A DNA stretch of 32,000 nucleotides from Candidatus Arthromitus sp. SFB-mouse-Japan (GCF_000270205.1 NC_015913.1:390001-422000); one strand, 5' to 3'. Positions 1 through 32,000 are shown, numbered from the stretch's first letter. Numbers and translations: made by a program. Notes: generated by a model not told the origin, from the letters alone.

Positions 1-839
1 TATATATAAGTATTTTTATAATACTTATATTTTTTGGCACTAAATTTTTTAGATATATTGGTAGTATTTTTCAAAAACTACCTGAGATATATACATTTAA
101 TGTAGAACCTGTACTTAATGTTATTATATATAAAATACAAGATATAATACCGGAATTAAGTACTGTAATAGATTTAGAAAATATAAGTAAGTATATAATG
201 AATATTATTAATTCTATATCTTTATCAGCTGTTGATTTAATTGCATCTATTGCAACTAAGATTCCATCTTTTTTAGTAAAATTTATTTTTGCTATAATTT
301 CATCATTTTTGTTTACCTTGGATTATTACAGATTTACAGGGTTTGTAATGAGGCAATTTCCAGAACGTGTACAGCATATAATTTTAAATATAAAAAGAAA
401 TATTTTTGGAACTATATTTAAATTAATGAAAGCGTATTTTATATTGATGACGTTAACATTTATCGAATTGAGTATAGGATTTACTATTTTTAGTATACCT
501 AATGCTATATTGCTTGCGGTTATTATAGCTATTTTGGATATATTGCCAGCAATTGGAGTGGGTGGTATACTTATACCGTGGTCAATAATCGAATTAGTAA
601 AAGGAAATTATAATTTATCCATAGGGTTAATTGTTATTTATGCTATTATCACAATAATCAGATATATATTAGAGCCTAAGATTGTCGGAAGTCAAATAGG
701 ACTTAATCCTATTGTAATCATCATAAGTATATTTCTTGGTGCTCAAATATTTGGATTTTTAGGAATATTTATCCTTCCTATAATTGCAACAATTATAAAA
801 TATTTAAATGATAGTGGAACAATTAAACTATTTAAGTAA
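1..839 (+). CDS. AI-2E family transporter / YtvI-like integral membrane protein (5' end outside window)
   Basis: Frame 3 is open from nt 3 to the TAA at 837-839, so the 213-aa track ORF is only the C-terminal part. The sequence is multi-pass hydrophobic, with ILDILPAIGVGGILIPW and EPKIVGSQIGLNP blocks typical of UPF0118/AI-2E (PerM/YtvI) permeases. Confidence 0.7.
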   Translation, partial: YISIFIILIFFGTKFFRYIGSIFQKLPEIYTFNVEPVLNVIIYKIQDIIPELSTVIDLENISKYIMNIINSISLSAVDLIASIATKIPSFLVKFIFAIISSFLFTLDYYRFTGFVMRQFPERVQHIILNIKRNIFGTIFKLMKAYFILMTLTFIELSIGFTIFSIPNAILLAVIIAILDILPAIGVGGILIPWSIIELVKGNYNLSIGLIVIYAIITIIRYILEPKIVGSQIGLNPIVIIISIFLGAQIFGFLGIFILPIIATIIKYLNDSGTIKLFK

Positions 840-857
840 TTAATAGAATTTTGATTT

Positions 858-1130
858 TTGGTAGGAGTGGTTATCTTGAATAATGAGGAATCAGTATTTT
901 TTAAGATTTTTAATTTTAAAAAAACACGCACTAATATTGATGGATTAATTGGGAAAATAGGATTAGTTACTAAAGATATTGACAATATTCAATCACTTGG
1001 AGAGGTACAAATTAATCATGATTACTGGGGTGCTATAAATTATGATGAATGTGAGGTTATAAAAAAGGGTACAAAAGTTGAAATTTTGGATATAAGAGGA
1101 GTTAAACTCATAGTTAGAGAAGTTAAATAA
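858..1130 (+). CDS. NfeD-family protein, short form (C-terminal OB-fold domain only)
   Basis: TTG start, bounded by an in-frame TGA at 852-854. GKIGLVTKDI...GEVQINHDYWGAINYDE..IKKGTKVEILDIRGVKLIV matches the NfeD C-terminal beta-barrel. It lies 11 nt upstream of an SPFH gene, the classic NfeD-SPFH operon. No N-terminal TM segment is present. Confidence 0.6.
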   Translation: MVGVVILNNEESVFFKIFNFKKTRTNIDGLIGKIGLVTKDIDNIQSLGEVQINHDYWGAINYDECEVIKKGTKVEILDIRGVKLIVREVK

Positions 1131-1141
1131 GGAGAATAATT

Positions 1142-2050
1142 ATGCCGATAATAAGTTTATTAGCTGTGATTTTAATAGTTTTTATTGTTTTAGGAATAAT
1201 TTTTAGTTGTGTGATAGTGGTACCTCAAGCCTATATTTATGTAATTGAAAGGTTTGGGGCATACTATAAGACATTTGAGGTTGGCATACATTTTAGGATT
1301 CCATTTATAGATAGGGTAGCTAGGAAGATATCAATTAAAGAGCAGGTTATAGATTTTGATCCTCAACCAGTAATAACTAAGGATAATGTAACTATGATGA
1401 TTGATACTGTAGTATTTTATCAAGTTACAGATCCTAAACTATATGTTTATGGAGTTGAACATCCTATTTTAGCAATAGAAAATTTATCAGTAACTACGCT
1501 TAGAAATATAATAGGAGATCTTGAATTAGATGAAACGTTAACATCTAGAGATATTGTTAATGGTAAAATGAGATCTATTTTAGATCAGGCAACTGATTCT
1601 TGGGGTATAAAAATAAATAGAGTTGAACTTAAAAATATAATACCACCTCAAGAAATTCAAGATTCTATGGAAAAACAGATGAAGGCAGAACGTGAAAGAA
1701 GAGAACTTATACTTAGAGCAGAGGGAGAGAAGAAGTCTTCTATACTTAGAGCAGAAGGTGAGAAGGAGTCCGCTATTCTTAAGGCAGAAGGACAGAAACA
1801 GGCTGCAATAAAAGAAGCGGAAGGTAGAGCCGAATCAATATTGAAGATTCAAAAGTCTCTTGCAGATAGTATAAAATATATGAATGAAGCAAATCCAACA
1901 GAGAAGGTATTATCTCTTAAAGCATTGGAGGCTTTAGAAAAGGTTGCAGATGGGAAAGCTACGAAAATAATAATACCTTCAGAGATTCAGAATTTGGCTT
2001 CATTAACGACTTCTTTAGGGGAAATATATAATTCAACTAAAGAACAATAG
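1142..2050 (+). CDS. SPFH/band-7 (stomatin/prohibitin-like) membrane protein
   Basis: It has an N-terminal TM helix, an SPFH core (VPQAYIYVIERFGAYYKT...ITKDNVTMMIDTVVFYQVTDP) and a C-terminal AEGEK-repeat coiled coil. An RBS (aaggag) precedes the ATG. Confidence 0.9.
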   Translation: MPIISLLAVILIVFIVLGIIFSCVIVVPQAYIYVIERFGAYYKTFEVGIHFRIPFIDRVARKISIKEQVIDFDPQPVITKDNVTMMIDTVVFYQVTDPKLYVYGVEHPILAIENLSVTTLRNIIGDLELDETLTSRDIVNGKMRSILDQATDSWGIKINRVELKNIIPPQEIQDSMEKQMKAERERRELILRAEGEKKSSILRAEGEKESAILKAEGQKQAAIKEAEGRAESILKIQKSLADSIKYMNEANPTEKVLSLKALEALEKVADGKATKIIIPSEIQNLASLTTSLGEIYNSTKEQ

Positions 2051-2060
2051 AGTTTATTTA

Positions 2061-2097
2061 ATATCAGCCTATAATTTTGTAGGTTGATATTTTTTTA
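2061..2097 (+). terminator. Rho-independent terminator after the SPFH gene
   Basis: atatcagcct (2061-2070) pairs with aggttgatat (2081-2090), 10 bp with one G-U, followed by a T7 run. Confidence 0.7.
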
Positions 2098-2146
2098 AAA
2101 AAGTATATAGTTAAAAATAATACTTAGTTAGAAATGAGGAATTGTA

Positions 2147-2977
2147 TTGGGAGATTTAAGAAATATTTTAAATGGGGTAGTCTTAGGTGTATCAAATATT
2201 ATTCCTGGAGTATCTGCTGGTACCATGTTAGTAGTTTTGGGAATATACGATAAACTAATAAAATCTATATCCACCATATTTTGCAAATTTAAGGAAAACT
2301 TTAGATTTTTGTTTTTTTTAGGACTTGGAATACTGTTAGGAATTTTACTTTTTAGTAATATTTTATCTTATTTCTTAGATAGGTATCCTTGGCAAATGAA
2401 TTATTTATTTATGGGCCTTATTTTGGGAACATTTGGTATCTTATTTAAAACTGTTAAAGATTTTAATCCGAATAAATTGAGTTATACATTTTTTTTGATA
2501 ACCTTTCTGATTTTGATAGGTATTAGATTTATGGATATATCGATTTATAGTCGTGATATTATAGATGAATTGAGTTTAAGGAATGCAATTATGCTTTTTG
2601 CTAGCGGGTTTGTAGCTGCAAGTGCAATGGTGATTCCTGGTTTGAGTGGATCTTTTATTTTAATAGTTTTTGGTGTTTATAATTCTATAATAGTAGCAGT
2701 ATCTGAATTGAATATTTTGATATTAATTCCATTTGGTGTTGGAGTAATATTAGGATTTTTGTGTATGATTAGAGTGATTGAATATCTTTTAAAAGCATTT
2801 AAAATTCAAACATATATGGGAATACTTGGTCTTGTTACAGGATCACTTGTACTGATTTTTCCAGGTTTTGAATTTTCAATGGTTGGATTAACGTGTATAT
2901 TATCTTTAATTCTTGGATTTGCGATTTCGTATTTTATGTGTAAGATTGATGGACATATTAAAGATAACAGAAAATAA
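2147..2977 (+). CDS. DUF368 family membrane protein (PopT-type undecaprenyl-phosphate translocase family)
   Basis: TTG start after gagga. Two repeated halves carry the IPGVSAGTM and IPGLSGSF motifs characteristic of DUF368. Polytopic. Confidence 0.8.
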   Translation: MGDLRNILNGVVLGVSNIIPGVSAGTMLVVLGIYDKLIKSISTIFCKFKENFRFLFFLGLGILLGILLFSNILSYFLDRYPWQMNYLFMGLILGTFGILFKTVKDFNPNKLSYTFFLITFLILIGIRFMDISIYSRDIIDELSLRNAIMLFASGFVAASAMVIPGLSGSFILIVFGVYNSIIVAVSELNILILIPFGVGVILGFLCMIRVIEYLLKAFKIQTYMGILGLVTGSLVLIFPGFEFSMVGLTCILSLILGFAISYFMCKIDGHIKDNRK

Positions 2978-3020
2978 TTTTATTTAAAAGTTATTTACAT
3001 AATATAGGTATTTTATTTAA

Positions 3021-3055
3021 AAAGCCTACATCATTAATGATGCGGGCTTTTTTCT
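3021..3055. terminator. Bidirectional terminator between the DUF368 and MFS genes
   Basis: aaagcc...ggcttt outer stem plus catca/tgatg inner stem, with an A-run upstream and a T-run downstream. It overlaps the MFS stop codon. Confidence 0.55.
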
Positions 3056-4209
3056 TTGAATGATTTTAGTATTATAAATGATAGTATTAAACTTAGTCCA
3101 ATTACGATAAATGGTAGTTTAAACCATACATTGAATAATAGTCCAGATAAAATTGATCCTAAGAATGATCCTATTGCTTTGAATCCATTTTGAATTCCTA
3201 ATATTTCTCCCTGATTTTGAGTTGAGTTTTCAAGTAATAATGTTTGTATAGTTGGGGTAATTAGAGTGTGTGTTATAATGAATATTAGAAGAGCTATAAC
3301 TGTTATATATTGATTTGTTACAGACATTGCTATTAGTATGCTTGATCCAGATAGTAATATTGAGAACATATACAGAGATTTAGAGTTAAATTTTTTTCCT
3401 ACTATAGGTATTATTATTAAATTAGTTATTAATGTAAACATTCCACTTGATCCAAGTATAACGCCATTTATACTTGTTGGTAAATTTAAGATATCTTCAA
3501 CATAATAGCTAATTGTAGAGGCATATCCTTGAATCGCTAAGAATGTTAAAATCATTATTAGTAATATTAAGTATACAAATTTATTTGATTTTTTTATTTT
3601 AGATAAATCTTTAAAGTTTAATATTTTTAAGGTGAATTTAGAATCCTTATTTTTAGGTGTATTATCTTTAAATAATATAGTTATAAGAATTATTGATAAT
3701 AAAGATATCGATATTTGAGTAAAGAATGTGAGTTTATAATCATTTATGCCTAAAATCCCACCGATTAAGGATCCTAATATTACACCTATGCTATTAGAAG
3801 CATTAAAGTATGAAATCTTTTTTAGTTTAAGTTTGACAGGAGTTATGGATGATACGTAAGCCATACTAGAAACAAAGTAACCAGCTATAAATATTCCAGA
3901 TATGATTCTTGCTATGATTACACTTACATTGTTTGGGAAAAATCCAAATATAATTTGTCCTATAGTATAACCTATGAGTGAAATCAGCATTGTTATTTTT
4001 TTTCCGTAAATATTGCATATAATGCCGAATGTTGGAGCACTTATAAATGTTGATATATTGAGGCATCCTTGAAGTAGTCCAAAATAAAATGTAGGTAAAT
4101 TATTTTCATTGATAAATTTTGGAGTAATAGGATGCACCATCGTTAATGATATGTATACAATCATGTTAAGTAAAAAAATTTTTGTAAATTGTCTATTGGA
4201 TTTATTCAA
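3034..4209 (-). CDS. MFS transporter
   Basis: 391 aa with about 12 hydrophobic segments and a two-halves organisation with a central charged loop (KDNTPKNKDSKFTLKILNFKDLSKIKKSNK). General MFS appearance. Confidence 0.85.
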   Translation of the reverse strand: MNKSNRQFTKIFLLNMIVYISLTMVHPITPKFINENNLPTFYFGLLQGCLNISTFISAPTFGIICNIYGKKITMLISLIGYTIGQIIFGFFPNNVSVIIARIISGIFIAGYFVSSMAYVSSITPVKLKLKKISYFNASNSIGVILGSLIGGILGINDYKLTFFTQISISLLSIILITILFKDNTPKNKDSKFTLKILNFKDLSKIKKSNKFVYLILLIMILTFLAIQGYASTISYYVEDILNLPTSINGVILGSSGMFTLITNLIIIPIVGKKFNSKSLYMFSILLSGSSILIAMSVTNQYITVIALLIFIITHTLITPTIQTLLLENSTQNQGEILGIQNGFKAIGSFLGSILSGLLFNVWFKLPFIVIGLSLILSFIILKSFKEKSPHH

Positions 4210-4284
4210 TCTATAACTCCCCTTAAAATAATTATGGAAGTTATTATATAATAATTAATGTTATAATGGAATAAAAAATTTGGA

Positions 4285-4851
4285 GTGGTTATTGTGGAAA
4301 TAGAAGTTAGGATTTTAGATGTGGATATTCATGAAATTAGAAGAAAAATTTTTGAATATAATGGAGTTCTTGTTAAAAAAGAAAATCAAATTAATAAGTT
4401 ATTTGATTTTGATGATGATAGACTTTTACGAAATAATGGTTATGCTAGAATTAGAATTATTAAGGATTTAATTTCTGATAAGAATTTTTATTATATGACT
4501 AGCAAGAGGAAGTTATCGAAAAGTAGTGATAAATATAAAGTTATGGATGAACAGGAAGTCTTGATTGATAGTTGGGAGATTGGAGAAAATATATTTAAGT
4601 CATTAGGTCTTTCTATGAAAAATGAGATAAAGAAGTATAGAGAGAGTTATAAAATAAATGATGTTTTAATTGAGATTGATATTAATGATAAGAGTTTTTA
4701 TCCGAACCCTTATGTGGAAATAGAAGGGGAAAGTATTAATGAAATAGAAGAAGTTGTAAATATTTTAGGATACAGCATGGAAGATACAACTTCAAAGAGC
4801 ATTTTTGAATTAATTGAAGATCTTAATAAAAATAAAATTGATTATGAATAA
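4285..4851 (+). CDS. CYTH domain protein (class IV adenylate cyclase / triphosphatase family)
   Basis: N-terminal EIEVR (ExExK-like) strand motif, length about 185 aa, alternating acidic/basic beta-strand pattern and a C-terminal EIEGE strand. Confidence 0.55.
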   Translation: MVIVEIEVRILDVDIHEIRRKIFEYNGVLVKKENQINKLFDFDDDRLLRNNGYARIRIIKDLISDKNFYYMTSKRKLSKSSDKYKVMDEQEVLIDSWEIGENIFKSLGLSMKNEIKKYRESYKINDVLIEIDINDKSFYPNPYVEIEGESINEIEEVVNILGYSMEDTTSKSIFELIEDLNKNKIDYE

Positions 4852-4889
4852 ATATTTTTATATAATTATTGAATGTAGAATGATTATAT

Positions 4890-5065
4890 AGGTTAATCAA
4901 ATTTTAATTTTGGTTATTAAAAGGGAAATAGGTTAAAATCCTATACGGTCCCGCCGCCGTGATGAGGAGTGTTTATTTATATGCCACTGGATAATATCTG
5001 GGAAGGTTAATAAATGCAGAGATACTAAGTCGGAATACCTGCCTATGTAATGGGCTTATAGCTTT
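4890..5065 (+). promoter_or_regulatory. Cobalamin (B12) riboswitch aptamer
   Basis: aaagggaaataggttaaaatcctatacggtcccgccgccgtga core, gccactgg...ctgggaagg pairing block, and a B12-box aagtcggaatacctgcc at 5027-5043. It sits directly upstream of a BtuF/FecCD/ATPase operon. Confidence 0.85.
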
Positions 5066-5140
5066 ACGGAGTATGAGGTTATTTGCGTAGGTTCATTATA
5101 GAGTGTTTTTTATAATGTGTTTTTACGTTTAAATAATAGT

Positions 5141-5179
5141 GCCTTGTGGAGTATAGCCATGAGGCAATTTTATTTTTTT
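5141..5179 (+). terminator. Riboswitch expression-platform terminator
   Basis: gccttgtgg (5141-5149) pairs with ccatgaggc (5157-5165), followed by aattttattttttt. It lies 24 nt before the RBS/ATG of the first transporter gene. Confidence 0.7.
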
Positions 5180-5202
5180 AAATATTTAGGAGGTATAGAT
5201 AC

Positions 5203-6075
5203 ATGAGGCTTGTAAAAAATTTTTTAGCATTCGTAATTTTTATATTTTCATTTTCTATATTTGTTTCTTGTGGAAGAAATATAGATACAGGTATTAGTGA
5301 AAATAAGGAGATTAGAATTGTTTCCCTTGCACCTTCAAATACTGAAATATTGGTTGGTTTAGATTTGGGTAATAATATTATTGGAATTGATCAATATTCA
5401 GAAGGTATTAAGGGAGTAAGTGAAAATATTCAAGTATTTGAGATTGGTGTTCCTAATATAGAAGCGGTATTGAAATTGAATCCAACTCATTTGTTATTAT
5501 CTGGATATACATCTGATTTATCTAAGTACGTAGAGCTTGAAAATAGTGGAGTTAAGGTTATAAATATAGATACACCAACGAGTATTCAGGGAATATATGA
5601 TTCTATTGAGTTAATTGGTAAAAGTTTTAATATTGTTAGTAAGAGTAAAGAAATGATCGAATCAATTAAGAGCAGTATTGAAGATATAATTGGTAATAAT
5701 AATAGCGAGAAGGTGAGCGTTTATTTTGAAATTTCTCAGGCGCCTTATTTGTATAGTTTTGGAAGAAGTACATATTTAAATGAAATTATTGAACTATCTG
5801 GTGGGGAAAATATATTTGGAAATTTAGAAGGATGGATTTCTCCAAGTGAGGAATCAATTATAAAAGCAAATCCACAAATAATTTTTACAAATGTTAATGT
5901 AGAAAGAAATATTGATGAGATAAAAAATAGGCATGGGTGGGAAAATATAGATGCTGTAAAAAATAATAGGATTTATTATATTGATAAAGATATGTCTTCA
6001 AGAGCATCCCAATTTTTTCTAGGTGCGTTAAAGGATATTACTAGATATATAAGAGAGTATAACGATGAGGTCTAG
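5203..6075 (+). CDS. ABC transporter substrate-binding lipoprotein, BtuF/FhuD-type (likely cobalamin/corrinoid)
   Basis: Signal peptide with lipobox FVSCG. IVSLAPSNTEIL and NPQIIF blocks are typical of periplasmic-binding-protein type 2. The riboswitch lies upstream. Confidence 0.85.
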   Translation: MRLVKNFLAFVIFIFSFSIFVSCGRNIDTGISENKEIRIVSLAPSNTEILVGLDLGNNIIGIDQYSEGIKGVSENIQVFEIGVPNIEAVLKLNPTHLLLSGYTSDLSKYVELENSGVKVINIDTPTSIQGIYDSIELIGKSFNIVSKSKEMIESIKSSIEDIIGNNNSEKVSVYFEISQAPYLYSFGRSTYLNEIIELSGGENIFGNLEGWISPSEESIIKANPQIIFTNVNVERNIDEIKNRHGWENIDAVKNNRIYYIDKDMSSRASQFFLGALKDITRYIREYNDEV

Positions 6076-7084
6076 TACCTTATTTAAATTTTTATTGATA
6101 GTTATATTTTCATTTATTGTAATTATTTTAGGATTAATAATTGGCGGTGGGATAAAGAATACAGTACATATTTTTGAAATAATTTTGCATGGATTATTTG
6201 GATTAGATTTGAGAGATAGCATATCAAGTGTGGAAGTAAGCATTATTTGGAATATAAGATTCCCAAGAGTTTTATTAGCTTTTATAGTTGGAGGAATGTT
6301 GTCTATTAGTGGAGTTATTATTCAATCTGTATTAAGAAATCCTCTAGCTTCTTCATATACCATAGGTGTATCTTCAGGAGCATCTCTTGGCATTGGCATT
6401 TTTACAATATGTAATATTACATTTTTAGGATATTTTACTTATCCAGTGATTGGATTTATTTTTTCAGTTTTAACTATAATATTTGTTATTAGTTTATGTA
6501 AGAAACTCGATAGTAGTATGTCCAATAATACAATTATATTGATTGGAATGGTAATGTCTTTATTTTTAAATGCGGTTTTTATTCTTATAACATCTGTTAG
6601 GCATGAGAGTTTATCTTCTATAATTATTTGGCAACTTGGATCATTTTCATCTAGAGGATGGATATATGTCATTTCAATTATACCGTTTTTAATTATAGGA
6701 GTGTTTGGAACAATGTTTTATAGCAGAGAACTTGATATTTTAACTTTTGGAGATGATATGAGTAAAGCCGTAGGAGTTAATGTATCCAAAATAAAAATAA
6801 TCATGCTTTTATATGTGTCTATATTGACTGGAGCCAGTATTGCAGCTAGTGGAGTTATAGGTTTTGTTGATTTAGTTGTGCCTCATATATCGAGGAAAAT
6901 GTTTGGATCGGGGCATAGCGTTGTTATCTTATCTAGCTTATTTATTGGAGGAATTTTAATGGTAATTTTTGATATTATATCAAGGGTTATAATTTATCCA
7001 GCAGAAATTCCTATAGCTACGGTTAATGCTTTAATAGGAACACCTATATTTTGTTATATTTTTTTCAGAGAATATAGGAGGTAG
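6065..7084 (+). CDS. FecCD/BtuC-family ABC permease
   Basis: RFPRVLLAFIVGGMLSISGVIIQSVLRNPLASSYTIGVSSGASLG and the C-terminal PIATVNALIGTPIF are hallmark FecCD motifs. It overlaps the binding-protein gene by 11 nt. Confidence 0.9.
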   Translation: MRSSTLFKFLLIVIFSFIVIILGLIIGGGIKNTVHIFEIILHGLFGLDLRDSISSVEVSIIWNIRFPRVLLAFIVGGMLSISGVIIQSVLRNPLASSYTIGVSSGASLGIGIFTICNITFLGYFTYPVIGFIFSVLTIIFVISLCKKLDSSMSNNTIILIGMVMSLFLNAVFILITSVRHESLSSIIIWQLGSFSSRGWIYVISIIPFLIIGVFGTMFYSRELDILTFGDDMSKAVGVNVSKIKIIMLLYVSILTGASIAASGVIGFVDLVVPHISRKMFGSGHSVVILSSLFIGGILMVIFDIISRVIIYPAEIPIATVNALIGTPIFCYIFFREYRR

Positions 7085-7089
7085 TAAAA

Positions 7090-7839
7090 ATTTTAGAAGT
7101 TTCAGATTTAAGTTATTCTTATAAAAAAAATAATAAGATATTAGATAATATAAGTTTTTCGCTTAAAAGTGGTGAACATTTGAGCATAATAGGATTAAAT
7201 GGATGTGGTAAGTCAACTTTACTCAAATGTATATGTAATTTTTTGGATTATGAGGGTAGCATAAAAATTAGAGGGAAAGAAGTAAGACAAGTTAGAAATA
7301 GAGAGCTTGCTAAAAATGTTAGTATATTATTTCAACAAAATAATATGTACTTTGATTATAAGGTTTCAGATGTTATAAGGTTTGGTAGATATATTTACGA
7401 AAGATGGAATTTTAGATATGGTGATTGTGAAAATTTAGATATTATATTAAAAAATATGGGGATATATCATTTGAAAGATAGATTTATGAGTGAGCTATCT
7501 GGAGGAGAAAAGCAAAGAGTATTTATATCTAGAATTTTGTATCAAGATCCATATATAATTTTGCTCGATGAATTTAATAATAATATAGATTTAAGTACTC
7601 AAATTTACATAATAGAGAATTTTAGAGATATTTTTAAAGATAAGATTATTGTGTCAGTTTTTCATGATTTGAATTTAGTTAGAAATCTAGATAGTTTGGT
7701 AATGGTACTTAAAGATAGTAAGATTTATAAATATGGTGATGTTGACTCCATATTTAATAAAAATATTTTACAGAGTGTATATGGGGTGGATGTTCAGAAA
7801 TTTATGATAAATTCTTTTAATAAATGGAATAAAAAATAA
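7090..7839 (+). CDS. ABC transporter ATP-binding protein (start codon uncertain; ATT 7090 proposed)
   Basis: Walker A GLNGCGKS, signature LSGGEKQRV, Walker B IILLDEF, H-loop VFHD. The track ORF (TTG 7180) begins only 6 aa before Walker A. The frame is open back to the stop at 7075-7077 and encodes (V)KILEVSDLSYSY..., the usual ABC N-terminal strand. Confidence 0.8.
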   Translation: MLEVSDLSYSYKKNNKILDNISFSLKSGEHLSIIGLNGCGKSTLLKCICNFLDYEGSIKIRGKEVRQVRNRELAKNVSILFQQNNMYFDYKVSDVIRFGRYIYERWNFRYGDCENLDIILKNMGIYHLKDRFMSELSGGEKQRVFISRILYQDPYIILLDEFNNNIDLSTQIYIIENFRDIFKDKIIVSVFHDLNLVRNLDSLVMVLKDSKIYKYGDVDSIFNKNILQSVYGVDVQKFMINSFNKWNKK

Positions 7840-7869
7840 TATGGTTTTAATTAATCAAGGAGGTAATTA

Positions 7870-8514
7870 ATGGTGATAGTTGTTGGTGGGATGATAGGCC
7901 TAGGTAAGACAAGCGTTTCAGAAATTATAGCAAAGGAATTCAATTCTAAAGTATTTTATGAGAGTGTGGAAGATAATCCGATTTTACCATTGTTTTATAA
8001 TTCAACGGATGAGGAGATAAAATTAAATAGATATCCTTTTTTGCTTCAATTATTTTTTTTAGATAAGAGATTTAAATCCATAAAACAGGCATTAACTAGT
8101 AAGAATAATGTATTAGATAGAAGTATATATGAAGATTGGTATTTTTGTAAGAGGAATATGGATCTTGGAAGAATTTCAGAACTTGAGATGAGTGTTTATG
8201 AATCATTGTTAAATAATATGATGGAAGAGCTTGATGAGCTTCCAAAGAAGAGTCCAGATATATTTATATATTTGAGAGGAAGTTTTGATACGATTATAAA
8301 TAGGATAAAAATGAGAGGAAGATCTTATGAAATTGATAATAAACTTGTAGATTATTATAGATATATTTGGGAAGGTTATGACGATTGGATGTATAACGTA
8401 TATAGTAAATCGTCGGTTTTAACGATTGATATGGATAATATGGATGTTGTAAATAATTTTGAAGATAGGAATAATTTAATAAAGATTGTTAAAGAAAAGT
8501 TATGCCTAGCTTAA
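7870..8514 (+). CDS. Deoxynucleoside kinase (dAK/dGK/dCK family)
   Basis: P-loop GGMIGLGKTS, then YESVEDNPILPLFY and the LDRSIYED, FIYLRGSFDTIINRIKMRGRSYE (LID) motifs. Confidence 0.85.
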   Translation: MVIVVGGMIGLGKTSVSEIIAKEFNSKVFYESVEDNPILPLFYNSTDEEIKLNRYPFLLQLFFLDKRFKSIKQALTSKNNVLDRSIYEDWYFCKRNMDLGRISELEMSVYESLLNNMMEELDELPKKSPDIFIYLRGSFDTIINRIKMRGRSYEIDNKLVDYYRYIWEGYDDWMYNVYSKSSVLTIDMDNMDVVNNFEDRNNLIKIVKEKLCLA

Positions 8515-8587
8515 AAACTGATTTATTTATTTTTATGATTATTGTATTATACTATATGTAATATCTTAATTTTAGGAGGGAAATATA

Positions 8588-9289
8588 ATGGATACTCCTC
8601 ATATTAATACTGGTGGTAATAAAATTGCAGAAAGTATACTATTACCTGGAGACCCACTTAGATGTAAATTTATTGCAGAAAACTATTTAACTGATGTAGT
8701 ACAATTTAATTCTGTAAGAAATATGTTTGGTTTCACAGGTAAATATAAAGGTAAAGAAGTTTCTGTAATGGGTACAGGAATGGGAATGCCGAGCATAGGG
8801 ATTTATTCTTATGAGCTTATAACAAAATTTGGAGTAAAGAATTTAATTAGAATTGGTAGTTGCGGGGCAATACAGGAAAATCTTAATTTATATGATATAG
8901 TAATAGGTCAAGGTGCTTCTACTAATTCAAATTTTGCATCTCAATATGGACTTCCGGGAACATTTGCTCCTATAGCATCTTATGATTTGTTATCTAAAGC
9001 TGTTGAATCTGCAAATAAATTGGGTATACATGTAAATGTAGGTAATATACTATCATCGGATATTTTTTATGACGATAATAATGATTCATACTTATTATGG
9101 AAAAAGATGGGAATATTAGCGATTGAGATGGAAGCAGCGGCACTATACATGAATGCTGCAAGACTTGGAGTTAAAGCACTTTGTATATTAACAGTAAGTG
9201 ACAATATAATAACTCGTGAGGAAACTACAGCTGAAGAAAGACAAACTGCATTTAATAAAATGATGGAACTTTCTTTAGATGTCGTATAA
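8588..9289 (+). CDS. deoD: Purine-nucleoside phosphorylase, DeoD type
   Basis: TPHIN...LLPGDPLRCKFIAENYL...NSVRNMFGFTGKYKGKEVSVMGTGMGMPS...EMEAAALY is collinear with E. coli DeoD. Confidence 0.92.
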   Translation: MDTPHINTGGNKIAESILLPGDPLRCKFIAENYLTDVVQFNSVRNMFGFTGKYKGKEVSVMGTGMGMPSIGIYSYELITKFGVKNLIRIGSCGAIQENLNLYDIVIGQGASTNSNFASQYGLPGTFAPIASYDLLSKAVESANKLGIHVNVGNILSSDIFYDDNNDSYLLWKKMGILAIEMEAAALYMNAARLGVKALCILTVSDNIITREETTAEERQTAFNKMMELSLDVV

Positions 9290-9333
9290 TATGTGCACAT
9301 AAAATTTAAGTGTTAAATTACATAAATATTTTT

Positions 9334-9372
9334 ATAGATCCTTATTTTTAAAGTAAGGATCTATTATTTTTT
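9334..9372 (+). terminator. Rho-independent terminator after deoD
   Basis: Perfect 11-bp stem atagatcctta / taaggatctat, 9-nt loop, T-rich tail. Confidence 0.8.
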
Positions 9373-9484
9373 AATATTCATTTAAGTAAAACTTACTATT
9401 TTAAAAATTAAGAGTGGTTATAATCAAATTAGTAAATAGGATAAATGAATTAGGAAATTGAATATGATTTGATTTATTTGGAGT

Positions 9485-10001
9485 ATGATGGATATGTTAA
9501 AAAATAAAATTAAAAATATTATGTAGGAAGTAGGTTTAGGAGTATTGATTGTATTTAGTGCAAGTAGTATAAAATCTATGGGAATGTTAATACGATGTAA
9601 GCTGTATAGGATATTACTGTAAATGAGAATTCAAATGAGTATTCGCATAAATTTGATCGAGAATATTATTATTCTGATTTTTAAAAGGAAATGTTAGATT
9701 TTAGATGTATAGATCAAGCTAAGGCAGATAGTTTTACAAAAGATATAGATTCTGAAAATATAAAAGCAGAGATTAATAATATTTATGATTTATTTATTAT
9801 TGATTTATTTGTAAAAGGGGGGTATTATACGGCAAAAATTGGAGAATTAGAGAAATGGTTAACAAAGATAAGCTATTCAGGAGATGGTAAATTATATGAA
9901 TAAATTATGAAAAATATTGTGATCTAATTGGTAAAGAAGGATTATTGATTATAGATAATTTAAATATAGCAAGTTATTTAGAAGAAGGTGTAGAAATATA
10001 G
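9485..10001 (+). pseudogene. Gene debris: decayed secreted-protein-like ORF (includes track ORF 9691..9903)
   Basis: A signal-peptide-like start MLKNKIKNIM*EVGLGVLIVFSASS is interrupted by TAG. Downstream pieces (..ITVNENSNEYSHKFDREYYYSDF*KEMLDFRC.., then ..NYEKYCDLIGKEGLLIIDNLNIASYLEEGVEI*) continue across stops and frameshifts. No family recognised. Confidence 0.3.
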
Positions 10002-10154
10002 GGTTATTTTAAAGTGATTTTAGAGAGTTTTATTTTTTATGTGAATATAGGTTATAAAATATATCATATTTTTAGGCGCATCTTAATAATAATTGATGTG
10101 TGTATTTTTATTATAAAGAGAATATATAAGCAATAAGTAGGAGCAGAATAATTA

Positions 10155-12518
10155 GTGTTGTATTTATGTAGTTTAGTAATTGCGATTATATATTTATATA
10201 TATTCTTATATATTTTTAGATATAAATTATTAGATTTTATAAAAAAATTTATATTTAGGATAGTGCCAGAATCACTTATATTAATTTATATAAGTTTTTT
10301 TATGATAAGCATAATAAATTCTAAGATAATTAATTCTCTAAGTAAAACTCAAATATATAATTTTGCTAATCAGATAAATAATATATTTTTTCATAAATTT
10401 TATAATTTAACATTGTTCGATTTTATTATAATACTTTTATGTTTTTATTTTATTATTATTATTGTGATGACTTGTCAAAAAAGGGGTTATATAAGTAAGC
10501 TTAGTTATTTAAAATGCACTGTAGTTTATAAGTATTTTACTGAGATAAAGATTATAGTTATAATATTTTATATTGTTTATCTTATATTGCTATATGTTTC
10601 AAGGGAATATTTTATATATGATTTTAAACATTATGTGGGAATATTTACAATATTTAATATATACTCTATATTGAATTTGTTTCTTATAATGACGGAACTC
10701 GAGTTTCTATTATTGCCAGATTTATTTGAAAATAAAGTGAATAAATTTAGCAAGAAAAATTTTATTAAAGATGATAATTATATTATATATGATTTTAATA
10801 TGATGTTTAATGAAAAAAAACATTTATTTATAGAATTGTGTAATTATTTAAAATATTATCATAAGGAACCATTAACTATATGTATTGATGGGGAATCAGG
10901 AGTTGGTAAGAGTACGTTTTCATACGTGTTACAAAAAGAATTGAATGATGATTATTATGTATTTAATATTAATAGTCTTATATTTACAGAGAACAATAAA
11001 TTAAATGATTATTTTAATTATATAATAGAAAATTTATTTAAGGCACATGGAATATATAATTCTAAATCTTTAAAAAACTATATGAATATAATAAATTATG
11101 TCATGAATGATAAAGTTTCCAATTTAGTTAATTATTTTATGAATGATAAAATCCAAAAAAATTATTTTGAGATAAAAGATGAAATAAACAATTGTATAGT
11201 TAAGATATTTGGAAGTGATTCTGAGGTAAAATTTAAAAAGGGAATTATATTTATAATAGATGATTTAGAAAGAATTTATAATGATTCTCAAATAGTTAAT
11301 ATATTGATTTTTTCTCAATATATATTGGGATTTGATTATATAAAATTTATTTTAGTAACAAATTTAGGAATATTAAGAAATAAGATAGATAATCAGTATT
11401 TAGATATGTTTATACACAAAATATTTAAGATAGATAGTACAAGTATTAATAGCATATTAGTTAAATATTTTGGTGAATTAATTAAGATTGAGAGATGTGA
11501 AGATAGTAGTTTAAATATAGGTAGTTGGATAACACATTTACTTGATATAGAATTTGATAAATATATAAAAGAGTTTGGAGTATATCTTTATAATAATATA
11601 AATCTGGAATATTATATATTAAAAAAGAAATGGATAGATTATAAACGAATATTATTGGAAGATTTAAGAAATGGTGGATTGATAGATAACAAGAATAATA
11701 TTGTGTTTAATTTTAATAATTCTGGATATGAAATGATAAATGAGTATTATAATTATATTTATTTTAAGAAGTCTTTTTTAGGGGATAATAGGGAAGTAAT
11801 ATTAGATAATATATATAATTTAATAAAAGAAGAATACATTAATATGGATCTATATGATGATGAACAAGTTATAGCCATATGGATATATATGGAGAAAAAT
11901 AATAAATTGTTAAATTGTATTAAATTTAATATAAATCATTATAGAGTTTATAAAAATTTAACGTTATATAAAAATAATATGAATAAGGTAAATTATTTAA
12001 TAGATTTAAAATTAGATAATAGTCCGAGAAATTTGAAGAGACAGGTGTCTTTTTTCTTATACAGCTTTGAAAAATTAGATGAATATTTGTGTAACTTAAG
12101 AAATGATAAAAATTTCTGTTACATTATAGATATAGTAAATCAGAGAGATTTTATATTATTTTTTATGGTGATATGTTTTTTTAGGATATCAAATTTTATA
12201 GTTTCTGATTTTGATGATAATAGTTTTAAATCCGATAATAATATAAATATTTTAAGTATATATAAATTTTTAGTATCTAATCATGAAACTCTTAAGGGAT
12301 ATTCTGTAAAAGGTATTATATCATTTGTGTACGATAATATAGATAAAATAGACATAGATAAGTATATAAATTTAAAAGGTTTTGATAAAGGTATAAATTA
12401 TATATATCTATGTTTTTATATACAAACGTATATATATAAAAAGTTAATATTGGAAGATGTTAACGAAGAGTCTTTTGAAATATTAATTGATTTCATATAT
12501 AATTTGATAAGTGTTTAA
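10155..12518 (+). CDS. Membrane-anchored KAP-family P-loop NTPase (uncharacterised)
   Basis: About five N-terminal TM helices (aa 1-180), Walker A IDGESGVGKST (aa 244-254), Walker B IIFIIDDLERI (aa 364-374), then IKFILVTNLGIL and YLDMFIHKIF blocks as in KAP NTPases. The C-terminal ~400 aa are unassignable. The gene is extremely AT-rich. Confidence 0.7.
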   Translation: MLYLCSLVIAIIYLYIFLYIFRYKLLDFIKKFIFRIVPESLILIYISFFMISIINSKIINSLSKTQIYNFANQINNIFFHKFYNLTLFDFIIILLCFYFIIIIVMTCQKRGYISKLSYLKCTVVYKYFTEIKIIVIIFYIVYLILLYVSREYFIYDFKHYVGIFTIFNIYSILNLFLIMTELEFLLLPDLFENKVNKFSKKNFIKDDNYIIYDFNMMFNEKKHLFIELCNYLKYYHKEPLTICIDGESGVGKSTFSYVLQKELNDDYYVFNINSLIFTENNKLNDYFNYIIENLFKAHGIYNSKSLKNYMNIINYVMNDKVSNLVNYFMNDKIQKNYFEIKDEINNCIVKIFGSDSEVKFKKGIIFIIDDLERIYNDSQIVNILIFSQYILGFDYIKFILVTNLGILRNKIDNQYLDMFIHKIFKIDSTSINSILVKYFGELIKIERCEDSSLNIGSWITHLLDIEFDKYIKEFGVYLYNNINLEYYILKKKWIDYKRILLEDLRNGGLIDNKNNIVFNFNNSGYEMINEYYNYIYFKKSFLGDNREVILDNIYNLIKEEYINMDLYDDEQVIAIWIYMEKNNKLLNCIKFNINHYRVYKNLTLYKNNMNKVNYLIDLKLDNSPRNLKRQVSFFLYSFEKLDEYLCNLRNDKNFCYIIDIVNQRDFILFFMVICFFRISNFIVSDFDDNSFKSDNNINILSIYKFLVSNHETLKGYSVKGIISFVYDNIDKIDIDKYINLKGFDKGINYIYLCFYIQTYIYKKLILEDVNEESFEILIDFIYNLISV

Positions 12519-12556
12519 AAACAGAGTAACTATTTTTATGTAGTTACTCTGTTTTT
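12517..12556 (+). terminator. Rho-independent terminator after the KAP NTPase gene
   Basis: Perfect 16-bp stem aaaaacagagtaacta / tagttactctgttttt with an 8-nt loop, overlapping the stop codon. Confidence 0.85.
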
Positions 12557-12678
12557 ATATTATTTAATTTTTTGTACTCAATGATTAAATTATTTTCCTA
12601 AAAATTAATAAGTAATGAGTTTAAATTAGTATATAAATTTATTGATTTTCACAAAATATATTATAGCCTTTTAATTTC

Positions 12679-13560
12679 ATGGGAGAAGTATTGATTGTTA
12701 TGGGACTTAATATTTTGGATAAATTAATAGAATATGCTATAATAGATATCTTTGAGGATACTAAGCTTAAAATTTTGGGTTTTCCATATAAATGTAAGTT
12801 TGTAAAGAGGAGAGAACAAGATAGTTTTTACATAAAAGATGCAGTGCTTAATTTTACTATGATGACTCAAAAAAATAAAATTGTACATTTTGAGTTCAAA
12901 AAAGAGTATTTTTACAATGATATATATAAATTTTTGGTGTATTCATCGTTTCTTATATATGAAAATAAGTATGATTATGAATTAGTTTTAGTTTATCCAC
13001 ATAGGTCTCGTAAAATAGTAAAAAATATGGCATTTACTTCTTTAAGGTTTTTTTATACAGATGTGTATTTAGATTGTTTTAATGGAGATAAGATTTTAAT
13101 GAGATTGTCCGCTAAGGCATCTAAAAAGAAGAAATTTACTGATGAAGAGTATTTGATACTTTCCCTTACTCCATATATGTATTCAAAGAGGGAAAAAATA
13201 ACATTGATACTTGAAGGATTACGAGTAGCTAATGATTTAAATACAAAAAAAAAACACAGTATAATTATAATAATTTTAGTTTTAGCAGAGTGTTTTTTGG
13301 ATGAATCAGATATGTATAAAATAAAGAAGGAGGTAAAGATGTATAAGATTGGAAAAATGATATTTGAAGAGGGAATAAAAAGTGCATCTAGTGATGTTGA
13401 AAGAGAAATTTCTGGTAAAATGATACAGAAAGGCAAAAATCAGGCAAAGGTAGAGTTTGCAGTTGAGATGATGAAAAATAAGGAAGAGTTAAATAAGATT
13501 ATTAAGTATACTGGTTTTACTAAGAAAGAACTTGAAAAAATTTATTATACATTTAAATAA
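12679..13560 (+). CDS. Rpn/YhgA-like PD-(D/E)XK nuclease-family protein (putative transposase/recombination-promoting nuclease family)
   Basis: IKDAVL...KIVHFEFKKE gives a D...ExK arrangement. The layout then follows Rpn/TIGR01784-like proteins, including the C-terminal EEGIKSA...GKNQAKVEFAVEMMKNKEELNKIIKYTGFTKKELEKI tail (compare E/G-rich repeat + 'TGLS..EIE.L'). The start could also be ATG 12700. Confidence 0.55.
   Translation: MGEVLIVMGLNILDKLIEYAIIDIFEDTKLKILGFPYKCKFVKRREQDSFYIKDAVLNFTMMTQKNKIVHFEFKKEYFYNDIYKFLVYSSFLIYENKYDYELVLVYPHRSRKIVKNMAFTSLRFFYTDVYLDCFNGDKILMRLSAKASKKKKFTDEEYLILSLTPYMYSKREKITLILEGLRVANDLNTKKKHSIIIIILVLAECFLDESDMYKIKKEVKMYKIGKMIFEEGIKSASSDVEREISGKMIQKGKNQAKVEFAVEMMKNKEELNKIIKYTGFTKKELEKIYYTFK
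13339..13560 (+). CDS. Candidate internally initiated small protein (C-terminal 73 aa of the Rpn-like ORF)
   Basis: gaaggaggt (13326-13334) lies 5 nt upstream of the in-frame ATG 13339. This is the strongest SD in the gene and sits at the boundary of the C-terminal tail domain. Confidence 0.3.
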   Translation: MYKIGKMIFEEGIKSASSDVEREISGKMIQKGKNQAKVEFAVEMMKNKEELNKIIKYTGFTKKELEKIYYTFK

Positions 13561-13591
13561 TGGTTCGGAATTTTTATTCCGAGCCATTTTT
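13560..13591 (+). terminator. Rho-independent terminator after the Rpn-like gene
   Basis: tggttcggaa / ttccgagcca stem (one G-U), loop tttttа-like 6 nt, then TTTTT. Confidence 0.75.
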
Positions 13592-13652
13592 ATGTAAATT
13601 TAAGTTTAAAGTGATATAATCGTATATATGAGTTTATAAAGGATGTTTGTTT

Positions 13653-14333
13653 ATGAGAATATTATTGGCTGAGGATGAAAAAGAACTTTCAAATGCTATT
13701 GTAGCTGTTTTAAAACATAATTATTATTCAGTTGATGCTGTGTATAATGGTGAAGATGCTTTAGATTGGGCATTAAACGACGAGTATGATTTGATAATTT
13801 TGGATGTTATGATGCCTAAGATTAATGGATTAGATGTTTTGAAGGGTCTGAGAGATAAAAATATAGATGTACCAGTACTAATATTAACAGCTAAGGGAGA
13901 AATAGATGATAGAGTTATAGGACTGGATTTGGGTGCAGATGATTATATGTGTAAGCCTTTTAATATTAAAGAATTTTTGGCTAGAGTTAGAGCTATTATT
14001 AGACGTAAGCAGGGAATTGTATCAAATAATTTGGAATTTAATAACATGATTTTAAATAAGGAAAATTTTGAATTATCATATGAAGATAAAAGTATTAGAC
14101 TTGGTAATAAAGAATATCAAATACTTGAGATGCTTATGAGCAATCCTAATGTTATAATATCTACTGAAAAGTTTATGAGTAAAGTATGGGGATATGATTC
14201 TGAAGCTGAAATTAATGGTGTTTGGGTTTATATTTCTTATTTAAGGAAGAAGCTTATTTCAATTAATTCTCCTGTGGAGATTAAGGCTTTTAGAGGCATA
14301 GGATATAAATTAGAAAATAAGAGTGAGAACTAA
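13653..14333 (+). CDS. OmpR-family response regulator
   Basis: MRILLAEDE...DLIILDVMMPKINGLDV receiver domain plus a winged-helix C-terminus (LGNKEYQILEMLM...VWVYISYLRKKL...RGIGYKL). ATG 13653 is preferred over the track start. Confidence 0.92.
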   Translation: MRILLAEDEKELSNAIVAVLKHNYYSVDAVYNGEDALDWALNDEYDLIILDVMMPKINGLDVLKGLRDKNIDVPVLILTAKGEIDDRVIGLDLGADDYMCKPFNIKEFLARVRAIIRRKQGIVSNNLEFNNMILNKENFELSYEDKSIRLGNKEYQILEMLMSNPNVIISTEKFMSKVWGYDSEAEINGVWVYISYLRKKLISINSPVEIKAFRGIGYKLENKSEN

Positions 14334-15583
14334 TGGTTGATAGATTGCAACGCAAATTTATGTTGATTACGACAACAACATTATTTTTAGTGTTATTTAT
14401 TTTTGTAATTACTTTAAATTTAATTAATATTATAAATATTAATCGTCAGTCAGATTCTTTATTGAGTTTGATTCAAGAATATGATGGGAATTTACCCAGA
14501 GAATTTAAGGATGTTAAGCCTAAAAATATATATGATTTTTATGGGTTTATTAATAAAAATGATTACAATAAAAGAGTGCCAATTCATAACATATATTTTT
14601 CTGTAAAAATTTTTTATGATGGAAGTATTCTTGTAAATATTAGAAATAATGATTCAATAGATATTCTAGATGCTAAAAGTTTGGCTGAGAATGTTATAAA
14701 TTCAAATAGATATAAAGGATATAAAGGATTTTATAAGTTTTTAGTTTCAGATATGTATGGATATAAACTTGTTTCTTTTGTAGATTCTAGCAATGATATA
14801 TCTAAATCAGTTGATTTTGCCATCATATCTATGTTTGTGGTTATTTTATTTGTATGTATATTTGGTATTATCTTGAATTTTGTATCTAAATATGCAATTA
14901 AACCATTTATAGATAACATAGAAAAGCAAAAAGTGTTTATAACTAATGCAGGTCATGAAATTAAAACTCCTCTTGCAATAATTTTAGCTAATACTGAAGT
15001 TATAGAGATATTCAATGGGGAAAATGAGTGGACAAAAAGTACTATAAATCAAGTTAAACGTTTAGATGGGTTGGTTAAGAGGCTATTATCTTTATCTAAA
15101 ATGGATGAAAATAATTTTAGAATTGATAGAAAAGAAGTTTATTTTGGGAAAATTGTTTCAGAAATAGTCAATGACTTTGAAGTCTATGCTAATACTAAAA
15201 ACTTAAAAATTATAAGAAATATTGATGAGGATTTAATGTTTAATTGCAGTGAAGAATATATACGTGATTTAGTTTCCATTTTGATTGATAATGCGATTAA
15301 ATACTGTGATGATTGTGGAAAGATTGAGGTGTTTTTAAATTATAAAGGGGGAAAAATAGAGTTTTGTGTTTCTAATACCTTTAATAATGGAATAAATGGA
15401 AATATGGATTATTTATTCGATAGGTTTTACAGAATGGATAATTCAAGATCGCGTGATACTGGAGGATATGGACTTGGATTGTCTATTGCTGATTCTATAG
15501 TTAGGCATCATAAAGGAAAGATAGATGCCTTTTATAAGGATGGTAAGATAAGTTTTAATATAGTATTCAATAAGATAAATTAA
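14333..15583 (+). CDS. Sensor histidine kinase (HisKA/HATPase_c)
   Basis: TAATG overlap with the regulator gene. Two TM helices, H-box FITNAGHEIKTPL, N-box LIDNAIKY, G-boxes DRFYRMD and GGYGLGLSI. Confidence 0.92.
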   Translation: MVDRLQRKFMLITTTTLFLVLFIFVITLNLINIININRQSDSLLSLIQEYDGNLPREFKDVKPKNIYDFYGFINKNDYNKRVPIHNIYFSVKIFYDGSILVNIRNNDSIDILDAKSLAENVINSNRYKGYKGFYKFLVSDMYGYKLVSFVDSSNDISKSVDFAIISMFVVILFVCIFGIILNFVSKYAIKPFIDNIEKQKVFITNAGHEIKTPLAIILANTEVIEIFNGENEWTKSTINQVKRLDGLVKRLLSLSKMDENNFRIDRKEVYFGKIVSEIVNDFEVYANTKNLKIIRNIDEDLMFNCSEEYIRDLVSILIDNAIKYCDDCGKIEVFLNYKGGKIEFCVSNTFNNGINGNMDYLFDRFYRMDNSRSRDTGGYGLGLSIADSIVRHHKGKIDAFYKDGKISFNIVFNKIN

Positions 15584-15669
15584 TATCAATCTCTATTACA
15601 AATATAGTGATGGTACACATCCAGTTGATTGAGTGCATTATTTTAAGTTTTTTTTGGATATTTTATTAT

Positions 15670-15706
15670 AAATCCTAGACTTATAGAGTTTGGGATTTAT
15701 TTTTTT
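15670..15706 (+). terminator. Probable terminator after the kinase gene
   Basis: aaatccta / tgggattt stem (one G-U) with a 13-nt loop and a T8 run. The stem is weaker than in the other terminators. Confidence 0.45.
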
Positions 15707-15828
15707 GCAAAATGGTTCTCATATTAATTTTTAGTGTTATATTCCTTTTGTTGTTTTTGATTATTTATATCTTTAAAGTTAATTTAAGGTTAATTATACA
15801 TACTTCATTACATAGAGGAGTGAGCTTA

Positions 15829-16560
15829 ATGAAAACTTTTATGAGATATGAAAAAAAGTATATGTTAAATGAGGAAAAGTATTCATGTTTAATGGATGTT
15901 TTTGAAAGTCAGATGGAAGACGATATTTTTTCAAGATCTAGTATATGTAATATATACTTTGATACACCGAATTTTGAGTTAATAAGAAATTCTTTAGATA
16001 AGCCAGTTTATAAGGAAAAGCTCAGAATGAGGAGTTACGGAGTTCCAGATGAAGATGGATATGTGTTTATTGAACTTAAGAAAAAGTATAATGGTATTGT
16101 CTATAAAAGACGTGAAAAAATGAATATATATGATGCGGAAAATTATCTTTATTTTAATAATTATCCTGAAAGTGATACTCAAGTAATTAGAGAGATAGAT
16201 TGGGTATTAAATTATTATAAAAGTATAATGCCTAAGATGTATATTTCTTATGATAGAATTGCTATGCGAGGTATTTATGATGATGATTTAAGGATTACTT
16301 TTGATAAAAATATTTTATATAGAGATGATTGCCTTGATCTTAAAAGCGGAATATGGGGAGATAGGGTAATTAGAGAAGATGAATATTTGATGGAAATAAA
16401 GATTACTGGTGGAATGCCTCTTTGGCTCTGTAGAATTTTAAATGATTTAGGTATTTATCCTATTTCTTTTTCTAAGTATGGTGTTGCTTATCAAATTAAA
16501 GAAGGGTATAGAAACAGTATTGGGAGTGTTTCTCCATATATTGGTGGATTTGCTTGTTAA
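15829..16560 (+). CDS. VTC-domain (polyphosphate-polymerase-like, CYTH-superfamily) protein
   Basis: aggag RBS then ATG 15829. MKTFMRYEKKYML, KEKLRMRSY, FIELKKK and YLMEIK are strand motifs typical of bacterial VTC-domain proteins. The 39-aa N-terminal extension in the track ORF is probably spurious. Confidence 0.8.
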   Translation: MKTFMRYEKKYMLNEEKYSCLMDVFESQMEDDIFSRSSICNIYFDTPNFELIRNSLDKPVYKEKLRMRSYGVPDEDGYVFIELKKKYNGIVYKRREKMNIYDAENYLYFNNYPESDTQVIREIDWVLNYYKSIMPKMYISYDRIAMRGIYDDDLRITFDKNILYRDDCLDLKSGIWGDRVIREDEYLMEIKITGGMPLWLCRILNDLGIYPISFSKYGVAYQIKEGYRNSIGSVSPYIGGFAC

Positions 16561-16590
16561 AAAATTTAATTTAAGGAGAGTGTTGATGGA

Positions 16591-17280
16591 ATGTTTGATT
16601 GGTTTTTTAATTCTATTTTGATTGGGAACGCATCGAGTAGTGTTTCAGGTAAAAATATTTTAATTTGTATGGCTGTGTCACTTGTTCTTGGATTTTGTAT
16701 TGCTTATATATATATGTTTAAAAACGTTTATTCTAAAGGGTTTATAGTAACGTTAACACTCATGCCTGCTATTGTACAATTGGTTATTATGCTTGTTAAT
16801 GGTAATTTAGGGGCTGGAGTTGCTGTTACTGGAGCATTTTCACTCGTTAGATTTAGATCAGCACCTGGGAGTGCTAAAGAAATAATTAGTATATTTCTAG
16901 CTATGGCAGTTGGTCTTGCAACTGGTATGGGATATATTGGAGTTGCTGTTTTATTTGTCATTGTAATGGGGATTTTAAATATTATATTGAATGCGACAAA
17001 ATTCGGTGAAGGTCCACCACGCCAAAAGACACTTAAGATAACTATTCCTGAATCGCTTGATTATACAAATATTTTTGATGATATATTTACTAAATATTTA
17101 AAGAACTGGGAGATTTATCAAGTTAGAAGTATTAATATGGGGAGTTTATTTAAGATAGAGTATAAAGTAGTTATAAAAAATTCTATAAATGAGAAACAGA
17201 TGATTGATGATATCAGATGTAGGAATGGAAATTTAGAGATTATGATTGGTAAGAATTTACCTTCTAGGGAGGAGTTATAA
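16591..17280 (+). CDS. DUF4956 membrane protein
   Basis: Three or four TM helices with GAFSLVRFRSAPGSAKEI and a soluble C-terminal domain. It is the usual partner downstream of bacterial VTC-domain genes. Confidence 0.75.
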   Translation: MFDWFFNSILIGNASSSVSGKNILICMAVSLVLGFCIAYIYMFKNVYSKGFIVTLTLMPAIVQLVIMLVNGNLGAGVAVTGAFSLVRFRSAPGSAKEIISIFLAMAVGLATGMGYIGVAVLFVIVMGILNIILNATKFGEGPPRQKTLKITIPESLDYTNIFDDIFTKYLKNWEIYQVRSINMGSLFKIEYKVVIKNSINEKQMIDDIRCRNGNLEIMIGKNLPSREEL

Positions 17281-17284
17281 TATT

Positions 17285-19051
17285 ATGAGAAAATCTAATA
17301 AATTAATGCAAGCAGTTATGGCCGGTATTTTATTATTTACATTTAGTGGATGTGCGACTAATAGTGTTAGTTCAGCCACTAATTCATCTCAAAATGTATC
17401 AAGTGAAAATACTAATGGTTCTTCAACAAATTCGACGCCAACAAATCCAAGTACAGCTTCAGGTGTAACAACACTTACTCAATCTGTGATAAGTAAGGAA
17501 CTTAAGTCTAAAGATTATGAAATTGATTATGATGAGAATTCTTCTACTAAAATTAATTTATTAAATGATCAGATAAATTTTAGTGGTGATGGAGTTTTGG
17601 TTAAAGATAAAACTGTTACTATTAATAAAGCTGGTACTTATATTATAGATGGAAATTTGGAGAATGGTCAGATAATTGTTGATGTTGATAAAACAGAGGA
17701 TGTTAGAATTGTTTTAAATGGTGTTAATATCCATAATGAATCTAGTACAGCTATTTATGTTAAGAGTGCAGATAAGCTTGTTATGACTTTGAAAGAGGGA
17801 ACTATAAATACATTGAGTGGTGGAGATAATTACATAAATATAGATGATAATAATATTGATGGGGTTATATTCAGTAAAGATGATTTAACTATAAATGGTA
17901 ATGGTCAACTTAATCTGACTTCTAATTATAAGCATGCTATAGTATCTAAAAATGATTTAAATATTGTTTCTGGTATATTTAACATAGTATCTGCAGATCA
18001 AGGTCTTTCTGGTAAAGATTCTGTGAGAATCTACGGAGGAGTGTTTAATATAAAATCAAATGGTCAAGGAATTAGGAGTAAAAATGAGGAAGAGCTAGAG
18101 AAGGGGAATATTTATATTGCTGGAGGTAATTTTGAAATTGAAAGTGTGCAGGATGCTATGAATGCAACAGGAAGTGTTGTTATAGATGATGGTGTTTTCA
18201 ATATTAAAACAGATGATGATGGAATACATGCAGACGTTGAAGCTGTAATTAATTCAGGAGACATAAATATTTTGGAATCTTATGAAGGTATTGAAGGATA
18301 TAGGGTAATTATAAATGGAGGGAATATTAATATTTCATCAAGTGATGATGGTATTAATGCATCTAATCCTAATGTAACGAGTAATGAACCAGCAGGTGGG
18401 CGTAATTTGCCACAAGGAAATAATAGTACTGATGTAACCAATACTTTAAATAATAATCCTGCACCCCCAAATGATGGAATGATGAGAAATGGAGGAGGGA
18501 GAGGACCAATGATGGCTGATGAGAATGTTTATATAACAATTAATGATGGTAATATAGTTATAGATGCTCAAGGAGATGGTATTGATTCAAATGGTAATAT
18601 AACAATTAATAATGGTAATATTTTGGTATCATCTAAATCAGATAATGGAGAGAATGCACTTGATTATGATGGCAATATTACGATAAATGGTGGAATTTTG
18701 ATTGGTGTTGGGGGGTCTCCTATGCATCAAAATTTAAATGAGAATTCCAGTCAACCAAGTATATCTTATAATGTATCGAATGGTAATGGGAATGATGTGG
18801 AACTTAAGGATTCGAATTCCAATGTTATAGTTTCTTGGAAGGCTCCAAAAACATATAATTCTATATTTATAACTCATCCAAGTTTAAAATTAAATGAAAA
18901 ATATACTTTGGTATCAGGTACAGAGAGTATAGACATTACGATTGATAATCTTCTTACAACAAATATAACACGAGGAAGTGGCGGACGAGGACAAAGACCA
19001 CCGCGTTCAGAAGAATTTCAACCATCAATGGAACCGACTAATGTACAATAA
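17285..19051 (+). CDS. Secreted lipoprotein with a Cthe_2159-like carbohydrate-binding beta-helix domain
   Basis: ATG 17285, signal peptide with lipobox FSGC, an S/T/N-rich linker, then repeated beta-helix rungs (VRIVLNGVNIHNESSTAIYV, LTINGNGQLNLTS, GIHAD, GINAS, GIDSNGNITINNGNILV). Confidence 0.7.
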   Translation: MRKSNKLMQAVMAGILLFTFSGCATNSVSSATNSSQNVSSENTNGSSTNSTPTNPSTASGVTTLTQSVISKELKSKDYEIDYDENSSTKINLLNDQINFSGDGVLVKDKTVTINKAGTYIIDGNLENGQIIVDVDKTEDVRIVLNGVNIHNESSTAIYVKSADKLVMTLKEGTINTLSGGDNYINIDDNNIDGVIFSKDDLTINGNGQLNLTSNYKHAIVSKNDLNIVSGIFNIVSADQGLSGKDSVRIYGGVFNIKSNGQGIRSKNEEELEKGNIYIAGGNFEIESVQDAMNATGSVVIDDGVFNIKTDDDGIHADVEAVINSGDINILESYEGIEGYRVIINGGNINISSSDDGINASNPNVTSNEPAGGRNLPQGNNSTDVTNTLNNNPAPPNDGMMRNGGGRGPMMADENVYITINDGNIVIDAQGDGIDSNGNITINNGNILVSSKSDNGENALDYDGNITINGGILIGVGGSPMHQNLNENSSQPSISYNVSNGNGNDVELKDSNSNVIVSWKAPKTYNSIFITHPSLKLNEKYTLVSGTESIDITIDNLLTTNITRGSGGRGQRPPRSEEFQPSMEPTNVQ

Positions 19052-19090
19052 AAGAGAGTAAGAATTTTTCTTACTCTCTTTTATTTTTTA
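19051..19090. terminator. Bidirectional terminator between convergent genes
   Basis: Perfect 13-bp stem aaagagagtaaga / tcttactctcttt with a 5-nt loop, flanked by A- and T-runs. It overlaps both stop codons. Confidence 0.85.
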
Positions 19091-21666
19091 TGGGTAAAAG
19101 CTTTTAATAATTCGCTTATTATAAATGGTATTAAAGATAAGATTATTGATATAATCCAATCATTTGTGCTTAGATTTTGAGTGTTGAAGAATGAATTAAA
19201 TGATGGGATTTTTATTAAAATTATCTGTATAATTACCCCAAGTAATATTGAGTAAATGAGTTTCATATTTGAAAATAATCCTATCTTAAATAAATATTCT
19301 TTTTCAGAGCGTATGCTTAAAGATAGAAATAATTGAGAAAATGATAAAACTATGAATGCCATACTTTGGGCATATATGAGATTTACTTTTTTATATCTAG
19401 TTAAGAAGGATGTTATACTTACAATTCCAATTATGAATCCATTTAAGATTAGTTTAATTATATTTGATTTTGAAATCAAATTTTTGTTACCTTTTCTGGG
19501 TTTATTATTCATTATATTTTTGTCGTAAGTATCAACGCCAAGGCTAAGAGCAGGTAGAGAATCTGTTATTAGATTTATCCATAATAAATGTATAGGACTT
19601 AATGGTACTGGAAATTTAAATAAAATTGATATAAAAATTGTTAATATTTCTCCAAGATTACATGTTAATAGAAATATTATAGATTTTTTTATGTTGTTAA
19701 ATATGTTTCTTCCTTCTTCAACTGCTGTAATTATAGTTTTAAAATTATCATCTGTAAGTATAATATCCGATGCGTTTTTACAAACATCCGTTCCAGTTAT
19801 ACCCATAGCGATACCAACATCGGCCATTTTAAGTGAAGGTGCATCATTTACTCCATCTCCAGTCATAGATACTATATTTCCAACTGATTTTAGAGCCCTA
19901 ACGATCTTAACTTTATGTTCTGGAGAAACCCGCGCAAATATAGTTACGTTTTTAATTTTATTATTTAATTCATCATCTGTTAGTTTATCTATTTCAGATC
20001 CAAGCATAGTCTCACTAATATCATTGGCTATATTAAGTTCTTTGCCAATGGCAAAAGCTGTATTTTTATGATCACCGGTAATCATAATTGTTTTTATTCC
20101 TGATCTTTTTGCAATTTCTATGGATTGTTTGACCTCTTTTCTAGGAGGATCGATCATTCCAACCATTCCAAGGAATATTAGGTTATTTTCATAATTATCT
20201 TTAGTTAAATTTATAATTTCTTTGTATGCAAATGCAAGGGTTCTTAATGCACTATTTGCCATTTCTTCGGCTGTATTTAGTATGTTGTTTCTTATATCAT
20301 CAGTTAATTCTACGATTTCACCTTTTATGGAAATTTTATCACATAGATTAAGAAGATTATCGAGTGCCCCTTTTGTAAATGAGTAGAAAATATCATGAAT
20401 ATTGTTTACTGTAGTCATTAATTTTCTATCGGAGTCAAATGGTATCTCTCGTATTCTTTTGAAGGTATCATTTTCTATATTTTTGCCAGCGAATTTAAGA
20501 AGTGCAATTTCTGTAGGATCACCTACCTCTTCATCGTTAGAGTAACTTGCATCATTACATAGAGTCATACTTCTTATAAATAATTTTTTGGTGTTATCAT
20601 CATTTTTAAACTCTCGAGCGTCAAACTTTGAATTATTTATGAAATATTCTATAACTGTCATTTTATTTACGGTAAGTGTTCCAGTTTTATCTGAACAAAT
20701 AATATTGACAGATCCTAAGGTTTCAACAGATGAGAGCTTTCTTATGATTGCATTTTTTTTGATCATCTTTTGTACTCCAAGAGCTAAAACTATAGCAACA
20801 ATAGTAGAAAGACCTTCGGGTATGGCAGCTACAGCTAAAGATATTGCGATGAAGAATATATCAAATAATTTATTACCTTGTATAAGCCCAACAATCATAA
20901 TGATAATACATATTATAATTGTAAGAATTCCAATATTTTTCCCAAGGATATTTAATTTTTTTTGGAGGGGTGTAAGTTCATTTTTTGAGTTATTTAGAAA
21001 AGAGGCTATTTTACCTATCTCTGTGTTCATTCCTGTTGAAACTACAATTCCTTCTCCCCGTCCATATGTAACTATAGTTGACATATATCCTATATTTTTT
21101 CTATCTGCTATTGGGATAGATTCATTATTTGAGATTATATTAGTGTTTTTTTCTGTTGGAAGAGATTCGCCAGTTAGGGCAGATTCATCAACTTTAAGAT
21201 TCACACATTCAAAGAATCTAATATCAGCAGGTATTATTCTGCCAGCATCAAGTATAATAATGTCTCCAACCACTAAATCTTTTGAACTTATTTCAATAAT
21301 TTTATTATCACGTTTAACAATAGCTTTTGGAGATGATAGATTTTTTAATGCTTCAAGGGACTTTTCAGCTTTATTTTCTTGGATGATTCCTATAGTTGCG
21401 TTTAAGATAATAACAATGAATATTATTATACTTTCTTCAGGCTCTCCGAGGAAAAATGATATTATACCAGTTAGTATTAAAATGTAGACTAAAATGTTAT
21501 TTATTTGATCAAATATAAGTTTGATTAGGCTCCTCTTTGACCCTTCAGTTAATTCGTTTTTACCATTTTCATTTAAAAGTTTAGAGGCACAGGAGTTAGA
21601 TAGGCCTGTTTTTATATTTGTATTTAGGGTTTTTGATATATCTTCAATTGATTTTGAGTGCCACAT
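19081..21666 (-). CDS. Cation-translocating P-type ATPase, type IIA (Ca2+-ATPase-like)
   Basis: TGES, IPEGL (TM4), phosphorylation site ICSDKTGTLT, MITGDH, TGDGVNDAPSL, and WINLITDSLPALSLG (TM6) typical of Ca2+ pumps. Confidence 0.9.
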   Translation of the reverse strand: MWHSKSIEDISKTLNTNIKTGLSNSCASKLLNENGKNELTEGSKRSLIKLIFDQINNILVYILILTGIISFFLGEPEESIIIFIVIILNATIGIIQENKAEKSLEALKNLSSPKAIVKRDNKIIEISSKDLVVGDIIILDAGRIIPADIRFFECVNLKVDESALTGESLPTEKNTNIISNNESIPIADRKNIGYMSTIVTYGRGEGIVVSTGMNTEIGKIASFLNNSKNELTPLQKKLNILGKNIGILTIIICIIIMIVGLIQGNKLFDIFFIAISLAVAAIPEGLSTIVAIVLALGVQKMIKKNAIIRKLSSVETLGSVNIICSDKTGTLTVNKMTVIEYFINNSKFDAREFKNDDNTKKLFIRSMTLCNDASYSNDEEVGDPTEIALLKFAGKNIENDTFKRIREIPFDSDRKLMTTVNNIHDIFYSFTKGALDNLLNLCDKISIKGEIVELTDDIRNNILNTAEEMANSALRTLAFAYKEIINLTKDNYENNLIFLGMVGMIDPPRKEVKQSIEIAKRSGIKTIMITGDHKNTAFAIGKELNIANDISETMLGSEIDKLTDDELNNKIKNVTIFARVSPEHKVKIVRALKSVGNIVSMTGDGVNDAPSLKMADVGIAMGITGTDVCKNASDIILTDDNFKTIITAVEEGRNIFNNIKKSIIFLLTCNLGEILTIFISILFKFPVPLSPIHLLWINLITDSLPALSLGVDTYDKNIMNNKPRKGNKNLISKSNIIKLILNGFIIGIVSITSFLTRYKKVNLIYAQSMAFIVLSFSQLFLSLSIRSEKEYLFKIGLFSNMKLIYSILLGVIIQIILIKIPSFNSFFNTQNLSTNDWIISIILSLIPFIISELLKAFTHKK

Positions 21667-21808
21667 TATTTTAACCTCCGTTTGGTATTTAGAATATTAT
21701 TATTTTATTTTGTACAAAAATTATTAGTTTATAAAAAATAATTTAAATATAAATTAAAAAAAGGATAATCATAATAAACGAGTTTAATTATTGTGAGGTA
21801 ATAGTTTT

Positions 21809-22243
21809 ATGAGGATATCTGGATTAAAATCTAAAGATAATAAAAATAATATAGTGAGCAATATTAAGGTAAATAGAAATAAGGTTGATAATTTAAACAG
21901 TGAAATAGATAATAAGTTTTCAGATAAGTCTAAAAAAGAGTTAAAGGAACTTTTAGACTCTATAAAAAAGAAGGGGAATAAGGTGGTTGCAACTAAGGAA
22001 TACAATGATGTTATCGAATACAAAAGATTGGTTAAGCAGTATTTAAATAAAGTACTTGATGATATATATTCTTTAAATAAGTTTTCAGATGCATTTAATT
22101 CGAGATATTATTTAACAGTTGATATCATAGATCAAAAACTTAAGGATCTAACTAATCAAGTTATAGGTGAAGAGAAGGATAATTTATATATAGTTACAAC
22201 TATTGATGAAATTCAAGGACTTATATTGGATGTTTATAAATAA
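21809..22243 (+). CDS. yaaR: YaaR/DUF327 family protein
   Basis: 144 aa with the pattern KELKELLDSIKKKG...YKRLVKQYLNKVL...YYLTVDIIDQKLKDLT...IDEIQGLILDVY characteristic of DUF327. Confidence 0.6.
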   Translation: MRISGLKSKDNKNNIVSNIKVNRNKVDNLNSEIDNKFSDKSKKELKELLDSIKKKGNKVVATKEYNDVIEYKRLVKQYLNKVLDDIYSLNKFSDAFNSRYYLTVDIIDQKLKDLTNQVIGEEKDNLYIVTTIDEIQGLILDVYK

Positions 22244-22256
22244 TCTCTAAATTAAT

Positions 22257-22605
22257 TTGTATAAGGAAAAGTTTTTTGATAAAATTTCGACATCAAACAT
22301 TTCGGAGAGAGTTAGCGGTAGTAAGGATATAGATGGTATTTATAGCATTGTAGATGATTATGTTGACCTGGGGAAAACTATAATTGATAAATCTAAAGGA
22401 TTACTAGAAGATAAGAAAAAAGCTTTTGATATTATTAATGGTTTGGATGATAATATGCATAGAATAGTCTTAATTGAGCGTTATTTCAATTCTGAGCCTT
22501 GGAAATCTATAGATATACATATTAGTTCGAAGTGAAAAAAGAACCCGTTAGATCCACGATAAAGCGATTAAATTGTGTGAGATAGGACTTAAGAAAAAAG
22601 TTTAA
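22257..22605 (+). pseudogene. Phage late-gene activator-like gene (RinA/ArpU/DUF1492-type sigma-like HTH), disrupted
   Basis: ..MHRIVLIERYFNSEPWKSIDIHISSK* stops at 22533-22535 next to an A6 run. The +1 frame continues EKRTR*IHDKAIKLCEIGLKKKV*, which completes the usual 'iS.RTvyRIHkkAlkkL' helix but contains a TAG at 22549-22551. Confidence 0.55.
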
Positions 22606-22691
22606 TGCATTGAATGTAAATGAAATATTTATTATGTCATATATGCTATTATATAAAGTGTAAAGAGATTGAAATTAAAGAAGTTAAAGAT

Positions 22692-22952
22692 ATGCCCGAG
22701 ATATGTAGGTTTAGAGGAATTATAATATCTATAAATTGGAATGATCATAATCCACCACATTTTCGTGCTACGTACAGTGATTATGAAGTTAGTGTTGATA
22801 TTCTAAACTTAGAAGTTAGAGATGGAAAATTTCCAAATTTACAACTAAAAATGCTTTTGGGTTGGGCGGCATTTCATCAGATAGAATTACTCGAAAACTG
22901 GGAATTAGCTAGAGAAAATAAAACATTATTTAAAATAGAGCCTTTGAGATAG
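22692..22952 (+). CDS. DUF4160 domain protein (copy 1)
   Basis: MPEICRFRGIIISINWNDHNPPHFRATYSDYEVSV... It is 86 aa, the same length as copy 2 and roughly half identical to it. The upstream 24 aa of the track ORF are probably spurious. Confidence 0.8.
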   Translation: MPEICRFRGIIISINWNDHNPPHFRATYSDYEVSVDILNLEVRDGKFPNLQLKMLLGWAAFHQIELLENWELARENKTLFKIEPLR

Positions 22953-22982
22953 AGGCTATATATATAGAGAGGAGGTTTTATT

Positions 22983-23276
22983 TTGAGTAAAGATGTGCAC
23001 TATTATATGTCTAAAGGTATGGAAAGAAAAGTGGCTGAATATTTTGCTTCAGGAATTAAAAAGATAATTTCTGTGAATCCGAATAAGGATTATACTTTGA
23101 CTCTTAGTTATGATGATGGATCGATTAGATTATATGATTGCAAGCCTTTTTTATTGAAGGACACTGTTTTTGAACCTTTTATGGAGTGGGATAATTTCAG
23201 AAGGGTTTATTTTTCATCGAATGGGCGTAAATTTTGTTGGGATGTAGACCCTGAAGTTGATAGTAATGAAGTATAG
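22983..23276 (+). CDS. DUF2442 domain protein (copy 1, ends at an in-frame TAG that truncates the conserved C-terminus)
   Basis: ..ISVNPNKDYTLTLSYDDGSIRLYDCKPFL..VFEPF.. After TAG 23274-23276 the same frame reads DNVVDLCADAVYIDSIPYEGGSNG* (to 23351), which aligns with CIDIDPLVLFEAPIVEDP of copy 2. Confidence 0.7.
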   Translation: MSKDVHYYMSKGMERKVAEYFASGIKKIISVNPNKDYTLTLSYDDGSIRLYDCKPFLLKDTVFEPFMEWDNFRRVYFSSNGRKFCWDVDPEVDSNEV

Positions 23277-23343
23277 GATAATGTGGTTGATCTTTGTGCT
23301 GATGCGGTATATATAGATAGTATACCTTATGAAGGTGGGAGTA

Positions 23344-23540
23344 ATGGATGAACTTATTGATTGCTTGATTGCACATAGAAAGGCAAGGAGGTGGAGTCAG
23401 AGAGACCTTGCGGATGTTTTGTCGATGCCGCTGTCAGTTATAGCTCGGTTTGAAACTAAGAAGGTTGTTCCTGACTCAATATGATTTTAAAAGTTGCTGA
23501 AGCTTTGGACTGTGAGCTCGAGATAAAACCTAAGGAATAA
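23344..23540 (+). pseudogene. XRE-family HTH gene, frameshifted
   Basis: MDELIDCLIAHRKARRWSQRDLADVLSMPLSVIARFETKKVVPDSI* (stop 23482-23484). A second frame from 23481 reads MILKVAEALDCELEIKPKE*, which is the missing last helix of a Cro/C1-type HTH. Confidence 0.65.
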
Positions 23541-23634
23541 GTTTGATATAAAGGTGGGAGTCTTGTCATATTGAGGGCAGGTTTAATTCAAAGGCATAAG
23601 GAATTTAGTACAATTTTACAATATTTTTAATCCG

Positions 23635-23663
23635 TTGACTTTATTAATATTATAAATTATATA
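23635..23663 (+). promoter_or_regulatory. Candidate sigma-A promoter
   Basis: TTGACT (23635-23640), 17-nt spacer, TATATA (23658-23663). -10-like hexamers are common in AT-rich DNA, so this is tentative. Confidence 0.35.
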
Positions 23664-23698
23664 GATTAAAAAGGTATGAAAAATAAAAAAAGTTTATG

Positions 23699-23733
23699 AA
23701 GTGGTATTGCTATTAAGCAAGTACCACTTTTTG
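23699..23733 (+). terminator. Rho-independent terminator upstream of terS
   Basis: aagtggtattgc / gcaa(g)taccactt stem (12 bp, one bulge), 6-nt loop, TTTTT tail. Confidence 0.7.
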
Positions 23734-23865
23734 TATTTAAGTGAATAAAGAAGGAATGTGATTTTAGTAAAGATATTAAAAAAGTTCCGTAAATTTCCCA
23801 TCATTTCCATCTTGCGTTGTGAGATAATTAGAATGTGAAAATTTGTGATAACGAGGAGGTGAGGT

Positions 23866-24288
23866 ATGACTAAGAAGCAAGAAAGATTTATAATTGAATA
23901 TCTAATTGATTTGAATGCAACTCAAGCGGCAATTAGATCAGGATATAGTAAAAAGACTGCGTACTCGATTGGGAGTGAGCTGCTGAGCAAACCTGAGATA
24001 AAATCACGCATTGCGGGGTATATGCAAGAAATGAAGAGTGCTAGAGTAGCAGAACTTGAAGAAGTACTTGAGTATCTCACGTCTGTTATGCGAGGAGAAT
24101 CTAGAGCTTGTGTAGTTGCTGTTGAGGGTACTGGTGATGGATGCTCATCTGCCAATATAATTAGTAAACCTCCAGATGAGAGAGAAAGATTGAAAGCTGC
24201 TGAGTTACTTGGTAGGAGATATGGGATGTTTAATGATAAACTTAAGGTTGATAGTGTTATACCTGTTGTTATAAAGGAGGACTTATGA
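23866..24288 (+). CDS. terS: Terminase small subunit (Terminase_2 family)
   Basis: KKQERFIIEYLIDLNATQAAIRSGYSKKTAYSIGSELLSKPEIKSRI is the canonical Terminase_2 N-terminal HTH. A strong RBS gaggaggtg precedes it. Confidence 0.9.
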   Translation: MTKKQERFIIEYLIDLNATQAAIRSGYSKKTAYSIGSELLSKPEIKSRIAGYMQEMKSARVAELEEVLEYLTSVMRGESRACVVAVEGTGDGCSSANIISKPPDERERLKAAELLGRRYGMFNDKLKVDSVIPVVIKEDL

Positions 24289-24716
24289 GGACTTTTGCAA
24301 GTGGAGCTATAAGAGATGACAATGATTGTAAGGGTAGATGCGATTTGCTACCCCTTGATATTGTGATTAATGTAAAAGAGGATAAGCCTTTAAATTTAAT
24401 ACATAATTTTAAAGTATCGGGAGAAGTAGAGCATCTTATTGATTTATTAAAATTAGAGATGAATGAAGATATATATAATGTTTTGTTGGATGTTAGTCAT
24501 AGGTTTGGCTTAGGTGCAATTAAATATGGAGACCATAATTGGCAAAAAGGTATACCAGCTAATGTGTATATTGATAGTGGTACTAGGCATTATCTTAAGT
24601 ACATGAGGGGTGATGATGATGAAGATCATCGTGCTGCGTATATCTGGAATATTATGTGTTGTATTTGGACATGCGAGCATTTACCTGAATTGAATATATA
24701 TGGTATACTCGTGTGA
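24285..24716 (+). CDS. Phage protein with a dATP/dGTP diphosphohydrolase N-terminal-like (DUF5664-like) domain
   Basis: ATGA overlap with terS. FASGAIRDDNDCKGRCDLLP...GAIKYGDHNWQKGIP...GTRHYLKYMRGDDDEDHRAAYIWNIM matches my recollection of that domain's GA.R..KgR.DL.P / KYG..NW..G.P / RH / eDH.aA..WN pattern. Confidence 0.5.
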   Translation: MRTFASGAIRDDNDCKGRCDLLPLDIVINVKEDKPLNLIHNFKVSGEVEHLIDLLKLEMNEDIYNVLLDVSHRFGLGAIKYGDHNWQKGIPANVYIDSGTRHYLKYMRGDDDEDHRAAYIWNIMCCIWTCEHLPELNIYGILV

Positions 24717-24731
24717 GAAGGAGTTGATTTA

Positions 24732-24992
24732 ATGCCGGAGATATCTTTGTTTTATGGTATAAGAATAACAATGAACTGGAATGAACATAATCCACCACAT
24801 TTCCATGTTGAGTATGCTGGCTATAAAGCGTCCGTATTAATACAAAATGGGGTTATAGATAAAGGATATATACCTAATAGGCAACTAAAACTTGTGCTTG
24901 CTTGGTGTGAGATACATAGAGATGAGCTAATGCAAAATTGGGAGTTGGCTAGACAGGATAAACCTCTTAATCGTATAAATCCACTTATTTAG
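24732..24992 (+). CDS. DUF4160 domain protein (copy 2)
   Basis: MPEISLFYGIRITMNWNEHNPPHFHVEYAGYKASV... preceded by an RBS gaaggag. Confidence 0.85.
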   Translation: MPEISLFYGIRITMNWNEHNPPHFHVEYAGYKASVLIQNGVIDKGYIPNRQLKLVLAWCEIHRDELMQNWELARQDKPLNRINPLI

Positions 24993-25005
24993 GAGGTGCG
25001 TAGCT

Positions 25006-25308
25006 GTGCAAGATTTAGATTTTACATATTTTTATCCAAAAGTGTGCCAGGTATTTCCCAATGAGTCTTACGGGTTGTATGTTTACTTCAACGATGGATC
25101 TGTTAGATTTTATGATGTTAGGCATTTGTTAAACAAAGATACAGTTTTTGAGCCTTTGCAGGATATCAATGTATTTAAATCTACGTTGACTATACTTAAT
25201 GATACAGTTGCATGGGATTTAAAGGGCAATAGGGATGAGAGAGATTGTATAGACATTGACCCGTTAGTGCTTTTTGAGGCTCCTATAGTGGAGGATCCTT
25301 TAATTTGA
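25006..25308 (+). CDS. DUF2442 domain protein (copy 2, intact)
   Basis: ..VCQVFPNESYGLYVYFNDGSVRFYDVRHLL..VFEPL..VAWD...IDIDPLVLFE. Its stop overlaps the terL TTG start (TTGA). Confidence 0.8.
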   Translation: MQDLDFTYFYPKVCQVFPNESYGLYVYFNDGSVRFYDVRHLLNKDTVFEPLQDINVFKSTLTILNDTVAWDLKGNRDERDCIDIDPLVLFEAPIVEDPLI

Positions 25309-26546
25309 TATCTTTAAAAGATGTTGTAGGTAATGGATATAAGGATTTTTGGGAGTTTACAGGACGGTATAGAGTTGTTAAAGGTAGTAGAGCTAGTAAG
25401 AAATCTAAGACTACGGCCTTATATTATATAGTTAATCTTGTGAAACACCCTAAAGCTAATCTATTAGTTGTACGTAAGACTTATAGGACGCTTAAGGATT
25501 CTTGTTTTACGGAGCTCAAATGGGCTATAAATAGATTAGGTGTACAGGATTATTTTGATATTAAAGAGAGTCCTTTGGAGATTATATACATACCTACAGG
25601 GCAAAGGATTTATTTTAGAGGTTTAGATGATCCATTTAAAGTAACATCGATCACAGTTGAGGTTGGTTATTTATGTTGGATGTGGCTTGAGGAAGCCTAT
25701 GAGATCAGCAATGAAGATGATTTTAATGTTTTGTATGAATCTATAAGGGGTAGCTTAGATGCTGCTCCTTTTTTATTTAAACAAATAACTCTCACACTAA
25801 ATCCTTGGAATGAAAAGCATTGGATTAAGAAAAGGTTTTTTGATACTAAGGATGATGAAATTTTAGCTATGACGACAAATTATATGTGTAATGAGTGGCT
25901 AGATAAATCTGATTTAAGAGTGTTTGAGACTATGAGGATCAATAATCCTAAAAGATATAAAGTCGCTGGATTAGGTGAGTGGGGTATAGTTGATGGACTT
26001 GTATATGATAATTGGGTAGAGCAGAGTTTTGATTTGAATGAAGTGCTAAAAATATCAGGTATACAATCAGCGTTTGGATTAGATTTTGGTTACACCAATG
26101 ATCCATCAGCTTTGTTTTGTGGACTTATTGATAATGCTAATAAGATTATTTATGTGTTTGATGAGATGTACCAAAAGAGTATGTCTAATGAGGATATATA
26201 TAATGAGATATTGAAACAGGGGTATGCAAAAGAAAGAATAATAGCTGATAGTGCTGAACCTAAATCTATTGATAGGCTTAGAGTATTAGGTCTCTATAGG
26301 ATTAGAGGAGCTAGAAAAGGTCGGGATAGTGTTAATAACGGTATTGATTATATACAGGGATTTAAAATTGTAATACATCCCAAATGTGTGAATTTTGTAA
26401 CGGAGATCAGCAACTATACTTGGGATGTCGATAAGAGGACAGGTCAAAAGATTAATAAGCCTATTGATGATTTTAATCATTTGATGGATGCTATGAGATA
26501 CGCACTAGAAGGGTTTATAAGAGGTGATATATTTAGTTTTGATTAA
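25305..26546 (+). CDS. terL: Terminase large subunit (PBSX/Terminase_3 family)
   Basis: YRVVKGSRASKKSKTTAL (Walker A-like), LLVVRK, WLEEAYE (Walker B), and a C-terminal nuclease region with GLDFGYTNDPSAL and DDFNHLMDAMRYAL. Confidence 0.9.
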   Translation: MISLKDVVGNGYKDFWEFTGRYRVVKGSRASKKSKTTALYYIVNLVKHPKANLLVVRKTYRTLKDSCFTELKWAINRLGVQDYFDIKESPLEIIYIPTGQRIYFRGLDDPFKVTSITVEVGYLCWMWLEEAYEISNEDDFNVLYESIRGSLDAAPFLFKQITLTLNPWNEKHWIKKRFFDTKDDEILAMTTNYMCNEWLDKSDLRVFETMRINNPKRYKVAGLGEWGIVDGLVYDNWVEQSFDLNEVLKISGIQSAFGLDFGYTNDPSALFCGLIDNANKIIYVFDEMYQKSMSNEDIYNEILKQGYAKERIIADSAEPKSIDRLRVLGLYRIRGARKGRDSVNNGIDYIQGFKIVIHPKCVNFVTEISNYTWDVDKRTGQKINKPIDDFNHLMDAMRYALEGFIRGDIFSFD

Positions 26547-26604
26547 TAATAAAAGGGATTGCTGCAAAATATGCAATAATCAGTTTCTACGGGGAGGTGG
26601 CTGG

Positions 26605-27816
26605 TTGGACAAAAGAATTGTAGAGCTTGATATAGCAAGGTGGAGGACAAGTCTTAAACGTAAGATAATGATTGATGGAGAAAGGTATTATAGAGGAGAT
26701 CATGATATTTTAAGGCGTAAGAGGACTGTCATAGGGGATAACGGAGATCTTAAAGAAGTTGATAATCTACCTAATAATCGTATTGTAGATAATCAGTATA
26801 AAAAGATGGTTAACCAGAAGGTTGATTATTTACTTGCCAAGCCTTTAACTCTTGAATGTGACAATAAAAAATATTTGAGTTTGCTTAAAACTATTTTTAA
26901 TAAACGATTTCAAAGGATTTTGAAAAATGTTGCCGAAGATGCCCTTAATTGCGGTCTAGGTTTTTTATTTGTCTATTATGATGATCTTGGAGAGCTTAAT
27001 TTTAAGAGATTTAAGCCCTATGAGGTTATACTGCATTGGTTAGATGACGAGCATACTAAATTAGACTATTTAATTAGGTGTTTTAGCGTCGAGGTTTTTG
27101 AAAATAATATGTATCGTTCAGTTGATAAAGTGGAAGTGTATTCTCCTGACGGGATTGATTATTATGAATATACAAATGGTAATTTAAAACCCGTTGAACC
27201 TTATCATAATAATTATTTTACACGAGTTGTAGATGGCGTGGAAAATCATTATACGTGGGATAAGATACCTGTAATATCTTTTAAATATAATCATAAAGAA
27301 ATACCTCTTATTAAAATGGTCAAAACCCTTCAAGATGGGCTTAATCTCATCGAATCTAATTTTCAGAATCAGATGGAAGAGGATGCAAGAAATACAATCC
27401 TGATACTTAAAAATTATGATGGTGAAAATCTAGGAGAGTTTAGACGCAACTTAGCTACTTACGGAGCTATTAAGGTTAGGACTGAGTCTGGAGCTGATGG
27501 TGGTGGAGTTGATGCCTTGCAGGTTGAAATCAATGCAGATAATTATAGGACACTCTTAGATGTGTTTAAGAAAGCCATTATTGAGAATGCTATGGGTTAT
27601 GATGCTAAAGATGAAAGACTCTCAGGTACTCCTAATCAGATGAATATTTTATCTATGTATTCGGATATTGAATTAGATGCGAACTCTATGGAAACTGAGT
27701 TCCAAGCATCTTTGGAAGAATTATTGTGGTTTGTTAATGTGCATTTTGGACTTAAGGGATTAGGTAATTACGATAACAGTATAGTTGATATTATTTTTAT
27801 CAGAATGTGTTATTAG
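26605..27816 (+). CDS. Portal protein, SPP1 gp6 family (probably C-terminally truncated)
   Basis: ggaggtgg RBS then TTG 26605. ..IARWRTSLKRKIMIDGERYYRGDHDI.., NRIVDNQYKKMVNQKVDYLL and LQDGLNLIESNFQNQMEE are typical of gp6-type portals. The ORF ends ..VDIIFIRMCY* where family members usually continue. Confidence 0.75.
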   Translation: MDKRIVELDIARWRTSLKRKIMIDGERYYRGDHDILRRKRTVIGDNGDLKEVDNLPNNRIVDNQYKKMVNQKVDYLLAKPLTLECDNKKYLSLLKTIFNKRFQRILKNVAEDALNCGLGFLFVYYDDLGELNFKRFKPYEVILHWLDDEHTKLDYLIRCFSVEVFENNMYRSVDKVEVYSPDGIDYYEYTNGNLKPVEPYHNNYFTRVVDGVENHYTWDKIPVISFKYNHKEIPLIKMVKTLQDGLNLIESNFQNQMEEDARNTILILKNYDGENLGEFRRNLATYGAIKVRTESGADGGGVDALQVEINADNYRTLLDVFKKAIIENAMGYDAKDERLSGTPNQMNILSMYSDIELDANSMETEFQASLEELLWFVNVHFGLKGLGNYDNSIVDIIFIRMCY

Positions 27817-28778
27817 GCAAACCTCCTAAGGATCTTATAAATAATCTTGTTAAAAAATTTAATACAACTAAAGCTAACGCTAGCAGGTTGGTGATGACCG
27901 AGCTAGCGTTTTTTCATACAGTTTCGCAGAGGGATGCCTTTAAGGAGCTTGGTTCTGAGCAATATACGATACTAGCAGTACTTGATAATAAAACATCCTT
28001 AGTTTGTCAAGATTTTGATGGTAAGGTATTTGATACAAAGGATATGTCTATTGGTATAAATGCACCTCCTTTCCATCCTAATTGCAGGAGTGTAATCTTA
28101 CCTTATTATGATGACGATTACGAGATTGGTGAGAGAATAGTAAGTGGTGATGATGGTAAGTCAGTGTATTACGTGCCAGAAGATATGAATTATAAGGAAT
28201 GGCATGCTAAATATGTTGATGGAGTTAGCGTTAAAGGAGTAAAGCCTCCTGAGAAGAATTATAAGACAATCTCTATTAGTGATTTAACTAGGTTCCAGGA
28301 TTTAAGTAATTTGTGTTTCAAAGCGTTTATGGAAAGTGAAAAGGATACTTTACGATTTTATACAGATGATGGTTATAGTGTTATAAATGCCTCGCTTCAA
28401 AGTGGCGATATATCTGACGATATTTGGGATAAAGTTAAAAATATAGATGACTCTATAGAACGCTTTGAATTATCCGAAGATATAATAGTTTACAGGGGAA
28501 CTAAGATGGATTATTATAAAGATGTTAAGGTTGGAGATATAATTGATGCTAAAGTGTTTTATAGCACTTCGTTTTTAGAATATATAGCTCAGGATTTTGC
28601 CGATCAACTTAATAATCCAGTTATGTTAGAAATAAAGGTTCCTAGCGGCACTAAATCCCTTTACATAGGCTATAATAGTTCTGTAGGTGATGAAGCAGAA
28701 TTATTACTCAGCAGGCATTTAAAATATAGAGTTTTGAAAATGGAACTTGGAAGATTATTTTTAGAAGTGGAGGAGTAG
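27807..28778 (+). CDS. MuF/SPP1 gp7-family head protein fused to a C-terminal ADP-ribosyltransferase toxin domain (N-terminally truncated)
   Basis: The MuF motif is ..ASRLVMTELAFFHT...LDNKTSLVCQDFDGKVF...GINAPPFHPNCRS. The C-terminal domain has LRFYTDDGYSVINASLQ, the catalytic R (IIVYRGT), STS (FYSTSF) and ExE (GDEAELLL). GTG start without an obvious SD. Confidence 0.8.
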   Translation: MLLGKPPKDLINNLVKKFNTTKANASRLVMTELAFFHTVSQRDAFKELGSEQYTILAVLDNKTSLVCQDFDGKVFDTKDMSIGINAPPFHPNCRSVILPYYDDDYEIGERIVSGDDGKSVYYVPEDMNYKEWHAKYVDGVSVKGVKPPEKNYKTISISDLTRFQDLSNLCFKAFMESEKDTLRFYTDDGYSVINASLQSGDISDDIWDKVKNIDDSIERFELSEDIIVYRGTKMDYYKDVKVGDIIDAKVFYSTSFLEYIAQDFADQLNNPVMLEIKVPSGTKSLYIGYNSSVGDEAELLLSRHLKYRVLKMELGRLFLEVEE

Positions 28779-28781
28779 CAA

Positions 28782-28988
28782 ATGAGCAGAGCTTGGTTTG
28801 ATATTACTGAGTATTTTAGGCAACGTGGGAAAAACTGGAGCAACTTGAATGATCAAGAGAGAGAGGTTTGGAGGGCTGCTTATAGAGAACAGTTTGGGAA
28901 AGAGTACAAACCTAGAACTCTTGCAGATCGTTGGGCTAGAGAGGATCTGACACCTACCATAATCCATAGAGAAAAGAGAGATTCGTAA
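28782..28988 (+). CDS. Small hypothetical protein (candidate immunity protein for the ART domain)
   Basis: 68 aa, starting 3 nt after the ART stop and preceded by ggaggag. No recognisable family. W/R/E-rich. Confidence 0.45.
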   Translation: MSRAWFDITEYFRQRGKNWSNLNDQEREVWRAAYREQFGKEYKPRTLADRWAREDLTPTIIHREKRDS

Positions 28989-28999
28989 TATAAATATGA

Positions 29000-29362
29000 T
29001 TGTGTATTGGGGTGGTAGTTTTGGCAAAAGATGATTATTATGTGATTGTATATAAGCTTTTATCTTATTTGTATAGTTGTTTGAAAAAAGGCACATATGT
29101 AGACATTGAGAATCTAAGAGATGTTATAAAGGTAGATATAGTAGATTCGTATTGGAATTACATAATTCTAGAGTTATATAAAGAGGGATATATTGATGGA
29201 ATTACTAAAATTAAATATATAGGTGATATCAATGAGAATGTTAAAATTAACAAAAATATCAGAATTAAGCCTAAAGGAATTGAATTTTTAGAGAGCAATT
29301 CATTTGTTGCTAAAGCTAAAGAGTTTATAAAAGAAGCGGGGGAAATATTATTTTGGTTGTAA
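29000..29362 (+). CDS. YjcQ-family protein (prophage-associated winged-helix-like)
   Basis: DDYYVIVYKLLSYLYSCLKKG...DSYWNYIILELYKEGYIDGI resembles the YjcQ family. The true start may be TTG 29021. Confidence 0.55.
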   Translation: MCIGVVVLAKDDYYVIVYKLLSYLYSCLKKGTYVDIENLRDVIKVDIVDSYWNYIILELYKEGYIDGITKIKYIGDINENVKINKNIRIKPKGIEFLESNSFVAKAKEFIKEAGEILFWL

Positions 29363-29393
29363 ACACTACTAATTGATTTAGGTATTGATTTTT

Positions 29394-29422
29394 AAACACT
29401 GTTTATTTAGCAGTGTTTTTTT
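29394..29422 (+). terminator. Rho-independent terminator inside the head module
   Basis: aaacactg / cagtgttt stem, 9-nt loop, T7 tail. Confidence 0.6.
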
Positions 29423-29511
29423 ATGCCTTTTTGGTATTGTAGGCGAATAAAGAACAAGACAAAAAGAACTGGACTGAACCAGGTAAAAAATGATTTTGAA
29501 AGGATTTTACC

Positions 29512-30111
29512 ATGAAGAAAGATGATTTTTTAAAATTAGGGTTAGATGACGAAATAGCGAAAAAGTGTGAGGCTGCATCGCTTGAAGAACTTAAAGAGTA
29601 TATACCAAAAAGTAGGTTTGATGAAGTTAATAGTGCTAAGAAGAAATTTGAATCTGATGTAAAAGATAGAGATAAACAATTGGAGGATCTTAAGAAATCT
29701 ACAGGTAATATTGAAGATTTTAAAAAGCAGATTGAATCTTTACAAAAAGAAAATAAAGAGAAGGCTGAGCATTATGAATTAGAGATGCAAAAACTTAAAG
29801 TAGATACAAAAATAGATTCGACCTTATCTAGTTTTGGTGCTCGGAATATTAGATCTGTTAAAGCTTTACTTGATGGGGTTGATAAATTTAAATTTGACAA
29901 AGATGGAAATATTGAAGGGTTAGAGGATCAGATTAAGCAAATTAAGAAATCTGATCCTTATTTATTTGCTAATAATGATACATCGTCTGTTAAAGGTGTA
30001 AAGCCTGTCGAATCTACAGCTGAATCTAAATCAGTTGATGTAAATAATATGACGTACTCTGAGTTAGTGTCTTATATGTCTAATAACCCAGATTTTAAAC
30101 TTAATAATTAG
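29512..30111 (+). CDS. Phage scaffolding protein (Phage_GP20 family)
   Basis: MKKDDFLKLGLDDEIAKK...IPKSRFDEVN...QLEDLKK.. coiled coil with ..DPYLF.. C-terminus. It lies immediately upstream of the capsid gene. Confidence 0.8.
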   Translation: MKKDDFLKLGLDDEIAKKCEAASLEELKEYIPKSRFDEVNSAKKKFESDVKDRDKQLEDLKKSTGNIEDFKKQIESLQKENKEKAEHYELEMQKLKVDTKIDSTLSSFGARNIRSVKALLDGVDKFKFDKDGNIEGLEDQIKQIKKSDPYLFANNDTSSVKGVKPVESTAESKSVDVNNMTYSELVSYMSNNPDFKLNN

Positions 30112-30119
30112 GAGGTATT

Positions 30120-30635
30120 ATGAGATTTGATTCAAAACTTTTTAATCCACAAGCATTTGGTAGTTATGTAGACCGTATACCAAATGTGACTAAAAATGAA
30201 TTAGCAAGGAGTGCTGCAGTTGGAACAAATGAGCAAGCAGCGAGATCATTATCCACTCAAACAGGATCTTTATATACGAGAGTACCTTATTTCGGAAGGA
30301 TAAGTGCTCAAACATCTCAAAACAATGATGGTGCTACTGATATAACATCTACAAATACATCAACTTATTCTCAGGGATTTGTTGTTGCTAGCAGGATGGA
30401 TGGCTGGACAGAGCGTAGTTTTAGTAAAAATATTACTGCAGGCGTTGATTTTATGGATAACGTTGCTAAGCAAATAGCAGATTATAAAATGGAAGTTAAG
30501 CAAAATATATTGTTAGCTATGCTTAAAGGTATTTTTTCTATGTCTGTTTGTACAAGTACAATAGAGGAGCAAGCAGCTAAAGAATTTATTGAAAAGAACA
30601 CTTATGATTTAAGTACTAAAACAGGTGATTACAGC
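30120..30635 (+). pseudogene. Major capsid protein, SPP1 gp13-like, N-terminal ~170 codons only
   Basis: KLFNPQAFGSYV..., LYTRVPYFG, QGFVVASRMDGWTERSF and DFMDNVAKQIADYKMEVKQNILLAMLKGIFS are collinear with my recollection of gp13-type capsid N-termini. Similarity ends near ..TYDLSTKTGD (aa ~170). The boundary is approximate, +/-20 nt. Confidence 0.65.
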
Positions 30636-31106
30636 AAGGATTTATATTCCATTATAACCTTACCAAATGGAGAAAAAAAGGCTATAAAATCTGTGATTTT
30701 TGAGTCGTATGGTACAAATAGGTTTATGAATTTATTTCCTATATTAAATTTAATTATCAAAAAAGGTGGAACTTTAATTATTGATGAATTTGATGCATCT
30801 ATTCATCCTATGGCTATTATAAACATAATTAATATTTTCCATAACGGTGAAATTAACATTAAAAATGCACAATTGATTTTTAACACCCATAATCCAATAT
30901 TTTTAAGGGATACTGTATTTAGAAGAGATGAAATAAAATTTACAGAACGTAATGATGGGGATTATAGTATTTTATATTCTTTGTCATATTTTAAAGGAAT
31001 TGATAAATCACGTAAGGCTAGAGATTACTCAGAAAATTATTTTATAGGTATGTATGGAGCGGTTAAAGATATTAATTTTACATCTATTTTCACTCAAGAG
31101 AATTAA
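30636..31106 (+). pseudogene. AAA15/AAA_21 (ABC-type) ATPase, C-terminal ~155 codons only, fused in frame to the capsid fragment
   Basis: ESYGTNRFMNLFPIL, Walker B GGTLIIDEFDASIHP, H-loop NAQLIFNTHNPIFL, RRDEIKFTERNDG..SILYSL and ENYFIGMYGAV. There is no Walker A/N-terminal half anywhere upstream. Confidence 0.7.
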
Positions 31107-31111
31107 TATTT

Positions 31112-31762
31112 ATGGATAGGAAACAAACAAAAAAATATTTGATTTTAGTTGAAGGTCAAGATGAAGAGTTATATTTTAAGAGGCTCGAACAATTTATTAA
31201 TTTATGTGAAGATGTAAAATATAAAGTTAGTATAAACATTAAAGTAATAAGAAATAATTTTTCTAGTTTTATTAAGAAAAATAGTAGTATTTCTTTGAAT
31301 ACCGTGATTTATTTTGTATATGATTATGAAGGTAATGAGGAGTATTTTAAGAAAAATGTATTATCTAATATTAAAAGCTGCAGGAATATAAAAAAGGGTA
31401 TGCAATTTGTATTAGGATATAATAATTTAAGTATAGAACTATGGATGTTATTACATAAGACTATGTTTAAAAGAAGTGTTATTCATATTGGAGACTATTT
31501 GGAATTTATAAATAGGCAGTTTAATGAAAAAATTGAATCGATAAATACATTCAAACAAGAAACAAATTTTAAAAAATGTCTTAGTAAAATAACTTTAGAT
31601 AATGTTAAAAAGGCTGTTAAAAGAGCTGATAAAATAATGGAAGATCTAAAAAAAGACGAACAACAAATGGAGTATAAGGGATTTAGATATTATAGAAAAA
31701 ATCCGTCACTTACAACACATGAAATAGTTAGGATTATATTATCGGATTGTGAAATTTATTAA
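31112..31762 (+). CDS. RloB-like protein (Toprim-like partner of AAA ATPases; AbiLii-like)
   Basis: KYLILVEGQDEELYFKRL matches the RloB 'ilcEGe.tE..YF' N-terminal motif. It is 216 aa and starts 5 nt after the ATPase fragment. Confidence 0.65.
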   Translation: MDRKQTKKYLILVEGQDEELYFKRLEQFINLCEDVKYKVSINIKVIRNNFSSFIKKNSSISLNTVIYFVYDYEGNEEYFKKNVLSNIKSCRNIKKGMQFVLGYNNLSIELWMLLHKTMFKRSVIHIGDYLEFINRQFNEKIESINTFKQETNFKKCLSKITLDNVKKAVKRADKIMEDLKKDEQQMEYKGFRYYRKNPSLTTHEIVRIILSDCEIY

Positions 31763-31818
31763 TTTAAATATAAATTAATAATAATCTTAATATCATCTAT
31801 ATTAAATTCGGCGGGCTA

Positions 31819-31884
31819 AATTAAGTTAAATAGAAAGCAATACATCAATTTATAAAATATTTCTGTTTAACTTAATTGTTTTTT
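31819..31884. terminator. Long inverted repeat / probable bidirectional terminator
   Basis: 18-bp arms aattaagttaaatagaaa (31819-31836) and tttctgtttaacttaatt (31860-31877) with one G-U and a 23-nt loop, followed by gtttttt. It overlaps the stop of the minus-strand partial ORF. Confidence 0.45.
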
Positions 31885-32000
31885 ATAAGATGTATGTTTA
31901 GGTTGGATATATGCTTGGTTGAGATAGATCGAATTTGCTAAGGGTACATAACTTGACGGCTGAACAATGATTTCGGTATGCTTACCAATTTCAAAAACCA
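31867..32000 (-). CDS. Partial ORF, C-terminal 44 codons (unknown function, continues beyond the window)
   Basis: The reverse frame is open from the window edge: VFEIGKHTEIIVQPSSYVPLANSIYLNQAYIQPKHTSYKKQLS*. No family recognised. Confidence 0.25.
   Translation of the reverse strand, partial: VFEIGKHTEIIVQPSSYVPLANSIYLNQAYIQPKHTSYKKQLS

What the first reader, a model, noticed from the sequence alone, without database searches (positions are those of the whole stretch)
10155..12518. Uncharacterised membrane-anchored KAP-family P-loop NTPase (787 aa)
**Seen:**
- The first ~180 aa form about five hydrophobic helices: LYLCSLVIAIIYLYIFLYIF, LILIYISFFMISII, FDFIIILLCFYFIIIIVMT, IIVIIFYIVYLILLYV and GIFTIFNIYSILNLFLIMT.
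- Next come Walker A IDGESGVGKST (aa 244-254, nt ~10884-10916), Walker B IIFIIDDLERI (aa 364-374) and the IKFILVTNLGIL / YLDMFIHKIF blocks.
- A further hydrophobic stretch, FILFFMVICFFRISNFIV, lies in the last quarter.
- The C-terminal ~400 aa match nothing I recognise.

**Established:** G-x-(W)-G-x-GKS plus hhhhDDL(D/E)R plus a 'YLEKhh' block defines KAP P-loop NTPases (Aravind et al. 2004). Members of that family are membrane-associated, sporadically distributed and mostly of unknown function.

**Inference:**
- The TM helices form a separate N-terminal module instead of being inserted in the NTPase core.
- The gene is compositionally foreign and sits beside a nuclease-family gene.
- It is therefore a candidate single-protein membrane NTPase sensor/effector (abortive infection or defence, or exclusion of incoming DNA) rather than a housekeeping enzyme.
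Basis: partly seen in the sequence, partly recalled or inferred. Interest (0 to 1): 0.7.

Follow-up and report, generated by a model that had tools for sequence, protein, structure and literature searches.

The report
Membrane-anchored KAP ATPase fixed in SFB
The gene is real and encodes a very diverged membrane-anchored ATPase of the KAP family, but it is an old, stably inherited gene found only in segmented filamentous gut bacteria, not a recently acquired defence gene, and its job is still unknown.

Summary
The window comes from a mouse segmented filamentous bacterium (SFB, Candidatus Arthromitus).

- **KAP membership holds, but only at family level.** The window protein has no Pfam KAP hit. 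Its 86% and 66% identical orthologues pass PF07693, and a profile of 13 orthologues matches bona fide KAP proteins (hhalign 99%, E 7e-18).
- **Architecture.** Five N-terminal TM helices (N-out, ATPase cytoplasmic), a KAP core with intact catalytic motifs, a helical insert of about 170 aa, an invariant (N/S)PRNLKR motif, and a helical tail with no fold match.
- **The "foreign defence gene" inference is not supported.** Low GC (18.5%) comes from codon positions 1 and 2. GC3 equals that of the neighbours, and all orthologues share the low GC.
- **The gene is fixed.** It lies between deoD and the same downstream gene in every SFB lineage sampled, under purifying selection (dN/dS 0.03-0.23).
- **The flanks are housekeeping genes.** The "nuclease" neighbour is only weakly Rpn-like, is separately transcribed, and is frameshifted in rat SFB.

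Full-length relatives exist only in SFB. The cellular role is unresolved. I favour a clade-specific membrane function (about 0.55) over conserved anti-phage defence (about 0.3).

The parts
9334..9364 (+). Intrinsic terminator of the upstream deoD (purine nucleoside phosphorylase) gene. It marks the 5' boundary of the KAP transcription unit.
   Evidence: Terminator scan: 14-pair stem followed by a T-run; 2 sites found against 0.1 expected. The region is conserved with SFB-rat.
10029..10154 (+). Conserved 5' region (probable promoter and 5'UTR), including the Shine-Dalgarno AGGAG at 10139-10143.
   Evidence: About 84% identical to the 127 bp directly upstream of the SFB-rat orthologue, whereas 9370-10030 has no counterpart there. 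Sequence read.
10155..12518 (+). Complete CDS of 787 aa: a membrane-anchored KAP-family P-loop NTPase.
10155..10703 (+). N-terminal module of five TM helices (aa 2-20, 36-59, 87-105, 131-149, 161-183). Predicted N-terminus outside, C-terminus inside.
   Evidence: - Hydropathy peaks of 2.0-3.05.
- K/R-rich loops at aa 21-35 (5 K/R), 106-122 (4 K/R) and after TM5 (5 K/R).
- K/R-poor loops at aa 60-76 and 150-160.
- The same five peaks occur in the orthologues.
- The predicted outer loops are strongly conserved, for example SREYFIY at aa 149-155.
10704..10835 (+). Conserved juxtamembrane linker, aa 184-227 (FIKDxNYxIYDFxMMFxEKKxLFxE).
   Evidence: Dense run of invariant columns from F203 to E227.
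10836..11489 (+). KAP NTPase core, aa 228-445, including the helical insertion between Walker A and Walker B.
   Evidence: - Pfam PF07693 matches orthologue P0003 over aa 228-466.
- hhalign against bona fide KAPs covers aa 216-439, probability 99%.
- Best PDB fold hits are RdrA; 8fnu_A was deposited as 'KAP NTPase domain-containing protein'.
10890..10913 (+). Walker A, GESGVGKS (aa 246-253).
   Evidence: G246, G249, G251 and K252 are invariant; residue 253 is S or T.
11244..11273 (+). Walker B, IIFIIDDLER (aa 364-373).
   Evidence: D369, D370 and E372 are invariant. The motif aligns to hhhhDDLDR of KAP proteins.
11340..11363 (+). Putative sensor-1 strand, IKFILVTN (aa 396-403).
   Evidence: T402 and N403 are nearly invariant, absent only from the deletion variant P0002. 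The sensor-1 assignment is inferred from position in the P-loop fold.
11397..11426 (+). YLDMFIHKIF block (aa 415-424), the KAP 'YL(D/E)Khh' motif.
   Evidence: Aligns with YLDKF / YLEKF of P0015 and P0018.
11490..11999 (+). SFB-specific, mostly alpha-helical insert (aa 446-615) between the KAP core and the lid motif.
   Evidence: - The best-predicted part of both AF2 models (pLDDT 75-89 over roughly aa 490-610).
- No homologue outside SFB.
- No PDB fold match.
- dN/dS 0.10-0.24.
12021..12041 (+). (N/S)PRNLKR motif (aa 623-629), the probable KAP C-terminal NPRxxKR (arginine/sensor-2-type) motif.
   Evidence: P624-Q630 are invariant. The motif is collinear with NPRTMKR of P0016 and NPRRLKR of P0015. 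The local profile alignment is weak, E 0.015.
12150..12206 (+). Hydrophobic helix, aa 666-684. Either a buried lid helix or a sixth TM helix; unresolved.
   Evidence: Hydropathy 2.2. Only 11 uninterrupted apolar residues lie between D665 and R/K/Q677. Predicted helical.
12207..12515 (+). C-terminal helical tail (aa 685-787) of unknown fold.
   Evidence: Conserved (dN/dS 0.09-0.16). No homologue outside SFB. No fold match.
12516..12557 (+). Intrinsic terminator overlapping the stop codon, so the gene is monocistronic.
   Evidence: 18-pair stem followed by a T-run; sequence read.

Best explanation
**What it is.** The gene encodes a highly diverged member of the KAP P-loop NTPase family. It is vertically inherited, restricted to the SFB clade, and has been fixed at one chromosomal position since before the mouse, rat and poultry SFB lineages split.

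**Anatomy (shown or predicted from sequence)**
- Five N-terminal TM helices place a short N-terminus outside and everything after about aa 184 in the cytoplasm.
- A strongly conserved juxtamembrane linker leads into a KAP ATPase core with intact Walker A (K252), Walker B (D369/D370/E372), a probable sensor-1 (N403) and an invariant (N/S)PRNLKR.
- An alpha-helical insert of about 170 aa and a helical tail of about 160 aa are unique to the clade.

**Mechanism (inferred from family behaviour, not shown here)**
- The cytoplasmic KAP domains bind and hydrolyse ATP, probably as an oligomer. RdrA, the solved KAP-type ATPase, forms heptameric rings.
- The helical C-terminal regions act as the regulatory or partner-binding part.
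- The nucleotide state is passed through the conserved linker to the 5-TM bundle, whose conserved outward-facing loops contact something outside the membrane.

**Role**
- Its fixation, housekeeping flanks and ordinary purifying selection make a clade-specific cellular function at the membrane or envelope more likely than a mobile defence function.
- It is not a recently acquired island gene, and it is not part of a two-gene system with its neighbour.
For: **Identity**
- Orthologues pass PF07693.
- Family profile against bona fide KAPs: 99%, E 6.6e-18.
- The four real outside hits of an exhaustive phmmer search are all KAP proteins.
- Top PDB fold hits are RdrA, which depositors name a KAP NTPase.

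**Active enzyme**
- Catalytic residues are invariant.
- dN/dS is 0.03-0.10 within the poultry lineage and 0.10-0.23 between lineages. Every region of the protein is constrained.

**Topology**
- Hydropathy plus the positive-inside rule, repeated in the orthologues.

**Vertical inheritance**
- The order B12-type ABC transporter, deoD, KAP, 286-293-aa gene and then two-component system (deoxynucleoside kinase before deoD; dNK and the two-component system missing in L002, dNK missing in L016) is kept in mouse, rat (complete genome AP012210), chicken/turkey and four further MAG lineages.
- GC3 equals that of the neighbours, and all orthologues share the low GC.
- KAP dN/dS is similar to that of the flanking ABC-transporter genes, 0.20-0.27.

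**Clade restriction**
- Only 13 full-length clusters were found among 5.8 billion proteins, all SFB, with single-sequence and profile queries alike.

**Independence from the neighbour**
- A terminator lies between them, another gene intervenes in poultry SFB, and the neighbour is frameshifted in rat SFB.
Against: - No experiment or expression data exist for this gene.
- The window protein itself fails Pfam KAP at E<=1, so membership rests on orthologues and profiles.
- AF2 models are low-confidence (pLDDT 56 and 61). Oligomerisation and TM coupling are therefore analogy only.
- Most characterised bacterial KAP proteins are defence proteins: PifA, RdrA, QatA, EF_KAP and three others (PMC13552941, PMC13001434). 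The family prior therefore favours defence.
- SFB genomes carry prophages and CRISPR, so they do face phages (PMC3158464).
- In a reduced, IS-free genome even a defence gene could stay fixed.
- A mouse-SFB metagenome assembly carries an in-frame 183-bp deletion that removes the sensor-1 region. If real, the ATPase is dispensable in that population.
Confidence: 0.55

Rival explanations
1. It is a single-protein anti-phage (or anti-plasmid) defence system of the TM + KAP + unknown-C-terminus type. The C-terminal helical region senses an infection cue. ATP hydrolysis by the KAP core then activates the 5-TM module to perturb the membrane or exclude incoming DNA. The gene would have become fixed in SFB because the clade has a small, stable genome.
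For: - EF_KAP (TM helices + KAP + 322-aa region of unknown function) and three other KAP fusions protect against phages in a Walker-B-dependent way (PMC13552941, read).
- PifA is a KAP exclusion protein, and Tmn is a membrane P-loop NTPase defence protein (PMC13001434).
- Weak PADLOC hits: VakA at E 6e-6 in 10 of 13 orthologues, and PifA at E 0.0016 in 3 of 13.
- The closest fold matches are the RADAR defence ATPase RdrA.
- SFB carry prophages and CRISPR.
- A possible loss-of-function deletion variant exists.
- One outside relative (P0015) sits among genes typical of mobile elements.
Against: - Present in every SFB lineage sampled at the same locus, with no presence/absence variation.
- Flanks are nucleoside salvage, a B12-type transporter, a solute-binding protein and a two-component system. 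No recombinase and no known defence gene are nearby.
- No region of the protein shows elevated dN/dS, as a fast-evolving sensor might.
- The PADLOC matches cover only the Walker A region, aa 242-329.
- GC3 is native.
- Another outside relative (P0018) also lies in a housekeeping context, next to hprK-lgt.
Confidence: 0.3
2. It is a decaying or functionless relic whose extreme I/N/K/Y/F composition reflects drift towards AT rather than function.
For: - GC is 18.5%, with alanine and proline each at 0.5% of residues.
- The window protein has no direct Pfam hit.
- An in-frame deletion variant exists in one assembly.
- From my own recollection of Aravind et al. 2004 (paper not held), bacterial KAP genes often undergo disruption; P0019 appears to be split into two ORFs.
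Against: - The reading frame of about 785 aa is intact in all lineages.
- dN/dS is 0.03-0.23 across all regions.
- Catalytic motifs are invariant.
- The Shine-Dalgarno sequence and 5' region are conserved between mouse and rat SFB.
Confidence: 0.04
3. It is a generic P-loop or AAA-type ATPase that resembles KAP only through its Walker motifs.
For: The window protein's own Pfam hits are AAA_18, RNA_helicase, NACHT and similar families, all below their cutoffs and all centred on Walker A.
Against: - The profile alignment to KAP proteins spans 224 columns. It includes the Walker A-B helical insertion and the YLDKF block.
- Two orthologues exceed the PF07693 cutoff by more than 20 bits.
- All true distant hits are KAP proteins.
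- The NPRxxKR motif is collinear with that of KAP proteins.
Confidence: 0.03

Closest known systems
KAP family P-loop NTPases (Pfam PF07693; Kidins220/ARMS and PifA)
   Same: - Walker A, hhhhDDLxR Walker B, the helical insertion between them, the YL(D/E)Khh block and a terminal NPRxxKR all occur in the same order.
- Orthologues pass the Pfam model.
- The protein is membrane-associated.
   Different: - The tryptophan of GxWGxGK is replaced by S, G or C.
- The TM helices form a separate 5-helix N-terminal module rather than an insertion in the domain.
- An insert of about 170 aa lies before the NPR motif.
- Sequence divergence is so strong that the window protein itself misses the Pfam model.
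- The gene is fixed and vertically inherited in one clade, not sporadic or plasmid-borne.
EF_KAP and related KAP fusions (single-gene anti-phage proteins; PLoS Biol 2026, PMC13552941)
   Same: The overall plan matches: TM helix or helices, then a KAP NTPase, then a C-terminal region of about 320 aa with no recognisable domain or structural match (here).
   Different: - EF_KAP has two TM helices, one N-terminal and one inside the KAP domain. This protein has five, all N-terminal.
- The EF_KAP group was found next to small serine recombinases on mobile DNA. This gene sits in fixed housekeeping synteny.
- Sequence relatedness could not be tested because the EF_KAP sequence is not held.
RdrA of the RADAR defence system (PDB 8fnu, 8fnt, 8hr8)
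   Same: It is the best structural match for the full-length model (E 6e-3, probability 0.98). RdrA is the solved KAP-type ATPase that the KAP reference profile also detects.
   Different: - RdrA is soluble, works with the deaminase RdrB and forms heptameric rings.
- TM-scores are only about 0.17, from a model with pLDDT 56.
- No RdrB-like gene lies nearby.
[quoted passage not shown]
   Same: [quoted passage not shown] ATP turnover is coupled to a membrane effect.
   Different: - It belongs to a different P-loop family (YobI).
- Its two TM helices are inserted inside the P-loop domain.
- No PADLOC Tmn model matched the window protein.
N-terminal-TM KAP proteins of other Firmicutes (P0018, P0019, and the P0015 locus)
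   Same: - These are the closest non-SFB relatives: 24-32% identity over the core, E 1e-9 to 3e-4.
- They also carry three or so TM helices N-terminal to the KAP core, or in a separate upstream ORF, plus long C-terminal regions.
   Different: The TM modules and C-terminal regions are not detectably homologous to the SFB ones; the hhalign match is limited to the core. Their contexts vary: housekeeping for P0018 and mobile-element-like for P0015.

Membership tests
KAP P-loop NTPase (PF07693) | Significant match to the family model. | tested here: met
   - The window protein alone has no hit at E<=1.
- Orthologues P0003 (86% identical; 42.9 bits, E 4.9e-11) and P0004 (46 bits) exceed the 20-bit cutoff.
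- The 13-sequence family profile against four bona fide KAP proteins gives hhalign 99%, E 6.6e-18 over 224 columns.
KAP P-loop NTPase (PF07693) | Walker A of the form G-x-W-G-x-GK[ST]. | tested here: met
   GESGVGKS at aa 246-253; the G, G, G and K positions are invariant. The W position is S, G or C in this family, a departure from the consensus as I recall it from Aravind et al. 2004 (paper not held).
KAP P-loop NTPase (PF07693) | Walker B hhhhDDL(D/E)R. | tested here: met
   IIFIIDDLER at aa 364-373; D369, D370 and E372 are invariant. It aligns to the Walker B of KAP proteins.
KAP P-loop NTPase (PF07693) | Helical insertion between Walker A and B, and the YL(D/E)Khh block after sensor 1. 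| tested here: met
   Both regions fall inside the high-confidence hhalign alignment. LNDYFNxIIENLFKAHGIY matches L.TYFFGQLE.LLKE.GIY, and YLDMFIHKIF matches YLDKFI.
KAP P-loop NTPase (PF07693) | C-terminal NPRxxKR motif closing the domain. | tested here: inconclusive
   An invariant (N/S)PRNLKR at aa 623-629 is collinear with NPRTMKR and NPRRLKR in P0016 and P0015. The local profile alignment reaches only E 0.015.
KAP P-loop NTPase (PF07693) | TM helices inserted within the NTPase domain. As I recall from Aravind et al. 2004 (paper not held), this holds for eukaryotic and some bacterial members; it is not universal, and PifA lacks TM helices (PMC13001434). | tested here: not met
   No TM-grade hydropathy peak lies between aa 190 and 660, apart from a 1.67 peak on the beta-strand region at aa 383-401. 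All five clear TM helices are N-terminal.
Single-gene KAP anti-phage defence (EF_KAP type) | Location in defence islands or mobile elements (recombinase-linked), with variable presence among strains. | tested here: not met
   The position is fixed between deoD and the 286-293-aa gene in all lineages. The flanks are housekeeping genes.
Single-gene KAP anti-phage defence (EF_KAP type) | Architecture of TM + KAP + C-terminal region without a known domain. | tested here: met
   Five TM helices, a KAP core, and a C-terminal 340 aa with no sequence or PDB fold match.
Single-gene KAP anti-phage defence (EF_KAP type) | Walker-motif-dependent protection against phage. | not testable with these tools
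   This needs heterologous expression and phage challenge.
PifA (F-plasmid T7 exclusion) | Match to the PADLOC PifA model. | tested here: not met
   The window protein has no PifA hit. Three of 13 orthologues hit at E 0.0016 at best.
Tmn / YobI family | Two TM helices inserted in the P-loop domain after Walker A, and a match to the family model. | tested here: not met
   There is no TM segment between Walker A and B, and no Tmn hit in PADLOC.
Rpn / PD-(D/E)xK nuclease (the neighbour gene 12679-13560) | Significant match to an Rpn or PDDEXK model. | tested here: inconclusive
   - TIGR01784: E 0.002, 18 bits against a cutoff of 52, C-terminal part only.
- No nuclease-family Pfam hit for the protein or for 9 family members.
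- PDB RpnA C-terminal fragment: E 0.46.
- A D...E-F-K pattern with H64-F65-E66-F67-K68 invariant is compatible with PD-(D/E)xK, but this is read by eye only.

The most novel reading that the evidence does not exclude
A family best known for sporadic, mobile, defence-type NTPases has been captured and fixed as a core gene of one host-attached bacterial clade. It is fused to a clade-specific 5-TM module whose outward-facing loops are as conserved as the ATPase. The protein would then act as an ATP-driven transmembrane switch in SFB-specific biology, such as envelope remodelling during filament segmentation, or holdfast or intracellular-offspring formation. Alternatively it would be a new kind of membrane-effector immunity that is permanently built into the clade.
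Probability: 0.2. Interest if true: 0.65.

Novelty: new variant of a known kind. Interest (0 to 1): 0.4.

Why it matters
SFB are important immunomodulatory gut symbionts with small genomes and an unusual life cycle, and very few of their clade-specific genes have a proposed function. This 787-aa protein is one of those clade-specific core genes.

Knowing that it is an intact membrane-anchored KAP ATPase gives a testable handle: Walker mutants, topology mapping and interaction partners.

It also offers a counter-example to the view that bacterial KAP NTPases are sporadic, mobile defence genes. That matters because KAP fusions have only recently been validated as anti-phage proteins.

As it stands, the finding is a well-characterised orphan rather than a new system.

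Tried and rejected
- **Genome contigs, single protein.** The first scan found nothing. The alignment-based scan found three loci.
- **Search for relatives outside SFB.** The profile search with the 13-sequence family alignment returned only the same 13 SFB clusters. The exhaustive phmmer search gave four true outside hits, all limited to the P-loop core, plus one spurious RTX protein.
- **PDB sequence search.** The family profile gave only Walker-A-level noise.
- **hhalign beyond the core.** No alignment to P0018's TM or C-terminal regions.
- **Literature.** Aravind et al. 2004 is not held, so its family definition is cited from memory and from quotations in PMC13001434 and PMC13552941. A search for 'VakA' gave nothing relevant. 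'SFB + P-loop' gave nothing.
- **Promoter scan.** Uninformative in 20% GC DNA: 42 sites found against 47 expected.
- **Rejected: recent horizontal acquisition.** See GC3 and orthologue GC, and synteny.
- **Rejected: an operon or two-gene system with the Rpn-like neighbour.**
- **Rejected: RNA element upstream.** Rfam found only a cobalamin riboswitch elsewhere in the window.
Full report
**1.
- ORF 10155-12518 (+) encodes 787 aa from a GTG start. AGGAG lies at 10139-10143.
- A strong intrinsic terminator at 12516-12557 overlaps the stop codon. A second one (9334-9364) closes the upstream deoD gene. Two such sites were found against 0.1 expected, so the gene is its own transcription unit.
They are invariant or nearly so across 13 orthologues that are otherwise only 56-66% identical.
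- Orthologues start with ATG at the homologous codon. This supports the 10155 start over an internal GTG used by some gene callers (P0001, 751 aa).

**2. Source organism and distribution.**
- The nearest named protein is 'P-loop NTPase fold protein [Candidatus Arthromitus sp. SFB-rat-Yit]' at 86% identity.
- A mouse-gut MAG is 99.9% identical at the DNA level. The window is therefore mouse segmented filamentous bacterium.
- Full-length relatives are confined to this clade. Thirteen 90%-identity clusters were found among 5.8 billion proteins, with single-sequence and profile queries alike.
- An exhaustive phmmer scan of 1.84 billion representatives found four real outside relatives. All match only aa ~214-481.

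**3. Family assignment.**
- The window protein gets no Pfam KAP_NTPase hit at E<=1, only Walker-A-centred matches below their cutoffs.
- Its orthologues P0003 and P0004 score 42.9 and 46 bits against PF07693, whose cutoff is 20 bits.
- The four outside relatives (P0015, P0016, P0018, P0019) are all bona fide KAP proteins at 53-137 bits.
- A profile of the 13 SFB proteins aligns to a profile of those four with 99% probability, E 6.6e-18, over 224 columns. The alignment covers Walker A, the helical insertion, Walker B and the YLDKF block.
- An invariant (N/S)PRNLKR at aa 623-629 is collinear with the NPRxxKR that ends the KAP domain in P0015 and P0016. That local alignment alone is weak, E 0.015.
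- An AF2 model of the whole protein is poor (pLDDT 56). Its top PDB matches are nevertheless all RdrA of RADAR (E 6e-3, probability 0.98). One RdrA entry is deposited as 'KAP NTPase domain-containing protein', and the KAP reference profile also finds it.
- I conclude that this is a very diverged KAP NTPase. The divergence largely reflects an extreme composition: I 15.9%, N 10.8%, Y 9.1%, K 9.0%, F 8.9%, and A and P 0.5% each.

**4. Architecture.**
- Hydropathy gives five clear TM helices at aa 2-20, 36-59, 87-105, 131-149 and 161-183.
- Loops at aa 21-35, aa 106-122 and after TM5 carry 4-5 K/R each. Loops at aa 60-76 and 150-160 are K/R-poor. The positive-inside rule therefore predicts N-out and C-in, with the ATPase in the cytoplasm.
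- The same pattern recurs in the orthologues.
- The predicted outer loops (for example SLSKT...NQIN...FHKFY and SREYFIY) and the juxtamembrane linker (aa 184-227) are as conserved as the ATPase motifs.
- The architecture is not unique. The closest outside relatives also carry about three TM helices N-terminal to the KAP core (P0018, P0019), or in an ORF just upstream (the P0015 locus). Those TM modules are not detectably homologous to the SFB one.
- Between the core and the NPR motif lies a mainly helical insert of about 170 aa. It is the best-predicted part of both models, with pLDDT 75-89.
- The hydrophobic stretch at aa 666-684 has only 11 uninterrupted apolar residues between D665 and R/K/Q677. 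It may be a buried lid helix rather than a sixth TM helix; this is unresolved.
- The C-terminal 342 aa have no PDB fold match and no sequence relatives outside SFB.

**5. The 'foreign gene' inference fails.**
- The gene is indeed 18.5% GC against 28% for the window.
- GC3 is 0.157, inside the neighbours' range of 0.15-0.27. The deficit lies in codon positions 1 and 2.
- Orthologues in three other lineages are also 18-20% GC against 26-28% flanks.

**6. Synteny is fixed.**
- The shared order is B12-type ABC transporter, deoD, KAP, a 286-293-aa gene and then an OmpR-type two-component system, with a deoxynucleoside kinase before deoD in most lineages.
- This order is found in mouse, rat (complete genome AP012210), chicken/turkey SFB from many samples, and four further MAG lineages.
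- Departures: L002 has no dNK match, and a DUF327 gene follows its 286-293-aa gene instead of the two-component system. L016 has no dNK gene called.
- Every contig retrieved through the neighbour protein also carried the ~787-aa gene, complete or cut by the contig end.
- Other local differences are a solute-binding-protein gene on the opposite strand in poultry lineages and a mouse-specific insertion of about 660 bp upstream.

**7. Selection.**
- Nei-Gojobori dN/dS is 0.03-0.10 among closely related poultry strains, where dS is 0.005-0.035.
- It is 0.10-0.23 between lineages, where dS is about 1 and near saturation.
- These values resemble the flanking FecCD and ABC-ATPase genes (0.20-0.27) and exceed deoD (0.07-0.12).
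- Every region of the protein is constrained, with no fast-evolving segment.

**8. The neighbour is not a partner.**
- The 293-aa gene belongs to an SFB-only family.
- Its only nuclease link is a sub-threshold C-terminal match to the Rpn family (TIGR01784, E 0.002), plus an E 0.46 match to an RpnA fragment. There is no nuclease-family Pfam hit.
- A terminator separates it from the KAP gene. In poultry SFB another gene intervenes.
- It is frameshifted in SFB-rat while the KAP gene there is intact.

**9. Function.**
- *Shown:* an intact, constrained, membrane-anchored KAP ATPase gene fixed in one clade.
- *Inferred from family behaviour:* ATP-dependent, probably oligomeric switching, with helical C-terminal regions as the regulatory part and the TM module as the output or input.
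- *Precedent:* PifA, RdrA, EF_KAP and three other KAP fusions are anti-phage proteins, and Tmn is a mechanistic analogue from another P-loop family. SFB carry prophages and CRISPR. Defence is therefore plausible a priori.
- *Against a defence role at this locus:* fixation, housekeeping flanks, native GC3, no accelerated region, and only Walker-A-level PADLOC matches.
- *My weighting:* about 0.55 for a clade-specific membrane or envelope function, about 0.3 for a conserved single-protein defence, and the rest for minor alternatives.
- *A caveat:* a 183-bp in-frame deletion that removes the sensor-1 region occurs in one mouse-gut MAG. If real, the ATPase is dispensable there, which fits a non-essential role.

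**10. Novelty.**
- KAP identity is already implicit in database annotation of the orthologues.
- TM + KAP + unknown-C-terminus proteins were described in 2026.
- What is new is a distinct, clade-restricted variant with a 5-TM N-terminal module, a 170-aa insert and an orphan tail. It is inherited as a core gene rather than sporadically.
- Interest is moderate.

Noticed in passing
window 9370-10030: About 660 bp between deoD and the KAP gene have no counterpart in rat or poultry SFB, where the spacer is about 90-290 bp. The segment includes a 70-aa ORF (9691-9903) with no family match, which was called as a gene in a mouse MAG. Its origin is unknown, and no flanking repeats of note were found.
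   Followed up: partly
window 11307-11481 (L020, MAG GCA_949439845.1): A 99.9%-identical mouse-gut assembly carries an in-frame 183-bp deletion in the KAP gene (protein P0002, 726 aa). It removes aa ~384-444, including the sensor-1 strand and the YLDMF block. This could be a real loss-of-function variant or an assembly artefact.
   Followed up: partly
L014 7521-8398 (SFB-rat-Yit AP012210); equivalent to window 12679-13560: The conserved 293-aa neighbour gene is split by a frameshift at about residue 190 in the rat SFB genome. The adjacent KAP gene is intact there.
   Followed up: yes
window 4873-5060: A cobalamin riboswitch (RF00174, 106.8 bits) lies upstream of the Peripla_BP_2/FecCD/ABC ATPase transporter genes at 5203-7839. 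The transporter is therefore probably a B12-type uptake system.
   Followed up: no
L001 84-1109 vs L003 6664-7689: The FecCD permease genes of two otherwise well-diverged SFB lineages are 98% identical (dS 0.02), whereas adjacent genes differ at dS about 0.6-1.1. This suggests recent recombination between lineages or a chimeric MAG.
   Followed up: no
L001 5823-6629, L003 12402-13205, L004-L010: Poultry-type SFB lineages carry an amino-acid solute-binding-protein gene (SBP_bac_3) on the opposite strand between the KAP gene and the 286-aa gene. It is absent from mouse, rat and two other lineages.
   Followed up: partly
L011 1243-3988: A distant N-terminal-TM KAP relative (P0019, 371 aa) is followed by an overlapping 554-aa coiled-coil-rich ORF. 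It looks like one gene of about 915 aa split by a frameshift.
   Followed up: no
window 15712-19051: Downstream of the two-component system lies a conserved VTC / DUF4956 / Cthe_2159 trio. A P-type cation ATPase follows on the minus strand (19081-21666), which accounts for the local dip in GC skew.
   Followed up: no

Follow-up and report, generated by a model that had tools for sequence, protein, structure and literature searches.

The window analysed here is a stretch of 32,000 nucleotides of genomic DNA from Candidatus Arthromitus sp. SFB-mouse-Japan; SFB are essentially unculturable. All features for which window coordinates are given below are on the plus strand. Positions 30120 to 31106 hold a 328-codon open reading frame beginning with ATG, and the Shine-Dalgarno sequence AGGAGGT was read directly at 30110 to 30116, just 5' of this ATG. 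The first 173 residues of the predicted product are those of a major capsid protein of the SPP1 gp13 type and the last ~155 residues are those of AbiLi, an ATPase of the AAA_21/ABC type, so that we refer to it as the capsid::AbiLi fusion ORF. The gene that adjoins it on the 5' side (29512 to 30111) codes for an apparently intact head scaffolding protein of 199 aa (Phage_scaffold, E 2.8e-40; PHROG 194, E 2.6e-49), and the gene that follows it (31112 to 31762) codes for AbiLii, a RloB-like protein of the TOPRIM/OLD type which is full length at 216 aa and has kept its conserved residues. The region of the AGGAGGT lies within a segment that is 98.6% identical between the window and the intact SFB-mouse prophage (L008), and to judge from this alignment the Shine-Dalgarno sequence is the capsid gene's own and was inherited with it. 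The fusion ORF thus has the ribosome-binding site and the start codon of the capsid gene at its 5' end and the stop codon of abiLi at its 3' end. A promoter scan of this AT-rich DNA gave 29 sites where 20.6 were expected, and the promoter and terminator scan was uninformative here.

The fusion ORF is at the end of a degraded prophage block. From 22290 to 30639 the window matches the intact prophage L008 in six collinear blastn segments with 92.7-99.6% identity, and the remnant as a whole extends from about 22.3 to 32 kb and about 0.85 kb past the window, between the chromosomal genes for a DUF327 and a DUF6198 protein. By Pfam assignment, the genes that are left are terS, a gene for a dGTP_diPhyd_N protein, terL, a truncated portal gene, a truncated MuF-ADP-ribosyltransferase gene, a 68-aa ORF, YjcQ, the scaffold gene, the N-terminal half of the capsid gene and two DUF4160/DUF2442 pairs. 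No integrase, repressor, replication, tail or lysis genes were found between DUF327 and DUF6198, and compared to the intact prophage the remnant is also without the arm from integrase to replication and without the SocA_Panacea gene. Collinear with an intact prophage and with the essential lytic modules gone, the block is a decayed myovirus-type prophage. A second and independent deletion junction is present at 27799 to 27800, where window positions 26592-27799 correspond to 4872-6079 of L008 and positions 27800-29392 correspond to 6871-8461; at this point the window lacks 791 nt that the intact prophage has, and the C-terminal end of the portal protein and the N-terminal end of the MuF protein are thereby truncated. 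Lineage L003 does not have the 791-nt deletion and has not lost the SocA_Panacea gene, yet it has the identical capsid::AbiLi junction, which means that the fusion is older than these two deletions or independent of them.

This block probably corresponds to an element that has been described before. It has been reported that SFB-mouse-Japan has four prophages, one of them intact and three of them "highly degraded phage remnants", of which SFBMP02 was described as "similar to a part of SFBMP01" (Kuwahara et al. 2011, PMC3158464). The "phage element 2" of Pamp et al. 2012 has an ADP-ribosyltransferase with a truncated PF04233 domain (PMC3371716). From these descriptions we infer that the block in the window is SFBMP02 or "phage element 2". 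It is in the same organism as SFBMP02 and it is likewise a partial copy of the packaging and head module of SFBMP01, and like "phage element 2" it has a MuF-ADP-ribosyltransferase with a truncated PF04233 domain. The passages on phages and prophages in these two papers make no mention of a capsid::AbiLi fusion ORF.

The capsid-derived part of the fusion ORF (30120 to 30639) corresponds to aa 1-173 of a 352-aa major capsid protein of the SPP1 gp13 type. When aa 3-181 of the fusion protein were compared to PHROG 247, "major head protein", they matched profile positions 7-176 of 351 with an E value of 3.5e-34, and the match to the capsid protein stops at residue 173, so that the fusion protein does not have a complete HK97-fold capsid. 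The closest intact protein to the capsid half is a paralogue of 352 aa from the same species (P0135), and this intact paralogue matches SPP1 gp13 (PDB 4AN5/6R3A) end to end over residues 8-334 with an E value of 3.5e-17. Residues 1-173 are 98% identical to the N-terminal half of the SFB prophage capsid protein. At the DNA level, the first 429 nt (30120-30548) agree with the intact L008 capsid gene at every position (100% identity), and in the last 90 nt of the capsid part there are five sites that differ from the intact gene, four of them nonsynonymous and one synonymous. One of the replacements is H160N, at a position where all five of the intact capsid proteins that were aligned have histidine. 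Identical DNA in the first 429 nt followed by diverged DNA in the last 90 nt looks like a gene-conversion tract that came from an intact prophage. Residues 1-173 of a capsid protein of the HK97 type presumably lack the A-domain and much of the P-domain. When the C-terminal half of the capsid protein was searched for with tblastn (E<=10) over the window and the next 10 kb, there was no significant match, the best E value being 2.7.

The AbiLi-derived part (30640 to 31106) corresponds to about residues 289-448 of a 448-aa ABC-type ATPase. Pfam AAA_21 matched aa 172-262 of the fusion protein with an E value of 1e-12 and only over profile positions 220-303 of 304, which is the end of the profile, and the PADLOC model for AbiLi matched the ATPase half with an E value of 2.4e-41. 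In an exhaustive search of representatives, aa 173-327 aligned to residues 289-443 of an intact 448-aa protein (P0269) with 73% identity, and another protein (P0362), which has the N-terminal half with the Walker A motif, was 91% identical over a partial overlap. The intact relatives have the Walker A motif GANASGKT near residue 55. The part that is left in the fusion protein has a signature-like ESYGTNRF, the Walker B motif LIIDEFDAS and the H-loop FNTHNP, and ESYGTNRF, LIIDEFDASIHP and FNTHNP align with columns that are invariant in the full-length relatives. The ATPase is without its N-terminal ~288 residues, and it has been cut to about 35% of its full length. The C-lobe of an ABC/Rad50-type ATPase would presumably be unable to bind ATP without the Walker A lobe. 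The missing Walker A half is not nearby, as tblastn searches (E<=10) with AbiLi N-terminal halves gave no significant match in the window or over the 10 kb that follow (best E 2.7). AbiLii, in turn, matched Pfam RloB over profile positions 1-193 of 195 (E 1.2e-13) and the PADLOC model for AbiLii (E 2.7e-12). Thus, the RloB/TOPRIM partner is full length and the ATPase is truncated, and the two genes do not make up a complete AbiL system. Searches for more distant relatives added little: a sequence search of the PDB with intact AbiLi gave no match, a scan of IMG/VR with intact AbiLi gave a single locus that was 45% identical (L014), a scan of genome contigs with AbiLii gave no relative in a set in which the SFB-mouse locus itself was apparently masked or absent, and an Rfam scan of the 1.1-kb spacer 3' of AbiLii gave only a sub-threshold chance match.

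Much of what the sequence-only reading had proposed for this ORF agrees with these results. Its 328 codons, its ATG at 30120 and its Shine-Dalgarno sequence are as it had described them, its assignment of residues 1 to ~170 to an SPP1 gp13-type protein is borne out by the match to PHROG 247 and by the match of the intact paralogue to gp13, and its assignment of residues ~175 to 328 to the distal half of an AAA15/AAA_21 ATPase is borne out by the Pfam and PADLOC matches. The ATPase motifs that it quoted are all in the translation and are conserved in the full-length relatives, and the Walker A half, which it had said was absent upstream, is indeed absent. The drop in base composition that it had noticed at about 30.63 kb is real, as the G+C content is 0.344 in the capsid part and 0.248 in the AbiLi part.

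A three-way comparison of the DNA of the window, L008 and L012, a locus that has a relative of AbiLi with its Walker A N-terminal half, placed the deletion junction at 30636 to 30639, where the sequence AAGG is common to both parents. On the side of the capsid gene in L008 the sequence reads ...GGTGATGACAGCAAGG and goes on after the breakpoint with TTAGC, on the side of the AbiLi relative in L012 it reads ...GGTAAGGAAAGTAAGG and goes on with ATTTATATTCC, and in the window it reads ...GGTGATTACAGCAAGGATTTATATTCC. If one mismatch is allowed the shared stretch is 7 nt long, AGYAAGG (30633-30639). The identity to the L008 capsid gene collapses after 30639, and the window's stretch 30633-31762 shares 89.7% identity with L012. 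The residues that span the junction are ...KTGDYSKDLYSIITLPNGEK.... The structural account, with two parents and one exact junction, is one that we hold with high confidence. The breakpoint had earlier been placed at about residues 170-175; that there is a junction stands, and its place is now fixed at the site after K173 (nt 30639).

The abrupt change in composition is the sole point from which one might suspect that the junction is an assembly artefact. Against this, at least 16 Candidatus Arthromitus SFB-mouse contigs carry the identical 328-aa protein; these contigs come from independent projects and include finished genomes (AP012209 and a record of 1,620,005 bp), single-cell assemblies and metagenomes from JGI, ENA and Logan, and diverged alleles with 97% and 91% identity have the same junction. 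Since the fusion recurs in independent assemblies, misassembly is excluded for practical purposes, and the chance that an artefact made the junction is negligible. This also answers the caution about misassembly that came with the first reading of the sequence.

The next question is where the ATPase gene came from. It had been proposed that a single deletion joined the phage capsid gene in frame to an ATPase gene that was chromosomal or borne on an island. The first part of this proposal is upheld by the exact DNA junction with its microhomology, and the second part is not supported, in view of the relatives and of the empty site in a related genome. In the phage locus L013, whose tail genes are 83-85% identical in nucleotide sequence to those of the intact SFB-mouse prophage L008, the genes come in the order tape measure, baseplate, tail fibre, holin, endolysin (Amidase_2+DUF4214), DUF1659, AbiLi (448 aa), RloB, integrase, which is on the reverse strand, and repressor/Cro. 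In L012, 5' of AbiLi, there is an ORF that represents an endolysin-like protein's DUF4214 C-terminus and is 75% identical in nucleotide sequence to the L013 endolysin. In both of these related phage loci, then, an intact AbiLi-AbiLii pair comes directly after the endolysin, at the right end of the phage. The DNA downstream is also shared, because the spacer after AbiLii in the SFB genome just outside the window (L001 12353-12734) is still homologous to the L013 stretch between RloB and the integrase gene. In Candidatus Dwaynia gallinarum from the chicken gut, the genes for a cation ATPase and DUF327 are followed, after ~740 nt between DUF327 and DUF6198, by DUF6198 and rubrerythrin, with no phage genes and no AbiL between them, and in SFB-mouse the same chromosomal genes flank the entire block. 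Candidatus Dwaynia gallinarum is a distant relative (57-71% aa identity), and so this unoccupied site shows that the block is not ancestral and does not define the exact att site.

The competing explanation is that the deletion joined the capsid gene of the prophage to an adjacent AbiL operon that was resident in the chromosome or in a defence island, and that the right arm of the prophage including attR was removed; in a variant of it, AbiL came from an older and separate element that had integrated in tandem. The sharp drop in G+C at the junction would fit this, and so would two results of the searches: for att-like direct repeats flanking the block we found only short, chance-looking matches that do not delimit a single element, and the search for a parental phage gave none whose AbiLi is nearly identical, with 91% (partial) and 73% identity for the best relatives, so that no close copy of AbiLi is on record for an intact SFB-mouse prophage. 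However, both close relatives with an intact gene have AbiLi-AbiLii after a phage endolysin, and in L013, which is of one phage type with the SFB prophage, the pair precedes the integrase; the DNA downstream of AbiLii is common to this phage as well; both the phage block and AbiL are missing from the syntenic site in Candidatus Dwaynia gallinarum; and AbiLii with a G+C content of 0.23 is below the 0.264 of the chromosomal part of the window, so that the cassette is not host-like. We therefore consider a chromosomal or island source unlikely. Most likely the ATPase was not a chromosomal gene originally, and the low G+C of the AbiL part is most likely that of a phage accessory ("moron") cassette and not that of host DNA. 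With AbiL after the endolysin in the relatives, with the shared downstream DNA and with the empty site, the deletion most likely took place within a single prophage. The placing of AbiL and the capsid gene in one prophage is drawn from the relatives, and on that footing a single-prophage origin of both genes can be proposed with good confidence.

Whether the hybrid is a functional protein or a decayed one was judged from its alleles. The remnant is a changing piece of DNA, and the regions upstream of the fusion are mosaic; it still exchanges sequence with the intact prophage while it loses pieces. In lineage L016 (a 245-kb contig) there is a nonsense polymorphism at position 30702, G>T, which changes codon 195 from GAG to TAG (E195*). 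The products of the E195* allele, P0145 (194 aa) and P0129 (126 aa), were each found on 6 contigs, with an intact AbiLii alongside. In another allele, which comes from a low-coverage contig, the capsid part has lost 72 nt in frame. Among the chimera-bearing alleles, AbiLi-C and AbiLii together have 1 synonymous and 10 nonsynonymous differences. These are small counts, for which the probability is 0.38 under neutrality and 0.0003-0.013 under an omega of 0.13-0.27, the value for the same genes against intact relatives (an omega of 0.2 gives 0.003). Replacements are seen at positions that are invariant in the family, namely H257Y, which is the histidine of the H-loop, D243G, D290Y/E and F224Y. 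The variant alleles come in part from metagenome contigs with low coverage (L007, 3.7x; L011, 1.8x), and several of the changes in L007 recur in an independent contig (P0133). Disrupting alleles are thus tolerated, and the substitution pattern after the fusion, small as the counts are, fits neutrality.

There are observations that could be taken to favor a hybrid that is under selection, either as a decoy that poisons phage assembly through its capsid part or as the remnant of an antitoxin that restrains AbiLii. The fusion ORF is open over its full 328 codons and has kept its strong ribosome-binding site in most of the strains sampled, the junction persists across lineages that differ upstream of it, AbiLii is full length with its conserved residues, and PARIS offers an analogy, since its ATPase neutralises the TOPRIM partner, which is toxic (PMC13064643). 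In addition, between the capsid part of L003 and that of the window there are 7 synonymous changes and none that is nonsynonymous. This last pattern could reflect purifying selection, or else the import of DNA from functional capsid alleles. We rejected it as proof of selection, because the region is identical to the intact prophage gene and the DNA upstream of it is mosaic, and a very likely reason for the synonymous-only differences in L003 is gene conversion from the capsid gene of an intact prophage. The open reading frame is also weak evidence for function, because the alleles differ by no more than 20 nt and, as 4.7% of random substitutions make a stop, the probability of no stop in 20 is 0.38. 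On the other side are the nonsense allele at codon 195, the 72-nt deletion, the 1 synonymous to 10 nonsynonymous differences with changes in invariant motif residues, and the fact that both halves are partial domains (7-176 of 351 in PHROG 247 and 220-303 of 304 in AAA_21). Moreover, the presence of an intact AbiLii in the E195* lineage implies that the full hybrid is not needed for tolerating AbiLii. The suggestion that the hybrid is expressed and acts as a dominant negative against related phages is for these reasons not supported, and a selected function of the hybrid appears to us very improbable. The same low standing would be given to its more specific versions, in which the hybrid or its AbiLi C-terminal piece is kept because it restrains AbiLii in a PARIS-like manner, or in which a fragment with the N-arm and E-loop of the capsid protein enters procapsids of the SFBMP01 type. 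If the hybrid were retained for a function, a decayed prophage would here have become a capsid-linked device for exclusion or sensing. That the product is without function is a reading in which we have good confidence, with the allele counts being small.

Taken together, the fusion is very probably the pseudogene scar of a ~16 kb internal prophage deletion and is now drifting. A probable course of events is as follows. The ancestral phage would have had the order packaging, head, tail and lysis, with an accessory ("moron") cassette for AbiL defence located after the endolysin and by the attachment site, and this cassette would have consisted of AbiLi (an ABC/Rad50-like ATPase) and AbiLii (a RloB/TOPRIM nuclease). 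One illegitimate recombination at the 4-7-nt microhomology (AGYAAGG) would then have removed ~16 kb, beginning at codon 174 of the capsid gene and ending near codon 289 in abiLi, a size that was computed from coordinates on a composite of L008 and L013. The frames would have matched by luck, for which the chance is 1 in 3, and this gave the ORF of 328 codons. With half of an HK97-fold capsid and the C-lobe of an ABC ATPase that has no Walker A, the product would be neither a capsid subunit nor an ATPase. Afterwards, the fusion ORF would have drifted neutrally, its 5' part being overwritten now and then when it recombined with intact copies of the prophage, and in some lineages the remnant would have kept losing more pieces. 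As to what was lost, the earlier proposal that the rest of the prophage and the N-terminus of the ATPase were removed holds for the ATPase N-terminal half, the capsid C-terminal half and the head-completion, tail and lysis genes, and its extent has to be corrected to that of a deletion internal to the prophage.

There is thus nothing out of the ordinary about the fusion, an in-frame pseudogene which arose by deletion and with which a degraded prophage already in the literature ends. The annotation of WP_042294300, the fusion protein, for which the RefSeq product name is "AAA family ATPase", should be flagged as a capsid::AbiLi fusion pseudogene in a prophage remnant, and the locus should not be counted as a working AbiL by defence-system finders. 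What the relatives add is that temperate phages of the SFB type carry AbiL as accessory cassettes after their lysis genes. AbiL as a moron, together with the ongoing exchange and decay, does not change the understanding of prophage decay or of AbiL.

It remains to compare the locus with systems that are known. SPP1 gp13-type capsid proteins of the HK97 fold (PHROG 247) share only their N-terminal half with the fusion protein, which is about half of the fold, and compared to an intact capsid protein the C-terminal 179 residues have been replaced with unrelated sequence. The closest likeness is to the deletion-derived fusion ORFs of cryptic prophages and to prophage decay in general, as there are the same microhomology junction, lost flanking modules, lineage-specific deletions, a nonsense allele and gene conversion; there is no essential difference from these, and what sets this case apart to the eye is that an in-frame join mimics a designed two-domain protein. 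AbiL is a two-gene abortive-infection system in which a Rad50/SMC-like ABC ATPase is paired with a TOPRIM/OLD-type nuclease. It is grouped with RloAB and with PARIS (AriA/AriB), and of PARIS it is reported that the ATPase restrains a toxic nuclease (PMC13064643). The locus is like AbiL of Lactococcus in that its ATPase half fits the PADLOC model for AbiLi, the next gene fits AbiLii/RloB, and the order and the close spacing are as in AbiL operons. It differs in that its ATPase is without the N-terminal ~288 residues including Walker A, so that the system is incomplete, and because of this loss the locus, to judge from its sequence, is not a working AbiL system. The setting is different as well, since the lactococcal AbiL is on a plasmid whereas the intact relatives of the present pair are on temperate phages after the lysis genes. 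With PARIS the likeness is limited to the nuclease gene that remains as an orphan.

Phage homology in the window reaches its left limit at 22257-22587, and the 92-aa ORF located at this edge corresponds to only the inner part of a 144-aa gene of the intact SFB-mouse prophage (L008 385-682, 92.7%), where that gene sits after the SNF2 helicase gene. Because only this inner part of the 144-aa gene is left, the alignment indicates that the entire integrase-to-replication arm is lost and that it was taken out by a separate deletion beside the chromosomal DUF327 gene. The empty counterpart of the insertion site is found in the chicken-gut relative Ca. Dwaynia gallinarum (L026 8693-9431), in which about 740 nt lie between DUF327 and DUF6198 and the synteny is kept on both sides, with Cthe_2159 and a cation ATPase on one and rubrerythrin, a 459-aa protein and AIRS on the other.

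When the portal ORF (26524-27816) and the MuF-ADP-ribosyltransferase (MuF-ADPRT) ORF (27807-28778) were compared with those of the intact prophage, 791 nt were missing at 27799-27800. As a result of this deletion the portal has lost its C-terminal end and is 430 aa compared to 462 aa in the intact prophage, and MuF-ADPRT is 323 aa compared to 527, about 200 N-terminal residues having gone with it. The deletion is absent from lineages L003 and L016. The truncated ADPRT that Pamp et al. 2012 described in 'phage element 2' probably corresponds to this shortened MuF-ADPRT. Further along, between the YjcQ and scaffold genes, the only terminator-like hairpin within 28.7-32 kb (29394-29418) adjoins the spot at which the window lacks the intact prophage's SocA_Panacea gene.

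Downstream of AbiLii, past the window end, there are two copies, about 220 nt apart, of a GTTGGCA...CAACATTGA...ATAAGTTAT-type element in the SFB-mouse contig L001 (12353-12447 and 12609-12734; L001 12353-12734 corresponds to window positions 32472-32853). Both copies match the segment immediately outside the 3' end of the integrase gene in the related phage locus L013, and they may be remnants of an attP arm or of integrase-binding sites. L013 also carries a second defence-like pair between its integrase and CI-like repressor genes (13965-15860), which consists of a 433-aa AAA_15/AAA_21 ATPase and a protein of 197 aa that matches no Pfam family, and thus that phage has two ATPase-based cassettes.

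Elsewhere in the window, no Pfam family is recorded for the 787-aa ORF at 10155-12518. Strains differ in the length called for this ORF (738-787 aa), and it may belong to the polymorphic proteins specific to SFB.

Finally, the packaging region contains two DUF4160/DUF2442 gene pairs (22620-23276 and 24732-25308), which are small, toxin-antitoxin-like modules whose copies have a 111-nt stretch in common at 71% identity. The intact prophage has one such pair, on the opposite strand, whereas the two pairs in the window are at other positions.
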